Sequence record: MK373792.1
Direction: 5' to 3' (one strand)
Length of the DNA stretch: 64,000 nucleotides
Source: Escherichia phage vB_EcoS_VAH1
The translations under genes were made by a program, and so were the position numbers. Under the pieces are notes generated by a model. The model made no database searches. It saw nothing but the letters and a program-made list of their open reading frames with translations, and was not told the origin of the DNA. This document shows positions 1 to 64,000 of this stretch, in pieces. Positions within the stretch are counted from its first letter, which is position 1, and each line of letters opens with the position of its first letter.

Positions 1-647
1 CTGAGACTGGCAAAGACGTTACCGCTCGCTCTGTTGGCTCTAAGCTGCGTAAAGAAGGTTTCGAAGTACAGAAAGCTAACGAAGTACAGAAATCTCCGTG
101 GACTCCTGAGCAGGAAGCTGAACTGGTTGATTTCCTGAACGCTCATGCTGGTCAGTATACCTATGCTGAAATCGCTGCTGCTGTAGCTGGTGGTCAGTTC
201 GGTGCTAAACAGGTACAGGGTAAGATCCTGAGTCTGGAAATGACCGCTTCTGTTAAACCAACCGAAAAAGCTGCTGCTGTTCGTTCCTTCACTCCGGATG
301 AAGAAACTGATTTTGTTAATCAGGTTGTTGCTGGGGCTACTATTGAAGCTATCGCTGCTCACTTCGGTCGTAATATCAAACAGATCCGTGGTAAAGCTCT
401 GAGTCTGCTTCGTGAAGGTCGTATCGCTGCTATGCCGGTACAGGAAACTTCAAGTGCTAAAACTCGTGAAGATCTGCTAGAAGGTCTGGATCTGGTTAAC
501 ATGACCGTTGCTGAGATCGCTGAGAAAACTGGTAAATCTGAGCGCGGTGTTAAATCTATGCTGTCTCGTCGTGGTCTGGTTGCTAAGGACTATGATGGTG
601 CCGCTAAGCGTGCTAAACTGGATGCAAAAGCTGCGGCTGCTGAATAA
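1..647 (+). CDS. 5'-truncated CDS; protein with three tandem helix-turn-helix-like repeats (putative DNA-binding/transcription factor)
   Basis: Frame open from the window edge to the stop at 645-647. Three ~40-aa repeats of the form TxAEIAxxxG...K.....L. Codon usage is strongly E. coli-optimal. Confidence 0.6.
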   Translation, partial: ETGKDVTARSVGSKLRKEGFEVQKANEVQKSPWTPEQEAELVDFLNAHAGQYTYAEIAAAVAGGQFGAKQVQGKILSLEMTASVKPTEKAAAVRSFTPDEETDFVNQVVAGATIEAIAAHFGRNIKQIRGKALSLLREGRIAAMPVQETSSAKTREDLLEGLDLVNMTVAEIAEKTGKSERGVKSMLSRRGLVAKDYDGAAKRAKLDAKAAAAE

Positions 648-664
648 TCTGGTAAATTAAACCT

Positions 665-698
665 AAGGGGAGGGGGCTATGCTCCTTCCCCTTTTTGC
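665..698 (+). terminator. Rho-independent terminator after the HTH-repeat gene
   Basis: GC-rich imperfect hairpin AAGGGGAGG...CCTTCCCCTT followed by TTTTTGCATTT. Confidence 0.6.
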
Positions 699-729
699 AT
701 TTAGAAGGCACGAAAGCGTGCAAAGGAGA

Positions 730-2202
730 ATGACCTTGTTTAACGTGCAAGCTGTAGTGTTGAAGATGCTTCTAGCTTCCGAACAGAAGCAAATAGCATT
801 GGAAACATTCTCAAAACTGCATAAAGATCATTTTAATGACGCTTTCTCCTCAATTTACCAAGCCGTCCAGAATTATTATAAAAAATATAACACAATGCCG
901 TCCATTGACGCACTTATGCTTGAAGCTAATAGGAACGCCCGCCTTTCTCAAGCTCTAGTCGTCTTAGCTAACACTCAAATTCCAGAAGTGAGCATGGAAC
1001 AGGCACTTGAAGTCCTAGAGGCCGAATATACACAGGATTTATTCCTGAAGCTTCTAGAAACAGACGTGCTTCAAGATTTAACAATGCTGGATCAGGGAGA
1101 AATTCTCAACCGAGTTGCCTCCCTTCACTTAAAATTAGAAGAGAAAGTAACGAATACTGGAAAAGTATTCAACGCAGATAACATGCGTATTTTCCAGAGA
1201 GAAGAAGATACCAAACTGAACTTAATCGCTCTTGGTATTTGTAATGAGTTCGACGCTCAAATCGGTTTAGCTCGCACAGAAACGTTACTGCTTGGTGGTT
1301 GGCGTGGTACTGGTAAATCCATTATCTGTTCAAACATACAGGTTCAGCAATATTTGAATGGGGATATTGCTCCATACTTCTCAATTGAGATGAAAGAACA
1401 TGAAGTATTTAGACGTAATCTAGCCATGTTAGCTGGTGTATCAGCATTAGCAATGCGTAATAATACTCTAGAAGGTGCAGCTCTGTTGAGATTAGCCAGA
1501 ACTAGAGCTAGAATGTTTAATGGTGGTGAAGAGCTTTTCGACAACTTCGTTAAACAGTATACAATGGCTAAGATGAGTGATTTCTACGATATGGAGAGTA
1601 AGCTAATAGAGGGATATGAACTACATACTCCTATGATTATCGTTTATGACCCTGAACTGTCCATTACAACAGTTGACGTAGAATTAAATAAATTAGTTGC
1701 TAGATATGGTGATAAAGTTACAGTAGCTCTACTTGACTATATTAACCAAACCCGACTTCCAGACTCTAAAACCATTGATATGTATGACTGGAAAGAACAG
1801 ATGGTTGTTAGCTCGTCTTTCAAATCTATCTGCCAGAAACATAACGTGGCTGGTGTAGCTCCTTACCAGATCGATCAAGATGGTAGAACACGTATGTCAA
1901 AGGGTATTCTTGATTCCGCAGATATGGCTGCTAATCTTAATGCTGCAAAAGCTGATAATGGTCAAGGTGCTATTATGTTTGACTTCGTTAAGACTCGTTC
2001 TTCTGATAGCGTGAAGTTTATGCCTAAAATGAACTGGGAAACCTTGCGGATGGATAACACTACCAACCTAGCAATGGAAGATATATCTCAAATGGAAGCT
2101 GAGTTCATTATCCCTATTGAGAAGGATAAGCCGGCTCAACCTAAACGTGCTAAGAAAGACAAAACTGAAAATTCAACAGGTGAACAGGCCAGCGATATAT
2201 GA
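730..2202 (+). CDS. DnaB-like replicative DNA helicase
   Basis: Walker A-like GGWRGTGKS and DnaB-like N-terminal domain. The ORF-track start at 679 lies inside the terminator hairpin; ATG at 730 follows the RBS AAGGAGA. Confidence 0.7.
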   Translation: MTLFNVQAVVLKMLLASEQKQIALETFSKLHKDHFNDAFSSIYQAVQNYYKKYNTMPSIDALMLEANRNARLSQALVVLANTQIPEVSMEQALEVLEAEYTQDLFLKLLETDVLQDLTMLDQGEILNRVASLHLKLEEKVTNTGKVFNADNMRIFQREEDTKLNLIALGICNEFDAQIGLARTETLLLGGWRGTGKSIICSNIQVQQYLNGDIAPYFSIEMKEHEVFRRNLAMLAGVSALAMRNNTLEGAALLRLARTRARMFNGGEELFDNFVKQYTMAKMSDFYDMESKLIEGYELHTPMIIVYDPELSITTVDVELNKLVARYGDKVTVALLDYINQTRLPDSKTIDMYDWKEQMVVSSSFKSICQKHNVAGVAPYQIDQDGRTRMSKGILDSADMAANLNAAKADNGQGAIMFDFVKTRSSDSVKFMPKMNWETLRMDNTTNLAMEDISQMEAEFIIPIEKDKPAQPKRAKKDKTENSTGEQASDI

Positions 2203-2732
2203 TAACACAGGAAAGGCTAAAAGAGTTATTTGATTACTCCCCAGGAACTGGGGAGTTTACTAGAAAAGTATCTAGAGGTAATCAGAAAGCTGGTAGTATA
2301 GCTGGTTCTTTAAGAAAAGATGATTATATATGTATATGGGTAGATGGAAAGCCTTACTATGCGCATCAACTAGCTTTTCTCTATATGGAAGGTTATTTAC
2401 CTGAAGAAGTAGACCATATAAACCGTATACGAAGTGATAATCGTTGGGTTAACCTTAAAGATTCTTCTCACCAAGAGAATAGCAGGAATAAAGCAGCTAA
2501 AAGTAAATCAGGGTATATAGGAGTTAGTTGGAATAAACAAAGGCAAAAATGGCAAGTTCAACTAAGAGATACCAATAAAAAGAAAATATTCGGTGGATAT
2601 TTTGAGTACCAGAATTTAGAATCAGCCGTAGATAAGATTAATAAGCTACGATTACAATTTCATGGGGAAAATGCTATTCAAGAAATATTCGACCCGTCTA
2701 ATTATCCTGCATTAGAGGAGATAAATTCATGA
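2199..2732 (+). CDS. HNH homing endonuclease (MITQERLKEL family, AP2-like C-terminal domain)
   Basis: YAHQLAFLYMEGY...VDHINRIRSDNRWVNL HNH motif. Paralog of 9787..10263 and 42044..42541. ATGA start/stop overlap with the upstream gene. Confidence 0.8.
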   Translation: MITQERLKELFDYSPGTGEFTRKVSRGNQKAGSIAGSLRKDDYICIWVDGKPYYAHQLAFLYMEGYLPEEVDHINRIRSDNRWVNLKDSSHQENSRNKAAKSKSGYIGVSWNKQRQKWQVQLRDTNKKKIFGGYFEYQNLESAVDKINKLRLQFHGENAIQEIFDPSNYPALEEINS

Positions 2733-3619
2733 GTAGAATAACAGAATTACTTGATCTTAAGGGAATTGAGTATAAAGATACTGGTGGAGATATTTTAATC
2801 TGTTGCTTAAATCCAGATCATGATGATAAACACCCAAGTTTGCGTATTGATCCTGAAACCGGGATTATGCACTGCTTGAGTTGCGGGTTTGGCAAAGGTA
2901 TACCTAGTATTTATCATTATTTTAATGAGACTCAATATAGACAATCTCCAAGACTATCCCAAGTACGTAAAAAGATTTCAGAGATTAGAAATGGATCTAC
3001 GAATCTTGCAATCCCAGAATCTGCCTGCCTTTTCGAAGGTGATTTCCGAGGTATCAGTTCTAAGACCTTGAAGAAATATTTTGCTTTCCAACATCAAGAG
3101 AACTGGGAAGGCAGAATTGTATTCCCAATCACAGATGCTGTTGGACGCAATATCCTATTTTTGGGTCGTTCTATAAACAGTTCTGCCCCTCCTAAATACT
3201 TAGTAAAACCAAAACAAGTTTCACCACCGATTTTCCCTGTACGATATAATACTCCAGTTCTTGTTCTAGTTGAAGGTATCTTTGATATGCTGAACCTAGA
3301 GGATAATGGTATAGACTATGCTTCTTGCTGCTTTGGTACACATCAGTTTACCTCGGATAACATTGCAGATAAGTTCAGTCCGTATATTATTGCTGGTGTT
3401 AAAGTTGTTGTTATCTTACTAGATAATGATGCTTCTGGTAATAAAGCCGCACAAGCACTGGCTAAGCTAATTCGTACAAAAACGCGTTTAACACCTGTAG
3501 TTGCTAACTTTCTTCTGCCTGAAGGTAAAGACCCAGGTGACTTAAATAAAGAAGAAATTGATATGTTAGCAAAACGTATTGAAATTTTAGTTGCTGAATC
3601 GCTTAAAGATTTGGTATAA
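2729..3619 (+). CDS. DNA primase (zinc ribbon plus Toprim)
   Basis: CCLNPDHDDKHPSLRID...CLSCGFGKG zinc-binding motif; Toprim-like VLVEGIFDM and ILLDNDASGNKAA. Confidence 0.8.
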   Translation: MSRITELLDLKGIEYKDTGGDILICCLNPDHDDKHPSLRIDPETGIMHCLSCGFGKGIPSIYHYFNETQYRQSPRLSQVRKKISEIRNGSTNLAIPESACLFEGDFRGISSKTLKKYFAFQHQENWEGRIVFPITDAVGRNILFLGRSINSSAPPKYLVKPKQVSPPIFPVRYNTPVLVLVEGIFDMLNLEDNGIDYASCCFGTHQFTSDNIADKFSPYIIAGVKVVVILLDNDASGNKAAQALAKLIRTKTRLTPVVANFLLPEGKDPGDLNKEEIDMLAKRIEILVAESLKDLV

Positions 3620-3645
3620 TAGTCCTAAATAACTGAGGAGCTACT

Positions 3646-3975
3646 ATGGAATATGTATATATTTATGCGGATGTTCCAGTGTATGATAGTATAACACACA
3701 AAGAGGTTAAACTAGAGCGGTTTACAACACTGGAGTCCCTTAATAAACGAAAGAATTTCCATTTATTTGGTGATCCTAAATTACCTGCATCTTATATTTA
3801 CTTTAAAGTAAAAGATACAGGTCAAGAGGTATACCTAACATATGATTGGGCTGTTGTAGAAAATACTGAGCAATCTATGAAAGCGCTAGATGCTTTTCTG
3901 CGTATAGATGAAGAATTTCGGGTACTAGAAAAGCAGCGCAATGAAATGCGTAAATTACTACATACCTATAAATAG
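3646..3975 (+). CDS. hypothetical protein
   Basis: ORF with RBS GAGGAG upstream, embedded in a plus-strand operon. Confidence 0.5.
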   Translation: MEYVYIYADVPVYDSITHKEVKLERFTTLESLNKRKNFHLFGDPKLPASYIYFKVKDTGQEVYLTYDWAVVENTEQSMKALDAFLRIDEEFRVLEKQRNEMRKLLHTYK

Positions 3976-3978
3976 TAT

Positions 3979-4007
3979 TTGCTATTATCCCAATATTTTG
4001 ATATAAT
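3979..4007 (+). promoter_or_regulatory. sigma70-type early promoter upstream of the DNA polymerase gene
   Basis: TTGCTA (3979-3984), 17-bp spacer, TATAAT (4002-4007), in an AT-rich context. Confidence 0.5.
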
Positions 4008-4068
4008 ATATTGGTAAGTTAGAGAAGAAACACTGAAGTTATACTTACTTACCAAGAGGAGATTAAAT

Positions 4069-6636
4069 TTGAAAATCGCAGTAGTTGATAAAGCTCTAAA
4101 TAACACTCGTTATGATAAACATTTCCAGCTATACGGCGAGGAAGTTGATGTATTCCATATGTGTAACGAGAAGTTGTCCGGTCGTTTGCTCAAAAAGCAT
4201 ATTACTATAGGGACTCCGGAAAACCCATTTGACCCGAATGATTATGATTTTGTTATACTGGTAGGTGCCGAACCTTTCCTGTACTTTGCAGGTAAGAAAG
4301 GTATTGGTGATTATACTGGTAAACGTGTAGAGTATAATGGATATGCTAACTGGATTGCGAGTATCAGCCCAGCCCAGTTACACTTTAAACCTGAAATGAA
4401 ACCAGTTTTTGATGCAACAGTAGAGAATATCCACGATATTATCAATGGTCGTGAGAAGATTGCAAAAGCTGGTGATTACCGTCCTATTACTGACCCTGAT
4501 GAGGCAGAAGAATATATCAAGATGGTGTATAATATGGTTATCGGACCTGTCGCATTCGACTCCGAAACCTCAGCACTATACTGTCGAGATGGTTATCTAC
4601 TTGGTGTTTCTATATCTCACCAAGAGTATCAGGGTGTATATATCGATTCTGATTGCCTCACAGAGGTTGCAGTATATTACCTCCAGAAAATCCTGGATAG
4701 TGAAAACCACACTATTGTTTTTCACAACTTGAAGTTTGATATGCACTTTTATAAGTACCATCTGGGACTTACTTTTGATAAAGCACATAAAGAACGCAGG
4801 CTCCATGATACCATGTTGCAGCACTATGTTCTAGATGAACGTCGTGGTACTCATGGCTTGAAATCTCTAGCAATGAAGTATACCGATATGGGTGACTATG
4901 ACTTTGAACTAGATAAGTTCAAAGATGATTACTGCAAAGCACATAAAATCAAGAAAGAAGATTTCACCTATGATTTAATTCCGTTTGATATTATGTGGCC
5001 TTACGCTGCGAAAGATACAGATGCCACCATACGTTTGCACAACTTCTTCTTACCAAAGATTGAGAAGAATGAAAAACTTTGCAGTCTGTATTACGATGTT
5101 TTGATGCCTGGTTGCGTATTCTTGCAACGTGTTGAAGATCGTGGTGTACCTATTTCTATCGATCGTTTAAAAGAAGCTCAGTATCAGTTAACCCATAATC
5201 TGAATAAAGCCCGTGAGAAACTGTACACTTATCCAGAAGTTAAACAGCTAGAACAAGATCAGAATGAAGCGTTTAACCCGAACTCTGTTAAGCAGCTGCG
5301 CGTTCTTCTGTTTGATTACGTTGGCTTAACTCCAACAGGTAAACTGACGGATACTGGAGCAGATTCTACAGATGCAGAAGCTCTGAATGAGCTGGCTACG
5401 CAGCATCCAATTGCTAAAACTCTACTAGAGATTCGTAAGCTGACTAAGCTGATCTCTACTTATGTTGAGAAGATTCTACTGAGTATTGATGCAGATGGTT
5501 GCATTCGTACTGGTTTCCATGAACATATGACTACTTCTGGTCGTCTGAGTTCTTCTGGTAAACTGAACCTGCAACAGCTACCTCGTGATGAATCTATTAT
5601 CAAGGGTTGTGTAGTTGCACCACCTGGATACCGTGTAATCGCGTGGGACTTAACAACTGCGGAAGTTTACTATGCTGCTGTTCTATCTGGGGATAGAAAT
5701 ATGCAACAGGTATTTATCAACATGAGAAATGAACCCGATAAATACCCAGACTTCCACTCTAACATCGCCCACATGGTATTTAAATTGCAATGTGAACCTC
5801 GTGATGTTAAGAAGCTGTTCCCAGCTCTACGTCAGGCAGCTAAGGCAATTACCTTTGGTATTTTGTATGGTTCTGGCCCGGCTAAAGTAGCACATTCTGT
5901 TAACGAAGCATTGCTCGAACAAGCAGCCAAAACTGGGGAACCGTTTGTTGAATGTACTGTTGCAGATGCTAAAGAGTACATTGAGACTTACTTTGGTCAA
6001 TTCCCACAGCTTAAGCGTTGGATTGATAAGTGCCACGATCAGATCAAGAATCATGGATTTATCTATAGTCACTTTGGTCGTAAACGTCGTCTGCATAATA
6101 TCCATTCCGAAGACCGTGGTGTTCAGGGTGAAGAAATTCGTTCTGGATTTAACGCAATCATTCAGTCTGCTTCTTCTGATAGTCTCCTTTTAGGTGCTGT
6201 AGATGCAGATAATGAGATCATTTCTCTTGGTTTAGAACAAGAGATGAAGATTGTTATGTTGGTTCATGACTCCGTAGTTGCTATTGTTCGTGAGGATTTG
6301 ATCGACCAATACAATGAAATCCTGATTCGTAATATTCAGAAAGACCGTGGTATCAGTATTCCTGGCTGTCCGATTGGTATTGATTCAGATTCTGAAGCCG
6401 GGGGTTCTCGTGACTATTCTTGTGGTAAGATGAAGAAACAGCACCCATCAATTGCTTGTATTGATGATGATGAATATACTCGTTACGTTAAAGAAATGCT
6501 ACTTGATGCAGATTTCGAGTATAAGAAACTAGCTGCGATGGATAAAGAGCATCCAGACCACAGCAAGTACAAGGATGATAAGTTTATTGCTGTATGTAAA
6601 GATCTGGATAACGTGAAAAGGATTCTCGGTGCTTAA
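4069..6636 (+). CDS. DNA polymerase, family A, with 3'-5' exonuclease domain (T5 DNA polymerase-like)
   Basis: 855 aa; TTG start after RBS AAGAGGA. Exonuclease motif FDSETSAL; polymerase motif B RQAAKAITFGILYGSG; motif C LVHDSV. Confidence 0.95.
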   Translation: MKIAVVDKALNNTRYDKHFQLYGEEVDVFHMCNEKLSGRLLKKHITIGTPENPFDPNDYDFVILVGAEPFLYFAGKKGIGDYTGKRVEYNGYANWIASISPAQLHFKPEMKPVFDATVENIHDIINGREKIAKAGDYRPITDPDEAEEYIKMVYNMVIGPVAFDSETSALYCRDGYLLGVSISHQEYQGVYIDSDCLTEVAVYYLQKILDSENHTIVFHNLKFDMHFYKYHLGLTFDKAHKERRLHDTMLQHYVLDERRGTHGLKSLAMKYTDMGDYDFELDKFKDDYCKAHKIKKEDFTYDLIPFDIMWPYAAKDTDATIRLHNFFLPKIEKNEKLCSLYYDVLMPGCVFLQRVEDRGVPISIDRLKEAQYQLTHNLNKAREKLYTYPEVKQLEQDQNEAFNPNSVKQLRVLLFDYVGLTPTGKLTDTGADSTDAEALNELATQHPIAKTLLEIRKLTKLISTYVEKILLSIDADGCIRTGFHEHMTTSGRLSSSGKLNLQQLPRDESIIKGCVVAPPGYRVIAWDLTTAEVYYAAVLSGDRNMQQVFINMRNEPDKYPDFHSNIAHMVFKLQCEPRDVKKLFPALRQAAKAITFGILYGSGPAKVAHSVNEALLEQAAKTGEPFVECTVADAKEYIETYFGQFPQLKRWIDKCHDQIKNHGFIYSHFGRKRRLHNIHSEDRGVQGEEIRSGFNAIIQSASSDSLLLGAVDADNEIISLGLEQEMKIVMLVHDSVVAIVREDLIDQYNEILIRNIQKDRGISIPGCPIGIDSDSEAGGSRDYSCGKMKKQHPSIACIDDDEYTRYVKEMLLDADFEYKKLAAMDKEHPDHSKYKDDKFIAVCKDLDNVKRILGA

Positions 6637-7126
6637 TTTCAAATTGCCCGTATATGCTTTACGGGCATTTGTATCAATTGAGCAAGAAGGTGATTATTCC
6701 GTAATTACAACAAGATATAATAAATATGTGCTAGATAACAGGAAGTTGCCTGGTACTTTTTCTCAACGTAGGCTTATTCTATTTGAGAAACGGAAAGAAT
6801 TACCATACAAGCTCTATCCTATTAGAGGTAGAATATCAATGTTGTCTCAATTAGTTGGGTCAAAGCGTAGCCAATTTATAGATTCTGATGGAAATCTTAT
6901 TAACTGGAAGAAAACTACGTTCTATGATGTTGTCACCTCTAAAGTTTTGCATTCAGCTAGAATTTATAACGGAAAATACCAATGCTATGTAGCTAAAGTT
7001 CCATATCCATTTGTATTATCCTATGTTCCAGCTTATATAAGCTATATTCTGGTAAATAATAGCCCTGTTATTTATCAAGTCCATCAAGAGGAGCCTGAAA
7101 TTCCTAGACTTAGAATAAAATTATGA
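6629..7126 (+). CDS. hypothetical protein
   Basis: ORF overlapping the polymerase stop; no recognisable motifs. Confidence 0.4.
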   Translation: MLNFKLPVYALRAFVSIEQEGDYSVITTRYNKYVLDNRKLPGTFSQRRLILFEKRKELPYKLYPIRGRISMLSQLVGSKRSQFIDSDGNLINWKKTTFYDVVTSKVLHSARIYNGKYQCYVAKVPYPFVLSYVPAYISYILVNNSPVIYQVHQEEPEIPRLRIKL

Positions 7127-7275
7127 AGGTTGTTATATCTAATAAAGCCTATTTCAAGCCCGATGATGAACTTTGGGATTATTGTAGTAAGCAAACCACT
7201 TATCACATAGAGACAATGACTAGTAAATACCCTATTATGTATAAGAATAGTGGTGTTGTTGCCCAAAGAGATTAA
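7123..7275 (+). CDS. N-terminal fragment of SF2 DNA helicase (frame 1 of 3)
   Basis: ATG at 7123; 50 codons ending just inside the start of the next helicase ORF in another frame. Confidence 0.4.
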   Translation: MKVVISNKAYFKPDDELWDYCSKQTTYHIETMTSKYPIMYKNSGVVAQRD

Positions 7276-7702
7276 GTGGATTCCTATTACGCGTCTGGAC
7301 TTATTAGATGCTAAAGGAATAAAATACGAATTAGTCGATAAACGCACATTAGCTCCAGTAGATATACCAAAACCTGAGTTCAAGCTGCGTGAAGAAGACC
7401 AGCTCCCAATATATAAAGAGTGTGATGATACCTGTATTATTAATGGTAAGCCTGGATTTGGTAAAACTATCCTAGCCCTTGCACTTGCGTATAAATTTGG
7501 CCAGAAAACTTTGGTAATCTGTACAAATACATCCATACGTGAAATGTGGGCGGCAGAAGTTCGTAAATGGTTTGGGTTTGAACCAGGCATCATAGGTTCT
7601 GGGAAGTACAATATTGATCCACCAATTGTAGTCAGCAATATTCAAACAGTAAATAAACATGCGAATAATCTTTCTAAAGTATTCGGTACTGTTTATAGTT
7701 GA
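7250..7702 (+). CDS. SF2 ATP-dependent DNA helicase, Walker A segment (frameshifted gene)
   Basis: Walker A GKPGFGKT. Ends ...KVFGTVYS* immediately before the helicase motif II in the next frame. Confidence 0.7.
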   Translation: MVLLPKEIKWIPITRLDLLDAKGIKYELVDKRTLAPVDIPKPEFKLREEDQLPIYKECDDTCIINGKPGFGKTILALALAYKFGQKTLVICTNTSIREMWAAEVRKWFGFEPGIIGSGKYNIDPPIVVSNIQTVNKHANNLSKVFGTVYS

Positions 7703-8477
7703 TGAAGTTCACCATTGTGTGGCTACAACTTTCACTAATTTCCTAGAAATATCATGTGCTCGCTATAAAATTGGACTATCCGGTACACTAAAACGAAAAG
7801 ATGGTTTACAAGTTATGTTCAAAGATTTCTTTGGATATAAGATATTTAGCCCGCCGGTTAATAATACTGTTGCACCTACAATCCATAGGTACTCCGTGCC
7901 TGTTGAGCTATCAGGAAACCAAAACGTGCCGTGGGCATTACGTGCTAACGATGTGTATAATCATCCTGAATATCGAGAGACTATTATAAACCTAGCACAT
8001 TTATATGTGAATATGGGGCATAAAGTACTCATTGTAAGTGATAGAACAGAGTTAATCCAAACAGTACTAGAAGCTCTTACGCAGCGGGGTGTTACAACAT
8101 ATGAAATTATAGGGGCAACCCACTTAGATGACCGATTAAAAATTCAGGAAGATATAGCAAAAGGTGGGCCTTGTGTACTTGCAGCAGCTCAAAGTATCTT
8201 CTCTGAAGGTATTTCTCTTAATGAGCTATCTTGTTTAATAATGGGAAGCCTCATTAATAATGAATCTCTCATTGAACAGCTTGCAGGCCGTGTTCAACGT
8301 ATTGTCGATGGTAAACTCGACCCTATTGTTGTAGATCTAATTATGAAAGGTGGCACTGGACTAAGACAGGCTTCTGGACGTATGGCAGTATATCGTAACA
8401 ACGGGTGGAAAACTATTACTATGACCCCGGAGAAAGCAGTTCAATTAGCTAAAATTGCATTTGGCAACAGCTCATAA
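7659..8477 (+). CDS. SF2 ATP-dependent DNA helicase, DExH and C-terminal domain (frameshifted gene)
   Basis: LFIVDEVHH (motif II), LSGTLKRKDG, and C-terminal helicase domain with QLAGRVQR. Confidence 0.7.
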   Translation: MRIIFLKYSVLFIVDEVHHCVATTFTNFLEISCARYKIGLSGTLKRKDGLQVMFKDFFGYKIFSPPVNNTVAPTIHRYSVPVELSGNQNVPWALRANDVYNHPEYRETIINLAHLYVNMGHKVLIVSDRTELIQTVLEALTQRGVTTYEIIGATHLDDRLKIQEDIAKGGPCVLAAAQSIFSEGISLNELSCLIMGSLINNESLIEQLAGRVQRIVDGKLDPIVVDLIMKGGTGLRQASGRMAVYRNNGWKTITMTPEKAVQLAKIAFGNSS

Positions 8478-8489
8478 ATGATGTATAAT
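8461..8489 (+). promoter_or_regulatory. sigma70-like promoter P1 (TTGGCA-17-TATAAT)
   Basis: TTGGCA at 8461-8466, TATAAT at 8484-8489. Shares the 20-mer GTATAATATATACATAAATT with P2. Confidence 0.4.
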
Positions 8490-8562
8490 ATATACATAAA
8501 TTTGAGAGAGAGAAAGTTTCGGATTGATAAGAAAGTCCGAAGCAGAAAAATAAAAATTTTAG

Positions 8563-8592
8563 TTGCTAAATTCTCTCGAAATCTAGTATAAT
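8563..8592 (+). promoter_or_regulatory. sigma70-like promoter P2 (TTGCTA-18-TATAAT)
   Basis: TTGCTA at 8563-8568, TATAAT at 8587-8592. Second copy of the 20-mer containing the -10 element. Confidence 0.4.
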
Positions 8593-8976
8593 ATATACAT
8601 AAATTCGAGGAGAAAACAAAAATTAAATTCTTCGATTATGAAAAGCTATACTTACTAGCTAGAGGAAATTCCGACTTAATTATTAAGTTATTCAAAAGAA
8701 TGCTTACAGAGCCTGATGCTCACCAATTATTGGTCGGTTCCTCATTCATTTTGAATGAATCAACAATAGTTGATAATCAAAATAAATTGTCTAATAGACA
8801 ACTGGCAGAATATCTAGGAATTTTAAGTCTACGAAATTATGCCGAATACAAGTTTACAAACGATCCTAGTTTGGACATACAATATGTTCCAGTATGGATA
8901 CCTCGTTTAGTAATCGACACTAACCCACTAATCGCAATTAACAAATCGAAATTAATCTTTAAAGAGGAAATAAAAT

Positions 8977-9750
8977 ATGGCTAAGTCTTGGGGCGAAACT
9001 ACTGGCGGTTCTAACGATAAAATCGAATTCCTGAAGTTCAACAACGGTATCACTCATGTTCGTATCGTTTCTGGTGTTCTTCCACGTTATGTCTACTGGC
9101 TGACTAATAAAGAGGGTAGCGTAGCTCCTTTCGAATGTCTCCGTTTTAACCGTGACAAAGAGAGCTTTGTTCGTGGTAAAGCTGATCCGGTTCATGAGAT
9201 GGGCTTCTTTGAGAAAGAGCTGGATAAAGATGGTAATCGCGTTCCGCTGAAACCGAAGAAAAACTATATCGCTTTTGTTATCGACCGTTCTGATAACAAA
9301 CTGAAAGTAATGGAAGTCAAAGCTACTATTCTGAAAGGCATCCAGTCTATCATGAAGCAGTTGAGTCTGGCAACTCCGTTTGATATTGATATTTCTATCG
9401 AGAAAAAAGGTAAAGGTTTCGATACTGAGTATGATGTACAGCAGATTGCTGCTATGCAATTCCAGATTAAGCTGCAAGATCCTAACAGTGCAGAATCTAA
9501 GCAATATGCTGCGGATGTAGATCTGATTGGTGAAGCTATGTGTGATGAAGATGGCGACATCATTAAGTTCGAGAAAGTTCCTTCTCTGGAGCAAACCTAT
9601 CCGGTTCCTACCTATGAAGAGCAGAAAGAAGCAATTCAAGCCTTCATGGAAGGTCGTGAGAATAAAGATGATGATGCCAAATCTGGTAACAGCAATGCTG
9701 GTTCCCAGAAAGGTATTGACCAAGAAGCTGCAAGCGATCTGGATGACTAA
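8977..9750 (+). CDS. putative ssDNA-binding/DNA-binding protein with acidic C-terminal tail
   Basis: Strong RBS AAAGAGGAAA; highly optimal codon usage; acidic C-terminus ...QEAASDLDD; followed by a terminator. Confidence 0.55.
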   Translation: MAKSWGETTGGSNDKIEFLKFNNGITHVRIVSGVLPRYVYWLTNKEGSVAPFECLRFNRDKESFVRGKADPVHEMGFFEKELDKDGNRVPLKPKKNYIAFVIDRSDNKLKVMEVKATILKGIQSIMKQLSLATPFDIDISIEKKGKGFDTEYDVQQIAAMQFQIKLQDPNSAESKQYAADVDLIGEAMCDEDGDIIKFEKVPSLEQTYPVPTYEEQKEAIQAFMEGRENKDDDAKSGNSNAGSQKGIDQEAASDLDD

Positions 9751-9755
9751 TAAAT

Positions 9756-9782
9756 AGAGGGGCTTCGGCCCCTTTCTTTTTA
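9756..9782 (+). terminator. Rho-independent terminator
   Basis: AGGGGC-TTCG-GCCCCT hairpin followed by TTCTTTTT. Confidence 0.7.
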
Positions 9783-9786
9783 ACCA

Positions 9787-10263
9787 ATGATTACACAAGA
9801 GCGATTAAAAGAGCTGTTAGATTATAATCCTGAGACTGGAGTATTTACCTGGAAAGTATCTCGTGGTAGAGTTTCAAAAGGATCTGTAGCTGGAACAGCA
9901 GTATCAGTAGGGAATAGGTACACCCGCTGGGAGATTCGAGTTGAAGGAAAAAGATATAAGGCGCATCAGTTAGCATTTCTATACGTTCATGGTTATATTC
10001 CACCTGAGATTGATCATGAAGATAGGAATCCATTGAATAATGCAATACTTAACCTAATAGACTCTTCAAAGTCTCGTAATCAATTAAATAAGAATAAAAA
10101 CTTCGGTAAAGAAACACCAAAAGGAGTCTTTGTAAAAGCCTCTACTGGAAGATACTTCGTACAGATTCAAGGAAAGCACTACGGCTACTTTGATGACGTA
10201 GAACAGGCCAGAACTGTTGCTAATGAGGTATATGATAGGTTGTTAAATGAGAATACTGTTTAG
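9787..10263 (+). CDS. HNH homing endonuclease (MITQERLKEL family)
   Basis: N-terminus MITQERLKELLDYNPETGVFTWKVSRG; HNH motif YKAHQLAFLYVHGYIPPEIDHEDRNPLNN. Confidence 0.8.
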   Translation: MITQERLKELLDYNPETGVFTWKVSRGRVSKGSVAGTAVSVGNRYTRWEIRVEGKRYKAHQLAFLYVHGYIPPEIDHEDRNPLNNAILNLIDSSKSRNQLNKNKNFGKETPKGVFVKASTGRYFVQIQGKHYGYFDDVEQARTVANEVYDRLLNENTV

Positions 10264-11224
10264 TGCTGATCACCATATCAAGCTAGGGCAGGATAAGGTA
10301 CCTAAAGAGTTTCAGAAGCGTCGCTTCCTGATGCTAGGAGAACGGTTAAATGATATATTCCATAATCATAACTGTGATCTTCATATTGCTGGTGGTGATA
10401 TACTTGATGTTGCCGACCCGTCGTCAGAAGAAATAGAACTGCTTGAACAGTTCATGTCAAGACTTGACCATCCAGGCAAAATCTTTACTGGAAATCATGA
10501 AATGTTAACTAAAACCATTTCATGTCTATACCATTATGCGGGAGTTATTAATAAAGTAACTAGTGGGAAGTGGGAAGTAATTACCAAACCATATCGTTCC
10601 CCTGAATTTGATATTGTTCCGTATGATGAGATTCATAAACCCAAGTGGAAACCTGCTGAATCAAAACTATGTTTCACGCATGTTCGTGGTGAAATCCCTC
10701 CACATGTAAAACCAGAAATTGATCTAACTAAGTACAACTGTTATGATACTGTAATTGCTGGCGATTTACATTCTTATACTAATAGCCAGACTATCGGGTC
10801 TACTAGACTCCTTTACCCAGGGTCTCCATTAACTACATCGTTCCATAGAGAACGCACAAAAGGTACAAATGGTTGCTTTATCATTGATACCGACACATTA
10901 AAAGTAGAATGGATTGAACTAGGTGATTTACCACAACTGATTCGTAAAACAATCGGAGCTGGGGAAGAGATGGAACCTAGTGATTATGATCGTGTAGTCT
11001 ACGAAGTTACTGGTGACGTTGTTCAATTAAAGTCTATCAAAGACTCTGATTTATTAGATAAGAAGATTAACCATCGAGTTACTAAAGATGCTAAGTTAAA
11101 TCTTGTTGATCTTGATATGTTGGGCGAACTTGAACTTTACTTCCGTGAAGTCGAGAAGCTATCTCAAGGCGACATTGATAGAATCTTGGCTAGAGCTGCG
11201 AAATATGTCAAAGATTACAATTAA
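10247..11224 (+). CDS. SbcD/Mre11-like recombination nuclease (metallophosphoesterase)
   Basis: Phosphoesterase motifs SADHH, GGDILD, GNHE, GDLH. Confidence 0.85.
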   Translation: MRILFSADHHIKLGQDKVPKEFQKRRFLMLGERLNDIFHNHNCDLHIAGGDILDVADPSSEEIELLEQFMSRLDHPGKIFTGNHEMLTKTISCLYHYAGVINKVTSGKWEVITKPYRSPEFDIVPYDEIHKPKWKPAESKLCFTHVRGEIPPHVKPEIDLTKYNCYDTVIAGDLHSYTNSQTIGSTRLLYPGSPLTTSFHRERTKGTNGCFIIDTDTLKVEWIELGDLPQLIRKTIGAGEEMEPSDYDRVVYEVTGDVVQLKSIKDSDLLDKKINHRVTKDAKLNLVDLDMLGELELYFREVEKLSQGDIDRILARAAKYVKDYN

Positions 11225-13043
11225 GACACTAAAATTTAGTAACGTTATGTCTTACGGTAAGGACATCGTAATTCATTTCGATAAGAATCCAGTTACTCAA
11301 CTAATTGGTGGCAATGGGCTAGGGAAATCCACCATCGCTACTGTTATCGAGGAATTGTTTTATAACAAGAACTCACGTGGTATTAAGAAGGATGCTCTAT
11401 TCTCTTGGAATGCCCCTAAGAAAGAATATGATATGCACGCTTATTTCTCGAAAGATGATGATGAGTATGAGCTGCATAAAGTAGTTAAATCAACTGCTAA
11501 AGTAACGTTGATTAAGAATGGGGAAGATATTAGTGGACATACGGCAACCCAAACATATAAAATGATTGAAGAGATTATGGGCGGTGACTTTCAAACGTTC
11601 ACCAAACTGATTTATCAATCAGTGGGTTCCAACCTAGATTTTCTAAAAGCAACAGATGCAACACGTAAGGCTTTTCTTGTCAACTTGTTTAATCAAGAAC
11701 AATACAAAGAAATGTCGGAAACTATTAAGGCTGACCGTAAAGAAATAGCAAATACCTTAAATAATTTGCAGGGCCAAATGGCTGTAATTACGAAAATCCT
11801 TAATGGAAAAAATAATCTAGGAACTTTGCAGGAACCTATAGAAGTACCGGAGTTTGATGAAGAGCCATTAGCACAAGAACTTACTGAATCGAAAATTAAG
11901 GCGGCATTAGCCAAGTCTCAAGAGGCTAATATTACTAAGTTGCGTAATTTGGACAAAGCTGTACAAGTTGCCGAACAATCTTTCGAACCTTTCAAAAATT
12001 TGCCCGCGCCCACCGACCAAAGTGAAGAGATCTCGAGTGTTACGCGTGACCTAACGATTGTGACCTCACGTGCGAGCGAAGTTAAGAAACGTTATCAGAA
12101 GTTCAAGCAAGAGGCTTCAAATACTGAATGCCCTACTTGTGGCACTCATCTGGATACAACTGCTGCTCAAAAAGCAATGGATATGGCTAGAATAGAATAT
12201 GATCCTCTGTTCAAAGAGAAGCAATCTCTTGAAGCTAAGCTAGAACAGTTGAAGAAAGAACAACTTGAGTACGTTGCGTATACTAGAGCAAAGGATGCTC
12301 TTGATAAAGCGGTGGTAGCTAGAGACGAGTTCAAAAATTCAATGAGTGATGCTTCTTTTGAAGAACTCAATGTGCAAATCCTACAGGTGCAAATACGACA
12401 ATTAGAACAGGCAATCGCTGATGGACGTTCTAAGGTTGCAATTGCCAAAGAGCATAATGCAAATGTCGAATTAGCCAATGCAAAATATAAAGCAAAGCTA
12501 GAACAGATTGAGAAAGCTGAAGCAGAAATGTCTGAGATTACTTCCAAACTGAATGGAGTATCTGAAGCTGTTGCTGATCTCGATATTCTGATTGCTGCAT
12601 TGAAAAATCTGGTGGGATATAAGCTAGAACATAGTGTGAAAGTATTTGAAGAACTAATTAATAAATACCTTTCCATTATGACTGGTGGTAAATTCGCACT
12701 TGGATTCGAACTTGATGAAACGAAGTTACAAGTAGTAATCTTCAATGATGGAAACCGTACCAGTATGGAGAACTGCTCTACTGGTCAGCAAAGTCGAATT
12801 AATCTAGCAACCCTGTTAGCTATTCGAATGCTGTTAACATCTATTAGTAAAGTTAATATTAATCTTCTATTCCTTGATGAAGTAATTAGCTTTATTGATA
12901 CGAAAGGACTTGATACTCTCGTTGAATTATTAAATGAGGAAGAAAGTCTAAATTCTATCATTGTTTCTCATGGGCATACGCATCCATTAGCTCATAAGAT
13001 TACTGTCAAAAAAGATGCAGAAGGATTTTCCTACTTAGAATAA
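11205..13043 (+). CDS. SbcC/Rad50-like ATPase
   Basis: Walker A GGNGLGKST; long coiled coil with CPTCG zinc-hook-like motif; signature CSTGQQSRINLATLLA; Walker B LLFLDEV. Start set at ATG 11205, overlapping the sbcD-like stop. Confidence 0.85.
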   Translation: MSKITIKTLKFSNVMSYGKDIVIHFDKNPVTQLIGGNGLGKSTIATVIEELFYNKNSRGIKKDALFSWNAPKKEYDMHAYFSKDDDEYELHKVVKSTAKVTLIKNGEDISGHTATQTYKMIEEIMGGDFQTFTKLIYQSVGSNLDFLKATDATRKAFLVNLFNQEQYKEMSETIKADRKEIANTLNNLQGQMAVITKILNGKNNLGTLQEPIEVPEFDEEPLAQELTESKIKAALAKSQEANITKLRNLDKAVQVAEQSFEPFKNLPAPTDQSEEISSVTRDLTIVTSRASEVKKRYQKFKQEASNTECPTCGTHLDTTAAQKAMDMARIEYDPLFKEKQSLEAKLEQLKKEQLEYVAYTRAKDALDKAVVARDEFKNSMSDASFEELNVQILQVQIRQLEQAIADGRSKVAIAKEHNANVELANAKYKAKLEQIEKAEAEMSEITSKLNGVSEAVADLDILIAALKNLVGYKLEHSVKVFEELINKYLSIMTGGKFALGFELDETKLQVVIFNDGNRTSMENCSTGQQSRINLATLLAIRMLLTSISKVNINLLFLDEVISFIDTKGLDTLVELLNEEESLNSIIVSHGHTHPLAHKITVKKDAEGFSYLE

Positions 13044-13046
13044 AAC

Positions 13047-13529
13047 ATGGCTGTAGATAGTAGAGAGAAAGGTAAACGTGGTGAATATCAGGTAAGAGAT
13101 ATTCTACGTGAGCGTACAGGTCTTGAGTGGGAACGTGTTCCTGGCTCTGGTGCTTTTGGCCAGAGCCACGGACTGAAGGGTGACATCTACCTTCCACCAC
13201 AAAGCGGGCACATTAGTAAATACTGCTTCGAAGTTAAGTGGTATAAAGATGATAATATATCAAGTAATTTATTTAATGTTGGTGAATCCACTCTAGAGAA
13301 GTGGTGGCAGCAGTGCTCACGTGAAGGTGAGCAGATGAACTCCAAACCTGCATTAATATTCAAAAAAGACAGAGGACAGTGGTTAATAGCTTTGGATAGC
13401 TCAGACCCGATGGTTGACAACTTAATGAGTCGTACCCATATGGTGTTAAATAAGAAAGACATGGAAATCGTAATTGGTTTATTTGAGCCGTGGCTACATA
13501 ATGCATCTGTTGAGGACTTAATTAAATAA
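13047..13529 (+). CDS. putative PD-(D/E)XK nuclease-fold protein
   Basis: GDIYL...FEVKWYK resembles a restriction-endonuclease-like D...E.K motif; lies between the SbcC-like and flap endonuclease genes. Confidence 0.45.
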   Translation: MAVDSREKGKRGEYQVRDILRERTGLEWERVPGSGAFGQSHGLKGDIYLPPQSGHISKYCFEVKWYKDDNISSNLFNVGESTLEKWWQQCSREGEQMNSKPALIFKKDRGQWLIALDSSDPMVDNLMSRTHMVLNKKDMEIVIGLFEPWLHNASVEDLIK

Positions 13530-14404
13530 TGAGTAAATCCTGGGGAAAATTTATTGAAGAAGAGGAAGCTGAAATGGCTTCTCGTCGTAACCTAATGATT
13601 GTCGATGGAACTAACTTAGGCTTTCGCTTCAAACATAACAATAGTAAAAAACCATTTGCCTCAAGTTATGTTTCCACTATTCAGTCTCTAGCAAAATCTT
13701 ATTCTGCTAGAACTACAATAGTTTTAGGGGATAAAGGGAAGTCTGCATTCCGCTTAGAGCATCTCCCTGAGTATAAAGGGAATCGAGATGAGAAATACTC
13801 GCAGCGTACGGAAGAGGAGAAAGCGCTAGATGAGCAGTTCTTCGAGTATTTGAAAGATGCTTTCGAGCTGTGCGAAACCACATTCCCAACATTCACTATT
13901 CGTGGTGTAGAAGCAGATGATATGGCAGCTTATATTGTTAAGCTCATTGGTCATCTTTATGATCACGTTTGGTTGATCTCTACTGATGGTGACTGGGATA
14001 CTTTATTAACAGATAAAGTTTCTCGTTTCTCTTTCACAACACGTCGTGAATACCATCTTCGTGATATGTATGAGCATCATAATGTTGACGATGTAGAGCA
14101 GTTTATCTCTCTAAAAGCAATTATGGGTGATTTAGGGGATAATATCCGTGGTGTTGAAGGTATTGGGGCAAAACGCGGGTATAACATTATTCGTGAATTC
14201 GGTAACGTTCTGGATATTATTGATCAGCTTCCACTGCCTGGAAAACAGAAATATATACAGAATTTAAATGCTTCGGAAGAATTGCTTTACCGAAACCTAA
14301 TTCTGGTTGATTTACCTACCTACTGTGTGGATGCTATTGCTGCTGTAGGTCAAGACGTATTAGATAAGTTTACAAAAGATATTTTGGAGATTGCAGAACA
14401 ATGA
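13529..14404 (+). CDS. flap endonuclease / 5'-3' exonuclease (T5 D15-like)
   Basis: N-terminal LMIVDGTNLGFRF and a helix-hairpin-helix region GIGAKRG typical of FEN/5' nuclease family. Confidence 0.9.
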   Translation: MSKSWGKFIEEEEAEMASRRNLMIVDGTNLGFRFKHNNSKKPFASSYVSTIQSLAKSYSARTTIVLGDKGKSAFRLEHLPEYKGNRDEKYSQRTEEEKALDEQFFEYLKDAFELCETTFPTFTIRGVEADDMAAYIVKLIGHLYDHVWLISTDGDWDTLLTDKVSRFSFTTRREYHLRDMYEHHNVDDVEQFISLKAIMGDLGDNIRGVEGIGAKRGYNIIREFGNVLDIIDQLPLPGKQKYIQNLNASEELLYRNLILVDLPTYCVDAIAAVGQDVLDKFTKDILEIAEQ

Positions 14405-14847
14405 TTAAAATTAAGTTAACTCATCCAGATTGTATGCCTAAGATTGGCTCTGAAGATGCCGCAGGTATGGATCTGCGAGCATTTTTTGGTACTAATCCTG
14501 CAGCGGATTTACGTGCTATTGCACCAGGCAAATCCCTAATGATTGACACCGGTGTCGCGGTAGAAATTCCACGAGGTTGGTTCGGTTTGGTGGTTCCGCG
14601 TAGTTCTTTAGGTAAGCGCCATCTGATGATTGCAAATACCGCAGGAGTGATCGACTCAGACTATCGTGGGACTATTAAGATGAACCTCTATAACTACGGT
14701 TCTGAAATTCAAACTCTGGAGAATTTTGAAAGACTTTGTCAGCTAGTAGTAGTACCACACTATTCAACTCATAATTTTGAAATCGTTGACGAACTAGAGG
14801 AGACTATTCGTGGAGAAGGTGGATTTGGAAGCTCAGGAAGCAAGTAA
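14401..14847 (+). CDS. dUTPase
   Basis: dUTPase motifs AAGMDLRA, VIDSDYRG and C-terminal GEGGFGSSG. Confidence 0.85.
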   Translation: MIKIKLTHPDCMPKIGSEDAAGMDLRAFFGTNPAADLRAIAPGKSLMIDTGVAVEIPRGWFGLVVPRSSLGKRHLMIANTAGVIDSDYRGTIKMNLYNYGSEIQTLENFERLCQLVVVPHYSTHNFEIVDELEETIRGEGGFGSSGSK

Positions 14848-15073
14848 TTTTGTTGATCCTAATATGGTAGGTATTGATACTAATATGTCAACTTATCAGA
14901 CTAAAACTACAGAACCAGAAACATTTGTGCTAAAAACAGACAAAGAAGGTAATGTTACTTTCTGGGATCCTGAAGGTTTTGTAGAACTTTGTACTAATAC
15001 AGATAATGAGCAGTTAAAATTACTACTAACTATTTATAATCTTGGTATTATAGAAGGTTGTAGAAAAGAATAA
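14810..15073 (+). CDS. hypothetical small protein
   Basis: ORF overlapping the dUTPase end; stops just before the bidirectional terminator. Confidence 0.35.
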   Translation: MEKVDLEAQEASNFVDPNMVGIDTNMSTYQTKTTEPETFVLKTDKEGNVTFWDPEGFVELCTNTDNEQLKLLLTIYNLGIIEGCRKE

Positions 15074-15075
15074 CA

Positions 15076-15116
15076 GAAAAAACCCCAGTGGATTTTGTCC
15101 ACTGGGGTTTCTTTTT
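15076..15116. terminator. bidirectional Rho-independent terminator between convergent early and late transcription units
   Basis: A-run, CCCCAGTGGA-TTTTG-TCCACTGGGG hairpin, T-run. Confidence 0.7.
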
Positions 15117-15117
15117 A

Positions 15118-18100
15118 CTATACCTTATTTGCTAGTAGAGAATTAACTACTAGGGTTAGGTCTGCAATTTGCTTTTTAAGATCAGATACTTCTGATTCTA
15201 GGGCTGAGATCCTGCTATCAGATTCTCTGCCTGCCTGTACTAATAGACCTGTTATAGCCGCATAGTCAACAGAATAGAAACGTTCCTCACCAACTAGTTG
15301 CTCACCAGTAAGTGTAGGCCCTTCAAGATCTGTATATTTTGTAAACCCACTTACAGCTTCAGGTAGAGCTTCCATTACTTCCTGAGCTATAACACCAGCG
15401 TAAGGTAGCCCATTTTCCTTAAGGGTATAAGTATAGCCTTTCATTTTACGCAATGATTCAGTGGCGTTTTGGATTTCCTCAATATTATCCTTCAGATCTC
15501 TATCGGATGACTGGGTAATGTTTGTTGCTTCAACTTTTCCATTAACATTAAAAACACGGGATCCATCAGAGCTTTGCTGAGCATAAAACAAATAACCATC
15601 TGATAGCTTACATTCAACAACAGAGGGCCTCCCAGTAGTATTACCCCATAGCAAGATAGTAGCACTTTTTGCGGCTGTCTGATTATTTTCGTAACTAAAC
15701 GTCCTACCATTACCCCGCCGTACAACCACTGCAGATCCATCAGCAAATATACCCCCATTATAATTAGGAGTTCTTAATGTGATATTATCGCTTACAGTTA
15801 GAGTACTGCTATTCATATCGTTATGTATGATAACATCCTTAGCAGCCCCACCTTTCCCCACATACCACAGTCTACCAGAATCTGTTCTACATGCTAAATA
15901 GCCAACTTGAGACGTATCGGTTCCGGTAAGTCTTATCGATAAGGCCTCACCAGCTTTAGTTATCGAAACAGGCACACCAAAATCAGCAAATTTATCTGTA
16001 ATTAATCTGTTCCATGCCCCAATAGTACCACCATCAATACTTCTAGCCCAGAATTTAGATCCACGACCTGCAAACTGGGTAGCATAATTACCGCTAAACC
16101 CTACATGGATACCACCATATACAACATTGTTTTCCGGAGTATTAACTTGACCAGCAATACCATAAAACTTATTGACAGTGTTATGTTGTGTATTCCAGTC
16201 TACACCAGTAGAAGATAGAATACCAGAAGGAGCTGAAAAAGTTCCTTCTTTATTGAAGTTAAAGAATTGATGGTTAATTCCTGCTGGATCTCTAACAATA
16301 ACCTGACCAGCATTTTCACTAGCTCTAAACTCTGCACCATATATTGTATCTCCCACTCTATACCTAGAATAGAAGGTGGCATTAGATACAGATATACCAT
16401 CAGCAATAACACCATTACCAGCCGCTATAGTACCACTAAAAGTAATCTTAGGAGCATATAAAGACAGTTCGTCCCCGACGTTCATACCGTTAGAAAGAAC
16501 TATACGCTCACCATTTCCTATGTAATAGTTCCCTTCCGTTGTTGCTTGATAGAAACCTATACGGTTTAAAGAAAAATCAAACATAGTAAGAACATCAGTT
16601 GAATCTGTTGCAGGATTAGCGGTCCCCCATGCGTAAGTTGTATTTTTATACGTAAAGTTTGACGTTGGTACAGTTACTTCACAGAATGCAGGAACACGTA
16701 GCTGAACAGGAAAACCACGGGCCTCAATATAAATTGCAACATATCTTTCAGCATCTTTGGAAGAAGAAAGAATACATTTCATTGCAATCTCACTTCTCGC
16801 ATAGTTATTGAAGTACCCGTACCCACCATCTTTACGATCACTCCAGCCCCCGCACCTAATAAAGCCATTGAAGCTACAACAGTTCATAGGGTCATTGCCA
16901 GTAGAGGATCGTGTTTTTATATCAATAAAAGCACCAGAGGCATATAGTGAACGGTAAGCAAGATCAATAATGACAGGATAATACTTTCCATCTTCAACAC
17001 CAGCAGGTGCATTAAGTGTTACCCATTCACCACCACCTATAGAGGGTATCTGGAGGTTATTTTTTGCTTCTGATATAGAGCGGCCACCGGTACCTCCTTG
17101 TCCTACTGCAAGAGGTATATATGATCTATTCTCTATATCATAAGCTCCCCAAAGTTTACCACTAGTAATAATGATTTTAGCATTATTACCTGGGTTTAAC
17201 AGTTGGGTCTCAGAGCTAAGCTGTACAAGCCTATTTACATCATCTATTCTAGCATTTTTTGTCCATAAAGGGCCGCTTTCTGGTCTCCAACGATATGAGT
17301 ATATTGCTTTAGTGGACGAGCCTACAAATAAGCCTGCAAATGAAGGTACACCATCAGTACCTGAAATAAATCCTGTAAGAACTGTTTCACCTACTGCTAT
17401 ACTAGGAAAACCTGTAGCCGTTTCATATATTCTTAGAAACCCCAGGAAATTGGAGGGATTACCAGAAATATCTGGACAATCCCTTGGGGAATCCCCAAGA
17501 CCGATAGAAGCTTTCATACCAGAAGCTACATTTTCAGCTTTAGTAGCAGATGCCGCCGCATTAGTTTCTGATGTTTTAGCATTGGTTTCTGATGCTTTAG
17601 CAGCATTAGCACTGTTAGCAGCAGCATTTTTACTATTATTAGCATTAGTTTCTGAAGTTTTAGCCGCAGCAGCCGAAGCACTGGCATTAGTTTCTGATGT
17701 TTTAGCTGCTGAAGCAGAAGCAGCCGCAGCAGTTTTGCTACTATTAGCATTGGTTTCTGAGGTTTTAGCTGCGGTTTCACTAGCCTTTGCTTTAGTTTCT
17801 GAAGTTTTAGCAGCAGTTTCACTAGCTTTTGCATTAGTTTCAGAAGTTTTTGCAGCTTTAGCGCTATTAGCAGAAGCAGTAGCAGAAGAAGCAGACTGAG
17901 TTGCAGACTGCTGAGAAGATGCCGCAGAAATTTCTGCTTCATTTTCAGAATCTTTGGCATTTAGCTCCGACTGTTTTGCATTAATTTCAGATTGCTTAGC
18001 TGCTGCAGCAGATGCTTTAGAAGACTCTATAGCAGAGACTAGCTCTCCTGCTGTAATAGAGCTGATTGTACTTCCCAGAACTATAGTATATTTAGGATAT

Positions 18101-18168
18101 TTACTTGCAGTTATACTATTCTGGTCCATAGTGACCATTTGCTGTAAAATTATTTTAGTTATAGCCAT
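15118..18168 (-). CDS. L-shaped tail fibre protein with C-terminal intramolecular chaperone (peptidase S74-like)
   Basis: 1016 aa; N-terminal low-complexity A/S/T/E/K repeats; C-terminal ...GYTYTLKENG...SDLKKQIADL resembles the auto-cleaving chaperone of phage fibres. Confidence 0.8.
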   Translation of the reverse strand: MAITKIILQQMVTMDQNSITASKYPKYTIVLGSTISSITAGELVSAIESSKASAAAAKQSEINAKQSELNAKDSENEAEISAASSQQSATQSASSATASANSAKAAKTSETNAKASETAAKTSETKAKASETAAKTSETNANSSKTAAAASASAAKTSETNASASAAAAKTSETNANNSKNAAANSANAAKASETNAKTSETNAAASATKAENVASGMKASIGLGDSPRDCPDISGNPSNFLGFLRIYETATGFPSIAVGETVLTGFISGTDGVPSFAGLFVGSSTKAIYSYRWRPESGPLWTKNARIDDVNRLVQLSSETQLLNPGNNAKIIITSGKLWGAYDIENRSYIPLAVGQGGTGGRSISEAKNNLQIPSIGGGEWVTLNAPAGVEDGKYYPVIIDLAYRSLYASGAFIDIKTRSSTGNDPMNCCSFNGFIRCGGWSDRKDGGYGYFNNYARSEIAMKCILSSSKDAERYVAIYIEARGFPVQLRVPAFCEVTVPTSNFTYKNTTYAWGTANPATDSTDVLTMFDFSLNRIGFYQATTEGNYYIGNGERIVLSNGMNVGDELSLYAPKITFSGTIAAGNGVIADGISVSNATFYSRYRVGDTIYGAEFRASENAGQVIVRDPAGINHQFFNFNKEGTFSAPSGILSSTGVDWNTQHNTVNKFYGIAGQVNTPENNVVYGGIHVGFSGNYATQFAGRGSKFWARSIDGGTIGAWNRLITDKFADFGVPVSITKAGEALSIRLTGTDTSQVGYLACRTDSGRLWYVGKGGAAKDVIIHNDMNSSTLTVSDNITLRTPNYNGGIFADGSAVVVRRGNGRTFSYENNQTAAKSATILLWGNTTGRPSVVECKLSDGYLFYAQQSSDGSRVFNVNGKVEATNITQSSDRDLKDNIEEIQNATESLRKMKGYTYTLKENGLPYAGVIAQEVMEALPEAVSGFTKYTDLEGPTLTGEQLVGEERFYSVDYAAITGLLVQAGRESDSRISALESEVSDLKKQIADLTLVVNSLLANKV
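17500..17930 (-). repeat. in-frame tandem nonapeptide-encoding repeats (AAKTSETNA-like) inside the tail fibre gene
   Basis: About 10 imperfect 27-bp units visible on the plus strand as GCATTAGTTTCTGATGTTTTAGC-like repeats. Confidence 0.6.
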
Positions 18169-18590
18169 TATTGAGTTACTCCATCACTAATATAAACTTT
18201 GCCTTCCATAATACGGAAAGAACTAGCAGCACTACCAACAGCTGTTCTAGTAATAATTACATCATAGTATCCAGCTAATCTCTGTCTAGGATTATATCTA
18301 TCCCTTTCTTTAGATGCTTTGGAAGCAATAGTTGTTACGGCACTAACAGGTAGACTTATAGATGCTACACCTTGTGTAGCATCTACAATAGATGTAGTAA
18401 AAGATGCTAAAGTTTCAGCTCCATCTTCTAAACTACTTTTAATACTTCCTCTAAGAGAGAAGCCAGTAAGATCTACTGGCTTAGATGTAGCAGGATAAAC
18501 ACTATCATCTACATCCATAAATTGCATAAGTAAACCATAAGGTACGTTTTCGTCTACTACTAAATCAATAACTCTATTTTCTGTACTCAT
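18168..18590 (-). CDS. tail collar-like protein
   Basis: 140-aa ORF between the fibre and baseplate genes; assignment by position only. Confidence 0.45.
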
Positions 18591-18595
18591 TATTT

Positions 18596-20698
18596 TTACC
18601 TTATATGGATATACCCGTTTTGCAGGTCTATCTTCATTTTGTAAGATCCCTCTGGATTAGAGGATAGTGCTGCTGCACGATCATATATAATATTTACACC
18701 AATTTGTGATAAGAAAGCATTATTAGCAACAATTTTACTAGCAGTTACCGTACCATTAACTATCATATCACCATGTAAAACCATTGCAGGGCTAGCCCAT
18801 GCTGAACCATTCCACTGCCTAGTAAACGCTGTTCCTGGTGCTCCACTTTTATACTCGGTTAATACATCATATTTAACAGGGCCAGTACCAAAGTTAGATG
18901 TAAAGAATGAATTAGCTTGTGAATCATTCCATGCTGTTAAATTAGCGATAGCAAGAGAATACATTCCAGGACCACGTTGTCCTGTATCTCCTGGCCTGCC
19001 ATCGGCACCTGGTTTACCGTCTGCTCCAGGCCTACCATCAACACCTTCTGTACCGCTCCATTGAACCACGTCTGACCAACTAGTTCCAGATACTAACTGA
19101 TTAGTAACAGGGTCTAAAGTACCTGTAGAACAGTAAATATTTTGAGTATTAGATGTTCTATTGGGTGGAGTCTTTGACCAACCTGAAGGTGGGTATGCAG
19201 GGCTTGTAGGTTTAGCAGGTAGTGAGGTTCCTAGAATATAGATAAATACTGTTTGCTTGCCCTGTATACCTGTCTGTATATCAATATCACCATTTGGTGT
19301 ACCAATTACAACCCCGCTAGAAATCCTTAATGTATCTCCATCATAACGTATATACTGAGTAGCATTACCAATATCTAGTTTTGGTTTAGCAGTAGCATTA
19401 TCCATGCCCATCCAGATACCAGATTTTGTATCGCCCCAAGTTTTACCCTGAGTATAGATTGCTGGGTTATCTTGACCGGTTAAATTAGTCATGACAAAGT
19501 TAGCAGCGTTAATAGTTTTAGTTATTACACTTCCATCAACGTTAACTATCTTTTTAATAGGGTCGAAAGATATTGGTGCTTTTCCTTCAGCATCTAGAAG
19601 ACCTATATTAATAGCACCGGTGGAGGCATCTATTAGGAAGGTTTGTTTCCAGGTAGATCCATCTTTAATTTTACCCTTAATGTACGCATAATTTACTTCG
19701 ATACCAGTTTCATTAACAAAACTATTGTCTAACGGTGTGCTCTCATTTAATATAAATGTCTGTACTGCGGAATCAGTAACATCTTGAGCGCCTGGTCCCC
19801 AGGCAATAGATGACACTTTAAATTTATGCTCTACTTTCCATGGGAATGATATAATTGTTGCCGACTGAGCAGCCCCCACGTTGATTTTTTGTGCTTTAGT
19901 CCATCCAGTTCTTGCAAACTCTGCCGAATCTATATAAGATAGAACGAACTCACGAACATTAGCACCTGCACCTCTATTCCAATCCCATTGTACACGCAAG
20001 TCATAGCGTTCTTTACCATCTGCAATACGCGCTGCTTTAAATTCAATATTAATAGGTGCAGTAGGGGGAACAAAATTATACTTAACTTCAAAAACAGTGG
20101 GATACTCATAGTATCCAGATGAATCAATAGTAACACCGTCTGGTAGGCTTATTTGACCAGAAATTCTTACTTTATAGAACCCGATTGGCACACCACCAAA
20201 CATAATAGTTGGCATTAGTGCACCAACGTAATATTTAACCCATGGATTATTGGCATTAGAATTATTTTTTAATTCTATAGTGCAATAATCGGCCTCCCCT
20301 GTAGTATCTATATAAACTATTGGTGCTCCAACACCAACATCTACTAGTTCTGACTCGCATCTAGCACCCATGATTTTGGGTGCTGATTTCATTTTAAAGG
20401 TTTGCTTATCAGATAGGTTAATTCCTATCTGTGCATTAAGGAGTTCAGAGTCTATTATGGAATCATAAAATGCACCCTGAACTTCATAAGTTGTTGTAGG
20501 TTTTAGATTATTAATAGTTACAGAGAAAGTATCAACACCCGTGAAGTCTCTACGAGTAATATTACTACCTTCCTTTAGCCAAAAAGATCTGCCTATAACG
20601 TCATAATCTGAGTAAATAGAATGCTGGATATACGCCAACGTATACCCAGTTAAGACGCTATTTAGGACCATTTTAGCTGGTGCATTATTTGAAATCAT
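18596..20698 (-). CDS. baseplate/central fibre protein with short collagen-like segment
   Basis: 700 aa; G-X-Y run [27 protein letters not shown]; position in the tail module. Confidence 0.6.
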
Positions 20699-23548
20699 TT
20701 AAATAGTAGCCCAACTAACAGATTGTTCTCCGCTTTCTCCTTCAGCCCGTATTCTAAATCGTAATTTACGATTGATACCTAGAGCACTTGAGTTCAGCAA
20801 AGCAAAATCCGCCTTATTATATGTTAATAGGTAATCATAAGTATAGACATCTTCTATTCTAACACTACGAAGCATTCTATCTTGAGAATCATAAATTTCC
20901 AGAGTATAATAGATTTCAGGAATTATCTCCTCCTCTGGAATCTTATCCCAGGCAAGTTTGACATCTGGACCAACAAATTCAGTCACATCTCCTGAAGCAG
21001 TATTAACAACTCTAAAGTTACTAACTACACTTAAGTTCTTAGCTGAATTAAGGTCTACAGATAGTGTAACTGGGGAACTACGTCTACCATTAATATCTAC
21101 TGCGCGTAGCTCAAAAATAGCTAAACCAGCAGGCTCTCCTATAATCTCCTGAACCATTCTTTCATTAGGATTATTTTCCAGTTGTTGAACTATATAGGGA
21201 TCAACATGTCCAGAATGTGCAATAGAATAGTATACTACGTTATTTGTAAGACTAGGAAGCCAGGATAACTCACCATTCTTACCTATAGCACCAACTACGC
21301 CACCTGGAGTAGGGGTGTATTTAAAATCTCTAGGAGGTAGAACATTATTACTAATATCAGGAATATCATTACCACTATTATCTACCTGTTCTGAATTAAT
21401 AAATACATCTTCCCCATACTCTTGGAGAACTAGATTAATTTTACCATCACGAGTATTTTCTACTTCGTCAACCAGGAAGAATTTGTCCTTCCAGCCATAA
21501 CGTTCGTATGTGAAAGCAATAGGATCGTTAGGTTCTATACCTATAAATTTATATGGTACAGAAAAACTTAAAGTACGGGAGTATCTAGATTTCTTAAGTT
21601 CTCTATCTGCGTAACTCCTAGCGGTGTAGTAGTTAGTAATATTTGCAAAAGATAGCTGAAGTTTTTTGTCCAAACCCTTATCTTGTTCTTTAAACTTAGA
21701 GTTATAGAACGTAATAGAGTTTGTTTTCCAGCTTAGTGCAGGGTCTACTAGAGATGCTTGTACTGAGTTAAACTTATTTCTACCAGTAGTATCAGATAAG
21801 TCTAAGTCCCCATAAGTATCTAGAAAACTTATCTTCAAAGGAGTTGTAGAATGTTTTTCTACTGTTATTCTATACTCACCTGATAGGTTATTTATAGCTC
21901 CGCCAAAAGAATCCAGTACTCCTTGAACATTTTTAAATACTGATTCGGAGGTATCTAATATAGTGTTTAACTGAACTACTTGGCGGTGTTCAGAGATAGA
22001 ATCACTCCAACCAACATATCTCCAATATGGTTGCCAGCTAACCTGATAAGATTCATCAATTATATCTAGAATTTTTGCTTCTGATATAATCTTTTGTAGT
22101 GGGAACTGATCTAGAGTTATATTAGCTCCATAACGTTCAGAGGTTAGATAGTCCATAAGCTGCCAGATACCGTTAAGGCTAGTTTTATCAGCTTTAACAG
22201 ACCCATCAGAACTATATACTTTGACTTTCTTACCTTGTACTTCAGCACTAATTTCTGGAATTTCAGTTCTATTCTCATTAATAGTAAATCTAACTACAGC
22301 GTAGGCTGTGTCTAAGAGCTTATAACGAGAATCCCAGTATTCTGGTCCATTGCCGTTTTGATTCTGTAAATAGAAACCTTTTCTTTTAGCAATATCCACT
22401 AATACTTGAGCTGCTGTCTGGTCTGGTTTGCCATGAAAGGTCCATATTCTTATGTCACCATTACCATCATTATACTTATACTCCTGACCATGAACAGAAG
22501 GTTGAGAAGTGCTTGTACCCGCAGCTAATCTATGCATTGTATCACCCACTAGTTTCTTACGACCGAAGCAGGTTCTAGCATTGGAATCCGTTTCATCGAA
22601 ACAGATCATTGGGCTGTCCCCAATATAGAAATCTAGGAATCCGTCAATTTCTCCTTCCGAAAAAGCATAGACTACATACACTATATTAGGGTTATTTAGC
22701 TCAGTATCTGCAAAAATAGGGATACCAGGAATTTTCTGAACTCCATATACAACAGGTATAAATTTAGCAGCTAAGTTAAAGTCTAAGTCAACTTCTTTAG
22801 TTACAGTCTCATAATACTTTTTAAGACTGTAACTTCTTGATAGACCAAAGAGTTTCTTCTTGGACTGAAGTTTATAACGCTCTTCTTTTACTTGATACTT
22901 AGCTAAGATAGTGGTACTTTTATTAGAGTGGAAGAATCCATAGTCTTCTTGGTATTCAGGACGTTTAGCCCCATTAGAAGGCTGTAATTGCCCATTAACA
23001 ACTTCAAGTCCTCGATGAGAAGCATCATCGGTATAACGACCATTCACCCTATCAAAGTCATAGAACTGGTTGGAACAGTTCCATGTGATAACAGAGGTTC
23101 CTATCCCTGAAGTAGTAACATTATCTTTTATTCCGCCTCCGGTAATTCTACCGCGGAAGAATAATAAAGGCCCGTCTGTACTAGGATCTACGGGAAGAAT
23201 ATTTCCTTCTTCATCAATTATCGCTTGGTGTATAGTAATAGTTCTATCTAAGAAAGATACCCCATTTTGAACTAGTTTTAACACTTCATCTTCTGCTGTA
23301 CCAGTTATTGTAAAAGATAAGCTACCAATAGATAGTTGACGGTTCTGCTTATGGGAGCTTATACTTTTTACTTTACCTGATCTGTACAAAATACCATTAT
23401 ATGTAACATCTCTAAAATAGTCTGTCAGGTAGATATAAGTAGCAGCAGAGCCAGATGAACTAGGAAGTTCTAAAGCTATAAGACAAGCTGTTTTTAGCTT
23501 GTCATGAGTATTAAGGTATGTTTTAGCACTATCGAGTATCTGCTTCAT
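20699..23548 (-). CDS. baseplate hub protein (T5 pb3-like)
   Basis: 949-aa ORF immediately downstream of the Dit-like gene in the tail operon. Confidence 0.65.
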   Translation of the reverse strand: MKQILDSAKTYLNTHDKLKTACLIALELPSSSGSAATYIYLTDYFRDVTYNGILYRSGKVKSISSHKQNRQLSIGSLSFTITGTAEDEVLKLVQNGVSFLDRTITIHQAIIDEEGNILPVDPSTDGPLLFFRGRITGGGIKDNVTTSGIGTSVITWNCSNQFYDFDRVNGRYTDDASHRGLEVVNGQLQPSNGAKRPEYQEDYGFFHSNKSTTILAKYQVKEERYKLQSKKKLFGLSRSYSLKKYYETVTKEVDLDFNLAAKFIPVVYGVQKIPGIPIFADTELNNPNIVYVVYAFSEGEIDGFLDFYIGDSPMICFDETDSNARTCFGRKKLVGDTMHRLAAGTSTSQPSVHGQEYKYNDGNGDIRIWTFHGKPDQTAAQVLVDIAKRKGFYLQNQNGNGPEYWDSRYKLLDTAYAVVRFTINENRTEIPEISAEVQGKKVKVYSSDGSVKADKTSLNGIWQLMDYLTSERYGANITLDQFPLQKIISEAKILDIIDESYQVSWQPYWRYVGWSDSISEHRQVVQLNTILDTSESVFKNVQGVLDSFGGAINNLSGEYRITVEKHSTTPLKISFLDTYGDLDLSDTTGRNKFNSVQASLVDPALSWKTNSITFYNSKFKEQDKGLDKKLQLSFANITNYYTARSYADRELKKSRYSRTLSFSVPYKFIGIEPNDPIAFTYERYGWKDKFFLVDEVENTRDGKINLVLQEYGEDVFINSEQVDNSGNDIPDISNNVLPPRDFKYTPTPGGVVGAIGKNGELSWLPSLTNNVVYYSIAHSGHVDPYIVQQLENNPNERMVQEIIGEPAGLAIFELRAVDINGRRSSPVTLSVDLNSAKNLSVVSNFRVVNTASGDVTEFVGPDVKLAWDKIPEEEIIPEIYYTLEIYDSQDRMLRSVRIEDVYTYDYLLTYNKADFALLNSSALGINRKLRFRIRAEGESGEQSVSWATI

Positions 23549-24159
23549 AGACTTTCCCTCAAGGAAAGTGAAATACCAGAATAAGTACCATTGTTATTTA
23601 GGGTAGAACCGAAGGAATCTCCGTTCATTAGCTTAGTTCTAAATAAGATACCGTTAAAAACTGGTTTTTCACTACCCGTAGTAGTAATAAATAGATCAGG
23701 ATACAGGGAAATATTCCATACGTTTCCTGAACTACTAAAATTTGTTATTTTATAAACTTTAGGATGATTAGATAACTTAAATAAATCCCCAGCTTTTGGC
23801 TGCCCAGCTAATGTTCCATTAGTATTTAGTATAATTTGAGAACCTTTTTGACCGGCAGGTATGGTAACACTCTTAGTATCACCACGTACTCTAAATGCTT
23901 CATACTGAGGCAGGAGTACATCTAAATAATCTCCAGTTCTTTTATATTCTAAAAGCCTAGAGTCTAGAAATGCATATTCATCCGGGAAAAGTTCCGGGTA
24001 TGAGATATTAATTCCCCAGTATTGAGCAGATATTTTAACCTCTTTGACTTTACCATTAGGTAATTCATCACGAATCATAGGGTCGTTATCTACTAAATTG
24101 ACGCTTTCAAAACCTAACCCTGGGTACTCTGGGTTCGTGTATGGATCTGGTAGTCTCAT
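23545..24159 (-). CDS. distal tail protein (Dit-like)
   Basis: 204-aa ORF directly after the tape measure gene; conserved siphophage order TMP-Dit-hub. Confidence 0.6.
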   Translation of the reverse strand: MRLPDPYTNPEYPGLGFESVNLVDNDPMIRDELPNGKVKEVKISAQYWGINISYPELFPDEYAFLDSRLLEYKRTGDYLDVLLPQYEAFRVRGDTKSVTIPAGQKGSQIILNTNGTLAGQPKAGDLFKLSNHPKVYKITNFSSSGNVWNISLYPDLFITTTGSEKPVFNGILFRTKLMNGDSFGSTLNNNGTYSGISLSLRESL

Positions 24160-24228
24160 AGTTAATTTCTCCTCTTTAATAACAATATTATAATAGTATT
24201 GGAAAATTTTATCAAGAAATTTTTATTT

Positions 24229-24262
24229 TTCCATAAAGAAAAGGAGGACATAAAGTCCTCCT
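24229..24262 (-). terminator. Rho-independent terminator after the tape measure gene
   Basis: On the minus strand: GGAGGAC-TTTAT-GTCCTCC hairpin followed by TTTTCTTTATGG. Confidence 0.6.
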
Positions 24263-24268
24263 CCAATA

Positions 24269-27200
24269 TTAAGAATTACCAAGAGATTTCAGGGTGGTTC
24301 CATTCTCATTAAGAGCCAGTTCCACGGCATCTCTGAAAGCAGTACTATTATTCGATGCAAAATCTCTGAAGCTTGCTGCATCCATAGTGCTGATATTCAG
24401 GATAATAGGTCTACCAGAAGAGGACCTTGATCCTTCGGAAAGCTGATCATTAGGCGTAGCTTTCATAGGAACCATAGGAGTAATTACCTCGGTACCGTGC
24501 TCACCCATTTGATAGCTTACTCCAGGATACATCATACCGCCTTCCGCACGTGGAACAAAGGAGTTAGCATTACCGATACCTTTATCACCACGTAGATAGG
24601 ATAATTCTCCTGAGCTAGCCTGCATAGATACATCAACGTTCTTCTGTCGTTCACCTAGGGTTAAATACTGAGTAGTATCTGCTCCAGAGTCAGCGATAGA
24701 AGACATACCAGATGCGGAAGATGCCTGAGCAAGAGCTAGTGCACCTGCCAAACCTGCCGCCACCATTAGAGGAATAGAGAACGGATATGGTACAGCTGTT
24801 GCTGCTTGCATTACTGCTACTGCTGTCTGAATGATAATCTGTTTCTTAGCTGCATCCTGTTGAATTTTAAGCTTTTCAGCTTCTAATTTCTTCAGTTTAG
24901 CTTTAGATGCCTCAGATTTACCATCACGCTTCTGTTCTGCGGCAATAGCCTGATCAATTGCACTAACCTGCTGACTAGTACTGTATTGAATCATAGAAGC
25001 CACAGTTTGCATACCAGAAGCAATCATAGACGTAGTATCTAAAGATCCCTGAGAGAATTGAATCATAGCATTAGTTAAATTACCCATGCTTTGAGCCACA
25101 GCGGTTGCTTCGGAATTTAATTCAGATAACTTAGAGATCGCCTGGTCATAAGAAGCCATTCTATTTTGCATATCAGCAAAATCTTTATCTTCTCCGATTA
25201 ACCCAGTAGTAGGAGTATAAGTAGCCCCAACAGAAGATCCTACCTGTTGCTGCATTTGACTTTCTCTCTGCTTTCTGAGTTGCTCTAGAGCAGCAACAGT
25301 TTTATAAATCTCATTACGATACTTAAGCTCTTCTTCCGTATTACCCTTAGATAGTTCCAGCTGTTGCTGCAGAATGGATAGTCTTTCCGTAAGAATTTGG
25401 GATTGGCCAGTAACATTTCTTTGTGTTTGGCTGACTTCTAGTGCATCCATGAGAGCTGATACATGTGAGGCAGTTGCTTGTTTTTCTGCTTCCCATAGCT
25501 CTCTGCTTATTTGTGCTTGCGCACGTCTAGACTGTTCCGCCTCTTTTTGTTTATCTGCCTGTTTTGTATACCATTCGTACTTCTCTTTCTCTATAGTTAG
25601 TTCTAGTTTTAGCTGAGCTAATCTATATTGAGTAGTAGTCATAGTACGGTCATTCAGAAGAGCTATCTCACGATCTACACCAAGAATTTTATCTGTGTAA
25701 TCCTTAACCTTCTTCTGAGCTTCCATACCCTGATTGGTAAGTTTAAGTTTCTCCAGCTGAATTTTTTCAATTTCTTTCTCAACAGCTTTATTTCCCTGGT
25801 TTGTTTGAAGAACACGTCGTAAAGCAGCTTCTTGCTCTTCTAACTGTTGCAACTCTAAACGTCTACCAGCTTCCTGAGCTTTTTCCTTATCCTTAGTTTG
25901 ATTATACACATCAGCTATTTTCTGTTGAACTGCTAACTGATTTTTAGTTTCATTACCAGTTAGTTTAACATACTCAGATAGAGCCTGAGAAGCAGTTTTC
26001 ATCTCAGATAACGTATTATAGCCTAAGTTAAGATTTTTAACGTACTCATCAGCACTTTTACCTGTTCCTATAGATAGGGACTCTATATTTTTTATAACAG
26101 CTACTAAAGTAGCGCTAGTTTTAGCCGCGGTATCTGTACTCTGAGCAACGTTCTGCATATCATTAGCTAAGTCACCAGCTGTTTTCTTAGTTTGATTATA
26201 CGCTTTCTGTTCTTCGGTTAGTCCTTTTAGTACTGCAGAGTTAAAATCATATACAGCACCAGGATCAGTAGTATCCCTATGTAGGTTAATCTGTTTTTGG
26301 AATTCTGGGTTAGCTTTTGCAGCGGCAGCACCCGCAGCTTGATAGGCTGACTTCCAAGCATTAAGGTTTTCAGTAGAGTCATCAACTTCTTTGCTTAACC
26401 TTGCTATCTGTAGTCCCATAGCTGCGGTTTCCTCTACGAACTTTTTATTAGCTTCGGAAGAACCTATGCGCATCCCTCCTACTTCAAATCCCCCAGCAGC
26501 TAACCCAACAGGCATTCCCTCACCCACCAACCTAATAGCGGCGGCAGTACTAGCGTCTGCTTGGGACATTCGTTTATCGAACTCAGATTTTAGCTTATTA
26601 CGCTTATCAAGGGATTCCCTATACATATCTAGAGCTTTATTATACCCTTCTTCAGAAGCGGCTAAACTTAAAGCAACAGCACCAACGTTGGTAGGATCTA
26701 TCTGTCTATTAGTCTTTTCTTGGGCTCTAGCTGCTTCAGCAGATACAGAAGCCTGAGAAGTATAGAATACCGTATTGATGGCATCGATTACTGGTCCTAA
26801 ATACTTAGCAGCAGCCTGCTGAATCTTTCTCAGTGCGGCATCAGCATTAGCGGCAAATTGCTCCCATGGAGTAGCTCGCAGAACTTCATCTAGATACCCA
26901 AAACGTCTGGTAGATTCTGCTATAACAGCATTGGCATACGCCTGCTGTTTCTGGAAAGTAGTAAGACTATTAATGTTATAAGTTATACCTGTGTTAGCAG
27001 CATTTAGCTGTTTAACATAGTCAGCATATGCGTCATTAAGACGAATAGTAACACCAAGTTCATCCAGAAGTTCTATTTCCTGTTTTGATACACCCTTGAT
27101 TACACGATTAAGCGCATCAGTCATATCAACACCAAGAACAGCAGCAGCACGACGAGCTACTAGACCAAATTTATTAAGTTGTTCAGCATCAAATCCGTAC

Positions 27201-27976
27201 GCAGAAGCAGAGGATGCTTGTCTCATTGCTTCTTCAAAGGAGATAGCATATCCGGCAGCTTCTTGTAGTGATCTAGCAAGAGACTGAACAGGAGTACCCG
27301 TCTGAGTACCTACTATAACACCAAATTTTTCTAGACGATTTAGCTGATCACCTAACTTAAGTTGCTCGAATGCAGATTGCAAAACGAAGATGTTGGAAGC
27401 AAGAGCTGCATACATAATAGGTAAACTACCACCGATCTTAGCCATTGCTGCAAAATCACGGGTAGCCCCACGTGCCGAACCAGAAGTATTACCAATAGCT
27501 CTAGAAGCTCTACCAGCGGCACTAGCAGTATCATTAAAACCTCTAGCTGTACCACCTAAAACTCTATTGGTGTCATACAATCTATCTTGAACTTTCTCTG
27601 TTGCAGCTGCAACATCATTACCCATTGCTTTAACAGATCTAGAAACTCCATCGAATCCAATTTCTAGTTTATCTGTTACTTCAATAAGTTGGATAGCCAG
27701 GTAATCTAGCTTATCACCAATACCATCAATGGATTTAGTGATACCAGCCATACCCCTACTAGCCTGCATTTTAGTAAGACTTCTTGCTGCTCTATCTGCT
27801 GCCCTCTCAATGGAGTATAGAGTTTTGGGCATTTTACCTAACTGTTCGTTTGTTAGTTCAGAAGCAGCAGCAGCGTTCTCTAATGCATCAGCTACGTTTT
27901 CAATAGACTTTGCAGTACGGGTTGCCCCCTTCTGTTTAACGTCTATTAATAATTCTCGTATTAGCTTATCAGTCAT
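24269..27976 (-). CDS. tail tape measure protein
   Basis: 1235 aa, largely alpha-helical/coiled-coil with hydrophobic segments, in the tail operon. Confidence 0.9.
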   Translation of the reverse strand: MTDKLIRELLIDVKQKGATRTAKSIENVADALENAAAASELTNEQLGKMPKTLYSIERAADRAARSLTKMQASRGMAGITKSIDGIGDKLDYLAIQLIEVTDKLEIGFDGVSRSVKAMGNDVAAATEKVQDRLYDTNRVLGGTARGFNDTASAAGRASRAIGNTSGSARGATRDFAAMAKIGGSLPIMYAALASNIFVLQSAFEQLKLGDQLNRLEKFGVIVGTQTGTPVQSLARSLQEAAGYAISFEEAMRQASSASAYGFDAEQLNKFGLVARRAAAVLGVDMTDALNRVIKGVSKQEIELLDELGVTIRLNDAYADYVKQLNAANTGITYNINSLTTFQKQQAYANAVIAESTRRFGYLDEVLRATPWEQFAANADAALRKIQQAAAKYLGPVIDAINTVFYTSQASVSAEAARAQEKTNRQIDPTNVGAVALSLAASEEGYNKALDMYRESLDKRNKLKSEFDKRMSQADASTAAAIRLVGEGMPVGLAAGGFEVGGMRIGSSEANKKFVEETAAMGLQIARLSKEVDDSTENLNAWKSAYQAAGAAAAKANPEFQKQINLHRDTTDPGAVYDFNSAVLKGLTEEQKAYNQTKKTAGDLANDMQNVAQSTDTAAKTSATLVAVIKNIESLSIGTGKSADEYVKNLNLGYNTLSEMKTASQALSEYVKLTGNETKNQLAVQQKIADVYNQTKDKEKAQEAGRRLELQQLEEQEAALRRVLQTNQGNKAVEKEIEKIQLEKLKLTNQGMEAQKKVKDYTDKILGVDREIALLNDRTMTTTQYRLAQLKLELTIEKEKYEWYTKQADKQKEAEQSRRAQAQISRELWEAEKQATASHVSALMDALEVSQTQRNVTGQSQILTERLSILQQQLELSKGNTEEELKYRNEIYKTVAALEQLRKQRESQMQQQVGSSVGATYTPTTGLIGEDKDFADMQNRMASYDQAISKLSELNSEATAVAQSMGNLTNAMIQFSQGSLDTTSMIASGMQTVASMIQYSTSQQVSAIDQAIAAEQKRDGKSEASKAKLKKLEAEKLKIQQDAAKKQIIIQTAVAVMQAATAVPYPFSIPLMVAAGLAGALALAQASSASGMSSIADSGADTTQYLTLGERQKNVDVSMQASSGELSYLRGDKGIGNANSFVPRAEGGMMYPGVSYQMGEHGTEVITPMVPMKATPNDQLSEGSRSSSGRPIILNISTMDAASFRDFASNNSTAFRDAVELALNENGTTLKSLGNS

Positions 27977-27988
27977 ATTTTATTTTTC

Positions 27989-28024
27989 CCAATAAAAAAG
28001 GCTCTGGGCAAATCACCCAGAGCC
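27989..28024 (-). terminator. hairpin plus T-run element immediately upstream of the tape measure start codon
   Basis: On the minus strand: GGCTCTGGG-TGATTTG-CCCAGAGCC then TTTTTTATTGGGAAAAATAAAAT-ATG. Confidence 0.5.
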
Positions 28025-28059
28025 AAGCCTCATCGTGGAACGCCCATTGGAGGAAACTT

Positions 28060-28428
28060 TTACCGTGCTCGAGATTTGGCGTGCGGCTTAACGTTAGGTA
28101 TTCTACCGTTTTGCGGCTTATGCTTCTCAGCACGTTTACGTGCAGCGTCTACAGCTTTAGCATCAAATATATTGATGATGTGTAGAACAAATTCTTTTTC
28201 TATAGGATCGGTAATCCCATAAATATCGAATAAAACACCTAAAGCAGCTTTGTCTTTACCTATAAATATAGGAAAGTCGCCAGGTATGAAACAGTCAACT
28301 AGACTATTATAAATATTCATACTAATAGCTACAATAGGTGGAAAATCTTCAAGTTCAACAGGCATAGCCTTAGGATCAGGTTCTATACCCATTGATTCAC
28401 AAAGTATTAAATATTGTTGTTTAGTCAT
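28060..28428 (-). CDS. putative tail assembly chaperone
   Basis: Small ORF directly upstream of the tape measure gene; assignment by position only. Confidence 0.4.
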   Translation of the reverse strand: MTKQQYLILCESMGIEPDPKAMPVELEDFPPIVAISMNIYNSLVDCFIPGDFPIFIGKDKAALGVLFDIYGITDPIEKEFVLHIINIFDAKAVDAARKRAEKHKPQNGRIPNVKPHAKSRAR

Positions 28429-28489
28429 TTTAGATGCTGAGCTTTTAATACACTTATCTGCAAAATCAGCAACAGCATCTAGTAATTCT

Positions 28490-28894
28490 TTACGCTTTTG
28501 AGCTACGAAAAGTGTCTAAATGGAACACTGTCTGGTTGATCCAAGAATCAAACGCAGCAGAGTTCTGCATAAGCATTACAGCATTATCACGACTAAATGG
28601 AACTTCAGTAGCAGGATCAGCATCTGTTTCAATCAGCATCAGTTTTTCAACGTCACCTACAGTCAAACCAGTCCAACCTTTAATCGCAGCATCAACGAAA
28701 GCTTCAATAAACTTATCATCATCTTGTACCTGAATCAAAGTACCATTAACCCACTCGTCACGCTTAGCAGAGGTGATAACTCGTTTAGAAGTAGCACGAG
28801 ACATATAATTAAGCTCTAGCTTAAAGTTCGGCATACCTGGGTATGAAAGAGTGACAGTACGAGTTTCTAGAGTAATATCTTTTAAGTTAATCAT
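28490..28894 (-). CDS. putative tail assembly chaperone
   Basis: Small ORF upstream of the tape measure gene; assignment by position only. Confidence 0.4.
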   Translation of the reverse strand: MINLKDITLETRTVTLSYPGMPNFKLELNYMSRATSKRVITSAKRDEWVNGTLIQVQDDDKFIEAFVDAAIKGWTGLTVGDVEKLMLIETDADPATEVPFSRDNAVMLMQNSAAFDSWINQTVFHLDTFRSSKA

Positions 28895-29790
28895 TATTTT
28901 CTTTCTCCAAAGAAGTTTATTTCTACAGGATCTGAATCAGCAGTAGGAATTACATCATACTCTACCTGATACAAATCTGAGAAGTTTAGGCGTTTTGAAA
29001 TACGTGCTAAAGGGAATGTTATAGAAACATACTTATTTTTAATAATTAGTGGAGTTCTTGTTTCAGGGTCTAGATTCAAGAACTTATCTCCTACCAATCT
29101 CTTAACGTAATAGAAAGCTAGTGTTGCGGAAGCATTCATTTCATTGACATAAGCTCGTTTATTAGTATAAACTTTGTTTATATCAAATATACTTCTATCT
29201 TCTCTCCAAGAACATTGTTGTTGGAAGGACATAGATGCTGAAATTAATGCCGGCAGCGGCGCGCTATTAGTATACACAGCTGGAGGACTATACGGAAGTA
29301 CTTCACCTTGTGTAATTGTATATCCATCACGGAAAGTAGATACTTCAGAGAATTTTCCAGACTCAATACCAACATTTAGAATTGGTACACTCTTATCTAG
29401 AGAAAAATCAACTGTTGATACATAACAGTTTTCGAAATAAATACAGCTATTATTATAATTAATAATATACATATTGAACATAATAGGTTCAATATTAGGA
29501 GTATTTCTTGGCAAAAATAAAGAATTTCCCTCACGCGTGAATCCCATCCAATCAAAGAAATTAGACTCAATAAGCGTAGTACTGAAATTTATTGCCAATG
29601 AAATAGATGAAGGATCTTGAGCATTAATAATAGAGTCTGCATAGTTAGTACGATTATGGATAGTACGTCTAAGAGTCTTAAACTCTTGAAAAGACGTACT
29701 AGCATCATAGTTAGAGAGGGCATCGAAATGATACCCCCTACCATCGTACTCAATAACTATTTTAGACTCTCGCATGAGAGAATAAAACAT
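28894..29790 (-). CDS. tail protein
   Basis: 298-aa ORF between the tail tube and chaperone genes. Confidence 0.45.
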   Translation of the reverse strand: MFYSLMRESKIVIEYDGRGYHFDALSNYDASTSFQEFKTLRRTIHNRTNYADSIINAQDPSSISLAINFSTTLIESNFFDWMGFTREGNSLFLPRNTPNIEPIMFNMYIINYNNSCIYFENCYVSTVDFSLDKSVPILNVGIESGKFSEVSTFRDGYTITQGEVLPYSPPAVYTNSAPLPALISASMSFQQQCSWREDRSIFDINKVYTNKRAYVNEMNASATLAFYYVKRLVGDKFLNLDPETRTPLIIKNKYVSITFPLARISKRLNFSDLYQVEYDVIPTADSDPVEINFFGERK

Positions 29791-29794
29791 TTAA

Positions 29795-31186
29795 TTAACC
29801 ACCTGTTACAGTAATCTGTTTAGTACCTTTAACTCCAGAACCATCTTTAGCAGTAGCTTCTACAGTTACTGCACCAGTTTTACTAGCATGTGCTGTTAAT
29901 AGTCCTGTTGCACTGATAGTAGCTGCATCGCCAGCAGTAATAGCCCAGGTAACATCCTTATTCCTTGCGGAAGAAGGAGTAACTTCAACGCTCATCTGAA
30001 GAGTTTGTCCAGTCCGAACAGAAGTAGCATCACCGGCAGATTTAACAGTAATTGCGGTTACAGCATCAATAGCACCATCACCATTAACAATCAAATTATT
30101 AATAGTTGTTTTGGTATATTTACTAGAGAAGCCCAAGTAACCCTCATCACCAGCATCCAGATCTGACGGAATAGCCTTAAATTCTACCGAAGTACCAAGT
30201 ACATCATCAGTCTCAATAGTAGGAATATTAACGTGTGCCTGTTTAGCTACCAGAATAGCGGCAGGACGTTCATCATCGTATTCACCACCAAGTACCAGAG
30301 CGATTTCGAAGCGGTTAACTACTTTCAGAGTTTTGATAAGATCTTTATACAGTTCCATAGAACCAAGAGATTTATCATTCAGATAGGCAGTTAATGAACC
30401 AGTTAATTCAAAAGCACCAGTAAAGGAACCAATTGGAATAGTAACACGGGACATTACATTAGGTGTTAGGTAAGTAATGTTGTTGTTAATAGTAAAAGTA
30501 CCACCGGTAATTGGTATGTCATAAGACTTATTGGTATCCATATCCTTGATCTTCAAGACGGTTAGTTTGTTCTTAATGTAAGAACCCTGGATAGTCATAT
30601 AAGTTTCATCATCAATACCTATTTCATCCGGATCAAATGGTTGCTCATCCAGCGGGATTAACTGGTTACCATTACCAGACCAAGTTACACGACCAATATC
30701 TTCGATATCAACGTTAACTTCTGCCTGATTAATCTGACAGGAATCAATATAACTCCATGCTTTATCAGTCAGAATATAAATATGTAACATTGCTAACTCA
30801 TGATAGGAGTTATCTTTGAAGTTAACCATGAAGTTAGTTGCGTTATTGTGTGCCCCTGTATTACCTTCTAAGTTAATAGCTTTACCACTAGAAAGTGCAT
30901 GCCATAACATATAGTCAGGAACAATTTGTTTGCTAGTAGTTTTATCTTTATACGGTAGGATGTAAGTAGAGAAACTCCACTCAGCTGCGTTTAAAGAATC
31001 GTTAAAACGTTTAGAACCACGAGTTGGACGCGGACCAGCTTCATTAACAGTAATATCTGTTGAGTTACTGTCCTGACCCCAAGAAATATCATCCTGAACT
31101 AGAATCTCTTGCGTGTTGGTCTTATTATGACCAGTCTTAACCGTAGACACGAAGATTCGAGTATTACGTAATAGTTGTAAAGACAT
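29795..31186 (-). CDS. major tail tube protein with C-terminal Ig-like (Big_2-like) domain
   Basis: 463 aa; C-terminal ...VKSAGDATSVRTGQTLQMSVEVTPSSARNKDVTWAI...VTVEATAKDGSGVKGTKQITV is a typical bacterial Ig-like domain. Confidence 0.8.
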   Translation of the reverse strand: MSLQLLRNTRIFVSTVKTGHNKTNTQEILVQDDISWGQDSNSTDITVNEAGPRPTRGSKRFNDSLNAAEWSFSTYILPYKDKTTSKQIVPDYMLWHALSSGKAINLEGNTGAHNNATNFMVNFKDNSYHELAMLHIYILTDKAWSYIDSCQINQAEVNVDIEDIGRVTWSGNGNQLIPLDEQPFDPDEIGIDDETYMTIQGSYIKNKLTVLKIKDMDTNKSYDIPITGGTFTINNNITYLTPNVMSRVTIPIGSFTGAFELTGSLTAYLNDKSLGSMELYKDLIKTLKVVNRFEIALVLGGEYDDERPAAILVAKQAHVNIPTIETDDVLGTSVEFKAIPSDLDAGDEGYLGFSSKYTKTTINNLIVNGDGAIDAVTAITVKSAGDATSVRTGQTLQMSVEVTPSSARNKDVTWAITAGDAATISATGLLTAHASKTGAVTVEATAKDGSGVKGTKQITVTGG

Positions 31187-31212
31187 TTAATTATTTTCTC
31201 CTAATCTGTAAC

Positions 31213-31698
31213 TTATCTGCGAAGTGACCTACGTGGAGGCTGATACCTCACTGTTACATTTATTTCTGCTAAACCATATGGGGCCAGTAGACCCTCATCT
31301 GTACTAACTGATGTAATGATCATATCAGTTACCTCACATGGGAAGGTCGATCCATTAGGTTTACTAACAGTATATTCTAAATTTCCACCTGTGTCAATAA
31401 CGGTTTTTATATCCGCTACGAGTTTTTCAAGTTGCTCTTGAATGTCTGTTTTCTCTTTATCGTACACCAGGATTGGAAGTTCTAAAAACATCCACTGTTG
31501 GCCTGAAGGAAGATACTGCCCAGTTTCAGTTCCGATATGAACTGCTACATAAGGAAACTCTCGTATTTCCTCAAATTTATAAGTTTGACGAGAAACGTTT
31601 CCATATAGGTTATTAAAATATTCGTCAGGTTGAGAACCATCCATTTGTTTAGAGATTCGGTCAACCATAGCTTGTGCAATACTTGTTCTATGGTCCAT
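31213..31698 (-). CDS. putative tail terminator protein
   Basis: 161-aa ORF immediately upstream of the tail tube gene. Confidence 0.5.
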   Translation of the reverse strand: MDHRTSIAQAMVDRISKQMDGSQPDEYFNNLYGNVSRQTYKFEEIREFPYVAVHIGTETGQYLPSGQQWMFLELPILVYDKEKTDIQEQLEKLVADIKTVIDTGGNLEYTVSKPNGSTFPCEVTDMIITSVSTDEGLLAPYGLAEINVTVRYQPPRRSLRR

Positions 31699-31701
31699 TT
31701 A

Positions 31702-32469
31702 CTAGGTTCCTTGATTAACCTTAATTTTATATCTGGAGTGAATTAGGTCTCTTGCAGCTTTTGCTATAGCCTCACCAATAAGTTTTTGTGGGTTTCTAGC
31801 GCCAGGATAAGGTCGTAGGGATAATCTTCTGTATGTAGATACTGCCGGATTGAACACAGAATATGGACGAGTCATATAATTATATGTTACGTTTAGTTCA
31901 GGAGAGCCTTTACTAGTTTCAGAATCACGAAGCATAACATCTTTAATTTTTAAAGAGTTTGCAAAGCGACCGGTTCTAAACTTTAATGGTGCTCCAGCTT
32001 TTTTCATATCCTTTATTAAGTATTCTTTAGCAACTATCTCTAGTATAATCTTCATATTGCTGTTAGACACGAAACGTCCAGAAGCACCTGTTACTGCACC
32101 AGAATATCCATCTTCAACATCACTAGGATCACCAAAGTTTACCTGCACTCTACCAGTAGAACGTTTTTTACCTACTGAGGATTTTTTACCAGCGGTTGCT
32201 TGTATTAGATTCTCCAGAGCACCTAAATCTCCAGAAAGATCTAAACTAGAGGATACAGCTTTTAATATAGAAGCTGTTCTAATATTAAGGAGATCTTGTG
32301 ATACAGGTTTTGAAAACTTAAAAGATACTTGAGCAACAGTACCATCTCGGGTAGGATCTTTTAACCCTGTTTCAACAGAATATACAACGGTATTCTTATT
32401 GTTTTCAGATCGGCTTGCAGTATCTAGCTGCTCTTTAATAATTTGTCTAGCTAGATCAGAAAGAGACAT
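31702..32469 (-). CDS. putative head-tail joining / tail completion protein
   Basis: Position between the head and tail modules. Confidence 0.4.
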   Translation of the reverse strand: MSLSDLARQIIKEQLDTASRSENNKNTVVYSVETGLKDPTRDGTVAQVSFKFSKPVSQDLLNIRTASILKAVSSSLDLSGDLGALENLIQATAGKKSSVGKKRSTGRVQVNFGDPSDVEDGYSGAVTGASGRFVSNSNMKIILEIVAKEYLIKDMKKAGAPLKFRTGRFANSLKIKDVMLRDSETSKGSPELNVTYNYMTRPYSVFNPAVSTYRRLSLRPYPGARNPQKLIGEAIAKAARDLIHSRYKIKVNQGT

Positions 32470-32981
32470 TATACTCTCCTATATACTTCAATAATAGTAC
32501 GAATATGCTCTGGAATACCAGATTTAGTGTTATTGAAGGTTACTGTTTCACCACCAATTGTTCTAGCTTGGCGATAATCTTGTTTGTGCCAATGATCTAC
32601 TAGCATACATGCTGCAAGTTTGAGATCTTCAGGAATTGGGTTAAATCCACCTTGTGTGTACTCTACATCCATATAACCTTCTGGAGGACTAAATTTAAGA
32701 AGTATAACCCCATCAGAGTATAACTTATACTGTTCGGGATCTATCTCCTTATCATTAATAGTCATTTTGGTTACTGAAGTAGCTGAGGGAGAACTTAAAA
32801 AATATTTTTTTCTAGTAGGTTTTGTATTGATTAACTGGTCTACCGCATCAGCATCATCCATACCTAAAAGGCTAGTAATCAGCGCATTGGCAGCAGTAAT
32901 CATCATCTCTACTCCAGATTCTAGTTCAGGTCGTTTTAACCCGCCGTATAATCTATAGTCTTCAGCTGTGATTATTTGCAT
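32469..32981 (-). CDS. putative head completion protein
   Basis: Position immediately after the major capsid terminator. Confidence 0.4.
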   Translation of the reverse strand: MQIITAEDYRLYGGLKRPELESGVEMMITAANALITSLLGMDDADAVDQLINTKPTRKKYFLSSPSATSVTKMTINDKEIDPEQYKLYSDGVILLKFSPPEGYMDVEYTQGGFNPIPEDLKLAACMLVDHWHKQDYRQARTIGGETVTFNNTKSGIPEHIRTIIEVYRRV

Positions 32982-32988
32982 TTATTTT

Positions 32989-33022
32989 TCCCAATAAAAA
33001 AGGAGAGCCGAAGCTCTCCTTA
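32989..33022 (-). terminator. Rho-independent terminator after the major capsid protein gene
   Basis: On the minus strand: AGGAGAGC-TTCG-GCTCTCCT then TTTTTTATTGGG. Confidence 0.65.
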
Positions 33023-33040
33023 TCGGCTGAAAAGCCTGTA

Positions 33041-34417
33041 TTAAACGGAAGCGTAAGCACCAGATACAACGCCATTATTAAAGTAACGTTGCAGGTTAAC
33101 ACGCTGAGTAACGTAGTATGCGTCACGCTGTTTACCAGCTTGGCGCTCACGTTCAACAGTAACAGCACGCTGACGTGGCATTACGAAGTTATCTTTATAA
33201 ACAATAACTGCGAACTCTTTATCAGCCGCTTTAGCTGGGAAGTACTCAGAAACTACAACCGGCAGACCGTAAATACGACCAACTTGACCTTGCAGTTTAA
33301 CAGCATCATTACCAACCTGGGAAACATCCTGCCATTCTTCATCTTCCAGCAGATCGTAGTAAGCATCCATAGATACAATCAGTACCAGTTTGCTTAGCTT
33401 CAGACCATGACGGCCCAGTTTACGACGCAGTTTAGAGATAGTTTTAGCAGTTACCAGAACAGAACCATCAGCTTTAGCTTCGGTAGTAACTTTAGCACTA
33501 TCTTCACTAGCAAGAGTCAGCAGACCTTTCGGTTTACCAGAACCATCACCAGTCATGAAAGCTTCTTCGATAGAAACAGCATGTGCTTCAATCAGACGCT
33601 TACGCAGCAGCGGCAGCAGGGAGAAGATTGCATCTTCTTCAGTTTCATCAGTAATAAAGGACTTAGCAGCCAGTTTATAGGTCTTAAACTGGATTTCTTT
33701 AAGAGCGCCTTTAACTTCGTTACCAGTAGTTGTATCATTACCATAAGTAGAAGCATCTACCCAAGTAGCTTTACCAGCTTCTGGTTCAACCAGCATAGTA
33801 AGAATCTTACTGGACATCGGCAGTTCTTCGAACAGTGCACCAACTACCAGCTCTTTCTGCAGGTCACGAATGATACGCTGAGAGAAGATAGTTTCATAGC
33901 TTTCACTAGAAACTTCTACAGAAGAAGAGTTATTTACTGCCTTAAGATGATTCTGACCGTGTTCGGTTTCGAATACACCTTTTTCCATTACGTAAGACAA
34001 CAGAACCAGTTTTTCTACTTCATCTTCAAAGTTTTCCTGAGTACCATACAGTGCTTTAGCTACGCTATCACCGACGAAGGAACGACCTTCACGAGCTGTC
34101 AGCAGGGATTTGATTTCATCCTGAAGACCAACAATAGTTTCCTGCTGTTTTTCTACGGTTTGTGCAAACAGTTCTGCACTCTTCTTAGATTTCTCATCCA
34201 GCGACTTAACCAGTTCCAGAGCCTCTTCCAGACGCTTACGGTCTTCGCCAACTGCTTTAGAAACCAGGTCATTCATACGAGCCAGTTCTTTTTCTTCCTG
34301 CTCTTTACGCATACGTTCAGCTTCCTGAGCTTTCTGAGCAGCGGTCAGACCTTCCAGAGATTTAGCCAGATCACCCAGACCAAGTTCTTCTTTCAGCTTA
34401 TTAATATCAATAGTCAT
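33041..34417 (-). CDS. major capsid protein (HK97-fold)
   Basis: 458 aa; follows the protease gene, followed by a strong terminator; optimal codon usage; N-terminal coiled-coil scaffold-like delta domain. Confidence 0.9.
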   Translation of the reverse strand: MTIDINKLKEELGLGDLAKSLEGLTAAQKAQEAERMRKEQEEKELARMNDLVSKAVGEDRKRLEEALELVKSLDEKSKKSAELFAQTVEKQQETIVGLQDEIKSLLTAREGRSFVGDSVAKALYGTQENFEDEVEKLVLLSYVMEKGVFETEHGQNHLKAVNNSSSVEVSSESYETIFSQRIIRDLQKELVVGALFEELPMSSKILTMLVEPEAGKATWVDASTYGNDTTTGNEVKGALKEIQFKTYKLAAKSFITDETEEDAIFSLLPLLRKRLIEAHAVSIEEAFMTGDGSGKPKGLLTLASEDSAKVTTEAKADGSVLVTAKTISKLRRKLGRHGLKLSKLVLIVSMDAYYDLLEDEEWQDVSQVGNDAVKLQGQVGRIYGLPVVVSEYFPAKAADKEFAVIVYKDNFVMPRQRAVTVERERQAGKQRDAYYVTQRVNLQRYFNNGVVSGAYASV

Positions 34418-34434
34418 TTTTAAATAATTCTCCG

Positions 34435-35067
34435 TTATTCTTTAACGTAGCCTAAAGCTATCGCAAGTTTTTCTAGTTCAGAAAGATTACGTTCTTGAGC
34501 TGGGACAGCTTTAGAACTTATTGCAGTAAAAGATTTACGCCATTCAGTATAATCATGACCATTCATGCTCTTAGCGAGATTGAACGTTGAGTCCTGATTA
34601 CAAGGTACAGAAACTACCGAAACTTCGTATAGTTCTAAATCTTTAATAATAAATATATCAGTAGCTTCATCCCACTCTGCATCTAGGCAGCGGAATCCGA
34701 TACTAAAAGTTTTCAGTACACCGTTTTTAATTAGTGAAAAGATAGCCGGGTCAGAACTTTCATAGATCTCGCATTCGATTTCGAGACCCATTTCAGTAGG
34801 GTTAAGATCAATACACTTGCCGATTGGACGACGATGATCGTGTCCGAAAAGAATAATCGGGTTTTTCATGTAGTTAGCAAGTGCATTAGATGTTTTCCAC
34901 GCAGAAGCAGGAATTACATCACCAGCGCGATCTTTACTAATTGTGTTAGCGAATCCACGGATTTTTACAACACCTTCTTTGGATTCGCTATCAATAGATT
35001 TAATATAAGCATCTAAATGAACGGGTGCTGATTTTAACTTGTTATAGTCAATAGCAGCTTGTGTCAT
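34435..35067 (-). CDS. prohead protease
   Basis: 210-aa ORF between the decoration/portal genes and the capsid gene; contains HDHRRPIG-like motif. Confidence 0.7.
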   Translation of the reverse strand: MTQAAIDYNKLKSAPVHLDAYIKSIDSESKEGVVKIRGFANTISKDRAGDVIPASAWKTSNALANYMKNPIILFGHDHRRPIGKCIDLNPTEMGLEIECEIYESSDPAIFSLIKNGVLKTFSIGFRCLDAEWDEATDIFIIKDLELYEVSVVSVPCNQDSTFNLAKSMNGHDYTEWRKSFTAISSKAVPAQERNLSELEKLAIALGYVKE

Positions 35068-35070
35068 TTA

Positions 35071-35562
35071 TTAGCCTCCAACACCAGGATTAACTGTAGT
35101 TACACACTCGTTAGAGGTTAAACTAGCTTGTTTACTATCAGTAACTACTACTTTATAAGTACCAGCGTCATCCTCAGCAGCACTAGCCTTAGTAAAGTTA
35201 GGTCCTGATGCTTCTTCTAGAGGGGAACCATCCTTAGTCCAAGCATACGTATATGGGGCTGTACCGCCACTAACTGTTACGCTTAGATTAATTGCCGCTC
35301 CAGTATCAACTGCCAAAGTTTTCTCTAGATTCTTGGTAAAAGCCAGCGGAGGGGTAGGAGGAGCAGGAGGAACTGCTTTACCATAAGCCTCTACAAATTT
35401 CTTCCATACTTTACGGTTAGTATGCGCAGATGAAAGCCCTAGTTCTCTACGCAGAAAAGCATAGCTAGGAACATATTTATTCGCAGCAACCGTAGCAAAG
35501 AAGATATGAGATTCTGGCAGTTTTTCACCAAAAATGGTCTTTAGACCATTATAATCAATCAT
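35071..35562 (-). CDS. capsid decoration protein with Ig-like domain
   Basis: 163 aa; C-terminal Ig-like segment ...TVSGGTAPYTYAWTKDGSPL.... Confidence 0.6.
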   Translation of the reverse strand: MIDYNGLKTIFGEKLPESHIFFATVAANKYVPSYAFLRRELGLSSAHTNRKVWKKFVEAYGKAVPPAPPTPPLAFTKNLEKTLAVDTGAAINLSVTVSGGTAPYTYAWTKDGSPLEEASGPNFTKASAAEDDAGTYKVVVTDSKQASLTSNECVTTVNPGVGG

Positions 35563-36776
35563 TCTTTATCTCCCTCGGTGGAACCTTGAGGTCTACCACC
35601 TTCTTGACCAGATACACCTGTTGCAGAACCAGCAACGTTAGCAGGAATACGAATCCTATCCATCTGCTCATCATCTAAAGGTTCAAGGTTCAGCTCTAAA
35701 CGAGCTTCGTTACCAGTCATAATACCATTATTAACCAATGAGGTTAAATGTTTAGCCTCAGCTTCTTTATCTGGTGTTAATGCAGCTACCTCCTTAGTAT
35801 TGGGGGTAATCTTATAACCAAAAAAGAAAGTAAGAGAACTAGTCAGTTTGTTCAGCATAGGAATGATAGTCATATAATAGAACAATTCGATGTTTGGTCG
35901 AATATTCGCATTATTACCACCATCAAGTAGTACTTGCGGAACTCCAAAGGCTAGACAAATAGATTTATTAAATCCTTCGATGTCTTCCTTAAAGTCTAGA
36001 TCTTTAAAAGAGGATATTTGGGAGTACGGTTTAGCTTTCATACCACCATCTAGAATCAGGACAGAAGACTGACCCGTACTAGGATTATAATCGAGTTGTA
36101 ATTCTTCTTGTTTACGCTCACGCAATTTCTTGTTCAGGATTTCATCCGTCTCAAGAATAAGACCAATCACGGTTCCGTTATCTAGGAATTTCTCTTTAAA
36201 GTTAAGCATCTTAGAACGCTTCTCAAGAGAATCAATAACAGTAGCAACACGAGATTGTCCAGAAATTTGAGAATTTGTGCCACACACGTAACTGTTATCC
36301 TTTATAAAGATAATCTCATCTACGCGATAGTCTATCTGATTATTAAATATAAATTTTTTGATAAACTTATTGGCATCTGCCTCGACCTGCATAAGAGCGG
36401 CCGGGACATGGTAAAGCGATGTGCCATCCCAATAGATGTATGCACAACCTTCAAAAAGTAGGTCAGTGACTACAAGTCTACGGAATGTGCTTATATCCAT
36501 GAATGGATTAGGTCGTACATTTAAGAGAGTGTCTAGAGTCTTTGTCTTGATGCCATTGGCATACGTGACAATATTATATTTATCTCCGACAGTATAAGAA
36601 CACTCCGCCGCACTATCTATAACCATATTGGCAGTTCGATTGAGAATCTCAATCTTGCTATAGGCTTGTCCAGTGGTAAAAGGCTTACGGTTAGTGCGAT
36701 GACTAACTGGTTCCATGTCTCTTATAATACGTTGACCCGGATTTAACTTTTCAGTAATCCAGCTTTTTAAACCCAT
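35559..36776 (-). CDS. portal protein
   Basis: 405 aa, directly downstream of the terminase and HNH genes. Confidence 0.8.
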   Translation of the reverse strand: MGLKSWITEKLNPGQRIIRDMEPVSHRTNRKPFTTGQAYSKIEILNRTANMVIDSAAECSYTVGDKYNIVTYANGIKTKTLDTLLNVRPNPFMDISTFRRLVVTDLLFEGCAYIYWDGTSLYHVPAALMQVEADANKFIKKFIFNNQIDYRVDEIIFIKDNSYVCGTNSQISGQSRVATVIDSLEKRSKMLNFKEKFLDNGTVIGLILETDEILNKKLRERKQEELQLDYNPSTGQSSVLILDGGMKAKPYSQISSFKDLDFKEDIEGFNKSICLAFGVPQVLLDGGNNANIRPNIELFYYMTIIPMLNKLTSSLTFFFGYKITPNTKEVAALTPDKEAEAKHLTSLVNNGIMTGNEARLELNLEPLDDEQMDRIRIPANVAGSATGVSGQEGGRPQGSTEGDKE

Positions 36777-37213
36777 TATAAGAACCTTGCGAATCCTGAT
36801 TTTATTTCAGTCTTGACTTGTGTCTTTTCTTGAGGATTCTGTAATTTGTCTTTCTGCTTTTGAACCCACACTTTTTGCTTATTAGCAGAAAATAAAGGAG
36901 GTTCTTTTGTGTAAACCTTATGTAATAGTTGGTGATGGTGTACACAAAGGGTAACAGTGTCTTCTACTAGCTCATGCCTATATCGATCATAGAATGCCGT
37001 CCTATTTGAAAGGACTGTTTCTTCGTCAGTGAAATCCAATTGGAGTTCTTTAGCAAATTTTTTAACTAGTAGAGACACCGTATGGTAATGATGAAGCTCT
37101 AATTCTTCAGCACAACCGCAGATAGCACATTGAGAGTCTTTTTTATATTGACTTTTTATTCCGTCTCTCATAAGGGATATAGCATCGCGTTTATATTTTA
37201 TATTGCTTGCCAT
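36776..37213 (-). CDS. HNH endonuclease (terminase-associated)
   Basis: CAICGC...ELHHYH...LCVHHHQLLH zinc-finger/HNH motif. Start set at ATG 37211-37213 after RBS GAGGAG. Confidence 0.7.
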   Translation of the reverse strand: MASNIKYKRDAISLMRDGIKSQYKKDSQCAICGCAEELELHHYHTVSLLVKKFAKELQLDFTDEETVLSNRTAFYDRYRHELVEDTVTLCVHHHQLLHKVYTKEPPLFSANKQKVWVQKQKDKLQNPQEKTQVKTEIKSGFARFL

Positions 37214-37327
37214 AGTGTTCTCCTCAACTGTATGAATATAGTATACATAATCGTATCGAATTTGTAAAGGGGATTTTAAAATACAGGAATGGGATACCAA
37301 CTGAGTAGTATCCCATCCTATACTTAT

Positions 37328-37840
37328 TTATTTACCGCGGGAAATAGAGTAAATTCCATAGCGCAGCGCATCACAAAGGTGAGAGTTAGCATCATGACGT
37401 GGTTTTTCACGTGATAATTTCTCTTCACCTTCTTGGAAATCCCACTTATAGTTCTGCAATGCATGGATTAGTGAGGAACATGAAGCATCTACAATAATCT
37501 TGCCCTGCTGGAATAGCGCTTGCAAGCATGCTAGACCATCTAGGACAGATTTTTTAGCTGGAGCTGATGCAATTTCGTGCTCGTAAGCTAAGTCCTGGCG
37601 GAACTGAGCGGCGGCAGAGTCAACAAAAATACGATCAACTTTATAACGATCTATACAGTGCTGAATATAAGCAGCATGCTGAGCTGTAGTTTTTTCAGCC
37701 TGCTGGTATTCTTCTAACACGTAGTAGGTATCCGTATCGTAATGATATTTAATAGTAAGAACTGCTGTAGGATCACGATAACCAACGTCAATACCAAGCA
37801 ACGTTTCGAATGCTTCATCATCTTTAAAGAAGTGACGCAT
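37328..37840 (-). CDS. terminase large subunit, C-terminal nuclease domain (frame open up to about 37941)
   Basis: Terminase nuclease region. The frame continues upstream as NYFRQEYEADFSVFEGQIFDTFNAIDHV... to a stop adjacent to the frameshift site. Confidence 0.8.
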   Translation of the reverse strand: MRHFFKDDEAFETLLGIDVGYRDPTAVLTIKYHYDTDTYYVLEEYQQAEKTTAQHAAYIQHCIDRYKVDRIFVDSAAAQFRQDLAYEHEIASAPAKKSVLDGLACLQALFQQGKIIVDASCSSLIHALQNYKWDFQEGEEKLSREKPRHDANSHLCDALRYGIYSISRGK

Positions 37841-38643
37841 ACCTTTGAGATCTTTAACATGATCAATAGCATTAAAGGTATCAAAGATCTGGCCTTCGAA
37901 TACAGAGAAGTCAGCCTCGTATTCTTGGCGGAAGTAGTTTTACTAACTGTACGACGTGCTTCCTCAATGTCATTCAGGTCAGCACGTGGGTTATCACGAT
38001 ATGTACCATGAATAGATACCCAGTTAGGCAACGTATCATCAAATCCGTAGGCGTAAAATTCTTTAAACCAGTTACCCCCACGAGGGGTGGAAATAAATAG
38101 AGCTTTAGAATTAGGTTTATCTAGAGTAGGACGCAGCTGAACCCTGAAGGCATCACCACCCACATCGGAAATTGCCGCCTCGTCAAAGATGATAAAATCA
38201 TATGAACGTCCAACTGCGGAGTCAGCCTGAGCCGCGGAAGCTAGTTTAAATAGAGAACCATTAGCTAACTCAATCTCTTTATCTTTAGCGTTTTCACGTT
38301 CGGTTTGTAGGCCATACTTCTTAATAAGACCACGAATCTGAGACCATCCGATATTGGCCAGTGAGTAGTTAGGGGCAACTACTAGCACCTTCACATTAGG
38401 TTCCAGCAATTTTAGGAACCCAAGTGTATACGCTATAAAAGATTTACCTACACGGCGTGATACACACGCCGTTACAAAACGATGTCTAGGGTCTTCTAGC
38501 GCATTGATAATTGCTATTTGAGGGCCGTTAGGTGTAATACCCTCTTGTGCTAGTATTCCGGAAACGGGTAAACGAAAGAAACGCTTATCTATTCCGAAAT
38601 CAATAACATCTACTGTATTAACATAAGGTCTTGATACTTCCAT
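37714..38643 (-). CDS. terminase large subunit, N-terminal ATPase domain (frameshifted gene)
   Basis: Walker A-like SRRVGKS and Walker B YDFIIFDEAA. After ...DIEEARRTVSK the frame turns into low-complexity garbage. Confidence 0.85.
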   Translation of the reverse strand: MEVSRPYVNTVDVIDFGIDKRFFRLPVSGILAQEGITPNGPQIAIINALEDPRHRFVTACVSRRVGKSFIAYTLGFLKLLEPNVKVLVVAPNYSLANIGWSQIRGLIKKYGLQTERENAKDKEIELANGSLFKLASAAQADSAVGRSYDFIIFDEAAISDVGGDAFRVQLRPTLDKPNSKALFISTPRGGNWFKEFYAYGFDDTLPNWVSIHGTYRDNPRADLNDIEEARRTVSKTTSAKNTRLTSLYSKARSLIPLMLLIMLKISKVCVTSLKMMKHSKRCLVLTLVIVILQQFLLLNIITIRIPTTC

Positions 38644-39125
38644 TACTTCTTACCTCCAGTAGCTAGGGAAGTGATTAAGTCCATGTAATTTTGATCCCCA
38701 GCTCCAGCAATAATGTTATTCTGGATATTGGTCTGATTAGCAGGAGCTCGGACGGCAGCTTTAGCTTTTTCTAGCTCTACCATCATCTTCATTTCTTCCA
38801 TCTTCATTTTGTGTGCTTTCCAGAGAATATCCATAATATCTTGGTCAGAACCCATGCCGGTTTCTTCCAGTTCCTCTAGTTTACGCTTGATAACTTCATC
38901 CAGAACACCAAATAAACGATCCCTATTACGGAAACCACTCTCCATAAAAATATCATTTAAGTAGTTCTTAACTTCACTACGATTCATAATATCTCGGAAA
39001 GCAATTTCGGACATTCCAAGACTACGTGCGGCAGAAGGCACATCGCTGCCACACTGTAAATAAGCTTCAATTACATCCATCCCTTCAGGGGACATAAGAT
39101 CTGGTACTAATACATCATTTGCCAT
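38643..39125 (-). CDS. putative terminase small subunit (HTH protein)
   Basis: 160-aa ORF immediately upstream of the terminase large subunit; HTH-like [19 protein letters not shown]. Confidence 0.5.
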
Positions 39126-39135
39126 ATTTCCTCCT

Positions 39136-40665
39136 TTAGGTAAGGCGTTGAACTGTTACTCTTAATCTAGGTAGGAAAACTGCGCTACCCAAACTCACGT
39201 GCATAACTACTCCTAACTCTACATTTCCATTTCCTAGATTTTTAACGGTATATATAAAACTGTTTCTACTAAGAGCATTGTTAGGTGTATATCTAAAAGC
39301 AGATGTAGTATGAAAAGGTACTAGATAACCCACAGGTAGCGTTAAAATCTGGTGGAATATTGCATCTCCATTACTATAACTATGCGCTTTTCTTCCTTGT
39401 ACTTGAAATACACCATTATTCCATGTATTAGCTGGAACACCCGCACAATTAAGATTACCTGATATAACTTCAGTAGTAAGAATTACGGTAGCATTTCCGC
39501 CTGGTATACCTAGCCCAATAGTTGATAAACCAACGTATCTATCCCCAGTTCCTGGATAGTGGGGTGTAATATCATCTCCCATATAAGAACTACCTACATT
39601 TCCACTAAAAAGTCGAAGTGGAACTGCTGATGGTCCCCAAACAATCCCATGTTCATTACCAATAGTATTATTATTTGAGTTTACATACCATTGTTTACCG
39701 GCCCCAAATTTATAAATACTAATTTGAGATTTAGCCCCTCCGTAATCTACAGGAGACCACAACCCTCCATTACTAGACCCTACAAGTTCACACCTTGCAG
39801 TGGTATCCCCAAAAACCCCAGTATACGCTGCGTTATTCCCTATATACTCCATATCAGGACGGTAACCTAGGTTACCAAAAGCATTCTGATTTATAAATTT
39901 ATACCCGGTATTAGGGAGACTTACCCCTTTAATTATGAAATTAGAAGGAGATATAAGAATATCAGAACCAGTAAAGGGATTGCCTGAAATACTCATACCT
40001 CCATTCGAGTACCTTAAATTAAGAACATACCAAATAACCTTAGTAGGAGTTATATTATACCAGTCCTGTATTACCGTAGGATTGCCAGACTGATTAGCCA
40101 AATTAGTAGTAGATCCCCTACAAACAAATCTGTTCCCACCGTCGTGGTACATAGTATTTACACTACCTGGGAGCCCTTGCCTAACCCCACCATACCCACG
40201 TATATTAGAATTACAAACATAAAACCAATCATGCCCTCTATGCGCTGCTCCTAGAGGTGACATCCATCCGGGATCCCAATAGTACGGGTTATTCCCATCT
40301 ACAGGTACTGTACTACTGTTAGTAGGAAACCCTAATTGTGCAAAAGCTTCTGCAACAGTAACACCTACAGGAGCTCCCGCACCGGGCCTAACTATACCAT
40401 GGTAGGTACTATGTAATGTAGTACCCCCTGTGCCACTCCTAGATATAGATTCTTCATGCCCTAGAGAGGGATTATAATTATAAGTTCCAGATGCTAGACT
40501 ATTACCAAAGGCAAATCCACTGGTTTGAGAAACACTAGCAAAAGATCTAAAGGGATCTGCCTGGGTGGCAACTATAGTTTGACCAACTTTACTCTGAGTA
40601 CCATTAAGAAAAGCTCTGTGAGTACCATTTATCTCAATAGCAGTTAGTAACTCTACCTGGGTCAT
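39136..40665 (-). CDS. receptor-binding tail protein (T5 pb5-like), C-terminal part
   Basis: 509-aa Gly/Asn/Thr/Ser-rich ORF next to a divergent llp-like lipoprotein gene; overlaps the preceding 85-aa ORF by 32 nt in another frame. Confidence 0.55.
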
Positions 40666-40891
40666 TAGATTTAATATTTATTATGTCAGAGGGCATTTGA
40701 CATACAAAAAACCCATTCCCGGCATTACCTAATGCAGCCTCATAAGTACCATCAACTAGGACAAATGGCATATCACTATGAAAAATACTATTGGCATTTG
40801 GACTATAGTGACGATTAATGTCACCACCAGATTCAGTATTTAAAGATAGTACGGTCTTACCATCGCTATATTTTCCAGCGAAAAAACCCAT
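40634..40891 (-). CDS. receptor-binding tail protein, N-terminal 85-aa fragment
   Basis: Strong RBS AGGAGA before the ATG at 40889-40891; ends in frame conflict with 39136..40665. Confidence 0.5.
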   Translation of the reverse strand: MGFFAGKYSDGKTVLSLNTESGGDINRHYSPNANSIFHSDMPFVLVDGTYEAALGNAGNGFFVCQMPSDIINIKSNDPGRVTNCY

Positions 40892-40916
40892 ATAATCTCC
40901 TATTATAAAAATGTAT

Positions 40917-40945
40917 TTGCTTTCATCCCTCTATTTTGCTATAAT
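40917..40945 (+). promoter_or_regulatory. sigma70-type promoter for the llp-like gene
   Basis: TTGCTT (40917-40922), 17-bp spacer, TATAAT (40940-40945). Confidence 0.55.
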
Positions 40946-40976
40946 AGATTCATAAATTAGAAATGGAGAGATAAAT

Positions 40977-41243
40977 ATGAAAAAGTTTGTGATTGCACTA
41001 GTTGCCGCAGTTATGTTGTCTGGTTGTGCACCTACCCCCAAACCATTTTGTACGGGATTTGTAAAATCTTTTGGCGGTGCTGGGGAGGAGCATTACGGCC
41101 TCAAGGTTCAAAAAGTTCGTATTAAGGGAGATCGCTTCCCAGTAGTACAGCTCCGTACTAAGTTTGGGTGGTGGGATCTCAGTCAGTTTGACCTTAAATA
41201 CGGTGATTGTAAATTTAAACTAGAGCAATCTAACTACCTGTAA
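40977..41243 (+). CDS. llp: lipoprotein, Llp-like receptor-blocking/superinfection-exclusion candidate
   Basis: Signal peptide with lipobox LSGC (MKKFVIALVAAVMLSGC); divergent to and adjacent to the receptor-binding protein gene, as for llp/oad in T5. Confidence 0.65.
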   Translation: MKKFVIALVAAVMLSGCAPTPKPFCTGFVKSFGGAGEEHYGLKVQKVRIKGDRFPVVQLRTKFGWWDLSQFDLKYGDCKFKLEQSNYL

Positions 41244-41419
41244 TTAGTATAAAGCAAAAAGACATCCAAGTAAACTAAATTTTTTATTTCTTGGATGGTG
41301 TACTGGCAGAAACCACTATATAAGAAAAGTAGAAGTCCTTCTAGGAGTTCACAGGCACGGTTGGTTGTACACAAATTATAGAATATTTCAAAAATCACAT
41401 TTATAGGAGTATGAAAGAT

Positions 41420-41548
41420 ATGTCAAACAAAAGAAAGAGCAGACGCGGAGAAGTGTACGATAGCTGGATTAATAGTTTTGGACTTGGTACTATCCTATTC
41501 TTTATTTTCGTAGGTTTTTGGTTAGCAGCTATGGCGGGGTGGATTTAA
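41420..41548 (+). CDS. small membrane protein (42 aa)
   Basis: Basic N-terminus plus one TM helix; RBS AGGAG about 10 nt upstream; stop overlaps the next start (TAATG). Confidence 0.4.
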   Translation: MSNKRKSRRGEVYDSWINSFGLGTILFFIFVGFWLAAMAGWI

Positions 41549-41655
41549 TGGAATGGGTAATTATTGCACTACTAGGGATTGTGATTATCGGGCAATGTAT
41601 TTTAGATAATCACTTAGCTAGAATTGAAACCTTATTAACGGAGAAACGTAAATGA
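41548..41655 (+). CDS. small membrane protein (35 aa)
   Basis: One TM helix; translationally coupled to its neighbours. Confidence 0.35.
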   Translation: MEWVIIALLGIVIIGQCILDNHLARIETLLTEKRK

Positions 41656-41846
41656 TGGAAGTAGTAGCTACACTAATAGTAATACTAGTATGGGCAACTT
41701 TCATTGTTTCTTATAACGCGTATGTTCGCCTAAAAACTCTAGAAGCTCAAGTAAAACAACAACAAGTTACTCTAGAAAAGCTAGTACTACTGCAACGTTG
41801 TGATAGCACCCGTATTCTGCAAATTGAGAGGGAATTAGATGTTTAG
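41652..41846 (+). CDS. small membrane protein (64 aa)
   Basis: N-terminal TM helix followed by a coiled-coil-like tail; ATGA overlap with the previous ORF. Confidence 0.5.
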   Translation: MMEVVATLIVILVWATFIVSYNAYVRLKTLEAQVKQQQVTLEKLVLLQRCDSTRILQIERELDV

Positions 41847-42057
41847 TATTATAATTGCTTTTATTATCGGGGTACTTGCGGGAATTTTCGGAATGACTGC
41901 GGCTATTAACAAGCATCGTAAGTATACTGCGGAAGTATCGCGGGAGATTGCGGAAAGGGAGCGGAAGTTTGACGAGAAACGTGCGGAGTTTGAGCGGGAG
42001 TGGAATGATGGTTCAAGAAGTTCTCGGAGGAGATTCAAGATAGATGGCAAATCATAA
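41839..42057 (+). CDS. small membrane protein (72 aa)
   Basis: N-terminal TM helix and a charged C-terminal tail. Confidence 0.5.
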   Translation: MFSIIIAFIIGVLAGIFGMTAAINKHRKYTAEVSREIAERERKFDEKRAEFEREWNDGSRSSRRRFKIDGKS

Positions 42058-42541
42058 ACCTCTACTTCCCTTAGCAGAATACCAGAAGAAATTTGATTAT
42101 GACCCTGAAACCGGTATGTTTACTTGGAATTCAGGGAGTCGTAAAGGTAAACCAGCAGGTAGTAGAAATAGTTCAGGAATATCCCTATCAATGGGTAGTA
42201 ATGGGCTATATAAGGCCCATCGGGTAGCGTATCTATACATGACAGGAGAAGACCCGGGTGAATTTCTCATTGATCACAAAGATCAAGACCCCTTCAACAA
42301 TAGGTGGAATAACTTACGTAAAGCAACAAATGCAGAGAATGGAAAAAACTCTTCGGGATGGAAGAATGAGTCTACAGGGGTTAAGGGAGTATATAAACGC
42401 GAGGAGGGAAAGTTCGAAGCAAAACTACGTGTAAATGGTAATAGAATTACCATAGGAACTTTTAAAACTCTTGAGCAGGCTGAAAAAGAACTTAGAAAAG
42501 CCAGGGAGCATTACCACGGTGAGTTTGCAAACCATAATTAA
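42044..42541 (+). CDS. HNH homing endonuclease
   Basis: PETGMFTWNSGSRKGKPAGS...YKAHRVAYLYMTGEDPGEFLIDHKDQDPFNNRWNNL; same family as 2199..2732 and 9787..10263. Confidence 0.8.
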   Translation: MANHKPLLPLAEYQKKFDYDPETGMFTWNSGSRKGKPAGSRNSSGISLSMGSNGLYKAHRVAYLYMTGEDPGEFLIDHKDQDPFNNRWNNLRKATNAENGKNSSGWKNESTGVKGVYKREEGKFEAKLRVNGNRITIGTFKTLEQAEKELRKAREHYHGEFANHN

Positions 42542-42716
42542 TTAGCGCTATTAACCTTTTTGCCAAATTCTTTGGATTACGTACGCGTGGGTGTGCTCAC
42601 TGCCACCGGCGAAAATACTTAGTCTGCTAACCGCCACCCCCGTTACTATTACCATGCTAACTGTTTCACCCTGCAACCATTTTAATTGCAAGGTGAAACA
42701 ATTTCAACTTTAATTA

Positions 42717-43451
42717 TTACGCAACTTTTAATTTCTCAATATACTGTTGCGGGCTGCAACTATATTCTGCGCGTTCTTCTTCAGTCATACCTTCCCAACA
42801 TAATTGCAAGCGATCGGCTAGGAACTGATAATCATTATCATCCTCAAGAGATTCGTCAATAAAGGTTTCACCTATCAATGTGACACCGATTGATAGAATA
42901 TCATTAACGGCTTGCGCGTCCAGCGTTTTAAATCCGTATGATGCCGCCGCTGCCAATACTCCCTTATGATCGTCGATCATCGTGAAATCAGCGTTCGGAT
43001 ATAGCTGTTTAAATAGCTCAAAGTAATGACTTTTATATATAGCGTCCTTACTGTGGTATATTTCGCTAACCTTATCAGCTTCAAAATATTTGTGAAGCGT
43101 ATCGCGGGAAAATACACGGATATTACTATTTCCACGCCCTCGCAGTCCTTGTTTGCGCAGGTAATAATAATCTGACTTGCTCATCAGTCGAGCGGTACAA
43201 ATAACGTTTAACGTGTTGGCGTCATTCATGCACTGGCGCATATATGTAACAAGCGGCAATAGTGTATCTTGCATTATTAAATCATGTTTGCAGGCTTCAT
43301 TTTTATACTTATTTAAATCTAAATTGCCCTCGCTATCAAAGCAAGGCGCTACGCGATGGAAAGAATTGATGATTGTTCCGTCCAGATCCCAAATCATGAC
43401 GCGGGAAATATGCGGGAAATTACGGGTAATATTCGTTTTAACTTGATTCAT
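42717..43451 (-). CDS. dmp: 5'-deoxyribonucleotidase, HAD-superfamily (T5 dmp-like)
   Basis: HAD motif I IWDLDGTI; 244 aa; adjacent to the A1/A2-like genes. Confidence 0.75.
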   Translation of the reverse strand: MNQVKTNITRNFPHISRVMIWDLDGTIINSFHRVAPCFDSEGNLDLNKYKNEACKHDLIMQDTLLPLVTYMRQCMNDANTLNVICTARLMSKSDYYYLRKQGLRGRGNSNIRVFSRDTLHKYFEADKVSEIYHSKDAIYKSHYFELFKQLYPNADFTMIDDHKGVLAAAASYGFKTLDAQAVNDILSIGVTLIGETFIDESLEDDNDYQFLADRLQLCWEGMTEEERAEYSCSPQQYIEKLKVA

Positions 43452-43491
43452 TTTGTTACGTTCTCCGTTTAAGGGATTAGATTAATTCAGC

Positions 43492-43518
43492 ATTGCCCGC
43501 TTATAAATAGCGGGCAAT
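43492..43518 (-). other. perfect 9-bp stem-loop downstream of the A2-like gene
   Basis: ATTGCCCGC-TTATAAATA-GCGGGCAAT; no U-tract follows on the minus strand. Confidence 0.4.
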
Positions 43519-43531
43519 AATAAATCAACTA

Positions 43532-43927
43532 TTAAAGACCATAAGCCAACGCATCAGCGATAAAACTAATATCCTCACCTGATACATCGGAACGGATGCC
43601 CGCGCATGTAAATACCTTCGCGCTCATTAGCTGATCATCAAGGCAAGCGGGGCAAGGCGCGACAACTGCAAAGGCTAGGCCTGATTTCACCGCGTCGATG
43701 ATAATCGTTTCCTGTTTTACCGTGTCAATGTAAACGCCTTTCGCCTTGATGCGGCTGGATAGTTTGCCCGTGGTATAGGCGAAAGTCGTGATCTGAAGCG
43801 CCTCGTTAAACTCCATCAAATCATCAACAACGTGACCGGCCTCAACGTGATACCGCTCACCATTTGAATAAACTAGGACGATGGAAGAATGAGCGCGATC
43901 GAATGGAATACGGTTATTAATAGCCAT
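43532..43927 (-). CDS. pre-early protein, A2-like by position
   Basis: 131-aa ORF immediately downstream of the A1-like gene; called by synteny with T5 only. Confidence 0.4.
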   Translation of the reverse strand: MAINNRIPFDRAHSSIVLVYSNGERYHVEAGHVVDDLMEFNEALQITTFAYTTGKLSSRIKAKGVYIDTVKQETIIIDAVKSGLAFAVVAPCPACLDDQLMSAKVFTCAGIRSDVSGEDISFIADALAYGL

Positions 43928-43996
43928 GTTTATAACTCCAATTAATTTAATAAACTTTTATAGCGGCGGTATATTTCATCCGCCCGCCTGATTTAA

Positions 43997-45661
43997 TTAC
44001 GAGAAAAATTTACCATTTTTAAAGTCGATCAAGGTGCGTTGACCGTTTGCATAGGTAATAACATGCGTTTGTGTCCAGCTTGACGCGCCAACGTTATAGC
44101 CCATATCAAGGGAACCAGACACGCCAGCGGTATAAACGCCGCCGTAGATGCTGGCGGTGTGAGTGTGCCCCGTGTTTAATTTGCCCAATTTCTTAAACTG
44201 TTTTGGATTTCCACGGCTCCCGTTAATGCCGTTGTGACCATGTACACCGCACTCAATGCCTGCAATCTTGAAAGATTGATCAGTCGTTAGGAAAATTGCG
44301 TTAAACTCACAACCTGCAACCTTGCGCAGCGCATAATCTAGCACGTTGAAGGTGTCATCTTTTTCTGCAATAGCTCCGTAAATCGCAGCATTAAGGCGGT
44401 GATACAGTTCCGCGTTGGCTGGGTCGTCTTTAATGTTGGCGTTACGATCATCCAGCCAACGTGATAGCGCCAGATCGTGATTAGATTCAACAATGATTGT
44501 TTGACTAAAATCACGTTCCATCGATTCCAGCACGCGCCCCGTATCGATAAGATCATCCAGAACTTTATCACGTCCGGCTGCATATTGTTTTGCTAGGAAT
44601 ACACCGGACGCACGATTATGATGATTGCGCGATGTAAAATCATGCACGTCATGGATAAACTGATATTTTGGTTTAAGAATATCAAGCAAGCTATTTTCGC
44701 CAGCCCATGACGCAGCGGCGCAATCGTCATCTAATTTTTCGGCGTGTATGTCACCGTATTGTAAACCTAAAACATGCCCCGATGTTTCATAGCATCCTGC
44801 GGGAGTAGCGCAAACATTCAGATCATAAAACACGCCGCTTTCGTCCATCGTTTCAAGCTGGCGCACAAAAAACTCACCGTCTTCGTCGAACTCAACAATA
44901 AGCGCACCGAAGTTATGCAGCGCCTCGGCCTTTTGTCCTGCTTTCTGCTGGATGTAATTTTTTAGCGTCGCCGTGCCGGTTGAATACATACGGCGTACTA
45001 CTTCACCTTTTAAAGCTGGAACGCTTTCGGCGGTGATTTTAGCGTGACCAATTGCCAGACCTTCAAGATTAAGCGCGGTTGCAGTTTCAGCGAATCCAGA
45101 AAGCGGATAATCTGCGGTGGGCAAAACATTAATTTCAGCCATGAAAGCAAAGCGGCGATTGTTTAAAAACACGTTTTTATTGCAGATATATTTGTCAAAC
45201 GCGGAATCATATTTGATTCCGTCAGCACCTTCCCCATTTTGAAAACCGTTTTTATTATAAATATACTTGCTAACCAGCAAATCAGCGCCAATAAATTGGG
45301 CATATTGTTCAAGCGAGGCTAAAAAGTTTTTATGCGGGAAAGTATTATTCTGAATCGATGTAATAATAAAGCGTTTACCTTGTTTTACTTCCCAGCTTTC
45401 CACCGTGCTAGAAATAACTCCAGCGGCTTCAGGGCGGTCATCGTTTTTTATGGCTTTTGCTACTTTCGCCGCTTTTGGTTTCGCTGGTTTATTTGCTTCC
45501 AACCAGTCACAAATCGCGGTCGAGTGTTTTGTAGTATCATAGACCGCTTTTGAAATATCGTCGCAGACTTCCAGTTTAGTAGCGCGCAGACGTTTACCGT
45601 AGAAATTGAAATCAGCGGCCATTTTCAGGATAACGGTTTGTTTTTCTGCGGAAATAATCAT
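43997..45661 (-). CDS. A1: pre-early A1-like protein with calcineurin-like metallophosphoesterase motifs
   Basis: 554 aa; metallophosphoesterase-like motifs GDIH, ESNHD, GHTHT; higher GC than the surrounding genome. Confidence 0.7.
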   Translation of the reverse strand: MIISAEKQTVILKMAADFNFYGKRLRATKLEVCDDISKAVYDTTKHSTAICDWLEANKPAKPKAAKVAKAIKNDDRPEAAGVISSTVESWEVKQGKRFIITSIQNNTFPHKNFLASLEQYAQFIGADLLVSKYIYNKNGFQNGEGADGIKYDSAFDKYICNKNVFLNNRRFAFMAEINVLPTADYPLSGFAETATALNLEGLAIGHAKITAESVPALKGEVVRRMYSTGTATLKNYIQQKAGQKAEALHNFGALIVEFDEDGEFFVRQLETMDESGVFYDLNVCATPAGCYETSGHVLGLQYGDIHAEKLDDDCAAASWAGENSLLDILKPKYQFIHDVHDFTSRNHHNRASGVFLAKQYAAGRDKVLDDLIDTGRVLESMERDFSQTIIVESNHDLALSRWLDDRNANIKDDPANAELYHRLNAAIYGAIAEKDDTFNVLDYALRKVAGCEFNAIFLTTDQSFKIAGIECGVHGHNGINGSRGNPKQFKKLGKLNTGHTHTASIYGGVYTAGVSGSLDMGYNVGASSWTQTHVITYANGQRTLIDFKNGKFFS

Positions 45662-45757
45662 ATTAATAAAACTCCATTAAAGGGATTAAAAACGTTTGTT
45701 ATTGGCAAATATTGCCAAATATAACGCCTTGAATAATAGGCGTTATAATTTGCAACA

Positions 45758-45955
45758 TTAATTTAAAGGCATAAGGCTAGAACTAACACCACAAGCAACG
45801 GCAACAATAAAGCAAAGTAAGCCTAAACGCTTCGCTAGTTTAGATTTACGTTTAAAATAATATGAATCTAAATCATTTTGAAAATAAGCAAATAATAATG
45901 AGGCCGCCATAATAAATAAGCCTAGAATGAGGGATTCAGTAGGGTAAAAGATCAT
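45758..45955 (-). CDS. small membrane protein
   Basis: 65 aa with two predicted TM helices. Confidence 0.45.
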   Translation of the reverse strand: MIFYPTESLILGLFIMAASLLFAYFQNDLDSYYFKRKSKLAKRLGLLCFIVAVACGVSSSLMPLN

Positions 45956-46011
45956 TTTAAAACTCCAGTCAAAGGGAAATTATAGTGGGGAATATTCCCC
46001 ACTAATTAAAT

Positions 46012-46428
46012 TTATTCACCTGCGGCCTGTTTTACTTCATCGGCAACGCCCAATAGTTGCGCCACGGCGTCCAGCGTTTCCAATTTTGCGCTTTCCAGTG
46101 ATGCCAGATCGTCAGCGTCTTTGATAATGCCGGAATCGATGGCATGTTTTGCAATGACGCGTACATAATGCGCCTTGCGAATTGAACTGCCGCCGCCAAC
46201 TTTGCGCGGCTTATCGCTTTTCTGATACGCTTTTGCGCTGGTCAATTTTGAGCGAACAGACACGGGAGAAGCCGCGCCAACTGTTTTTGCAATCTCTTTC
46301 AGGCCGTCGCTGTTAGCGAACTCCAAGCCGTTTTCATTGATGAGCTGTTGATACATGGTAACAGCCTGTTGGGTGTTTTCTTCATTCCATGCGAATTTTG
46401 CGGATTTTTCGGTTTTAACGTTAGCCAT
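46012..46428 (-). CDS. hypothetical pre-early protein
   Basis: 138-aa ORF with RBS GGAG; preceded by an operator-like palindrome. Confidence 0.5.
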   Translation of the reverse strand: MANVKTEKSAKFAWNEENTQQAVTMYQQLINENGLEFANSDGLKEIAKTVGAASPVSVRSKLTSAKAYQKSDKPRKVGGGSSIRKAHYVRVIAKHAIDSGIIKDADDLASLESAKLETLDAVAQLLGVADEVKQAAGE

Positions 46429-46463
46429 GATTGTAACTCCTATCGATTTAATTTAAGGGATAA

Positions 46464-46512
46464 GATTAACATAATGTTAATCGTTATATACCCCGAACTA
46501 CTGGGGTATATA
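46464..46512. promoter_or_regulatory. operator-like 19-bp palindrome plus 10-bp-stem hairpin
   Basis: GATTAACAT-A-ATGTTAATC (46464-46482) and TATATACCCC-GAACTACT-GGGGTATATA (46485-46512). Confidence 0.45.
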
Positions 46513-46526
46513 AAAGTAACACTAAA

Positions 46527-46778
46527 TTACGCTACAGCTTCCCATTTTTCGTTGCGCTGGATAACCTTTACAACGTCGCCGGATTTAACCCGAACGCTAT
46601 AAATAGTTTTTCCGTTGTTACTCCGTTCCGTTTCAGCGTATACCGCGTCAATCACATCAAACGGCATAAGCGCCGCGCCTTTGATGCGTTCGGCCTTTCC
46701 GGTTAATTCGTCCGTTTTAGTAACGAAAGGGATGAAAACGGATTGACCAATTTTTGGCGCATTAGTAACGTTTTTCAT
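46527..46778 (-). CDS. hypothetical pre-early protein
   Basis: 83-aa ORF with RBS GGAG. Confidence 0.5.
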   Translation of the reverse strand: MKNVTNAPKIGQSVFIPFVTKTDELTGKAERIKGAALMPFDVIDAVYAETERSNNGKTIYSVRVKSGDVVKVIQRNEKWEAVA

Positions 46779-47010
46779 GGTATAAACTCCAGTTTATTCA
46801 GTGGATTGTTCCGCATTACCTGCTGTAAAAATAGTGGCAGGTAATAAGTAACAATCCGCTCGCCATTATAATCAATTTAAAGAACTCCTCTCAGGCCGCT
46901 ATATCCCAGTTAGGGGGCGGGGCACATTATGGTAAGTGCCGACCGTCAAATTGTATCAAGTTATCGCTCTTATCGAACTGGGTACATCTTAAAGCCTATC
47001 GGCTAGGGTG

Positions 47011-47214
47011 TCAAACAATTTTTTGCAGTTTTTTATGATTTTCTTTCAAGTCAATCATAATGTTTCGCCAGATCATTTCCAGACCTTGCTGGCGGCCTTT
47101 CTTGTACTGCGTGAATCTATATTTTACGGATTGCTGAGCTATTGTCAACAATTTTTTAGTAGTACCATCCAATTTTTTGGCGGGTTTACCAGTGATCAAT
47201 AAAGTTTGTTTCAT
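47011..47214 (-). CDS. hypothetical basic small protein
   Basis: 67-aa Lys-rich ORF. Confidence 0.4.
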   Translation of the reverse strand: MKQTLLITGKPAKKLDGTTKKLLTIAQQSVKYRFTQYKKGRQQGLEMIWRNIMIDLKENHKKLQKIV

Positions 47215-47715
47215 ATCTGCGATTCCTTATATTATATAAGTTTTCCGCCGATAGACTTTAAGATATACCCAATTTTTAAAGAGCGCGGCGGTAAACTTCC
47301 CCGCCGTTGTAGTCCGTTGCCGTCCTACGAGATAAATAATAGGTGATTCCCAAAAATGGCGCAACCTTATTTTTGTAAAGAAACGTAAAGAAAGCAAATA
47401 ATCGCAGGGTGTCCGGCGATTGCCTAAGTTTAAAGGAAACGGGCGCGCGAATACCATAAAACCGAGCAGATAGGCAAGTAATTTTTTCATTTATATTTGC
47501 TTTGCCCTACTTGACAAATCTTAAAAAGCTCGTGGTAGCGATAAACGAGGGTAGGCAATGCAATGGCATACCTGAAAATTTTACCGCTTTCTAGGGCGTT
47601 TTAGGCGGCTCATTTTCGATTTAACAAATATTTAACAAAAGCAAAATTGAAAAATAGTTTGAAAAGGTATTGACTTTTTAAAATCAAGACTAAACGAGTT
47701 ATTTTATAAAATTAA

Positions 47716-48234
47716 TTAATTGACAATTCCAAATTCAGCTTTTTTAGTTTCTACCCATAATAATAACTCTTGTAAATCATAACCTGATTTACTAACACTT
47801 TTGTTACTAGTAGGATCTTTAACTATAGCGCGCAAATAGTTTCTTCCGTTATTATCAACTCTAGAACCATTATAATAGATATGCTTAGGCAACTTATTAG
47901 CACGCTTATAATCTTTCTTGTTATTCATATTCTGCTTATGATCTACTAAGCGAAGATTATTAATGTTATTATTAGCACGGTTACGATCATTATGATCGAT
48001 TGTTAGATTGCTATCAATCTCACCATTAAATAATACCCATATTATTCTATGCACTGCGTATTGTTCGCCTGCTAACTTTACTCGATAGTAACCTGTGTTA
48101 CTATAATGCCCTGCAATATCACCCACCTTACTATTACCTTTCTGTACTTTCCACCTTAGAAATGATGGGGATGTTTCATCATAATAAAAGTTATCATTAG
48201 CAAGCGAATAATCTATATCTTTAAATAGACCCAT
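47716..48234 (-). CDS. HNH homing endonuclease
   Basis: YAVHRIIWVLFNGEIDSNLTIDHNDRNRANNNINNLRL HNH motif; AP2-like C-terminal domain. Confidence 0.75.
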   Translation of the reverse strand: MGLFKDIDYSLANDNFYYDETSPSFLRWKVQKGNSKVGDIAGHYSNTGYYRVKLAGEQYAVHRIIWVLFNGEIDSNLTIDHNDRNRANNNINNLRLVDHKQNMNNKKDYKRANKLPKHIYYNGSRVDNNGRNYLRAIVKDPTSNKSVSKSGYDLQELLLWVETKKAEFGIVN

Positions 48235-48425
48235 TGTTATAGTTTCCTTATGTTATTAGTTTAATCTCTATTATATTATATCAAAATCATTAGCAGACTA
48301 CCTAATGAGTTTTTCAGGTTTAATTAGCAGACTCATAATCACTCTAAAAACCTATTAGCCAACTAACTATATTTTATTATATAATAACAACATAAATTAG
48401 TTAGTGAGAAACACTATCATTTAAG

Positions 48426-48533
48426 TTATCCACAGGTTTATACATTTTGTAAATTTGATTGACACAATAGGAAGGCTTTATAGCACTTTTACACAGACTT
48501 ATCCACAGGTTATTCCACTGTATAAATATACAG
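48426..48533. promoter_or_regulatory. DnaA-box pair plus 16-bp palindrome module (copy 1)
   Basis: TTATCCACA at 48426-48434 and 48499-48507; palindrome CTGTATAAATATACAG at 48518-48533. Confidence 0.55.
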
Positions 48534-48799
48534 GGTAAAGGGGAAGCATATTATAATGATGCCCAAAATAAGCGGCCTAAAACGCTTTCTAACGAGCTAA
48601 ATGCGGTGGGGTAATATTAAAGTAAAGCCTTCACCCGTCGCCCTGGTGGCTTCACCGTGTTTTGCTCTTTACTGTACCGCTGCGCGGTTAGCATAAAACT
48701 AGGCGTTAGGCAAGGAAAATAAAAAGGTAAAATAATATTTGCCTATGCTAGAAAATTACCTTTACCATTCACTCACCGATTAACGAGGGAGGCCAACAA

Positions 48800-49777
48800 A
48801 TGAGGCTGTATAAACCAGATAACGCAACCGTCTTAAAAGGTGCGCTGCGTAACCTGCTGGACGGTAGCAGAACAACCAGCATCAAACATTTTGTTAACAA
48901 GGCCGAAGATATTCACCAAAACTTTTTTGATGATTTCGATGCCTATGATATGAGTAGTTTTTTGCAACTGTATAAGCAAGGGGCAACGATTATCTTGTAT
49001 AATCGAGATAATCACTTGCTTACTAGCAGGGGGCCGGATACTGATTTTATAATCGTAAAAGGTAGCATAGTAAAAGCCTATGATACTGGGGCGGGCTTAG
49101 AAGTTTTTTCAATAGAAAATTATGAAGCCAACCCCAATGATCTTTATGACGTAGAAAATTTTCTCGATTCATTTTGGCGTTATTTATCAGTTGGCTGGAA
49201 TCGGTCAATTGGTGACGGGTATCGTCTGGCGGCTGTAATGGCTTTTGATGACGATGGCAATTTTTTGCTACCACGGGAGCTATACCCATATGTATATGAT
49301 GGCGACATCGAAAGCGCGGGCTTTTCTTTCTGGAAGGAGGAGGATCAGCCTATTGACAACACGGAAAAACATGCTGTAAATTCTAACACTCAAACCATTG
49401 AAAACAAAGGAAAAAATGCCATGACCAAGATCGCTAATATCGTTGCCGCTAATAAGTCCGCCGTTGTAAATGCTGCAAAACTGGAAGCGGGTAAAATTGC
49501 ACTGACTCAAATTACGAAAGTAGCGGCTAAAAAAGCACCGTTTATTATCAAGGGTTATATTGATACGCCGATTGGTCGGGTAGTGATTGCCAACCTGCTG
49601 AGCGTAGCGGTTGACCAGTACGCCCCAAGTAACCAAAAGGCGAAAGCGGTAGCGGATGCAGCTATGGAAGCGGCTATGTTAGAAATGGTGCAATCTTTTA
49701 ACATTGCTGAGATGATTGATGAAATGGTGAAAGGTATTGATATTTCTACTTTTACCGTTAACACCGAAAACGAGTAA
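48800..49777 (+). CDS. hypothetical protein (pre-early region)
   Basis: 325-aa ORF with RBS GAGGGAGG; no recognisable motifs. Confidence 0.55.
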   Translation: MRLYKPDNATVLKGALRNLLDGSRTTSIKHFVNKAEDIHQNFFDDFDAYDMSSFLQLYKQGATIILYNRDNHLLTSRGPDTDFIIVKGSIVKAYDTGAGLEVFSIENYEANPNDLYDVENFLDSFWRYLSVGWNRSIGDGYRLAAVMAFDDDGNFLLPRELYPYVYDGDIESAGFSFWKEEDQPIDNTEKHAVNSNTQTIENKGKNAMTKIANIVAANKSAVVNAAKLEAGKIALTQITKVAAKKAPFIIKGYIDTPIGRVVIANLLSVAVDQYAPSNQKAKAVADAAMEAAMLEMVQSFNIAEMIDEMVKGIDISTFTVNTENE

Positions 49778-49897
49778 TAGTTAACCTAGTGTAAAGTTTT
49801 GTAAAGGTCGCCATAATCGGCGGCCTTTTTTGTTATAATGCCTTTACACCGTTCGAGGACGGTTGAAAATTTTCCCAAAAAATTTTGGAGGCTTAAA

Positions 49898-50128
49898 ATG
49901 GTTGCATATTCTTCTTCTGACGCTCTTTTCACTGGAAAAGGCTGGGTATCAAATCGCTGGATCATTCAAGAAATGGTGCAAGAATACGGCATTGCTAAAA
50001 CTTACACTACCATTCAGGCGCTTTATGATAATGATCAAATTGATCAGCAAACAGCGGGCTTTTTGCTGGATACCCTGAAGGCGGAACATTGCACTAAAAA
50101 ACAAGCTGCAAAAATTATTTTAATGTAA
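49898..50128 (+). CDS. hypothetical small protein
   Basis: RBS TGGAGG before ATG 49898; the ORF-track start at 49838 is an upstream in-frame Met without an RBS. Confidence 0.45.
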   Translation: MVAYSSSDALFTGKGWVSNRWIIQEMVQEYGIAKTYTTIQALYDNDQIDQQTAGFLLDTLKAEHCTKKQAAKIILM

Positions 50129-50177
50129 GTAATAACGGGGGATATACAGTATCCCCCACTAACTAGGGGAAATAAAA

Positions 50178-50324
50178 ATGGTTATTTTTCGGTCAATTCT
50201 AGCGGGTATCTTGGGCGCTATTTTATCCCTTTTTGCAATAGCTTTCGACGTTCACGCGGTTACTATTGGCGCGGGTATCGCTGTTTTTTCTTATTTGCTG
50301 GGCTGCATGAGTAAAGGAGAATAA
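50178..50324 (+). CDS. small membrane protein (48 aa)
   Basis: RBS AGGGGA; two hydrophobic helices; preceded by hairpin GGGGGATA-TACAG-TATCCCCC. Confidence 0.4.
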   Translation: MVIFRSILAGILGAILSLFAIAFDVHAVTIGAGIAVFSYLLGCMSKGE

Positions 50325-50326
50325 AA

Positions 50327-50539
50327 ATGATTCGTAACGTTTCCCTTGCCCGTTCCAAAGGCTTTAAGCTGGTGGACGTTAACACGTTCGAACGGGAAGA
50401 CTGTAAAATCGAATATATAGCACGGAATAAAAACGCCTTTCGTGTTACAGAAAAGAAATTTGATAAGCGTGGCAACGTGATAGCTGAAAAGGTTAAATAT
50501 TTTGCCACCTTTTACGCTGCATTTCGTGGGGTACTATGA
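50327..50539 (+). CDS. hypothetical small protein
   Basis: 70-aa ORF tightly packed after the previous gene. Confidence 0.45.
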   Translation: MIRNVSLARSKGFKLVDVNTFEREDCKIEYIARNKNAFRVTEKKFDKRGNVIAEKVKYFATFYAAFRGVL

Positions 50540-50766
50540 AAAGCGTTGTTGTTATTATCCTTGCAATGGTTGGCGGTTTTACTGCCACCTTATTTAAGAA
50601 TGATCCCCTTTTACTGGGGATTTTTATGCTTTTATCTGGTTATCTGATTGGGAGGCTAACAAATGATTCAACAAATTAAAAGGGCGTTCCAATATTGGGG
50701 CGTCCTGCCTTCAATCGGTTTTATTCTGATAATCATTAGTCAGCTAATGATTATAGGCGGAACTAT

Positions 50767-51126
50767 TTGGGAGCTATGCAAATGGTAATTTATGAGGGCA
50801 ATCGCTTTGTTACTAATTGCCGTCCGGCATTGTTAGCAAACTACTTAAACCAGCTTTCACCTGAATATAAGGGCGTCATTAATATTTACGAGGGAAAAGC
50901 GCATTATAAAATCAATGCGGTCGTTGCCCGTGAACTAGCGTTTCAATTTTTAACCTTTGCATCGTGTGATATTCAGGTCATGGGTGAGGCATTAATTGCA
51001 GAAAATGAAGACGATTTTATTAATATTTTTCGCAAGGTGTGCACCGAGCGCCTGATCATGAAAGGCGCATATATTCAATCAACGGCGGATAGTATTGAAA
51101 CAGCGTTTCGAAAGGTGGCGCAATGA
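50767..51126 (+). CDS. hypothetical protein
   Basis: 119-aa ORF. Confidence 0.5.
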   Translation: MGAMQMVIYEGNRFVTNCRPALLANYLNQLSPEYKGVINIYEGKAHYKINAVVARELAFQFLTFASCDIQVMGEALIAENEDDFINIFRKVCTERLIMKGAYIQSTADSIETAFRKVAQ

Positions 51127-51227
51127 GATTATATATTTTCATTGGTAATGTTAAGGCTGCAAATGATTCCGCCGGGGGCGATAATGTTCGCCACTATTGG
51201 CAAAATTATATTTACTAGGGCGTTATT

Positions 51228-51422
51228 ATGAGCAATAAAATTATTGTAACCAAAACTACCACAATGGTTGACGTTTTTTATGTGCCCGATACGCTGGAAA
51301 ACCGGCAAGCGGTCGAGCGTGGCGAGTATGATAAAGTGATTTATGATCACGATGGTTATTATAAGCATTTGGTGGATTCCTACGGGGAGGAGGAAAAAAT
51401 CACGCATCAATTACCGGACTGA
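51228..51422 (+). CDS. hypothetical small protein
   Basis: 64-aa ORF with an acidic C-terminus. Confidence 0.45.
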   Translation: MSNKIIVTKTTTMVDVFYVPDTLENRQAVERGEYDKVIYDHDGYYKHLVDSYGEEEKITHQLPD

Positions 51423-51661
51423 CAACAAGCGGGGCGCAACTATCAGGGAGTGCCCCCAATTCTCAAATGAGAATGATTCTCATTTGACCGCGCCCGCGAT
51501 GGTTAGCCTGCTAATGATTAGGGTGTTACGTGTCGCCTTGTGTGATAGTTAGCGAGCTAACTAATTTTCAAGCCTCCTCCAATTTTGCCCTTGTTTTAGT
51601 ATCCCCATCAAAATAAAACGCGTTAGAATGCGATTCAGGGCGTTTTAGGCCTATATTAGAA

Positions 51662-51789
51662 TTATCCACTGTGTAGGAATACTGTATAAATATACAGTAG
51701 GATAAGCTGTGGATAAGTCTGTTGATAACGCTTCAAAATGGCTAGAATTCTGTCAAGGCAAATCGTGCTGTTGATAAGTCTGTGGATAA
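51662..51789. promoter_or_regulatory. cluster of five DnaA-box-like sites plus 16-bp palindrome (copy 2)
   Basis: TTATCCACT (51662-51670), TGTGGATAA (51708-51716, 51781-51789), TGTTGATAA (51720-51728, 51769-51777); palindrome CTGTATAAATATACAG at 51682-51697. Confidence 0.6.
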
Positions 51790-51814
51790 CTTAAATAACA
51801 GTGTTTCTCACTTC

Positions 51815-51980
51815 CATTCTTAAATGAGAATCATTATCATTCGTATTCCACTTTTTAAATGAGAATCATTTCACTTTTTAAATGAGAATCATTTCACTTT
51901 TTAAATGAGAATCATTCCCTTTCTTAAATGCGAATCATTATCATTCGCATTTCACTTTTTAAATGAGATTGATTCTCATT
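51815..51980. repeat. tandem array of about six ~21-bp repeats (consensus TCACTTTTTAAATGAGAATCATT)
   Basis: Direct reading: repeated TTAAATGAGAATCATT cores with sub-repeats CATTATCATTCGCATT. Confidence 0.75.
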
Positions 51981-51999
51981 ATCATTCGCATTCAGGCGA

Positions 52000-52017
52000 G
52001 CAGGGCAATTGCCCTGC
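52000..52017. other. perfect 18-bp palindrome GCAGGGCAATTGCCCTGC
   Basis: Perfect dyad, followed by a short T-run (GCTTTTG). Confidence 0.5.
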
Positions 52018-52022
52018 GCTTT

Positions 52023-52803
52023 TGTGCAAATCCGACATTTGCTCCAAGGGTTACGTGCTGGCGTGTATGTGCGAATCCGACAATTTTTGGTAGTGTGCAA
52101 ATCCGACCCGAAAAATTTTTATAGTGTGCGAATCCGACAATGAATTTTCCCAAAAACTCCAGCAATCACGAACTGCGTTCGAATCCTGTGGGATATGTGC
52201 AAATCCGACACGGTTTTTCTAGGATTAAGATGTGCGAATCCTACAAGATTTTTGTGACTTCGATGAGAGGGTGTGTGATTGTATAGGTTTGAGGAGAAGT
52301 TGAGAGAGCGAGAAAAATTTGGGGAGCTAGAAGGATGTGGGCGCAGGATTGGTGCGAAGCACCTGATTTGCGGGGATTTTGGGGAAGAGTTGAGATAATT
52401 TGGGGAAATTTGAGATAGGTGCAGAAAAAGTAAAATTTTATTAGCAAAATGGGGCAAAATAGCTTGACAAGTGAAAATTCTTGTGGCTCTAAAAACTCAG
52501 GCAATCATGGGCCTTCGGCCCGAAATAATGCTGCTATTTTCAGGAGAGTAAGAGTTCCTAAAAACTTAGGCGTTTGTGCAAATCCGACCATAAATTTCTA
52601 GAAATGCAGTGTGCAAATCCGACAGTAATTTCTGGAAATGTGTTTTCAAAAAATGTCTCCTAGAAATAACCGCCCTCCCTATAACCGCCCTGTATTAAAC
52701 CGCCTAGTATATGTAACGTTGGAGAGAAACTGCCCTAGAATATGTGCAAATCCGATGAATATTTTTGTGCTTATCAATTTCCTAGAATATGTGCAAATCC
52801 GAT
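52023..52803 (+). repeat. dispersed array of ten 15-bp iterons, consensus TGTGC(A/G)AATCCGACA
   Basis: Copies at 52023, 52068, 52095, 52125, 52196, 52231, 52575, 52610, 52743 and 52790, all in the same orientation. The last two lie in a duplicated ~35-bp unit; TGTGCTTATCAATTTCCTAGAA is also duplicated. Confidence 0.75.
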
Positions 52804-53176
52804 GAATATTTTTGTGTGATCTCTAGAATTTGTGCTTATCAATTTCCTAGAAACTTAGGAGTCTAGAAGAAAGTGTTGTGCCATCCTAGCAGATGAGCGG
52901 CAACCGGTGTATCATCTTGAACACAGATATTGCCTTTAAATATTATAAGGTAAATTAAAAGTAAAGTAGCCCCCATTACATGTGTGCTTACTCGTGGGGC
53001 GCGTGATTAATTACGTAAGTCCTCGACTGTCATACCCCTGTTGCTCGGTCGCAAAGAGTTAACGAAGTCTCGTGTAATAATCATCGCCCCTAGAGTTCAA
53101 AACAAGAGTTGTTTTTAATCTATGTGATTATTATAACATGTGCCGCAATGAGTTGTCAAGAAGATTTTGTTAACTT

Positions 53177-53560
53177 TTATTCCTCCTCTTCGAGATTGGT
53201 ATTGGGATCGTAAATTTTCTTGGCTCCTGTATTTAATAGGAATCGCTCTGCAAGTTGTGGGTGAATATCAAAGAACTCTGTGCATCCTTCGAATCCCTTT
53301 AAATTACAGCGGTATTTCTTAAAGTAGATATGAGCAGCGGCTTCTAGATCTCTAGGATTATGGGTTTCATAAATCCCATACACGTATAAATCGTCAAAAC
53401 CTCGATAGACTATCTTATCTAAGTTTAGTGTTTGAATCCTATTATGTGGATTCATACTGATACCGATCTTTGTTCTTTTAGGGATCTTCGTCAGATCCCT
53501 ATTTGCAAGAATATATACTTTATATAGTGACATTCTTTCTAGCCTTGAGTTTGATACCAA
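53177..53560 (-). CDS. T5orf172 (GIY-YIG-like) domain protein
   Basis: KVYILANRD...KIGIS...RIQTLNLD...YVYGIYETHNP...GCTEFFDIH matches the T5orf172 domain pattern; TTG/ATG start ambiguous. Confidence 0.6.
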   Translation of the reverse strand: MVSNSRLERMSLYKVYILANRDLTKIPKRTKIGISMNPHNRIQTLNLDKIVYRGFDDLYVYGIYETHNPRDLEAAAHIYFKKYRCNLKGFEGCTEFFDIHPQLAERFLLNTGAKKIYDPNTNLEEEE

Positions 53561-54236
53561 GAGATGCGAAGTAGATATAAGTTGCTAAATAGGACATAGC
53601 AGATCCTGTCTCTTCGTAAGAGAGAGTTCCTTTCACGTACCTCTTATATTCTGGCTCTAGATTAATAATCGTAGTACTTGGCAATCCTAGCGAATTACAT
53701 AATGATTTGAATGTTTCTTTATCTCTATGAATCGCATAGTGAATGGCTTTCTCCATTGGAGTTAACTCTAGATCTTTGGTAATGGCTACATGCAAACTCG
53801 CTATAGTCATGCCAATCCCACGATACGTTTCTTCTTTATTAAGGGAAGGTCTCTGTTTTTCTAGCTCAGGAAGATGTGCAAATTCTCCCTTCTTTCTAGG
53901 AATCTTATCATCACTAAGTAATGCTGTTAAGAAATCTGTTTCTTCATAGGCTGGGAGCACTTCATCAATTAATACTAGAATAGAGCTAGCATTGATACCT
54001 TTCGCACTAGGATCTAAAGATTTTAATGCTTTATTAGTTTCAACGTAGGAGCCTGCTAACACAACTTTTGAGCTATTCCGATCATATTTAATTTTATTCG
54101 CTTCCCAACGCGCAGGACGATAATCAGATAGAAACATTACCGCATACTTTTGTTCATCTGTTAGCTCGGAGAAACATTTCTGGTTTGATTCTTTTGCTAG
54201 CGCAATAAGGTGCTTTAGTTTTTCTGCTTTATTCAT
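53520..54236 (-). CDS. hypothetical protein (possibly the N-terminal part of the T5orf172 protein)
   Basis: 238-aa ORF overlapping the downstream ORF by 41 nt in another frame. Confidence 0.5.
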   Translation of the reverse strand: MNKAEKLKHLIALAKESNQKCFSELTDEQKYAVMFLSDYRPARWEANKIKYDRNSSKVVLAGSYVETNKALKSLDPSAKGINASSILVLIDEVLPAYEETDFLTALLSDDKIPRKKGEFAHLPELEKQRPSLNKEETYRGIGMTIASLHVAITKDLELTPMEKAIHYAIHRDKETFKSLCNSLGLPSTTIINLEPEYKRYVKGTLSYEETGSAMSYLATYIYFASLGIKLKARKNVTI

Positions 54237-54238
54237 TG

Positions 54239-54628
54239 TTAGACCTCCTGAGCTTTATCTTCTGTATAGAAATCTTCGGTAGCTTGATAATGTAATGTAA
54301 AGAATTCAAAAGACAGGCAATCTGATGCTGTATTTTGAATGTATCTTAATTCATTAATAAAGGATTCTTTGAAGATCTTACGGTTAGGTTTTAGTTCTAT
54401 CAGTTGGTTAATAAGCTCATCGATTAATTCTATTGCATCATCTATATACTCATCCATAAATACTGGGGATTCATAGATTATTTCTTCAACTCCGTTAGTA
54501 ACTAAAGCGACTACAATTACCTCTCCCGTAGTTTCTTCAGGGTAAAGATAACCTGAATCTACTTTACGAACAGTAACGCGAGTTTGGCTAGTAATTTGAC
54601 GATTTATAGCAATAATATAATGTAACAT
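54239..54628 (-). CDS. hypothetical acidic protein
   Basis: 129-aa ORF. Confidence 0.5.
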   Translation of the reverse strand: MLHYIIAINRQITSQTRVTVRKVDSGYLYPEETTGEVIVVALVTNGVEEIIYESPVFMDEYIDDAIELIDELINQLIELKPNRKIFKESFINELRYIQNTASDCLSFEFFTLHYQATEDFYTEDKAQEV

Positions 54629-54702
54629 AAATTCTCCTAATATGCCTCTCCTATTAAAAGGTCTGGAGAGGCGTAGACCTATAAATTAGTTAACGATCTT
54701 TA

Positions 54703-55296
54703 TTAATCCTTTTTACTTTCGTTAATAACAGCTCCCAGTGCTTCCATAATTGTATCTTCTAGACTTCCATGTTTATCAGGATTGCTTAAGTGAATAGTAT
54801 ATGAGTTCCTAGAAACTCCAGAGTCCACAGGTGCTACGCTTTTCATGTCAGATTCAAAAGCTTCTTGAGTATGTTTCAACTGTGCAGAAGGTCCATAATC
54901 TTCACCAAACTTATATGACTGCGTACTACTTACCACACCCCCACAAGGAACATTGTGCAAATCCGATGATTTATTTAGCATTGAGATTGTCCCTGACTGC
55001 CACGGATCTCTAATAGTCACAGGAGTACTAGGACGGTTCACCTCAGTCTTCACGAGTTTATAGCCAGCATCTATTAATGCGTTAATAAGGTTATCAGCTG
55101 GAATGCGAGCCTTGCCAAAAATCTCACGAGCGTTGTTGAGCCTACCTTCAAAACCTTTACATGCTCTAATATTAGTGTGTGCAAAGGTTAGCTTCATAGA
55201 TTTGAATTGTACAGTAGCAGTTAAATCTTTAAAGCTATAATCCCATGTGTTCAGTTCATGGTCTGGTACTACTTGAATAGGTTGTTGTGTAAACAT
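54703..55296 (-). CDS. hypothetical protein
   Basis: 197-aa ORF. Confidence 0.5.
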   Translation of the reverse strand: MFTQQPIQVVPDHELNTWDYSFKDLTATVQFKSMKLTFAHTNIRACKGFEGRLNNAREIFGKARIPADNLINALIDAGYKLVKTEVNRPSTPVTIRDPWQSGTISMLNKSSDLHNVPCGGVVSSTQSYKFGEDYGPSAQLKHTQEAFESDMKSVAPVDSGVSRNSYTIHLSNPDKHGSLEDTIMEALGAVINESKKD

Positions 55297-55481
55297 TATT
55301 TATTCTCCAGTTTGTCTAACAGTTTATGGGCTGCTAGATTATATTGTTTGAGTTCACGATTAAGGATTTGGTTCTCACACTTTAGTTCTATGTTCTCCTT
55401 ATTAAGAATACTACAGATTAATAGGAGTGCTAATATAACTACTAACGAACCTACGAGCATTAAAAGAAAAAGAGTTTCCAT
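55296..55481 (-). CDS. small membrane protein
   Basis: 61 aa; TM helix plus coiled-coil tail. Confidence 0.4.
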   Translation of the reverse strand: METLFLLMLVGSLVVILALLLICSILNKENIELKCENQILNRELKQYNLAAHKLLDKLENK

Positions 55482-55714
55482 TATTTAATTCCCATATAGC
55501 GTTTGAGATACGTGATGAAGTCTTCCGCTGTATGCGCTACGCTACCTTGAGCTACAAATACTTTTAAGGTCGCTCGCTGTAGTTTAAGGGTAGCCAACTC
55601 ACCACGTAATTTTGTTATATCTTCAGCTAGTTCTCTAGCTCTGCGCATAATAGCAAATGATACAAATGTTACAATAAATAACATAACTGCTAAAATAATT
55701 ACTATGATCTCCAT
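55481..55714 (-). CDS. small membrane protein
   Basis: 77 aa; N-terminal TM helix. Confidence 0.4.
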   Translation of the reverse strand: MEIIVIILAVMLFIVTFVSFAIMRRARELAEDITKLRGELATLKLQRATLKVFVAQGSVAHTAEDFITYLKRYMGIK

Positions 55715-55992
55715 ATTAACATCCAGCTCTTATCGTATATTTGGGCATGTTCTACTAATTCATTTATCGATGTAGAATTATCGTAGATACCCTCTAGTAA
55801 ACGTTTTCTGTCAAATTTATCAACCAAGTACTCTGTGCCATTTATCACTACCCTATACAGCTCTGGAACTAAGGGGTGTTTGTTTGGTATTGGACGACTA
55901 CCTAAGTCTATTTCATTATACCCCCACGTTGTTTTAAATAGTTTATTACTAAGTGCTGCTAGTGGGTTTGACCATACAATATAGCTACTCAC
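55702..55992 (-). CDS. hypothetical protein
   Basis: 96-aa ORF. Confidence 0.45.
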   Translation of the reverse strand: MSSYIVWSNPLAALSNKLFKTTWGYNEIDLGSRPIPNKHPLVPELYRVVINGTEYLVDKFDRKRLLEGIYDNSTSINELVEHAQIYDKSWMLIWRS

Positions 55993-56431
55993 TACTTATC
56001 TCCATTCTTAACTTTGAAAACTTATTATACCAAACTATGTGATTATCGTCAATTACAAATTTATGGTAACATGCTGGTACGGTATAAGTTCCATAATCCG
56101 TGACACGCTGCACAACCTTGTGTGCACACAGTCGACACCCATGCCCTTCTAAATGAGATCTAGCAGTTTGCCAGTAATAACCATCATGATCTGGACAATA
56201 GATCTCGACTTGCTGTTGCATTGTCTTATAATTTACACGCTCATACCCGAAGAAAGCTCCATGAGCTGCAATGGCTTTCTTGATAAATATAAGGTTTAGT
56301 GCTTCTTGTTGAAAGTCGGGGTGTAGTTGCTTAATCTTAGTTCTATTAATAGACCCATCCGATTTGATGAACCTATTTATTGGGAAGTTGTTAGCTTCCT
56401 CGATTAATAATTCATTTACTTTCTCTCTCAT
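55985..56431 (-). CDS. hypothetical Cys/His-rich protein (putative zinc-binding)
   Basis: CPDHDGYYWQ...HGCRLCAH; start set at the internal ATG at 56429-56431, 2 nt downstream of the upstream gene's stop codon. Confidence 0.45.
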   Translation of the reverse strand: MREKVNELLIEEANNFPINRFIKSDGSINRTKIKQLHPDFQQEALNLIFIKKAIAAHGAFFGYERVNYKTMQQQVEIYCPDHDGYYWQTARSHLEGHGCRLCAHKVVQRVTDYGTYTVPACYHKFVIDDNHIVWYNKFSKLRMEISSE

Positions 56432-56432
56432 A

Positions 56433-56636
56433 TTATATACTCTCACAACTAAGGTGGAAACATTCGTAAGCATCCCCAGTAAACTCTTTATCTTGTAATA
56501 AGCACTTAGCCTGGTCTTCCGGTACTCCAGCATCTAATAATTGTTGTTTACTTGGCTTTTCAGCGAATACTTTTACAAAGTACTCACCATCTTGATTATA
56601 CTCATTTATATCTCTAGTAAGGACATATACTTGCAT
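56433..56636 (-). CDS. hypothetical small protein
   Basis: 67-aa ORF. Confidence 0.4.
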   Translation of the reverse strand: MQVYVLTRDINEYNQDGEYFVKVFAEKPSKQQLLDAGVPEDQAKCLLQDKEFTGDAYECFHLSCESI

Positions 56637-56692
56637 TTGAAGTTCCTTAAAAACATAAAAGGCCAGAACAACTAAGTCCTGGCCTCCTAAAA

Positions 56693-57064
56693 TTAATGAA
56701 GCTGTTTACCACTTCTTAACATAGTGGCCGTTTCCATAAGACCTAGCGTAGCATCACGCTTATTGATCTGTTTACCAAGTTCATCAGTACGTTTACTGAT
56801 GTAAGCATTAATAGCCATATTCATAGCTGTAGCGAGATCTTCTTTGGTTATCTCTTCATCGTCTAAAGCTAATTTAGCCAAAGAATCAAATGTGCTAGAG
56901 AGTCCTATAAGATCTGAGGTTTCTCCCGCCAAAATAAGATTAATATTATCTACTGTTACTTCTAGCATGGAGTTGACAATATCTTCACCGTCTATTAGAC
57001 CAGTTTCAATATTACTCTCCCACTCCTTCATCTGCTCCAATAATGGATTTTTCTTTTCTGTCAT
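56693..57064 (-). CDS. hypothetical protein
   Basis: Start set at the Met of MTEKKNPLLEQ; the ORF-track start at 57130 overlaps the upstream gene. Confidence 0.45.
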   Translation of the reverse strand: MTEKKNPLLEQMKEWESNIETGLIDGEDIVNSMLEVTVDNINLILAGETSDLIGLSSTFDSLAKLALDDEEITKEDLATAMNMAINAYISKRTDELGKQINKRDATLGLMETATMLRSGKQLH

Positions 57065-57473
57065 GGTAGAGGTTTCCTGTGTCAGTCGGTAAGAATGATG
57101 ATTGCGTTTTAGGTGGGTGTTGTTTAGCAATCCAGTTAAGAATCAGCACGCGACTAGGAACAATATCGGTATTATACCAAAAATCGTGAACCCATTGACG
57201 AGCATCTTCAAACTTACCAAATTTATATGCTTTCTTAAACAATTCAAATCCAAAACAATCTGGTGTAAAATCTACTTCGCGATATTGAATTACTTTAGAA
57301 CCAGTTAGGTCTTGTATCGCTGCATTAATTTCTGTATGTGAGAATTTTGTTTCATGAAACTTATTAAAGAATCGGTAGTTGAAGCGTCCGTTCGTTTCGA
57401 CAAACAACTGGATGAAAAGATCGTTAAATTGGTTATCAAACCAGTAATTCTGTAGTTGTTGTAGTGCTGTCAT
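57012..57473 (-). CDS. hypothetical protein
   Basis: 153-aa ORF. Confidence 0.45.
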   Translation of the reverse strand: MTALQQLQNYWFDNQFNDLFIQLFVETNGRFNYRFFNKFHETKFSHTEINAAIQDLTGSKVIQYREVDFTPDCFGFELFKKAYKFGKFEDARQWVHDFWYNTDIVPSRVLILNWIAKQHPPKTQSSFLPTDTGNLYHDRKEKSIIGADEGVGE

Positions 57474-57670
57474 TTACGAACCCCGTTAATCGCCATAATG
57501 ATGCCTTCATACATAAAAGGAAGTAACCCAGAAGTATAGAATATATTTTCTGTTATTTCTAGATGTCGAAAAAGTATATTAAATAATGCTGTTAGAAATA
57601 CAATCTGAGGCAGTAATACAAAATACTCAGTTACAATCTTTGGTGCCTGATAAACAAGACGTTTTACCAT
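57470..57670 (-). CDS. small membrane protein
   Basis: 66 aa, hydrophobic. Confidence 0.4.
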   Translation of the reverse strand: MVKRLVYQAPKIVTEYFVLLPQIVFLTALFNILFRHLEITENIFYTSGLLPFMYEGIIMAINGVRK

Positions 57671-57769
57671 TGTTTTTAAGTCTCCTTATTACTTTGGCCT
57701 GCTCCACAATAATGAAAACTGCGAGCACTAATAGTGCTATTAGCCCCGCAGTAATTGGTACTAAATCAA

Positions 57770-58096
57770 TCATGGGAGACGCCATACATAATTAGCTGTC
57801 TGTAGAACCTTAGGTGTGTCATCATGGTACATTACTACAGACTTTGGTGAATAACTATCAGCTAGTTCTTTACGAATCATCTTACATTCTTCACCAGTAT
57901 CGATATTTTTAACTATCACTTTCATATTAAGAGGTGTTAATACAGAAAGCGGTTTCCAGGAGTCCTCAATCTCAATTCCTACCTTTTTCTCGATTACCGT
58001 GAGAACTTCTAGTGTATCATCTGGAATACTAATATTATTATTCACAAACTGTAATATCTCATGTAAGGTATTTAATTCATTAAAATTAAGCTTCAT
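57770..58096 (-). CDS. hypothetical protein
   Basis: 108-aa ORF. Confidence 0.5.
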   Translation of the reverse strand: MKLNFNELNTLHEILQFVNNNISIPDDTLEVLTVIEKKVGIEIEDSWKPLSVLTPLNMKVIVKNIDTGEECKMIRKELADSYSPKSVVMYHDDTPKVLQTANYVWRLP

Positions 58097-58301
58097 CTTT
58101 AAGAATATCCTCTACCATATCACAGGACTGTTGCAATTCGTCAGCAATACGTTTAATATCGGTTTTTGTTACTTTACCAACTAACATCACCAGTAACATA
58201 GAAAAGATAATAAGTGGAACTGGAATAACAAATAAAGCTACCTTAACAACATTCTTTGGCGTCCATGTGTGGTACTTGGTAACCAGTACACCAAACCACA
58301 A
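58086..58301 (-). CDS. small membrane protein
   Basis: 71 aa with a TM segment. Confidence 0.4.
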   Translation of the reverse strand: MWFGVLVTKYHTWTPKNVVKVALFVIPVPLIIFSMLLVMLVGKVTKTDIKRIADELQQSCDMVEDILKDEA

Positions 58302-58336
58302 TCAAATAAAACGCTAGAATAAACATCATCATTTTT

Positions 58337-58612
58337 TTAATCTCCGTAATTATCTGAGCACGCATCATCACTTTTTGGTAATTTTGTATTCCCAGCTATT
58401 GCTTCAATATTGTTTAGTTTTTCTTTTAGAATATCTGAGCGTCTCTGTGCTAGTTCAATATCTTGTTCTTGTTCTATTAAGCGGCAGTGAAGTCCATCAT
58501 TAGTAATAAGCATACTTTCCATGTTTTTTCGTGCGTTTACAATCCCAATAACTCCACCAATCGCTACTAGTGTAGTAAGAACTAGTAACCCAATAAGAAT
58601 TTCTGTAATCAT
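58337..58612 (-). CDS. small membrane protein
   Basis: 91 aa; N-terminal TM helix. Confidence 0.45.
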   Translation of the reverse strand: MITEILIGLLVLTTLVAIGGVIGIVNARKNMESMLITNDGLHCRLIEQEQDIELAQRRSDILKEKLNNIEAIAGNTKLPKSDDACSDNYGD

Positions 58613-59148
58613 TTATTTAATTCCTCTAAAGTAGGTAAGGGTTTTGTATGATCAAAAGTTTCTATAACAGCGTTAGGCCCATGTAGTTCTAAACGTAGTT
58701 CATTAGCTCTTTGAACTGCCAACTCTAAATCTAGATACCTAAAGTAGCCTCCGTGTACTGTAATGCTTTCGGCGCTTCTGGCCTGGACTCTCCATTGTTG
58801 TCGATCTTTTTTCCAGGTAACTCCTAAGTATCCCCGAATTAGATTGAGCGATTCTGCTACGATTATTCTCTTGGGACGTACAATCTTTTAAATTACACCA
58901 TTATTATCTTTTCTTATATTATTTAAGTGGTGTACTAGATTTGGAATATACCCCTCCATGTACAAAAAAGCTAACCTATGGGCTGCATATCTTTTTCTAT
59001 TTATTCCAATAAATATATATAACCATCCTTATCAGGACTACCAGCAATACTACCTGCTTTACCTCGCCCTCTACTGACTTTCCTTATAAATTCGCCCGTT
59101 TCCGGGCGGTATTCAAATAGCTCTTTTAATCTTTCTTGTGTTATCATT
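58613..59148 (-). pseudogene. degenerate HNH homing endonuclease (MITQERLKEL family) with multiple frameshifts/stops
   Basis: Minus-strand translation from ATG 59146-59148 gives MITQERLKELFEYRPETGEFIRKVSRGRGKAGSIAGS... then a stop; HNH-like pieces (AHRLAFLYMEGYIPNLVHH, KDRQQWRVQ..., ...LELHGPNAV) continue in other frames. Confidence 0.6.
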
Positions 59149-59374
59149 TTTTCTTTAATTGCTTAACTTCACGCTCAAAGCTAGCCGCTCGTCGTTCTGC
59201 CACTGCTTGATGCTCCTTAGCAAAGCGTGCCTCTTGTTTTGCTAAGTTAAAGGCCATAGCGTTCTTGTTAAGAGAATCGTACATCTTCTTCATCGCCGGA
59301 ATAGACATTTTCATCAGTTGCCCCTCAAATCCTTGCATATCGAGGAGAATTGCCAGAACGTTAGCCATTTTCAT
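59144..59374 (-). CDS. hypothetical protein
   Basis: 76-aa ORF. Confidence 0.45.
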   Translation of the reverse strand: MKMANVLAILLDMQGFEGQLMKMSIPAMKKMYDSLNKNAMAFNLAKQEARFAKEHQAVAERRAASFEREVKQLKKK

Positions 59375-59471
59375 TTTTAGTCATGTTTTCCATTAGAATT
59401 TCCTCTCTCATTAATTTATGAACTTATTATACAGAATTTTAAGGCTTAAAGCAACTGAATTTTTTAATTAC

Positions 59472-59903
59472 TTACCAATCGTTAACAACACCAGAGAACT
59501 CAGAAGCAAAAACTTTTTCAAATTTTTCTGCAATTTCAGGATGATCTTTGCAGATCAGCTCAATGCATGCTTCTGGAGTCATTCCTTCATCTTCAGGATC
59601 ACCATAGTATTTATCCCAAAGATCATCGGGAATGATATGCTCTGCCAAATCTTGGAAAGAGATTAACTGATAACGTTCTGCCTCCTCAGCGATAAGAATT
59701 TCGCACAGATCTTTATCTATATCGCTACGATAATCCGCAATTAATAAGGCATTGCAAGCATGACATTCCCAGACCATCAAACGTTCAGAGATAGGATTAG
59801 ACTTATCCTGAACGTAAGACTGGAACAAGGTTCGGAAAGTTGCCTTAACTTGTTCAAACTTATCTGCTGCTGCGAAAACTAGAGCTTTATCAACTTTGTT
59901 CAT
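59472..59903 (-). CDS. hypothetical acidic protein
   Basis: 143-aa ORF. Confidence 0.5.
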   Translation of the reverse strand: MNKVDKALVFAAADKFEQVKATFRTLFQSYVQDKSNPISERLMVWECHACNALLIADYRSDIDKDLCEILIAEEAERYQLISFQDLAEHIIPDDLWDKYYGDPEDEGMTPEACIELICKDHPEIAEKFEKVFASEFSGVVNDW

Positions 59904-60070
59904 TTTGATTCCTTCTCATCAATTTATAAAGTAATTATACAGAAACTTAAGCATTTTAGCAAATAAAACTTTCAATTAAAATGCCTAATCCTGTGCCAAT
60001 AGCAATACAAATGATTATAAGTATTGCTATCGCTTGTATGCTTCGTTTAATAATAGCCTCAGCTATATAC

Positions 60071-60665
60071 TTAGACATTTATATCGCCACGTAATACAGC
60101 AGCTACATCTTCCCCTATTTGTAATACTTCGCCAGTAGTACAATTAACTACTCTATCATAGCTAGTAAACTTACCAGACACAATATCCTCTAGTGGAATT
60201 GGAGTTTTACTCATTTCAAATGAGACATTAATATAACGTGGATCACGTAAAGAAGTAGTATGTACATGTCCGTGAATATTTAGTTTTTGCCACGAAGTTC
60301 ATTAGGGTGCAAAGGGCAGTGAGATAGCCAAAACTTTTTGCCACCTCCAGTCTGTTTGCCTAGAGCTTGAATATCGTCATAAACTTCCGCTAAGTCCCTA
60401 ATACTCAGTCCTTGACGCTCCGCATCATGATTACCCATAATGAGTTGATTAGGGACATTGGATAAACCGACTTTAATTTGGCCAGACCTTCACGACCTAC
60501 TGCAATATCTCCTAGCAAAATAAGTTTTGTTCGTTTACCAATATGCTTGGATAAAGTATCTAGAATATACTCATCGTGCTCTTTCATGTTCTTAAACCAC
60601 GGACGGAAACGTAGTGCTCCGGGGTGGTCTAAGTGCAAGTCTGACCAGAATTTAACCTTCATCAC
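60071..60665 (-). CDS. calcineurin-like metallophosphoesterase, interrupted by two apparent frameshifts
   Basis: Frame 1 (60405..60665) has SDLHLDH...LLGDIAVGREG; frame 2 has MGNHDAERQGL; frame 3 has IHGHVHTTS... running to the stop at 60071-60073. Confidence 0.65.
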
Positions 60666-60682
60666 TTACTCCTTTTTTTGTA

Positions 60683-60952
60683 TTAAATTATATCAACCCA
60701 GGTAGTTAATACTCTAGTTTTAAACTCCTCGGGAGTCTCTCCTTCCTTAAGGTCTACCTCATTAAGGTAGGTAGTAAGCCTTGTTTCTATCTCTATTTCA
60801 GCAGGAGAATTAAAACAAAAATTGACTGCTATTCCAGAATATATTACTCCGGTATCTCCTTTGACGAAAGCATTAACTAATGCTCTCCAACGAAGGGCAT
60901 CAATACGCATTGCTCGTAATTCTTCTTGTACTTCTTTCATTCTATCATTCAT
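60683..60952 (-). CDS. hypothetical protein
   Basis: 89-aa ORF. Confidence 0.45.
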   Translation of the reverse strand: MNDRMKEVQEELRAMRIDALRWRALVNAFVKGDTGVIYSGIAVNFCFNSPAEIEIETRLTTYLNEVDLKEGETPEEFKTRVLTTWVDII

Positions 60953-61022
60953 TAAAGAATCCTCTGTACACCACAGCTATCTTCGAAGCGTGGTAAATGT
61001 TGTGATTTTCCCAGTTTCATCA

Positions 61023-61826
61023 TTAACTTGCGCAACCGTCAACTGCCCGTTGAAAAACACCGCCAGTATCAAGATAAACACGGTTCTGGTATAAAATCGG
61101 GTAAGGTACTCCAGTATGCCCGTGAAACACGAAATCTACCCCTTTAACTTCTGGCACTTCTACCATGTATTTCTCTTTAAACCCTGCATAACGCTGGAAA
61201 TATGAGTGTTCTTCACCATTTTTAGATAAGTGAAAACCTATTTCTTGGATTACATCTCGATCCCATAAGTATGGTTCAACATGGTATCCAGGATGGTCAT
61301 GTGTGGGTCTTCCTTAGATGCTTCTACTTGTGCAATAAGGTTATCCCATACTGGGGTTTCTACTTCGTTACCACATTCTTTGTACGTAAAAGGTACACCA
61401 CCATGAACAACACCATACTTTTTACCACGATGCAATACAGTCAGAAATACTGGCATTTTTTCAGCCATGTCTTCAGCAATATTTTTAATGGTATCTGCAT
61501 CTAGTTCATTCATAGCCCACATACCACCATTATACATCCAGTTAGCCCAATCTCCCACAATCATAAATTGGTCATGATTACCTCGGACACTGATAAAGCG
61601 TGGATTATACAGGAATTTGGAAAACTTGTAGGTTCTGCGTGCCTCGATCAATTAAATCTCCCACGCATACAACACAATCTTTCTTGCCGTTATAGCCAGC
61701 TAATTGTAGTGCATCTTCTAGTAAATCGTTACATCCATGAATATCACCAACGAAAAACAAGTTGGCGTCATCCGGCACTACTAGAGTTTTATGTACATTA
61801 AATTCTTTTTTCATAATTATTCCCAA
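61023..61826 (-). CDS. Ser/Thr protein phosphatase (PPP family, lambda-PPase-like), interrupted by two apparent frameshifts
   Basis: GDIHGC and GDLIDRG in 61605..61826; GNHD and VVHGG in 61250..61651; FVFHGHT in a third frame ending at about 61023. Confidence 0.7.
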
Positions 61827-62155
61827 ATAACAGTTAAAATAGTTGTGCCATAATCATTAGATAGCTGGAGAGTATAACCCTCTTTATAGAGGGCTTTTAT
61901 AGCTTCATAACTAATTTCATCACGATTAAACTGTACAAAACCCCCAATCTCCACAGAAGAAACTATTCTCTTTTAACATACTTATATGGTTTCTTTCTGC
62001 TCTTGAGAAGAGCAGCTCTATTAACTCTAGCTAAATGTTTTGCTTGCTCTGCTAACATTTAATCCTCCTATCAATCTATATAAATAGTATACCAAAATTT
62101 TTAGCAAAAAGCAAGTAAAATAAAAGCCTGATCCGCTAAGATCAGGCTTGGTTTA

Positions 62156-62455
62156 TTAATCCTCTGGATTATCGTCTAGGAAATTTTTAATAGCTTCGTG
62201 CATAGTTTCTTTACGAAGCTGACGTCCAACCAAAATATGATTAGCTTCTACTCGACCATTAGGTAAGCGATCCGCTAGAACTACTACAGGAACAGCTCTT
62301 ACTCCGAACTTCTGCATTAATTCTGTATTATCAGTCTCTTTGTGGACTTCCAAATTATAGTCATTGACTACTTTATCAAATACTACTGGCTCGAAAAGAG
62401 CACAAGGACGACACGTGGAACCTTTTAATAAATAAATAACTTTGCTCATATACAC
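62156..62455 (-). CDS. glutaredoxin/thioredoxin-fold protein (NrdH-like)
   Basis: CxxC motif CRPC near the N-terminus; about 95 aa. Confidence 0.6.
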   Translation of the reverse strand: MYMSKVIYLLKGSTCRPCALFEPVVFDKVVNDYNLEVHKETDNTELMQKFGVRAVPVVVLADRLPNGRVEANHILVGRQLRKETMHEAIKNFLDDNPED

Positions 62456-62560
62456 TCCTATTTTACTTGTTAAGCTCTTCTAAATCTGGTATATATCCAA
62501 GAAACTCCTCAATTAAAGCGTACTCCCCAGCAATCTCCTGTCTAGACTTATTCGCTAAGT

Positions 62561-62996
62561 CTACTGCAGAGCTAAGTCTTCATAATTGAAGATTCCTTTC
62601 ATACGTTTTCGGCCTGTTTCATCCGTAATTTGAACTCTCCATTTCTGCCTATCTTTAGCCCACATAACATTTGCATATCCGGATTTGGATTTTATGCTTT
62701 TATTACGACAATTTTGTGGTTTAGATGCAGAACGTAAATTTTTCCATCGGTTATTTTGTGGATTTCTATCTATGTGATCCACAAATTCAGGTATATATCC
62801 TTCCATATATATAGGCCCATCTATGGGCTCCCTGCCTCTCCCCTTCCCACCATTATCATTATGTAATCATTGTTGTACAGGGTTCCAGCTTCCATTCCCC
62901 TCTTTACATACTGATTATTACCATCTATCTTCCAGGTAAACACACCCGTTTCCGGGTTATAATCTAGTAATTCCTTTAATCTTTCTTGTGTTATCA
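62561..62996 (-). CDS. HNH homing endonuclease (MITQERLKEL family), apparently frameshifted
   Basis: GTG start at 62994-62996 gives VITQERLKELLDYNPETGVFTWKIDG... then a stop; the C-terminal HNH part YMEGYIPEFVDHIDRNPQNNRWKNL... is in another frame (62561..62806). Confidence 0.6.
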
Positions 62997-63003
62997 CAAT
63001 TTA

Positions 63004-63210
63004 TTAATGGCCTCCAAGAAGTTTTTTCATGCACCTAACAGTTGCAGTGCTGAGATCTAGAGTAGTTCCTAAACATTCTGTTAATGCTGCCTGGTAAGGC
63101 GCTTTTAAACGCCCTTCAGGGACTTCTACCTTTTTGTAGGTTTTATTCTTTACTTTATCCAACATAGCTTCAAGAACATTGAGAGGCAATTTCGCACCCT
63201 CAATATTCAC
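63004..63210 (-). CDS. hypothetical small protein
   Basis: 68-aa ORF with GTG/ATG start overlapping the upstream stop by 11 nt. Confidence 0.4.
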   Translation of the reverse strand: MNIEGAKLPLNVLEAMLDKVKNKTYKKVEVPEGRLKAPYQAALTECLGTTLDLSTATVRCMKKLLGGH

Positions 63211-63397
63211 ACCACATTTCGGTCAGCATGTTATTAAGATCAATACGAGTAAGTTTCTTGCCTTTAGACATAGTAGTTCCTGCCCTCTTCTCAAGTTTTT
63301 TACGCTCTGGTGAATCGAGGTCACGTAATGCGATGTTCAACTCATATGGAGCCATGTTATAATGTTCCGCCATTTGAGTGTAGAAACGATCAGACAT
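63200..63397 (-). CDS. hypothetical small protein
   Basis: 65-aa ORF. Confidence 0.4.
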   Translation of the reverse strand: MSDRFYTQMAEHYNMAPYELNIALRDLDSPERKKLEKRAGTTMSKGKKLTRIDLNNMLTEMWCEY

Positions 63398-63472
63398 AAT
63401 ATATACCTCTCTTAACTAATTTATGTATATATTATATAATAACTAGGGCTAAAAGTCAACTACTTTTTTATC

Positions 63473-63889
63473 TTAATCTACTACATGTATAAATCTTTTT
63501 CTAACTAGATACATAGTTATTGGGTAAATTGAGTACATAAGTATCGGGGAGAAAAGGGTGAAATACGCTGTAACTCCCCCAGCTAACATCAAAGGTATTA
63601 ATGCTAGAGTAAGGGCCATAAGAATCATACCGAATGAAACAGCCAAAGCTATGGATATAGGATTCTCTAGTTCCATCCATAACCAACAATATTTCGTATC
63701 TCTATGGCAATTGCATTTACAAACGCCGAATGAACCCATAATTATATACTCTAGTCCGTGAATAACCTTTATTAATAAGCTATTTCGGGTAGTTAATGCA
63801 ATGATAGTAAAGACTATCATTAAAACGAATACTACTAGACTTATTTTCCAGATACCTAGCAGCATCATAGTGAATAGTTCTGCAAACAT
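63473..63889 (-). CDS. integral membrane protein
   Basis: 138 aa with about four hydrophobic helices. Confidence 0.5.
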   Translation of the reverse strand: MFAELFTMMLLGIWKISLVVFVLMIVFTIIALTTRNSLLIKVIHGLEYIIMGSFGVCKCNCHRDTKYCWLWMELENPISIALAVSFGMILMALTLALIPLMLAGGVTAYFTLFSPILMYSIYPITMYLVRKRFIHVVD

Positions 63890-64000
63890 GGCTTTCTCCT
63901 ATCTTCAAAAATTTATTAAAGCCCCCTTTGCCTAAAAAGGCGGGAATATTCCCGCCTAAGTTATTAATTAAACTAGTTCGACATGACCGCCATCATAGGT

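Follow-up and report, generated by a model that had tools for sequence, protein, structure and literature searches.

Positions 42717-51422 of the window (the whole 64,000-nucleotide stretch of DNA that was analyzed) hold two divergent operons, with a homing endonuclease gene and a promoter and repeat region between them. By homology, this block appears to be the coding part of a ~9.9-kb terminal repeat, which is flanked by late genes on its left (receptor-binding protein, llp) and early genes on its right. The window contains a single, collapsed copy of the repeat, and since it is seen only once, its duplication and boundaries are assigned by homology. The features are as follows (identities are at the amino acid level).

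about 42594..52489, terminal repeat (first-step-transfer, FST, DNA), ~9.9 kb, placed by homology
42717..43451, minus strand, dmp, deoxynucleoside-5'-monophosphatase, HAD-type; 97.5% to T5.001; phrog_415
43532..43927, minus strand, T5.002 homologue; 84% to T5.002, 96% to BF23_00177; phrog_4576
43997..45661, minus strand, A1; 95.3% to T5 A1; phrog_1745
45758..45955, minus strand, T5.005 homologue, small, two transmembrane segments; 96.9% to T5.005; phrog_4820 'membrane protein'
46012..46428, minus strand, A2; 100% to BF23 A2, 93.5% to T5.006; phrog_1725 'DNA binding protein'
46527..46778, minus strand, T5.007 homologue, DUF7177; 91.6% to T5.007
47011..47214, minus strand, Hdi (T5.008), host division inhibitor; 98.5% to T5.008; PF24188, DUF7416
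47227..47490, minus strand, putative variable ORF of the T5.009 region, 87 aa, pI 11; phrog_17446 over residues 1-58
47716..48234, minus strand, hegG, HNH homing endonuclease; PF13392 at 1.5e-15
48403..48799, divergent promoter and repeat region between the operons
48800..49777, plus strand, T5.011 homologue, DUF7566; PF24450 at 5e-108; 77.7% to T5.011
49898..50128, plus strand, T5.012 homologue, 76 aa; phrog_5145; 96.5% to T5
50178..50324, plus strand, T5.013 homologue, small hydrophobic membrane protein; phrog_5607; 64% to T5, 94% to BF23
50327..50539, plus strand, T5.014 homologue, 70 aa, basic, pI 10; phrog_4227; 95.7% to T5.014
50536..50679, plus strand, small hydrophobic ORF; phrog_19184; 88-91% to BF23 and NBSal003
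50782..51126, plus strand, T5.015 homologue, 114 aa; phrog_4379; 93.9% to T5.015
51123..51218, plus strand, remnant ORF of the T5.016 region, 31 aa; phrog_22819; 87% to the T5 8641-8733 stretch
51228..51422, plus strand, T5.017 homologue, 64 aa, acidic, pI 4.8; phrog_6973; 89% to T5.017
51423..52489, non-coding repeat region, equivalent of the T5 injection stop signal (iss); within the terminal repeat, beyond the interval proposed in an earlier note on this DNA

The interval 42000-52000 matches 533 phage records at 80-95% DNA identity. We observed that the ORFs map one-to-one onto T5.001-T5.017, in the gene order of T5 and also of BF23 and NBSal003, with protein identities to T5 or BF23 genes of 64-100%. 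The closest relatives are VAH1, HdH2, ESCO40 and BF23. Window position 42598 is matched by position 5 of T5, and the BF23 right terminal repeat begins (L001:1549) at what corresponds to about 42593. The BF23 and NBSal003 records both end at the equivalent of 52489. The T5 alignment crosses the boundary between repeat and unique DNA unbroken and reaches 52921. We conclude, with a probability of about 0.88, that 42717-51422 represents the host-takeover (pre-early) module that a T5-like phage of the genus Tequintavirus carries on its terminal repeat.

The earlier note had proposed a first-injected region rich in candidate host-takeover factors. Synteny and identity bear this out: the block is a T5-like FST (pre-early) region and several of its small genes are such factors. 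All of the ORFs that the note named are present where it placed them, and its dmp-like and A1-like labels are correct. Its A2-like label was misplaced. The real A2 is 46012-46428, which had been counted as uncharacterized; the ORF so labelled was probably 43532-43927, the T5.002 homologue, which is the sole ORF left. The view of the surrounding genes as undescribed orphans does not stand. Every named ORF belongs to a PHROG, with tens to hundreds of relatives per ORF, and some match Pfam DUF7177, DUF7416 or DUF7566. The T5 genes to which they are 64-100% identical have been cloned one by one, and two of the five items called uncharacterized are A2 and Hdi, both characterized. The block is already known and is ordinary except for some compositional details; what is new is an excess of GCGC and an absence of CCNGG, both beyond codon usage, and the modular architecture of the T5.011 family.

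In the leftward operon, Dmp has a DLDGT motif close to its N-terminus, in the stretch MIWDLDGTII. A1 carries metallophosphoesterase motifs; the residues GD304xH306, H337D338, N394H395D396, H474 and H499xH501 do not vary among 14 relatives with 36-47% identity. The Pfam Metallophos model did not match A1, so the enzyme class rests on these motifs and on structure predictions in the literature. A1 is essential, and is both required for the breakdown of host DNA and sufficient to cause it (Annor et al., 2026, bioRxiv 10.64898/2026.04.02.716235). It is also required for second-step transfer and pre-early shut-off. A2 is an essential DNA-binding protein on which second-step transfer depends, and is the trigger of ColIb abortive infection. 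In T5, deletion of the non-toxic 002 is tolerated (Annor et al., 2026) and 005, whose homologue here has a GRAVY of 0.82, is dispensable. The T5.007 homologue is modelled as a small all-β barrel. Hdi targets FtsZ (PMC10714956). Two strong promoter-like sites, TTGACA-16-TAAAAT at 47148-47121 inside hdi and TTGACA-17-TAAGAT at 47014-46986 just downstream of it, are located as in T5 (P-H22, P-D/E20). The adjacent ORF at 47227-47490 matches BF23 at 84% identity over 73 aa, and the T5 4934-5182 stretch at 56%.

hegG is a mobile, recent insert sitting between the two operons. It is identical to T5 hegG in amino acids and 99.6% identical in nucleotides, with flanks at 90-93%, and its codon usage is typical of the phage and not of pre-early genes (GC3 0.23). 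It is absent at the corresponding position in BF23 and NBSal003. The divergent region at 48403-48799, whose T5 counterpart has promoters at the matching positions, holds DnaA-box-like sites, TTATCCACA at 48426 and 48499, and the left arms of inverted repeats of ~40 nt that enclose the rightward operon (I1 and I2; 48403-48533 pairs with 51682-51812). The non-coding region at 51423-52489 contains DnaA-box-like sites, AATGAGAATCATT repeats, TGTGCAAATCCGAC repeats and a conserved nick-site motif, together with repeat families D1-D5 and inverted repeats; TGTGGATAA is found at 51708 and 51781. The T5 major interruption at 9748/9749 has its aligned counterpart at about 52020, where the minus strand reads AAA|GCGCAGG.

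The T5.011 homologue that opens the rightward operon is 100% identical to the phage VAH1 protein VAH1_00187. Its structure model (pLDDT 85) predicts two domains, an α/β head (residues 1-183) and a conserved helical tail (207-320), joined by a disordered linker. In T5, 011 is a toxic protein that perturbs the nucleoid (Mahata et al., 2021, PMC8201957; Annor et al., 2026). A terminator-like hairpin follows the gene at 49803-49828. The T5.013 homologue has a GRAVY of 1.56, and T5.013 expressed alone is toxic and lytic (Annor et al., 2026). T5.012 and T5.017 are non-toxic in T5. The label of an Ung-dependent AP-site endonuclease is attached to the T5.014 family in RefSeq and PHROGs but to 015 in the original paper, where 015 is a toxic, Ung-dependent AP nickase (Mahata et al., 2021). 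By locus tag, the T5.015 homologue would be this published nickase. The phrog_4379 alignment begins at residue 6 of its TTG-started ORF, and the phrog_5145 alignment at residue 21 of the longer T5.012-homologue ORF. Full-length T5.016 is absent from the block, and the ORF at 50536-50679 has no match in T5 and is not in the T5 annotation.

The earlier note's claim that the A1/A2/dmp segment is visibly richer in GC holds, the rise being modest: 42.8% in dmp-A2 (42717-46428) against 38.6% in the window, exceeding every non-overlapping window of the same size. The block as a whole has 40.4% GC. The rise of ~4 points is uneven (T5.005-like 32%, Hdi 35%, hegG 32%), and codon analysis located it at third positions: GC3 is 0.42 in the left operon, 0.40 in the right operon and 0.28 elsewhere, with GC1 and GC2 not raised in pre-early genes. 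These genes shun AGA, AGG, ATA and CTA and favor CGC, GCG and GGC. AGA and AGG make up 2-15% of their Arg codons (42% elsewhere), GCG 31% of Ala codons (8% elsewhere) and GGC 37-41% of Gly codons (10% elsewhere). The differences are significant per gene (Mann-Whitney, p=3e-6 for GC3 and 1e-4 for rare codons), and T5 pre-early genes follow the same pattern (p=5e-4 and 4e-4). The GC rise is thus due to synonymous, GC-ending, host-preferred codons across the pre-early genes, and its cause is not peculiar to A1, A2 and dmp. We infer that this bias reflects a need to be translated with nothing but host tRNAs, as the DNA bearing the phage's own tRNA genes would arrive only in the second step. T5 has its tRNA genes, among them those for Ile(CAU), Leu(UAG) and Arg, at 28-41 kb, away from FST DNA. 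BF23 reportedly has no tRNA-Arg, so the Arg part of the argument may fail in some relatives. In the pre-early genes CCNGG does not occur (0 against 8.0±2.6 in synonymous shuffles) and GCGC occurs 44 times (24.9±4.1 in shuffles). Since CCNGG is absent beyond what codon usage predicts, protection of pre-early DNA from restriction may be at least partly passive.

The composition could instead be read as the unameliorated mark of a block acquired from a host-like or GC-richer source, with no translational selection. There is indeed a sharp change in signature around the ends of the repeat (CpG observed/expected 1.29 against 0.71; GCGC 5.6 against 0.76 per kb), the T5 repeat carries the same CpG and GCGC signature, and the GCGC excess surpasses the prediction from codon usage; it is accounted for neither by codon usage nor by the reading of the block as a pre-early module. 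Such an origin nevertheless seems improbable. All Demerecviridae have A1 as a hallmark, which makes the block ancient, and an acquisition signature would have faded. Moreover, only GC3 is raised, the codons specifically avoided are the four classic rare ones of E. coli, and the shift is common to both operons despite their varying gene content. A somewhat better case, though still a doubtful one, can be made that the number of real genes is smaller and that the ORFs at 47227-47490, 50536-50679, 50663-50788 and 51123-51218 are chance frames. They encode only 31-87 aa and vary in presence (50663-50788 in 7, 51123-51218 in 12 and 50536-50679 in 20 of 37 loci); the BF23 counterpart of 47227-47490 is broken into two ORFs, and 50663-50788 has no PHROG match. 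Against this, three of the four match PHROG families, the adjoining small ORFs 012-017 are kept at 81-99% identity in about 25-35 of the 37 related loci, and proteomics found ten pre-early proteins in the relative Bas33.

Within the pre-early module, one or more of the proteins (002, 005, 007, 012, 014, 017 or the small membrane ORFs) might serve specifically to inhibit restriction, CRISPR or another defence, as the earlier note suspected. This is an old published hypothesis: Davison named T5p007 as the restriction-insensitivity candidate. The determinant of T5 insensitivity to restriction and CRISPR is pre-early and, according to the BF23 paper, had still to be identified in 2023. That paper also reports that restriction acts only on sites inside FST DNA. 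The genes 002, 005 and 007 occur in at least 60% of Demerecviridae, yet are dispensable and non-toxic in the laboratory strain, the usual profile of counter-defence genes, and the small β-barrel modelled for 007 is of a kind that often serves to bind proteins or nucleic acids. However, profile and structure searches matched none of the ORFs to a described anti-defence family or fold. No strongly acidic DNA mimic was found among the block proteins (lowest pI 4.8, net charges -6 and -13). Destruction of host DNA by A1 could itself disable defences ('scorched earth'), and the anti-defence genes so far described in T5-like phages (Rad, tRNAs) map outside FST DNA, to the early tRNA region. On balance we consider a dedicated inhibitor rather unlikely, both in itself and as the explanation of the nuclease insensitivity of second-step DNA.

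The analysis itself established orthology, synteny, the catalytic motifs of A1 and the compositional statistics; as the pre-early module, the block may be assigned biochemical roles carried over from its T5 and BF23 orthologues. Its DNA would enter the cell first, and host σ70 RNA polymerase would transcribe the two divergent operons, the leftward one in the order Hdi, 007, A2, 005, A1, 002, Dmp. A1, a predicted metallophosphoesterase-type nuclease, would destroy the host chromosome, and Dmp would dephosphorylate the dNMPs freed from it. Hdi would block cell division through FtsZ, and A1 and A2 together would permit entry of the remaining genome. The rightward operon, 011 to 017, would supply accessory toxins: 011 acting on the nucleoid, 013 on the membrane, and the Ung-dependent AP-site nickase. 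The mobile HNH homing endonuclease gene hegG sits between the operons. In published work, all 17 T5 pre-early genes have already been screened for toxicity by plasmid expression, the kind of assay that the earlier note suggested, and deletion mutants have been described as well. The genes 008, 011 and 015 were toxic in one study (Mahata et al., 2021), and dmp, A1, hdi, hegG, 011, 013 and 015 in the other, in which 13 of the 17 genes were dispensable (Annor et al., 2026).

The T5 terminal repeat with genes T5.001-T5.017 (NC_005859) has the same order, orientation and two divergent operons, the same injection-stop region of non-coding repeats, where DnaA-box-like sites accompany a conserved nick motif, and the same GC3, CpG and GCGC signature. 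The block differs from T5 in that T5.003 is missing, leaving a 002-A1 gap of only 69 bp, T5.016 has shrunk to a 31-aa ORF, and an extra small hydrophobic ORF (50536-50679) lies between 014 and 015; 011 (78%), 013 (64%) and 002 (84%) are more diverged. The repeats of BF23 (OR083247), NBSal003, HdH2, ESCO40 and VAH1 are closest overall, at about 90-91% DNA identity across the block. BF23 and NBSal003 share the small ORF between 014 and 015 but lack hegG at this position. BF23 has an additional 495-bp ORF after 011, and the HNH gene that adjoins the repeat on its left (42044-42541) has a counterpart in NBSal003 but none in BF23. No sequence or fold relationship was detectable between the block proteins and Ocr, Gp0.4, Ndd, Alc and similar proteins. 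The class I block of T7 and the immediate-early blocks of T4 likewise encode small, mostly dispensable, often toxic proteins, which are the first to be expressed, from promoters read by host RNA polymerase, and which put host DNA, division and defences out of action. Unlike these, the T5-type block is separated from the remaining genome by two-step injection and is duplicated at both genome ends.

The region at 42717-51422 is, as judged by homology, the coding part of the terminal repeat, or first-step-transfer (FST) DNA, of a T5-like phage. In a megablast search with window 42000-52000, 533 phage records matched and 137 covered at least 80% of the query; the top matches were the Tequintavirus genomes ESCO40, HdH2, NBSal003 and BF23, at ~90-91% identity. 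The annotated comparators were the T5 left terminal repeat, the BF23 right terminal repeat and NBSal003, and the window ORFs correspond one-to-one with those of all three phages. Genes dmp, 002, A1, 005, A2, 007 and 008 lie on one strand and 011 to 017 on the opposite strand (numbers are those of the T5 homologues), with promoter-like sites between the divergent operons at T5-equivalent positions. Homology to the annotated T5 and BF23 repeats places the whole repeat at ~42594-52489: position 42598 pairs with T5 position 5, the BF23 repeat start maps to ~42593, and the ends of the BF23 and NBSal003 records map to 52489. The window holds one copy. Its left neighbours are the late genes for the receptor-binding protein and llp, and to its right lies the early side, with sequence homologous to T5 10220-10608. 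A single copy between late genes and early sequence therefore points to a collapsed or permuted genome representation. By homology, the genome should carry the block at both ends, as a ~10-kb direct terminal repeat. Given the orthology to T5, the block would be injected first, with injection pausing until A1 and A2 are made.

Pre-early genes of the block, with amino acid identity to T5
42717-43451, leftward operon, dmp, 97.5%
43532-43927, leftward operon, T5.002 homologue, 84%
43997-45661, leftward operon, A1, 95.3%
45758-45955, leftward operon, T5.005 homologue, 96.9%
46012-46428, leftward operon, A2, 93.5% (100% to BF23 A2)
46527-46778, leftward operon, T5.007 homologue, 91.6%
47011-47214, leftward operon, T5.008 (Hdi), 98.5%
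47716-48234, hegG, 100%
48800-49777, rightward operon, T5.011 homologue, 77.7%
49898-50128, rightward operon, T5.012 homologue, 96.5%
50178-50324, rightward operon, T5.013 homologue, 64%
50327-50539, rightward operon, T5.014 homologue, 95.7%
50782-51126, rightward operon, T5.015 homologue, 93.9%
51228-51422, rightward operon, T5.017 homologue, 89%

PHROG and Pfam assignments are consistent with this map. Compared with T5, the block lacks T5.003, its T5.016 is cut down to 31 codons, and it has an extra small hydrophobic ORF (50536-50679) that is common to BF23 and NBSal003 only. The earlier note had described the region as first-injected DNA, which gene order and homology to T5, BF23 and NBSal003 bear out, and every ORF that it named is present with a T5 counterpart. 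Its A2 assignment was mistaken: the real A2 is 46012-46428, which it had filed as uncharacterised, and the ORF taken for A2-like must have been the T5.002 homologue. The label ‘orphan’ is also inaccurate. Besides A2, the list contained the ORF 47011-47214. This ORF is identifiable by orthology to T5.008 as Hdi, a division inhibitor targeting FtsZ (98.5% identity over 67 residues; DUF7416 at 5.8e-37).

These genes have been studied in T5. Thirteen function-less T5 pre-early genes were cloned by Mahata et al. (2021), and 008, 011 and 015 were found to be toxic (PMC8201957). They also showed T5 015 to be a nickase acting on abasic sites that the host Ung produces (PMC8201957), and 008 (Hdi) was shown by the same group to act on FtsZ (PMC10714956). 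More recently, all 17 T5 genes were cloned and deletion phages were constructed (Annor et al., 2026; bioRxiv 10.64898/2026.04.02.716235). In that study dmp, A1, hdi, hegG, 011, 013 and 015 were toxic, 13 of the 17 genes were dispensable, A1 alone was necessary and sufficient for chromosome degradation, and 011 ‘resists functional predictions’. A2 triggers ColIb abortive infection, and A1 is a reported trigger of retron Ec67. The toxicity assay proposed in the earlier note has thus already been done on near-identical T5 proteins (Mahata et al., 2021; Annor et al., 2026). Its view of the block as a set of host-takeover genes stands; its description of them as undescribed does not. The T5 literature already contains the block with its genes, the toxic effects of the gene products and the proposal of an anti-restriction role; the finding as first written adds nothing to it.

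Some catalytic assignments can be made from motifs. A1 contains all the motifs tested for calcineurin-like (Mre11/SbcD-type) metallophosphoesterases, DxH, (G)D, GNH[DE], H and GHxH, as GD304xH306, H337D338, N394H395D396, H474 and H499xH501. None of the five varies between the window A1 and 14 relatives from metagenomes with 36-47% identity. With E values of up to 10 allowed, the one Pfam match of A1 was a chance match to DUF4899, and no PDB sequence matched it better than E=0.5. Pfam searches at the same relaxed threshold with A1, Dmp, A2, 002, 012, 014, 015 and 017 gave chance-level matches only, and neither A1, Dmp nor the 011 homologue matched a solved structure by sequence. At the viral-metagenome loci of the divergent A1 homologues (36-47% identity), tblastn detected no other pre-early protein. 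Dmp carries the HAD nucleophile motif DLDGT (criterion DxDxT) near its N-terminus, which reads MIWDLDGTII. It matches phrog_415, a phosphatase-like ‘polynucleotide kinase’ family, and has no Pfam match. The motif and the orthology to T5 Dmp mark it as a predicted HAD-superfamily phosphatase. For the Ung-dependent nickase, the orthologues of T5.014 (95.7%) and T5.015 (93.9%) are both in the window, and the labels in the databases and literature conflict. RefSeq NC_005859 and PHROG 4227 give ‘endonuclease nicking abasic sites generated by Ung’ to the T5.014 family, a protein of 70 residues (window 50327-50539; T5 record L003 8086-8298). PMC8201957 names T5.015, by locus tag the 114-residue protein (window 50782-51126; L003 8300-8644). 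Under either label, orthology indicates that the nickase gene is present in the window.

One gene in the block is a mobile insert. The hegG product has an HNH_3 catalytic domain (PF13392 at 1.5e-15), and the gene occurs sporadically, in 22 of 37 close loci; BF23 and NBSal003 lack it at the window's hegG site. Its DNA is 99.6% identical to T5 hegG and its flanks 90-93%. Unlike its pre-early neighbours it has phage-typical codon usage (GC3 0.23), with AGA, AGG, ATA or CTA making up 6.4% of codons. The identity gap and the atypical codon usage are marks of a recent mobile insertion, and we assign hegG, by domain and distribution, as an HNH homing endonuclease gene. A second HNH homing-endonuclease gene (42044-42541, 165 aa, PF13392) lies ~50 bp left of the repeat boundary; it is found in NBSal003 (93% amino acid identity), and BF23 and T5 lack it there.

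The stretch 51457-52852, downstream of the final pre-early gene, contains repeat families D1-D5 and inverted repeats. This non-coding, repeat-rich region aligns at 88.6% to T5 9317-10608 and corresponds to the T5 injection stop signal, running beyond the predicted repeat end at 52489. It contains seven copies of a AAATGAGAATCATT-type unit, at least nine copies of TGTGCAAATCCGAC, two exact 36-nt copies at 52734 and 52781, and two exact 24-nt copies at 52764 and 52829. DnaA-box-like sites are found at 48426, 48487, 48499, 51708 and 51781. Two ~40-nt inverted-repeat pairs (88-90% complementary), 48403-48533 with 51682-51812, flank the rightward operon (011-017), and each inverted repeat holds DnaA-box-like TTATCCACA / TGTGGATAA sites. 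These pairs are probably Davison's repeat regions 2 and 3. A G+C-rich hairpin, GCAGGGCAATTGCCCTGC followed by GC, occupies window 52000-52022, and the minus strand at ~52020 reads AAA/GCGCAGG, which fits the T5 nick consensus R/GCGCRGG. The site is conserved and aligns with the annotated T5 major single-chain interruption at 9748/9749.

The 011 homologue, 325 residues long and 100% identical to VAH1_00187 of Escherichia phage vB_EcoS_VAH1, belongs to a family (DUF7566) with a modular architecture. In our model (pLDDT 85), a disordered linker connects an alpha/beta head (residues 1-183) to a helical tail (207-320). Among 1.84 billion cluster representatives in a 50%-identity library, 694 relatives were found, most matching in the tail only. 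The family sequences analysed were window 48800-49777, proteins P0121-P0270 and L004 8001-9401. In them a conserved ~120-residue helical module is invariably C-terminal, and the heads, of 0-413 residues, fall into 47 groups without BLAST links among 116 sequences. About one tenth of the relatives (14 of 128) carry a HIRAN domain as the head, and one of 128 carries an ExoX-like C-terminal domain. HIRAN is a DNA-3'-end-binding domain. A HIRAN-headed relative is located among small early-type phage ORFs, and all relatives with any genomic context lie in phage early-type regions. The family could represent a novel type of early phage effector, in which a conserved tail is combined with interchangeable heads, and its members might act on DNA ends or the nucleoid. 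A word-indexed search with the C-terminal module alone gave 8 close matches and no new architectures. Among solved structures, neither head nor tail of the model had a convincing match, the head having no partner at all, and BFVD returned uncharacterised phage proteins only. The 007 homologue (46527-46778, DUF7177), the most conserved function-less pre-early protein, was modelled with good confidence as a seven-stranded small barrel (pLDDT 83). Its best likenesses are weak ones to SH3/Tudor/KOW-type domains, including the RNA-polymerase-binding Tudor domain of PcrA/UvrD and phage P23-45 gp39. No function could be derived from either model.

The block also differs from the rest of the window in composition. 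The GC rise described in the earlier note is real: the dmp-A2 stretch has 42.8% GC, compared with 38.6% for the whole window, and exceeds every non-overlapping window of equal length. The excess is located at synonymous sites; GC1 and GC2 are not raised.

Codon usage of the two pre-early operons and of other window ORFs (for GC3, the 33 window ORFs of at least 150 aa)
GC3: leftward 0.42, rightward 0.40, other 0.28
Arg AGA+AGG: leftward 2%, rightward 15%, other 42%
Arg CGC: leftward 56%, rightward –, other 7%
Ala GCG: leftward ~31%, rightward ~31%, other 8%
Gly GGC: both operons 37-41%, other 10%
Ile ATA: both operons 8-10%, other 25%

Compared gene by gene, the 14 pre-early ORFs and 47 others of at least 100 aa differ in GC3 (Mann-Whitney, p=3e-6) and in the share of AGA, AGG, ATA and CTA (p=1e-4). 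The same is seen in T5 (GC3 p=5e-4, rare-codon share p=4e-4). T5 carries its tRNA genes at 28-41 kb, in second-step DNA, including Ile(CAU), Leu(UAG), Arg and many with U-starting anticodons. The pre-early genes thus appear to be tuned to the host tRNA pool, since their translation would precede any phage tRNA. The general principle is known from other phages; we found no description in the searchable literature of class-specific codon usage for pre-early genes.

Oligonucleotide signature of the repeat (window 42594-52489) and the rest of the window
CpG observed/expected: repeat 1.29, rest 0.71
GCGC per kb: repeat 5.56, rest 0.76
CGCG per kb: repeat 3.44, rest 0.61
CCWGG per 9.9 kb: repeat 1, rest 7-20
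GTAC per 9.9 kb: repeat 11, rest 25-45
CTNAG per 9.9 kb: repeat 10, rest 25-52

[quoted passage not shown] The levels of CGCG, CTAG, AGCT and GTAC are accounted for by codon usage. GCGC, the core of the T5 nick consensus R/GCGCRGG, is in excess beyond codon usage (44 observed vs 24.9±4.1 shuffled). CCNGG is absent from the 6.1 kb of pre-early coding sequences (0 vs 8.0±2.6 shuffled), as is CCWGG (0 vs 4.9 shuffled). For CTNAG and GGNCC, among the 16 motifs tested, the depletion is nominal (p ~0.01). The sole CCWGG of the whole repeat is at 48642. CCWGG is the EcoRII/Dcm site. No part of the genome other than the repeat is sensitive to restriction, and avoiding the site there could plausibly give passive protection. 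A broad avoidance of palindromes was considered and dropped. Hexamer palindromes are only slightly rarer in the repeat (observed/expected 0.73 vs 0.85), EcoRI sites and GATC are not depleted, and the depletion of CTAG, AGCT and GTAC is due to codon usage; only CCNGG is retained. Outside the repeat (1-42593 and 52490-64000), AGCT (343) and CTAG (280) exceed the ~189 expected by base composition, and GCGC and CGCG are under-represented. The CpG/GCGC contrast between first- and second-step DNA could be a sequence mark by which DNA destined for destruction or shut-off is told apart from DNA that is to survive. If true, it touches on a long-standing question, namely how T5 leaves its own genome intact.

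An early proposal by Davison was that a pre-early gene, possibly T5p007, confers restriction insensitivity. The BF23 study found that restriction acts only on sites within FST DNA, and the protective determinant was still to be identified. An anti-defence role of the block ORFs is a published hypothesis, which our analysis neither shows nor excludes. No block ORF matched a Pfam or PHROG family of DNA-mimic anti-restriction proteins (Ocr/ArdA type), and no strongly acidic mimic was found, the lowest pI values being 4.81 (017, net charge -6) and 4.85 (011, net -13 over 325 aa). Among the two proteins modelled, 011 and 007, neither has an Ocr/ArdA-type fold match. The known T5-family anti-defence genes, Rad and tRNA-Tyr, are located in the tRNA region, outside the block. 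Proteins 007, 002, 005, 012, 014 and 017 are conserved, non-toxic and dispensable. One of these six, of which 007 is the small beta-barrel, could be what makes T5 insensitive to restriction and CRISPR. The reading that combines a hidden anti-restriction gene, a new modular 011 effector family and a functional GCGC/CpG contrast is unlikely, at roughly one chance in five.

The block is a pointer to two classic questions about T5: which pre-early function makes the second-step DNA immune to nucleases, and how the A1-driven destruction of DNA spares that of the phage. Our study offers handles on both, namely the host-adapted codon usage of the pre-early genes, the absence of CCNGG together with the excess of GCGC, and the HIRAN-swapping architecture of 011. 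As with the codon usage, we found the CCNGG/GCGC bias and the modularity of 011 nowhere described in the searchable literature. The oligonucleotide signature is not peculiar to the window: in T5 (records L003 and L056), the repeat shows the same contrast with the rest of the genome.

Follow-up and report, generated by a model that had tools for sequence, protein, structure and literature searches.

The 64,000-nt stretch of DNA analysed here (the window) is from Escherichia phage vB_EcoS_VAH1 (MK373792.1), a T5-like phage, and the three genes of interest, A2, A1 and dmp, all lie in its leftward pre-early operon. The names A1 and dmp given in the initial annotation are borne out, and the 138-aa ORF left unnamed there is identified as A2, which carries a DNA-binding protein annotation. 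Each gene is preceded on the minus strand, which is the coding strand, by a GGAG Shine-Dalgarno (SD) sequence, at 46437..46440 for A2 (ATG at 46428; invariant in relatives), 45672..45675 for A1 (ATG at 45661) and 43463..43466 for dmp (ATG at 43451), the latter two being conserved in relatives. Upstream of each GGAG, on the same strand, lies an element which we call the C-triplet box: TTATCCCTTAAA at 46452..46463 for A2 (CCC at 46459-46457, 16 nt 5′ of GGAG), TAATCCCTTTAA at 45677..45688 for A1 and TAATCCCTTAAA at 43468..43479 for dmp (CCC 6 nt 5′ of GGAG in both). It had been proposed that one and the same 12-mer stands just 5′ of GGAG at the three genes. The motif is indeed found at all three, but is exact at only two of them: the pattern T(A/T)ATCCCTTAAA has two copies in the window, at dmp and A2, and the A1 copy has one mismatch (TTTAA for TTAAA). 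Similarly, close juxtaposition holds for A1 and dmp, where a single nucleotide separates box and GGAG (T and C, respectively), but not for A2, where 11 nt intervene. The motif is also wider than first noted, with a box ATCCCTTWAAT located 5-17 nt 5′ of a uniform GGAG. A weaker box, ATTTCCCTTTGAC (45968..45980, minus strand; CCC 7 nt 5′ of GGAG), precedes the gene for a T5.005-like membrane protein, and inspection of the sequence revealed a degenerate one, AATCCACTGAA (46797..46807, minus strand), before a T5.007-like gene. The 5′ half of the latter is the 3′ arm of a long 5′-UTR stem (GGATTGTT...AACAATCC), and the same site reads AATCCCCTAAAT in many relatives. Across T5-like phages, the box-bearing genes of the operon are T5.007, A2, T5.005, A1, T5.002/003 and dmp.

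TWATCCCTTAAA has exactly two matches in the window against 0.06 expected, and none of 100 shuffles reached two. With up to two mismatches allowed, the pattern shows no window-wide enrichment (23 matches vs 24 expected), nor does a position-weight matrix at a loose threshold (17 vs 16). The A1, A2 and dmp sites rank first to third by matrix score when both strands of the 64 kb are considered (16.7, 16.6 and 15.6, respectively), a ranking that is no independent test because the matrix was trained on homologous sites of related phages. All three boxes are on the coding strand, directly 5′ of an SD, and the 30 nt preceding the SD contain a box-like sequence at 4 of the 7 leftward pre-early genes, compared to 2 of the 68 other genes of the window (Fisher p = 4e-4). 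Of the seven genes that follow a spacer in T5 itself, counted from T5.007 through dmp, six feature the box. The same motif is shared by the initiation regions of one temporal class, at four to six genes of the operon, and is nearly absent elsewhere. Copies of ATCCCTT elsewhere in the window were considered as a source of an antisense partner and judged to be chance occurrences; the one closest to the operon (53291-53303, plus strand) appears inside an apparent minus-strand coding region. An Rfam search of both strands between 42000 and 54000 yielded nothing near the gathering threshold of any family. Most IMG/VR matches to the 16-mer with GGAG outside T5-like phages lack a downstream start codon opening a sizeable reading frame, and we judge these matches to be due to chance. 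No description of the C-triplet box, or of a T5 boxA (see below), was found in the literature searched.

Conservation in homologous phages, on which the initial annotation had made the motif depend, is very strong across T5-like genomes, and the motif stands. Of 181 distinct upstream regions, representing six operon genes from approximately 45 T5-like phages, 157 contain the CCC together with its flanks. Alignment columns of ATCCCTT are 96-100% conserved, equal to GGAG, compared to 81-86% for other intergenic columns. Values reach 100% for A2 (29 distinct upstream sequences), 99% for A1 and 96% for dmp, and the CCC is found in 26/29 distinct upstream sequences of T5.005 and in 18/31 of T5.007. 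The spacing between box and GGAG is gene-specific and itself conserved, at 6 nt for A1 and dmp, 7-8 nt for T5.005, 8-10 nt for T5.007, 14-15 nt for T5.002 and 16-17 nt for A2. Klebsiella Sugarlandvirus, Pectobacterium My1 and Proteus phage 1, with an A1 protein just 42% identical, all retain the box within spacers whose remaining sequence has entirely changed, and in front of dmp in Pectobacterium My1 it is retained even within the upstream ORF. Vibrio phages of the family show only a weaker AACC(C)A remnant, and the box was lost before T5.002 of both vB_EcoS_VAH1 and BF23 from an initiation region otherwise visibly unchanged; both points speak against the translation-element reading set out below. 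Invariance equal to that of the SD across genera cannot be neutral. A second argument comes from identical box-plus-SD repeats, up to 23 nt long, found on either side of the essential A1 gene in a single genome: because repeats of this kind are prone to deletion, their persistence argues for selection.

The spacers 5′ of the boxes feature intergenic hairpins, all on the minus strand. Two precede the A2 box (46464..46509; fold z = -2.9), namely ATACCCC..GGGGTAT (46509-46488) and GATTAAC-ATTAT-GTTAATC (46482-46464). Compensatory changes are evident between phages, with CCCC/GGGG flanks varying in pairs, and the second stem is replaced by GGCTA..TAGCC in Klebsiella phages. Two others precede the A1 box (45702..45747; fold z = -3.7), TATAACGCC..GGCGTTATA (45747-45720) and the palindrome TTGGCAATATTTGCCAA (45718-45702); here GGCGTTATATTTGGCAAT is almost invariant, Klebsiella phages included. 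A single hairpin, ATTGCCCGC..GCGGGCAAT (43492..43518; fold z = -3.6), lies 5′ of the dmp box, with compensatory variation in relatives (TTGCCCGC/GCGGGCAA vs TTACCCGC/GCGGGTAA). The box itself is predicted to be mostly unpaired (0.50-0.69), and when the segments from box to SD are shuffled around an unchanged CCC and GGAG, the real sequences turn out to be less structured than the shuffled ones (z = +0.4 to +0.8); of 101 instances, none falls in the lowest 5%.

Transcription of the operon appears to be set far upstream of these elements. The genes dmp, A1 and A2 are regarded as a single operon downstream of the mapped pre-early promoters (bioRxiv 2026.04.02.716235). A consensus scan located a P-H22-like promoter (TTGACA-16-TAAAAT) at 47121..47148 on the minus strand, upstream of all box-bearing genes, and the T5 annotation places P-H22 at the homologous location. 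P-H22 was shown by primer extension to be active as a pre-early promoter in T5 (PMC7472727), and the characterised pre-early promoters, P-H22, P-D/E20 and P11, include none at the boxes (PMC7472727; bioRxiv 2026.04.02.716235). The operon leader also contains an rrn-type boxA (GCTCTTTAAAA; 47274..47284, minus strand), preceded by the hairpin GGCGGGGAAGTTTACCGCC and distinct from the C-triplet box. This is a perfect match to GYTCTTTAANA, the gamma-proteobacterial boxA consensus (PMC5725501); its counterpart in the E. coli rrnH leader reads AACTGCTCTTTAACAATTT, and it is conserved in every family member examined. This suggests that these phages borrow the host ribosomal antitermination machinery, which would let RNA polymerase read through a hairpin-rich operon. 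Taken together, box and leader boxA would explain how dmp, A1 and A2 can do without individual promoters.

The box is genuine and strongly conserved, and its most likely role is in translational control at the level of the messenger RNA. Three options had been offered initially, a promoter element, a processing site, or a binding site for a regulatory protein or RNA. The promoter is not upheld (see below), and a regulatory or translational binding site on mRNA is favoured by strand, distance to the SD, SD-like invariance and operon specificity; such a site for a regulatory or translational factor would agree with all of the evidence. Our leading reading, plausible but tentative, is that the box is an RNA element that works in cis in T5-like phages, within the translation-initiation regions of their leftward pre-early operon. 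The motif, its placement and strand, its restriction to one class, its deep conservation and the absence of predicted structure are observations, whereas its action on RNA, its role in translation and the sign of its effect are inferred. The operon would be transcribed from the far-upstream promoters as one long polycistronic mRNA, with the rrn-type boxA in the leader and its cistrons separated by stable hairpins. Every cistron would open with a module consisting of an A/U-rich open stretch holding (A/U)AUCCCUU(A/U)AAU, 1-12 nt, a minimal GGAG, 7-11 nt and the AUG. At positions -22 to -31 from the AUG, where the 30S binding site has its 5′ edge, the box may then be recognised as single-stranded RNA, either by the ribosome, through its platform or protein S1, or by a sequence-specific RNA-binding protein. 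Such a reader would determine, in a coordinated way, how ribosomes load de novo on all internal cistrons of one temporal class. In the version we prefer, the box would be a positive loading or standby element, which could double as a handle for class-wide shut-off.

Known upstream enhancers of translation, such as the epsilon sequence of T7 gene 10 (UUAACUUUA), S1 target sites and the cspA upstream box, resemble the C-triplet box in being short single-stranded elements immediately 5′ of the SD, shared by co-expressed genes with flexible SD spacing, and the cspA upstream box is likewise tied to one expression class. S1-dependent enhancers have a tract rich in A/U or pyrimidines and free of structure directly 5′ of the SD; the UCCCUUU of the box, lying in an A/U context and predicted to be mostly unpaired, is of this kind. 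The sequence specificity of protein S1 is loose, and does not account for the invariant CCC. The C-triplet box also differs from these enhancers in the invariant C-triplet itself, in its lack of above-chance 16S complementarity and in SDs that are not weak; its sequence is unrelated to epsilon except for a CUUUAA overlap. An epsilon-type, 16S-complementary enhancer was rejected: no exact complement exceeds 6-7 nt, the longest falling at another place in the 16S rRNA for each box, and duplex energies between box and 16S rRNA (rrsH) are no better than those of shuffled boxes, with 0.12-0.61 of shuffles at least as good, which is a point against the translation-element reading. Compensation for weak SDs was rejected as well. 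The SDs of box genes (-5.9 to -6.8 kcal/mol) are of ordinary strength relative to the median of -6.2 for 73 other genes (p = 0.66), so that the box does not obviously make up for a weak SD.

Alternatively, the box could be an operator for a sequence-specific RNA-binding regulator that, bound beside the SD of each cistron, jointly represses or inactivates the pre-early mRNAs, in the manner of T4 RegA/RegB, and thereby contributes to A1-dependent shut-off, a possibility that we consider serious but on the unlikely side. The regulator could itself be pre-early (A1, A2 or T5.007, among others), come from the early genes, or be a KH-type protein of the host, for instance NusA. Position, strand and conservation serve this explanation equally well, and a C-triplet that never varies within its A/U surroundings points to specific recognition more than to the loose binding of S1. 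The element is confined to its lineage, most IMG/VR matches outside T5-like phages lacking a start codon that opens a sizeable reading frame, and it drifts to AACCCW in more distant family members, as if its partner co-evolved. Pre-early shut-off, moreover, requires A1 by an unexplained mechanism (PMC10644984; bioRxiv 2026.04.02.716235). Nevertheless, A1 is reported to act via RNA polymerase, i.e. on transcription (PMC7472727; bioRxiv 2026.04.02.716235), and Pfam detects no RNA-binding domain in the pre-early proteins; the predicted model of T5.007 gave no informative fold match. The T4 RegA and RegB operators are similar in that a short motif is reiterated in initiation regions of one early class needing joint shut-off, with a uniform GGAG, but the RegA site lies over the AUG and RegB cleaves in the SD, whereas the C-triplet box is 5′ of the SD, and T5 has no known counterpart of either protein, nor did the present analysis reveal one.

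T5 is a classic model phage whose pre-early expression and minutes-scale shut-off are still unexplained, and an SD-like invariant box before A1, A2, dmp and their neighbours across genera provides a concrete, mutable target for the shut-off question. It is tempting to speculate, as a rather unlikely extension, that the box is the RNA operator of an unrecognised post-transcriptional regulon of Demerecviridae, in which a dedicated factor reads AUCCCUU beside every SD of the leftward pre-early mRNA and switches the class on and then off in conjunction with host rrn antitermination, hijacked through the leader boxA. If so, the A1-dependent shut-off of pre-early synthesis, long without an explanation, would become accessible at the molecular level. 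A phage-encoded factor could be A1, A2 or T5.007, all universally conserved among the pre-early proteins; a component of the modified transcription complex is another candidate. The box is also relevant to engineering T5-like phages or reusing their expression signals.

A processing site appears improbable. An endoribonuclease, either RNase E/G or one from the phage, would in that case cleave the box or its immediate surroundings, and so separate the hairpin-protected upstream cistron from the downstream one or inactivate the SD. A stable hairpin invariably stands before the box and the next SD after it, the compensatory changes in the hairpins are those expected of 3′-protective stem-loops, and the layout recalls the processed early mRNA of T7. 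However, RNase E prefers A/U surroundings with a U at the second base 3′ of the cut, which the three sites do not match consistently, and a C-run is no known determinant for E. coli endonucleases; the literature searched yielded no T5 RNA 5′-end data.

Two further explanations seem very unlikely. As a cis anti-SD, the UCC(C) of the box would pair with GGA(G) and partly mask the SD, acting as an attenuator or thermometer. Partition-function pairing probabilities between SD and box of 0.20-0.48 for five of six genes, the ATCACCC of Pectobacterium My1 dmp, a 7-bp complement of GGGGTGAT, and CCAAAA/TTTTGG in the T5.012 region, able to form a short stem, are consistent with such pairing. Inspection shows, however, at most 3 bp at most sites and only 2 bp at the AACCC sites of Klebsiella phages, such pairing gives no reason for the conserved UU or the third C, and a true anti-SD would read CUCC. 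Since the segments are less stable than the fixed-CCC/GGAG shuffles, the flanks do not support a helix; an SD-sequestering hairpin or RNA thermometer was rejected, with pairing probabilities of just 0.05-0.48 overall and flank-shuffle controls pointing the opposite way. As a DNA-level operator, the box would be bound by A2, A1-A2 or a host DNA-binding protein blocking or modifying pre-early transcription. The annotation of A2 and the AT-rich palindromes adjoining the A1 and A2 boxes could be so understood, and A1 dampens pre-early transcription (bioRxiv 2026.04.02.716235). Yet every copy points the same way and keeps a tight relation to the SD, neither of which a DNA site would require, the box is non-palindromic, and no copy lies at or near the pre-early promoters on either strand. 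Nor does it match the DnaA box or the injection-stop repeats: TTATCCCTT differs from the DnaA box (TTWTNCACA, quoted by Davison) at positions 7-9 (3/9), most copies reading TAATCCC, and the injection-stop repeats, TTTGGGGA runs and repeat families at 51.4-53.2 kb, are a different motif.

Least probable of all are three further readings of the box, as a promoter element, as a boxA (NusB/NusE site) in several copies, or as a relic without function that gene conversion has spread between spacers. The TTTAAT/TTAAAT within it resembles a -10 hexamer, but lacks A at position 2, lies at a distance varying from 16 to 21 bp between phages from -35-like hexamers (TTAACA, TTGCCA), and gave no minus-strand match at any box in the consensus scan for sigma-70-like sites; with the mapped promoters upstream and the annotations of T5 and BF23 giving no support either, a start 7 nt past the A1 or dmp box would fall inside or after GGAG and leave no ribosome-binding site, so that a promoter is unsupported. 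For boxA, CCCTTTAA is one base away from the core CTCTTTAA, the C-TTTAA is shared with boxA of rrn operons and lambdoid phages, and both elements follow a hairpin, but GYTCTTTAANA is mismatched at positions 1, 3 and 11 by the A1 box (TCCCTTTAATG) and at 1, 3 and 7 by the dmp and A2 boxes (TCCCTTAAA), positions that matter, and single changes abolish boxA function in suhB (PMC5725501). Whereas boxA is placed once after a promoter, the C-triplet box is repeated before each cistron beside the SD, and the perfect leader boxA is retained as a separate class of element in every phage examined. Long identical box-plus-SD stretches within single genomes would suit a relic, but invariance equal to the SD across genera would not. 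A reiterated hairpin-plus-signal module flanking small, shuffled early ORFs is also known from the PeSL cassettes (early promoter plus stem-loop) of T4-like phages; the T5 module differs in having no promoter, and in similarity that extends between the spacers of one genome and to distant genera, beyond alleles of one site. Gene content between the T5 modules is likewise variable in relatives, with T5.003 present or absent and alternative alleles of T5.005 and T5.002.

The stretch belongs to a T5-like phage and is approximately 91% identical to BF23; its genes were assigned from the T5 and BF23 records and from family searches. The minus strand carries a T5.008/hdi-like gene (47214-47011), T5.007 (DUF7177, 46778-46527), A2 (46428-46012; the 138-aa ORF of the initial annotation), the membrane protein gene T5.005 (45955-45758), A1 (45661-43997), T5.002 (43927-43532) and dmp (43451-42717). 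This gene set constitutes the terminal repeat's leftward pre-early operon.

An ATCCCTT-type motif, here called the C-triplet box, lies 5′ of the GGAG Shine-Dalgarno sequence (SD) of A2 (TTATCCCTTAAA, 46463-46452), A1 (TAATCCCTTTAA, 45688-45677) and dmp (TAATCCCTTAAA, 43479-43468). Re-reading of the sequence located all three sites on the minus, i.e. coding, strand, at the positions initially noted. The description of these sites as a single 12-mer situated just 5′ of GGAG holds in part: the degenerate 12-mer is matched exactly at two genes (0.06 matches expected in the window) and with one mismatch at A1, and only one base separates the box from GGAG at A1 and dmp, while at A2 it lies 11 nt upstream. 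Loose matching revealed no enrichment of the motif across the whole window. The three sites have the top three matrix scores on both strands of the 64 kb, which is a consistency check and not an independent test, as the matrix was built from homologous sites in relatives. A box-like sequence no more than 30 nt upstream of the SD is found in 4 of 7 leftward and 1 of 4 rightward pre-early genes of the window, and the leftward proportion compares with 2/68 for other genes (Fisher test, p = 4e-4). The region upstream of T5.002 (43928-43996, minus strand) has no box in this phage or in BF23, and reads TATAAAAGTTTATTAAATTAATTGGAG where most relatives have ATCCCTTATTAAAYTAATTGGAG. T5.003 is also missing in the window phage, so that this spacer looks like a deletion junction.

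The initial annotation had pointed to T5-like genomes as the place to look for conservation, and the box is indeed kept there, at nearly all genes of the operon and thus beyond the three first reported. Upstream regions (80 nt per homologous gene) were extracted from 58 related loci, drawn from IMG/VR and GenBank, and 157 box instances among 181 distinct upstream sequences gave the consensus A-T-C-C-C-T-T-W-A-A-T, anchored on the C-triplet (CCC). The spacing from CCC to GGAG is gene-specific and conserved across relatives: 6 nt for A1 and dmp, 7–8 nt for T5.005, 8–10 nt for T5.007, 14–15 nt for T5.002 and 16–17 nt for A2. In spacer alignments, the share of sequences agreeing with the consensus over ATCCCTT is 100% for A2, 99% for A1 and 96% for dmp, compared to 100% for the GGAG columns and 81–86% for other spacer columns. 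T5 itself has the box at 6 of 7 spacer-preceded genes, from T5.007 to dmp, and a variant at one gene of its rightward operon (T5.012). The box is also kept in Klebsiella Sugarlandvirus (TTAACCCTTAAA, TATATCCCATTAAC), at five genes of Pectobacterium phage My1 (e.g. TCTATCCCTTAATTGGAG) and at four genes of Proteus phage 1 (e.g. ATTTTCCCTTTAATTAGGAG), whose A1 is 42% identical; in Vibrio phages of the family only AACC(C)A is left. A scan of IMG/VR with a 16-mer including GGAG returned T5-like phages and scattered matches elsewhere. For most of the latter, no start codon with a sizeable ORF follows, and they were judged to be chance matches.

All copies of the box share one orientation, and each lies between the SD and either a stable intercistronic hairpin or a stop codon. 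The box is positioned at -22 to -31 relative to the AUG, corresponding to the 5′ edge of the 30S footprint, is as invariant as the SD, and is surrounded by sequence that avoids structure. Taken together, these five properties argue for a function at the transcript level, in the translation-initiation region. The box most likely represents a class-specific upstream element of initiation regions that would control how ribosomes load on each internal cistron. In the preferred version it would be a positive loading or standby site, which the 30S platform or protein S1 would contact as single-stranded RNA. Almost as likely, the box is read by a regulator with sequence specificity, which would repress or inactivate all pre-early cistrons as a group; this would account for the invariant C-triplet better than a loading or standby site does. 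A processing site, also proposed initially, is possible as well, with cleavage by an endonuclease. Short upstream signals common to the initiation regions of one temporal class are an already known kind of element. In the literature searched, the C-triplet box itself, the depth of its conservation and its restriction to the pre-early operon of Demerecviridae appear to be undescribed. The finding is real and moderately interesting, and the mechanism is directly testable.

The initial suggestion of a shared promoter element had to be abandoned. No consensus site is present at any box, the distance between a -35-like hexamer and the box differs between phages, and transcription starting at the A1 and dmp boxes would remove the SD. 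The characterised pre-early promoters lie elsewhere (P-H22 and P-D/E20, upstream of T5.007/T5.008, and P11), with good promoter matches at homologous places of the window (47148-47121, 47014-46986 and 46894-46865), and dmp, A1 and A2 have been treated as one operon. A hairpin sequestering the SD in cis was also rejected: the predicted chance of SD-box pairing is 0.05–0.48, UCC:GGA is the only pairing able to form, and shuffling with CCC and GGAG kept in place yields more stable folds than the natural box-to-SD segments have (mean z = +0.4 to +0.8 for the latter, with 0 of 101 instances in the lowest 5%). Only upstream of dmp in My1 (locus L059, ~6140-6178) could a strong box:SD stem form: there, a box-like ATCACCC inside the preceding ORF is complementary over 7 bp to GGGGTGAT, spanning the SD up to the AUG. 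The resemblance of the box to boxA, the rrn-type Nus-factor site (CCCTTTAA vs CTCTTTAA), led us to compare it with the published boxA consensus GYTCTTTAANA. It is not a boxA: it deviates at positions 1 and 3 and additionally at 7 or 11, and in the suhB boxA a single substitution is enough to abolish function (PMC5725501). As 16S-complementary enhancers, boxes perform no better than their own shuffles and pair at differing places of the real rrsH sequence. Compensation for weak SDs does not apply either, with SD:anti-SD energies of -5.9 to -6.8 kcal/mol, the median of 73 other genes being -6.2. Finally, the box matches no known RNA family, is not a DnaA box and is not part of the injection-stop repeats.

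The intercistronic hairpins are predicted to be much more stable than shuffles (z = -2.9 to -4.7) and feature compensatory changes between phages, as expected for an mRNA synthesised as a single long transcript. Immediately 5′ of the A1 box (45702-45718, minus strand) and of the A2 box (46464-46482, minus strand) are AT-rich palindromes; TTGGCAATATTTGCCAA, together with the GGCGTTATAT before it, hardly varies, Klebsiella phages included. In the latter, GATTAAC-ATTAT-GTTAATC is replaced by GGCTA-ACTTTC-TAGCC, a compensatory swap of the stem which indicates a hairpin rather than a sequence-specific site.

A genuine boxA, separate from the C-triplet box, is found in the operon leader: GCTCTTTAAAA (47284-47274, minus strand), directly preceded by the hairpin GGCGGGGAAGTTTACCGCC (~47304-47286), is a perfect match to the consensus. 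All Demerecviridae loci examined carry it (T5-like, Epseptimavirus, Klebsiella, Pectobacterium, Proteus and Vibrio phages), among them related loci L001 (4988, minus strand) and L054-L062, and it often follows a strong promoter (TTGACA...TAAGAT or TATAAT) by 15–20 nt. Proteus phage 1 has up to five copies, and over 19 nt the Epseptimavirus copy (AACTGCTCTTTAACAATTT) does not differ from the E. coli rrnH leader. These observations suggest that the host Nus/rrn antitermination system is used in pre-early transcription, which would explain how hairpin-rich spacers are read through and why internal promoters are missing. No paper with both “boxA” and “bacteriophage T5” was retrieved from the literature searched. 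As in T5, an inserted HNH homing-endonuclease gene (hegG-like, Pfam HNH_3; 47716-48234, minus strand) separates the upstream pre-early promoter region from the boxA leader; the insert is absent from most T5-like phages.

Other repeats were noted as well. The injection-stop region (51400-53200) is dense with direct repeats, i.e. CACTTTTTAAATGAGAATCATT (7 copies), TGTGCAAATCCGAC (about 9 copies) and TTTGGGGAAGAGTTGAGATA units; the C-triplet box is unrelated to any of these. The sequence cctgtggataa occurs twice in the minus reading at ~48430-48510, and GCTGTGGATAAGTCTGTTGATAAC twice on the plus strand at 51706-51790. Both are paired DnaA boxes (TGTGGATAA, equivalent to TTATCCACA), which are located in untranslated repeat regions of the terminal repeat and fit the arrangement described by Davison for T5-like phages.

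Follow-up and report, generated by a model that had tools for sequence, protein, structure and literature searches.

A probable intercistronic RNA element with two covarying pairings ahead of gene A2 in T5-like phages

The sequence analysed here, referred to as the window, is a 64,000-nucleotide stretch of Escherichia phage vB_EcoS_VAH1 (MK373792.1), a T5-like phage (Tequintavirus). Between positions 45700 and 47300, the window shares approximately 92.6-92.8% identity with the left terminal repeat of T5 and BF23, which is first-step-transfer DNA, and all genes in this region lie on the minus strand. A P-D/E20-like promoter is followed along the transcript by a T5.007 homologue, which is the first gene past that promoter, and then by A2, a T5.005 homologue and A1 (Table 1). 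A1 and A2 are the only essential pre-early genes of T5, both being required for second-step DNA transfer, and A2 is described as a DNA-binding dimer whose target is not known. A Myb/GcrA-like three-helix HTH was predicted at the N-terminus of A2 by a fold search only; A2 queried in a PDB sequence search and a local Pfam scan returned no match. The gap between T5.007 and A2 spans 98 nt and holds a palindrome and a hairpin. The first-pass annotation of this DNA was right in its anatomy and in its placing of the site between a pair of pre-early genes, which share a transcript. The terminal repeats of T5 are rich in palindromes; the A2-leader element shares its genome region with the palindromes described there (Wang et al. 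2005; Davison), palB among them, but differs from these in that the gap carries no annotation of any kind in the T5 records AY587007, AY543070 and AY692264 or in the BF23 record OR083247. Moreover, we found no description of the element in the papers searched on the T5 terminal repeat, transcript mapping and RNase III.

Table 1. Genes and sequence elements of the A2 and A1 leaders, in window coordinates.
Feature	Position	Strand	Description
P-D/E20-like promoter site	47014..46986	-	sigma-70-like promoter scan
T5.007 homologue (DUF7177, 83 aa)	46527..46778	-	Pfam PF23801, E 8.5e-44; T5 and BF23 annotations
Segment A, RNA UAGUGUUAC	46516..46524	-	complementary to left palindrome arm plus spacer
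Hairpin 1	46484..46513	-	11-bp perfect stem UUAUAUACCCC/GGGGUAUAUAA, arms 46484-46494 and 46503-46513, 8-nt loop
Hairpin 2 = 19-bp palindrome GATTAACATAATGTTAATC	46464..46482	-	perfect 9+1+9 dyad
Hairpin 2, RNA parts	46464..46482	-	A' GAUUAAC(AU), variable loop, A'' (AU)GUUAAUC
Conserved box AUCCCUUAA	46453..46461	-	between hairpin 2 and Shine-Dalgarno; CCCTTAA invariant in 42/42 unique leaders
A2 Shine-Dalgarno GGAG	46437..46440	-	read from the sequence; conserved in the alignment
A2 gene (138 aa)	46012..46428	-	protein 100% identical to BF23 A2; PF26822 Phage_T5_A2
A1-leader module	45702..45759	-	fold z = -3.56; compensated variants in relatives
A1-module segment A AAUGUUGC	45752-45759	-	same three-segment design
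A1-module hairpin 1 UUAUAACGCC/GGCGUUAUAU	45720-45729/45738-45747	-	from the fold
A1-module hairpin 2, palindrome TTGGCAATATTTGCCAA (RNA UUGGCAAUAUUUGCCAA)	45702-45718	-	from the fold

In the mRNA, the elements of the gap follow one another as segment A, hairpin 1, a single nucleotide, the two halves of hairpin 2 (A' and then A''), the AUCCCUUAA box and, ahead of the A2 start, the Shine-Dalgarno sequence. The palindrome reported by the first-pass annotation is present as a perfect 19-bp dyad and occupies, as stated, the stretch 36-54 nt ahead of the A2 ATG. The adjoining stem-loop is likewise perfect, but its stem comprises 11 bp instead of the 10 originally given and ends at 46513 instead of 46512. 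The top of the hairpin 1 stem is GC-rich (CCCC/GGGG), and the sequence past the stem reads CGAUUAACAU; the reported lack of a U-tract held past the hairpin on either strand. Such features exceed chance in the 64-kb window, which contains five perfect palindromes with arms of at least 9 (0.78 expected) and five perfect-hairpin loci with arms of at least 11 (0.18 expected from dinucleotide shuffles). The exact 19-mer, searched at up to three mismatches, occurs once in the window against an expectation of 0.02.

We gathered A2 leaders from IMG/VR, metagenomes, GenBank phages (including those of Klebsiella, Obesumbacterium and Pectobacterium as well as Eos and Vibrio phages) and contigs encoding distant A2 homologues, Yersinia phiR2-01 among them. 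The resulting set comprised 42 unique close leaders and a dozen distant ones, approximately 50 in all, and rescanning IMG/VR with an alignment of A2 recovered the same 40 loci. Throughout, the module stays 29-38 nt from the A2 AUG, even where the upstream gene lies 230-290 nt away; by its position in these leaders, the module travels with A2.

Hairpin 1 varied extensively in sequence while its pairing was retained. In the MAFFT alignment, 96.4% of its cells were paired and both sides had changed in 7 of the 11 pairs, one of which occurs as AU (14), CG (14), GC (5) and UA (5). None of 500 shuffles reached these pairing values, and no slid register came close. Furthermore, the non-Watson-Crick cells in properly aligned rows were exclusively sense-strand U.G, with no A.C. 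In distant lineages, the sequence and size of hairpin 1 are wholly different and its place is kept, with a stem of up to 23 bp or with large inserts. Judged by its covariation, hairpin 1 is a selected structure.

The palindrome arms are also maintained as an inverted repeat, through the compensated alleles GAUUAAC/GUUAAUC, GGCUA(A)/(U)UAGCC and GAAUAAC/GUUAUUC. The asymmetric arm variants, GUUAGUC in DU_PP_V and UGGCC in leader L040, produce sense-strand U.G wobbles, and the spacer, which forms the loop in RNA, varies in sequence and ranges from 2 to 6 nt in length across the leaders. Pairing was found in 96% of hairpin 2 cells, compared with a partner-permuted mean of 109.4/126 (approximately 87%), and the observed value was reached in 0 of 5000 permutations, a count that overstates independence because the leaders are phylogenetically related. 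The cognate duplexes averaged -8.1 kcal/mol versus -4.5 kcal/mol for non-cognate combinations (1/20000 permutations). The arm sequence of hairpin 2 is far better conserved than that of hairpin 1, a conservation that hints at sequence-specific recognition by some partner. The compensated changes, the sense-strand wobbles and the variable spacer point to a palindrome that behaves as an RNA hairpin and not as an operator.

In the minimum-free-energy fold of the window sequence, UAGUGUUA (46517-46524) pairs with UAACAUUA, which consists of the left palindrome arm and the spacer (z = -3.74). This A:A' pairing extends hairpin 1 into an interrupted 8+2+11-bp helix of approximately 21 bp; the corresponding helix measures 21-31 bp in other lineages, with the exception of the Klebsiella-type leaders, in which A:A' is weak (-3.2 kcal/mol) and the long helix is not the preferred fold. 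Compensatory changes were identified at four of the nine segment A positions, in different lineages, the double changes being U-A to A-U at two of them, G-C to A-U and A-U to U-A. Overall, 86% of the cells in the A:A' stem were paired, a value that 0 of 5000 partner permutations reached, and cognate A:A' duplexes were stronger than non-cognate ones (8/20000 permutations), these counts being subject to the same relatedness among leaders. Because the left arm is common to both, the long helix and hairpin 2 are mutually exclusive, and the ensemble energies of the two folds, computed under constraint, differ by approximately 3 kcal/mol or less in most lineages. In leaders of the GGCUAA type, segment A pairs with the loop and does not repeat the half-site, an arrangement that fits RNA pairing and not a model with three protein-binding sites. 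Predicted accessibility of the Shine-Dalgarno sequence and AUG was equal in both folds. Together, the comparisons among leaders show a predicted bistable RNA structure of the sense strand, conserved ahead of A2, in which both pairings covary. An Rfam covariance-model search of the element returned only noise (E >= 0.48, far under the gathering scores). We also considered sequestration of the Shine-Dalgarno sequence by a CUUAUC:GAUAGG pairing that appears in the window fold, and rejected it, as the partner is not conserved and accessibility is the same in both folds.

A second module of this kind lies further along the same transcript. From its predicted fold and the compensated variants in relatives, the A1 leader carries a module paralogous to that of the A2 leader (Table 1), and past its palindrome the leader continues with AAUCCCUUUAA, GGAG and AUG. 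In BF23, the A1-leader hairpin is annotated as a predicted rho-independent terminator. The leaders of T5.005, T5.003 and dmp each contain one hairpin, past which lies a comparable AU-rich initiation region containing CCCUU, and boxes related to AUCCCUUAA precede A1, T5.005 and dmp. In the dmp leader (43492-43518 and 43469-43488, minus strand), a 9-bp hairpin AUUGCCCGC/GCGGGCAAU is followed by UUAAUCUAAUCCCUUAAA, which is identical to the stretch of A'' plus box in some A2 leaders; the flanks of this hairpin, GAUUUAUU and AAUUAAUC, are also able to pair.

Transcript levels across the junction were available for phage Bas33 (HildyBeyeler), whose palindrome is identical and whose hairpin 1 is a further covarying example. 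The highest group mean was 12,199 for the T5.007 homologue (log2FC -0.12) and 5,207 for A2 (log2FC +0.98; PMC13250531 Dataset S1). From T5.007 to A2, mRNA falls 2.3-fold with daunorubicin and approximately 4.6-fold without it, in gene-level values taken at 20 min, in which short genes may be biased low. The first-pass annotation had named uniform transcript coverage as evidence against its proposal; in Bas33, gene-level abundance is non-uniform across the junction. Along the operon, the levels of bas33_0178-0185 are 1232, 12199, 5207, 1171, 4925, 1143, 4425 and 2218 (PMC13250531 Dataset S1). This series is non-monotonic, with A2, A1 and bas33_0184 above the short genes between them, and could reflect segmental stability, internal promoters or short-gene counting bias.

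The first-pass annotation had suggested that the palindrome is an operator for a dimeric HTH repressor. On that reading, such a protein, with A2 itself as the candidate, would bind the duplex palindrome and repress or block pre-early transcription. The site does resemble lambda Cro/cI-type operators, being a perfect 19-bp dyad that adjoins the gene for a DNA-binding dimer; its arms are invariant across Tequintavirus and Epseptimavirus, A2, encoded immediately downstream, is a described DNA-binding dimer with a predicted Myb/GcrA-like HTH, and symmetric arm changes would also suit the co-evolution of an operator with its protein. Several observations speak against this reading. A scan for sigma-70-like promoters found none in 46430-46530, the nearest being at 46894..46865 and 47014..46986, and a candidate internal A2 promoter was discarded, having no consensus match and a TTAACA-TTAAAT spacing that varies from 17 to 23. 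The half-site spacing is not fixed, the arms lying 4, 5 or 6 nt apart among Tequintavirus leaders with the same or nearly the same A2 HTH: the spacer between 7-bp arms is ATTAT in T5, ATTAAG in L172 and ATAAT in L174, whose A2 HTH domains are identical, and ATTA in L012, whose HTH is nearly identical. Nor do the arms track the HTH, as far as A2, the one protein compared, is concerned: L163 and L182 are one HTH residue apart, yet their arms are GGCTA and GAATAAC, and L035 and phiR2-01 (L189) share the second and third HTH helices, with arms GATTAAC and GGCTAA, respectively. A search for further half-sites, as the first-pass annotation had recommended, revealed no second copy in the window and none beyond chance in a complete 112.5-kb relative; matches at two mismatches were at chance level, and TGTTAAY was not enriched (32 versus 29.8 expected). 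Moreover, the asymmetric arm variants form U.G on the sense strand only, and segment A of the GGCUAA-type leaders is a loop-pairing sequence and not a copy of the half-site. The operator reading consequently did not hold up, and we regard it as very improbable. Still less credible, to the point of being negligible, is a chance or neutral AT-rich palindrome or a host Fur-box-like site. The region is AT-rich, the T5 terminal repeats are full of palindromes, and 12 of 19 positions match GATAATGATAATCATTATC, but the strong conservation and covariation, with approximately none expected by chance, and the differing arms in phages of the same hosts speak against it. Because the arms vary between lineages, we judged coincidental both the Fur-box likeness and a likeness to the 'epsilon' enhancer of T7 gene 10 (UUAACAUUA versus UUAACUUUA). 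In view of the covariation, the compensated arms, the variable spacer, the U.G wobbles, the absence of a promoter and the single copy, the A2-leader site very probably functions as an RNA structure and not as a DNA operator.

As to what such an RNA would do, one possibility is a switch of translation or expression, in which the choice between A:A' and A':A'' regulates translation of A2 and, in the sister module, of A1. It could be thrown by upstream ribosomes that melt segment A or by an RNA-binding protein on hairpin 2, or could provide a standby or enhancer platform together with the AUCCCUUAA box. Known leaders with alternative pairings, such as attenuator-like 1:2/2:3 leaders and the fold-back structures of IS10 and hok, likewise have three complementary segments whose middle one pairs either way, with both pairings kept by covariation. 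Here, the two covarying pairings are near-isoenergetic, the T5.007 stop codon of Tequintavirus lies 2-8 nt ahead of segment A, the distance from the module to the A2 AUG is 29-38 nt in every case, both essential genes are preceded by the module, and hairpin 2 and the box are conserved in sequence. In contrast to those leaders, however, the element has no terminator U-tract, no leader peptide and no predicted effect on the ribosome-binding site. A simple translational on/off switch is not supported, since the predicted pairing of the Shine-Dalgarno sequence and AUG is the same in both folds; coupling to ribosomes is not general, because the upstream ORF is 230-290 nt away in several lineages, and we found no candidate for a binding protein. 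We consider this switch unlikely. The wider proposal that the A2 and A1 modules form a phage-specific bistable RNA switch timing or limiting the proteins that trigger second-step DNA transfer is equally doubtful; such a switch might sense upstream translation or a phage or host RNA-binding factor, or act on RNA polymerase in the manner of put RNA. The two adjacent hairpins of the A2 leader, 1 nt apart, may resemble the put RNA of phage HK022. Transcriptional punctuation could take the form of hairpin 1 acting as a weak intrinsic terminator or attenuator, or of a put-like pair of hairpins that would alter RNA polymerase so that it reads through terminator-like hairpins further downstream. The GC-rich hairpin top is terminator-like, the junction coincides with a 2.3- to 4.6-fold fall in mRNA, the A1-leader sister hairpin is annotated in BF23 as a predicted rho-independent terminator, and the terminator-like palB follows A2. 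Against this, termination is unlikely because neither hairpin 1 nor hairpin 2 is followed by a U-tract; termination requires no covariation of A, A' and A'', and no Rfam family matched the element. Punctuation therefore seems to us quite improbable, more so than a switch.

The reading we prefer is a cis-acting RNA structure that serves in mRNA processing or stability. RNase III sites of the R1.1 type in T7 and T3 are intercistronic, irregular helices of approximately 20 bp with an upper and a lower stem and a small internal loop. The A2-leader element resembles these early mRNA sites: it lies between T5.007 and A2 in a polycistronic mRNA downstream of P-D/E20, an early message of the host polymerase, and its irregular helix of approximately 20 bp or more (two turns) has no U-tract. 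In both cases, a 3' hairpin would remain on the upstream message. The A2-leader element differs in that a third segment gives a competing second hairpin, in that its sequence is not similar to those sites and matched no Rfam family, and in that cleavage here is putative. In the proposed model, hairpin 1 and hairpin 2 (A':A'') would stand side by side in one fold, and in the other A:A' would stack under hairpin 1 to form the interrupted helix of approximately 21 bp, which would be a T7-type processing site for RNase III or a similar endonuclease. A cut near the junction of the two hairpins would leave hairpin 1 as the protective 3' end of the T5.007 message and would release A', which could then pair with A'' in a hairpin at the 5' end that stabilises the A2 message; processing would in this way determine the relative amounts of the pre-early products. 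Several points weigh against the model. Our literature search returned nothing on RNase III in connection with pre-early mRNA of T5, the mRNA step, seen in gene-level RNA-seq at 20 min, could also come from partial termination, leaders of the Klebsiella type pair A:A' weakly and do not favour the long helix, the ribosome-binding site is predicted to be equally accessible in either fold, and the greater sequence conservation of the hairpin 2 arms hints at a sequence-specific partner. By analogy with T7, this specific mechanism is a tentative proposal, somewhat short of an even chance, though a better candidate than the switch; a cis-acting RNA structure in the A2 leader and a role in processing or stability, taken together, we rate as about evenly balanced. 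The alternative offered by the first-pass annotation, an RNase III site or RNA element controlling a pre-early transcript, is compatible with all findings, cleavage being putative.

The element can be viewed as an undescribed variant of a familiar kind, the structured intercistronic leader. Its interest is moderate and derives from its place ahead of both genes essential for second-step transfer, A1 and A2, where an element supported by covariation coincides with a measured transcript step. It offers a concrete, mutable target for post-transcriptional control in the earliest phase of T5 infection. If the bistable switch were true, it would represent an unrecognised layer of control in the two-step injection programme of T5; if the element is merely another intercistronic stabiliser hairpin, it is ordinary and would still improve the annotation of Demerecviridae genomes. 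The case also cautions against taking AT-rich palindromes in phage intergenic regions for operators.

Further structures were observed in the same part of the genome and in relatives. Directly past the A2 stop lies palB (45983-46004), a 9-bp GC-rich palindrome after which the mRNA continues with UAAUUUCCCUUUGACUGGAG and the T5.005 start; in a terminator scan, it was the sole terminator-like match within 45700-47600. The 5' leader of the T5.007 homologue (46800-46860, minus strand) contains an inverted repeat with 24-nt arms that are 83% complementary, giving an interrupted helix of approximately 18 bp that ends 5 nt ahead of ...AAUAAACUGGAG. The right-hand portion of the terminal repeat contains further perfect hairpins and palindromes at 50729-50754, 51463-51487 and 52000-52017, which probably belong to the known repeat region of the injection stop signal. 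Finally, three T5-like loci of Vibrio phages (L164, L166 and L167) carry a hairpin GGGUG(U/C)UCAUAACAUCC approximately 30-50 nt upstream of A2, which has the GUGUU/AACAU pairing of the T5-like A:A' stem without a nested hairpin; two more hairpins and a strong promoter-like TTGAC(T/A) site lie ahead of it.

Follow-up and report, generated by a model that had tools for sequence, protein, structure and literature searches.

Inverted DnaA-box modules flanking a pre-early gene block of Escherichia phage vB_EcoS_VAH1 correspond to the T5 inverted repeats, contain LexA-operator-like sites and adjoin Fur-operator-like repeats

Organisation of the locus

The window, a 64,000-nucleotide stretch of Escherichia phage vB_EcoS_VAH1 DNA (MK373792.1), aligns to T5-like genomes at about 5–10 kb of the terminal repeat. 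Two non-coding modules rich in DnaA boxes, in mirror-image orientation and separated by 3.2 kb, enclose a block of pre-early genes (Table 1), and the ORF list bears out the original prediction that this plus-strand block runs opposite to its neighbours. Module 2 opens a long non-coding region, whose counterpart in T5 is annotated as the injection stop signal (AY692264). The HNH gene recognised earlier beside module 1 is confirmed by its Pfam match and has a GC content of 0.30, compared with about 0.40–0.46 in the surrounding DNA. It is absent from phiR201 and My1; according to Davison (2020), the HNH insertion is what separates repeat region 1 from repeat region 2, and most relatives are without it.

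Table 1. Features of the module region, in window coordinates
Feature	Position	Strand	Remarks
T5 inverted repeat B (IRB) homologue	47580–47616	+	first 14-mer (47593–47606); two GCGWTNNAGR units (47586–47605)
HNH homing endonuclease gene, hegG-like	47716–48234	-	between IRB and module 1; Pfam HNH_3, PF13392, E 1.5e-15
Module 1 (T5 IRC-spacer-IRD plus IRB′)	48403–48594	-	inverted copy of module 2; IRC 48403–48441, spacer 48442–48492 (51 bp), IRD 48493–48533
Double DnaA box	48426–48446	+	TTATCCACA ggt TTATACATT
Double DnaA box	48487–48507	+	TTTTACACA gac TTATCCACA; 0 mismatches to TTWTNCACA-N3-TTWTNCACA
LexA-operator-like palindrome	48516–48535	.	CACTGTATAAATATACAGGG; 16/20 to consensus; core CTGT-N8-ACAG 48518–48533
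T5 inverted repeat B-prime (IRB′) homologue	48565–48601	-	inverted 14-mer (48575–48588); two GCGWTNNAGR units (48576–48595)
Pre-early gene block	48800–51422	+	flanked by minus-strand genes; ORFs 48800–49777 (gene 011 homologue, DUF7566), 49838–50128, 50178–50324, 50327–50539 (homologue of Ung-dependent nickase T5.015), 50536–50679, 50663–50788, 50767–51126, 51228–51422
Terminator-like hairpin	49803–49828		within gene block
Fur-box-like perfect palindrome	51466–51485	.	TGAGAATGATTCTCA at 51468–51482; upstream of module 2; kept in Vibrio phages PG07 and D415
Three GCGWTNNAGR units	51620–51649		open module 2; include second 14-mer (51637–51650)
Module 2 (T5 palD/IRD′-spacer-IRC′)	51621–51812	+	inside AY692264 'injection stop signal' feature; IRD′ 51682–51722, spacer 51723–51773 (51 bp), IRC′ 51774–51812
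LexA-operator-like palindrome	51680–51699	.	TACTGTATAAATATACAGTA; T5 'palindrome D' equivalent; 19/20 to consensus
Double DnaA box	51708–51728	-	TGTGGATAA gtc TGTTGATAA (+ strand reading); 10 nt past LexA-like box
Double DnaA box	51769–51789	-	TGTTGATAA gtc TGTGGATAA (+ strand reading)
Fur-box-like repeat array (T5 DRC/DRE, palE-I)	51814–51993	+	7-1-7 matches 51825–51839, 51929–51943, 51964–51978
Hairpin, T5 palindrome J homologue	52000–52017	+	GCAGGGCAATTGCCCTGC
Ten copies of TGTGCRAATCCGA (T5 'DRD')	52023–52802	+	injection-stop context, outside the duplicated modules

Relation to the T5 inverted repeats

The original prediction described two duplicated modules that share DnaA boxes and a palindrome, and every motif was found where it had been placed. 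The modules are indeed homologous copies, but the earlier reading did not notice that they are inverted: local alignment of the reverse complement of 48380–48610 with 51620–51835 scores 58 (shuffled sequences 10.3 ± 1.5, maximum 17), compared with only 20 in direct orientation. Pairwise alignment extends the similarity beyond the shared motifs to about 190 bp (48403–48594 against 51621–51812), with 73% identity over 184 aligned positions.

Comparison with T5 shows that this pair is the already described IRC-spacer-IRD and IRD′-spacer-IRC′ of T5-like phages, in the pre-early first-step transfer (FST) terminal-repeat region. Both modules match the annotated T5 IRC (6022–6060), IRD (6112–6152), palD, IRD′ (9332–9372) and IRC′ (9424–9462) almost base for base, and the element as a whole, including palindrome D and IRB/IRB′ (5285–5310 and 6184–6209 in T5), has the same order and pre-early terminal-repeat position. 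The T5 repeats are annotated in GenBank AY587007 (Wang et al. 2005) and described by Heusterspreute et al. (1987) and Davison (2020, bioRxiv 10.1101/866236), the last of whom reports the same pair with 8 DnaA boxes paired 3 bp apart. T5 likewise has a 51-bp spacer by its annotated boundaries, which Davison counts as 52. Differences from T5 are confined to strain-level substitutions; for example, TGTGGATAA is kept in this phage where IRD′ of T5 has TGGGGATAA, which gives the full set of 8 boxes. The motif clusters are real, yet they are a known element, which flanks a variable early-gene block near the DNA-injection pause.

The 14-mer AGGGCGTTTTAGGC occurs at 47593–47606 and 51637–51650 and was previously treated as a direct pair. 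Its coordinates hold, but the true partner of the first copy is a third, inverted copy with 2 mismatches directly after the module 1 boxes (48575–48588), the two lying in a 37-nt inverted repeat (47580–47616 and 48565–48601). Within this repeat, which corresponds to T5 IRB/IRB′, a 10-bp-periodic motif has the 14-mer as its final unit. With up to 2 mismatches allowed, the 14-mer has 3 matches in the window (0.35 expected).

Site architecture

Each module has a fixed order of sites, comprising two to three GCGWTNNAGR units, the LexA-like palindrome, a double DnaA box, the 51-bp spacer, a second double box and AGTGTTTCTCACT, with exactly 10 bp between the palindrome and the first double box. The DnaA boxes reported for both modules are confirmed: all four exact copies of TTATCCACA in the 64 kb fall within the modules (48426 and 48499 on the plus strand, 51708 and 51781 on the minus strand), and boxes with one mismatch are located at 51662, 51720 and 51769. 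Double boxes with a 3-bp gap number six in the window, compared with 0.35 expected; five of these matches are inside the modules, which hold four double boxes (Table 1). Pairs separated by 3 bp are the arrangement favoured by DnaA in living E. coli (Stringer, Fitzgerald and Wade 2024, PMC11317965), where the low-affinity pairs of oriC and the sites at DARS2, purH, polA and mioC are also same-orientation 9-mers, typically one consensus box with one carrying 1–2 mismatches, as in the phage. The phage modules differ in having two pairs each, with 51 bp between the pairs and a 10-bp phasing to the LexA-like box, and their double boxes show no sign of origin or promoter function.

The 16-bp palindrome CTGTATAAATATACAG (48518–48533 and 51682–51697) is present in both modules as predicted, although it is imperfect, being self-complementary at 14/16 positions. 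It had been listed as a plain motif, and its resemblance to a LexA-type operator was missed (19/20 and 16/20, Table 1). The pattern CTGT-N8-ACAG has 4 matches in the window where 0.64 are expected. The exact 20-mer TACTGTATAAATATACAGTA is found in 850 E. coli records, and in the three contexts inspected it is located 20–40 nt upstream of small prophage genes. One of these contexts has the order replication endonuclease, box, small ORF and DinI-like gene, which we take to match the LexA-controlled tum locus of phage 186; another places the box ahead of an operon for a BRO-N antirepressor. Among mobile elements, LexA operators occur for example at the p95/tum locus of coliphage 186, which LexA represses, and at the LexA-controlled antirepressors of lambdoid and Gifsy-type prophages. 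The identical 20-mer is thus found before small ORFs in such contexts, whereas here the box belongs to a virulent T5-like phage, has a copy in each of two inverted modules and is linked to DnaA boxes. No convincing promoter overlaps the LexA-like boxes, with promoter matches of only 9/12.

The repeats beside module 2 resemble Fur operators, matching 14–16 of the 19 positions of the consensus GATAATGATAATCATTATC and 12–13 of the 14 positions of the 7-1-7 motif TGATAATnATTATCA, and the 7-1-7 pattern has 9 matches against 0.12 expected. An exact 19-nt match to the repeats lies 26 nt ahead of gpmA, and another match, of 25 nt, is found upstream of an FTR1 iron permease gene. In contrast to Fur operators, the phage array is non-coding, comprises seven or more copies and controls no iron-related gene, and its core hexamer is mostly GAGAAT rather than GATAAT. 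The major 7.9% single-strand nick is located at palindrome J in the T5 record. The DRD repeats, which have no resemblance to host operators, change between lineages, whilst the DnaA and LexA boxes stay, a contrast that favours host over phage factors.

Neither palindrome D as a LexA box nor the DRC repeats as Fur boxes was found in the published T5 descriptions consulted, and both operator matches appear to be new points. The LexA-site match of the shared palindrome suggests simple experiments on an old puzzle.

Conservation of the modules and variability of the gene block

Sixteen module copies were aligned from nine phages, representing eight Demerecviridae genera and one unclassified Vibrio phage. 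All phages sampled share the module architecture, as far as Vibrio phages whose A1 is only 32–35% identical, with the order of motifs, the 10 bp between LexA-like and DnaA sites and the 3 bp between paired boxes retained in 9/9; DNA-level similarity of module 1 also extends to Vibrio phages. Within the modules, only the CTGT columns and three of those in the ATACAG half are invariant, and the variants found elsewhere, ATCCAG and AACCAG, retain CTG...CAG.

Conservation reaches further in the non-coding modules than in the genes they enclose. Synteny comparison shows that the block varies among relatives, at least 80% of it being covered in 166 of 518 matching phage records, compared with 426 of 621 for the region of module 2, which is non-coding. 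The gene-011 and p64 homologues of Pectobacterium phage My1 lie between the modules on the other strand and with their order reversed, and Klebsiella phage GZ8 also has its gene-011 homologue reversed; judged by this gene order, the block has been inverted at least once within the family. In T5 it is dispensable (2026 preprint). Of the original interpretation, a duplicated, cis-acting, DnaA-box-rich element around a variable block is supported; the suggested scar and origin are not.

Possible functions of the modules

The best explanation, suggested by the sequence and with perhaps an even chance of being correct, is that the T5 IRC/IRD repeats act as a host-protein docking array at the first-step DNA transfer boundary. 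The modules would be docking sites for host DNA-binding proteins present at DNA entry, with the double boxes occupied by DnaA dimers, the palindrome by a LexA dimer and the adjacent repeats by Fur. As these proteins are already in the host, docking would explain why injection arrest needs no phage protein synthesis. The nucleoprotein complex, possibly membrane-attached via DnaA as proposed by Davison, would mark or hold the FST boundary until phage A1 and A2 permit second-step transfer, and module 1 would be an auxiliary copy. Against docking, proteins on internalised DNA have no obvious physical means of halting the DNA still being injected. Module 1 can be dispensed with: 'type 4' phages are without it (Davison 2020), and T5 remains viable, with small plaques, after a deletion from hegG to gene 017 that almost certainly takes out module 1 (2026 preprint). 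Nor can RecA-driven cleavage of LexA be a requirement, since T5 also grows in recA hosts such as DH5alpha.

Alternatively, the palindrome could be bound by A2, a conserved phage DNA-binding dimer. On this unlikely account, the palindrome and/or the GCGWTNNAGR units are operators bound by A2 (with A1), these pre-early proteins acting at the modules to resume DNA transfer, to cleave the DNA or close it into a circle, or to turn off pre-early transcription, and the LexA-box resemblance is incidental or a mimicry that lets A2 displace LexA. A2 accompanies the modules in 8/8 comparison phages, its PHROG family is annotated as DNA-binding protein, a palindromic site would suit a dimer, and the GCGWTNNAGR and DRD repeats match no recognised host operator. 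However, A2 is only about 40% identical between coliphages and Vibrio phages, yet the palindrome stays on the LexA consensus, its variants are ones tolerated by LexA, and the identical 20-mer is in use at prophage loci of LexA-controlled type. The predicted A2 structure is all-helical and has no significant fold match, and thus nothing ties A2 to the palindrome; the arrest itself proceeds without phage protein synthesis, though release requires it.

It is also rather improbable that the modules are transcriptional boundary elements, at which DnaA-box complexes and tightly bound LexA would serve as roadblocks that confine transcription to the block and keep rightward pre-early transcription out of the injection-stop region. 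Mirror-image modules would show the same face to polymerase leaving in either direction: because they are inverted, polymerase exiting at either end reaches the LexA box before the DnaA boxes. Complexes of DnaA with the dnaA box reportedly block RNA polymerase during transcription (Schaefer and Messer 1988/1989), module 2 is just downstream of the last pre-early ORF, and module 1 of My1 and GZ8 is within a leftward transcription unit, not at a promoter. Roadblocks leave the family-wide exact spacings, the Fur-like arrays and the GCGWTNNAGR units unexplained, and a hairpin with a T-tract would be cheaper for the same job; T5 annotates one, palC, upstream of its module 2.

A DnaA-dependent origin or origin remnant, as first suggested from the boxes, is very unlikely, because T5 origins map near the genome centre and replication genes are silent while only FST DNA is inside the cell (Davison 2020). 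Each module does have four DnaA boxes in close pairs, as at oriC, and an AT-rich stretch (GC about 0.30) is located left of module 1, but that stretch is the HNH insertion, no AT-rich element adjoins module 2, GC skew tracks only coding strand and gene orientation, and module 1 is dispensable. Equally little credence can be given to functionless leftovers of duplication, insertion or inversion: although the enclosed block is variable and has the reverse orientation in My1 compared with T5, and a homing endonuclease has inserted beside module 1, the scar proposed earlier is ruled against because the architecture, with its spacings, is kept in all sampled phages down to the Vibrio phages, the modules being better conserved than the genes they flank.

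Position of the modules in the T5-like genome

T5 has been known since the 1960s to transfer its DNA in two steps, and to our knowledge its cis-acting stop signal has never been defined at the nucleotide level. On sequence grounds, the window is from a T5-like phage: in hundreds of genomes of Tequintavirus and Epseptimavirus, the counterpart of the 5 kb at 47400-52400 is found by alignment at ~5-10 kb of the terminal repeat. This alignment, together with the genes for A1 and A2 (the pre-early proteins for second-step transfer) just to the left, places the region in the pre-early first-step transfer (FST) DNA. The two modules, which are repeats carrying DnaA boxes and a 16-bp palindrome, are positioned as in T5, the first copy separating gene 011 from the genes on the A2 side and the second located 3' of the last pre-early gene, ahead of the DRC/DRD repeats.

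The window passes from late-region genes directly into the terminal repeat (at dmp, 42.7 kb) and exits to early genes at 53.2 kb. This layout suggests that the assembly is circularly permuted and that two terminal repeats have been collapsed to one, with approximate limits of ~42.5-42.7 kb and ~52.5 kb.

Features of the module region and related elements (positions in the window)
Feature	Position	Strand	Remark
Perfect Fur 7-1-7 box	42826-42840		inside dmp 3' end (42717-43451, minus)
A1	43997-45661	minus	left of modules
A2	46012-46428	minus	left of modules
37-nt inverted repeat	47580-47616 / 48565-48601		first contains 14-mer copy at 47593
GCGWTNNAGR units	47586-47605; 48576-48595; 51620-51649
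Module 1	48403-48594
Module 2	51621-51812
Inverted arm pair	48403-48441 with 51774-51812		39 nt, 90% complementary
Inverted arm pair	48493-48533 with 51682-51722		41 nt, 88% complementary
Double DnaA boxes	48426-48446; 48487-48507; 51708-51728; 51769-51789		3-bp gap
LexA-like boxes	48516-48535; 51680-51699		16/20; 19/20
16-bp palindrome	48518-48533; 51682-51697	plus	centre reads the same in both modules
Weak promoter match	48527-48554	plus	9/12
Weak promoter match	51690-51661	minus	9/12
Block	48800-51422	plus	pre-early genes
Gene 011 homologue	48800-49777		first gene of block
Fur-type repeats	51466-51485; 51814-51993		flanking module 2
Counterparts of tuntematon cassette	51881-51953; 52390-52420
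DRD repeats	start 52023		ten in 52023-52802; one at 54954-54966; one-mismatch copy at 12371
Sigma-70 promoter	53159-53130	minus	12/12

Architecture of the repeat pair and its T5 counterparts

The motifs reported in the original prediction are all present where it placed them, and the modules are duplicated as it claimed, but their orientation is inverted and the repeat is longer than was seen from the motifs (alignment score 58 inverted versus 20 direct). The local alignment of the reverse complement of 48380-48610 with 51620-51835 spans both modules, with 184 aligned positions at 73% identity, so that the similarity reaches beyond the shared motifs; the inverted score compares with 10.3 ± 1.5 (maximum 17) for shuffles, and the direct score reflects the near-palindrome alone. 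A repeat finder recovers two pairs of inverted arms, and the module spacers, by the boundaries of the T5 annotation, are 51 bp long, in agreement with the T5 pattern of ~40-nt arms around a ~52-bp spacer.

The 14-mer of the original prediction sits within this module repeat, its copy at 51637-51650 corresponding to an inverted, two-mismatch copy at 48575-48588, whilst the copy at 47593 pairs with that inverted copy in a 37-nt inverted repeat, between the halves of which a low-GC HNH homing endonuclease gene is inserted. The 14-mer is the final unit of a 10-bp-periodic motif, GCGWTNNAGR, of which 2-3 tandem units occur at each of three sites (five matches in the window versus 0.22 expected). 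In the Vibrio phages Thalassa and PG07, a related AGAGCGTTTTAGAGGC directly adjoins a LexA-like half-degenerate palindrome ATGTATAAATATACAG, and the GCGWTNNAGR motif is therefore also conserved across the family.

A four-way alignment with T5 6000-6230 and 9270-9490 shows that the T5 counterparts are nearly identical to the modules. The T5 record AY587007 annotates IRB and IRB', which are the 14-mer family, IRC (6022-6060) and IRD (6112-6152), equivalent to module 1, IRD' (9332-9372) and IRC' (9424-9462), equivalent to module 2, and palindrome D (TACTGTATAAATATACAGTA), as well as the DRB, DRC and DRD repeats, palindrome J and the 7.9% nick; the window matches these elements almost base for base. 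As judged from this correspondence, the modules are the T5 IRC-spacer-IRD / IRD'-spacer-IRC' pair (repeat regions 2 and 3).

In a second record, AY692264, the T5 region matching ~51.5-52.5 kb of the window is labelled the 'injection stop signal'. Davison (bioRxiv 10.1101/866236), comparing 25 T5-like phages, described the pair as 131-bp repeats with a constant 52-bp spacer and eight DnaA boxes, paired 3 bp apart, put forward membrane-bound DnaA as the factor holding the DNA once first-step transfer ends, and gave arguments against a role as origin. Given these descriptions, the feature as predicted was already known, and its detection is a rediscovery of annotated T5 repeats. In later papers the function of the repeats is still without tests and second-step transfer is poorly understood, reviews up to 2026 describe the transfer mechanism in the same terms, and a cis-acting role of the repeats in halting first-step transfer is a hypothesis in the literature too.

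What is added here is the conservation of the repeat pair across the family, the predicted LexA- and Fur-type operators and the double-box geometry of the DnaA sites. A literature search returned no paper connecting LexA or Fur boxes to T5 or related phages, and neither protein is named by Davison 2020 (bioRxiv 10.1101/866236); the T5 papers of 1987 and 2005 and Davison's 2015 review lie outside the scope of that search, so that earlier priority is possible, and the operators in the T5 repeats are apparently unreported. A vague 'region of repeats and palindromes' is thereby narrowed to a few host proteins and point mutations, making an old question directly testable with the strains and T5 engineering tools already at hand.

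Conservation across the family

The comparison set consisted of the pre-early regions of GenBank phage records picked through an A1 protein search, namely T5, phiR201 (Yersinia), My1 (Pectobacterium), GZ8 (Klebsiella), Proteus phage 1 and the Vibrio phages D415, Thalassa and PG07. A1 identity to the window phage is highest in phiR201 (~91%) and falls to 32-35% among the Vibrio phages, the T5 stretch used being one that excludes A1. Every comparison phage has a LexA-like box followed, after about 10 bp, by a double DnaA box, a spacer and further DnaA boxes, and the module LexA boxes are 2.9-4.0 kb apart in the seven phages in which both were identified. By these alignments, all nine phages sampled keep the repeat pair, the order of its motifs and their helical phasing; these phages cover eight classified Demerecviridae genera and one unclassified Vibrio phage and include Vibrio and Proteus phages.

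At the DNA level, module 1 alone as query reaches Vibrio and Pectobacterium phages. Coverage of at least 80% was found for the block (the plus-strand pre-early genes between the modules) in 166 of 518 matching records, versus 426 of 621 for module 2 with its Fur-like array, and the block is thus less conserved than the non-coding modules. An A1-carrying Rhizobium phage was considered as a test with a differing host LexA motif and set aside as an invalid comparison; it is a member of the Autographiviridae, with A1 within a replication module and without T5-like architecture.

DnaA boxes and a predicted LexA-type operator

The eight DnaA or DnaA-like boxes of the modules form four double boxes with a 3-bp gap, an arrangement that occurs six times in the window (0.35 expected), five of these within the modules. 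They share this geometry with the in vivo sites of E. coli DnaA, for which it is required according to ChIP-seq and mutagenesis (PMC11317965). A degenerate double-box scan of IMG/VR viral contigs returned mostly unrelated contigs among the matches listed and was not used.

The palindrome matches the gammaproteobacterial LexA operator consensus TACTGTATATATATACAGTA at 19 of 20 positions in module 2 and 16 of 20 in module 1, and is predicted to be a LexA-type operator. It is the best-conserved element of the module: across 16 module copies from nine phages, invariance is confined to the CTGT columns and three columns in the ATACAG half, and the variants seen, ATCCAG and AACCAG, retain the CTG...CAG contact triplets. 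CTGT-N8-ACAG occurs four times in the window (0.64 expected), with an AT-rich centre in the two module copies only.

The exact 20-mer of the palindrome is present in 850 E. coli records and, in all three contexts inspected, lies 20-40 nt upstream of small prophage genes. One context has the order replication endonuclease, box, small ORF and DinI-like gene, as in the tum locus of phage 186, which LexA controls; in another, the box is ahead of a BRO-N antirepressor operon. A promoter scan found no convincing promoter under the LexA-like boxes, the overlapping matches being just weak ones, and the likely gene-011 promoter, itself predicted, is ~200 nt from a LexA-like box.

Despite their inverted arms, both modules show the palindrome's asymmetric centre, TATAAATATA, in one and the same plus-strand orientation, as do those of T5, phiR201, My1 and Vibrio D415, and not those of GZ8. 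This may reflect gene conversion limited to the palindrome, or chance.

Predicted Fur-type operators and lineage-variable repeats near module 2

The repeats flanking module 2 match the 19-bp Fur consensus at 14-16 positions, and are predicted to be Fur-type operators; the Fur 7-1-7 pattern has nine matches in the window versus 0.12 expected. A 19-nt string beside module 2 is found as an exact match 26 nt upstream of gpmA, a Fur-regulated gene, in some E. coli strains, and a 25-nt stretch (92% match) occurs upstream of an FTR1 iron permease gene. A palindrome similar to that preceding module 2 occupies the same position in the Vibrio phages PG07 and D415.

The 3' end of dmp contains a perfect Fur 7-1-7 box, TGATAATCATTATCA, ~150 bp from what is inferred to be the left terminus of the genome, the first part of the DNA to enter the cell. 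At the same place, phiR201 (comparison sequence L123, position 144, 18/19) and GZ8 (comparison sequence L124, ~14858-14882) have near-consensus copies, and the box could be due to protein-coding constraint.

The DRD repeat TGTGCRAATCCGA, with 12 matches in the window versus 0.10 expected, resembles no host operator. It is kept in the enterobacterial members T5, phiR201, My1 and GZ8, with other repeats in its place in the Proteus and Vibrio phages, and this replacement between lineages marks it as a candidate site of a phage protein, A2 for example. Across the Proteus and Vibrio lineages the DnaA and LexA boxes are unreplaced; constant boxes beside a changing DRD repeat are what is expected if the binders of the constant motifs are host proteins with a specificity shared throughout the Gammaproteobacteria.

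The bracketed block and module 1

Besides small proteins without assigned function, the block encodes a DUF7566 protein (the gene 011 homologue) and a homologue of T5.015, the Ung-dependent nickase. The original prediction asked for a synteny comparison to see whether the block is variable; by its coverage in matching records (the 166 of 518) it is variable rather than universally conserved. My1 carries its gene-011 and p64 homologues between the modules on the other strand and with their order reversed, and the gene-011 homologue of GZ8 is reversed as well. An ancient inversion of the bracketed DNA therefore took place, the outcome that recombination between inverted repeats would produce.

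An invertible segment of the Hin/Gin/Cin type is not supported: Pfam and PHROGs scans covering seven of the eight block ORFs and a set of flanking ORFs found no recombinase family and close relatives lack a second orientation, as 52 records align across the modules and block on one strand only and reversal is confined to comparisons between genera (My1 and GZ8 versus T5).

A T5 mutant lacking the stretch from hegG to gene 017 is viable and forms small plaques (2026 preprint); the deletion very probably removes module 1, in which case module 1 would be auxiliary. The 'type 4' phages of Davison (bioRxiv 10.1101/866236), which are without module 1, agree with this role.

Possible roles of the modules

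The modules may be docking arrays for host proteins already in the cell, DnaA, LexA and, beside module 2, Fur, which would gather on the DNA as it enters, independently of phage protein synthesis, and would mark the FST boundary or hold the DNA there. We regard this docking role as evenly balanced between right and wrong, and it is unlikely that the three proteins are the actual stop of first-step DNA. It is similarly doubtful that the injection-stop region is a family-conserved operator array for three abundant host DNA-binding proteins and that these, rather than the structure of the DNA alone, build the complex that arrests or holds it. The predicted content of such an array is two near-consensus LexA operators, eight DnaA boxes (four double) and seven or more Fur boxes, plus the perfect Fur box ~150 bp from the leading end, and the host-protein complex would arrest or hold the leading 8% of the genome pending its release by A1 and A2. 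Against host-factor docking, proteins bound inside the cell would have to stop incoming DNA, which is physically hard to account for, module 1 appears dispensable, recA hosts support growth of T5, and no clear promoter lies under the LexA-like boxes. Release of a LexA-held stop via RecA, following A1-driven breakdown of host DNA, was considered and rejected as a requirement, recA strains being routine hosts of T5.

Alternatively, and with lower probability, the modules could be bound by the phage proteins A2 or A1. A search for likeness between A2 and LexA gave no Pfam match and no PDB sequence match, and a single-sequence AlphaFold model of A2 (pLDDT 77) is all-helical, with a best Foldseek E of 0.6, which is not significant. 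The modules could also, with a similarly low probability, form a transcriptional roadblock or insulator; a functionless scar is very improbable. A DnaA-dependent replication origin of the oriC type, one of the original suggestions, has the cluster of DnaA boxes in its favour and is made unlikely by a GC skew that follows the coding strand, by the sole AT-rich tract being the HNH insertion, with none beside module 2, and by literature placing T5 origins near the genome centre (Davison 2020, bioRxiv 10.1101/866236); the original interpretation is supported in part, for duplicated copies of one DnaA-box-rich element that bracket a block which is variable and inverted between genera.

Similar elements in the neighbouring region and in unrelated phages

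Rfam and tRNA scans of 47.0-53.6 kb gave nothing above threshold. A full-consensus sigma-70 promoter (TTGACA, 18 nt, TG, TATAAT) faces left, into the ORF-free repeat region at 52.0-52.9 kb.

Unrelated myoviruses of ~150 kb (tuntematon, phAPEC8, ESCO5, nepoznato and ZCKP1) carry the same Fur-like repeats, for example AAATGATAATCATTCTCATTT, in a non-coding region. In tuntematon (Phapecoctavirus; comparison sequence L128, 2440-2860), the sole myovirus inspected, the Fur-like repeats are followed by TTTGAGATAA repeats, which resemble the 'DRA' repeats of T5 close to the end of the terminal repeat. This likeness between the myovirus and T5-like cassettes suggests either shared host-factor sites or horizontal transfer of a non-coding cassette.
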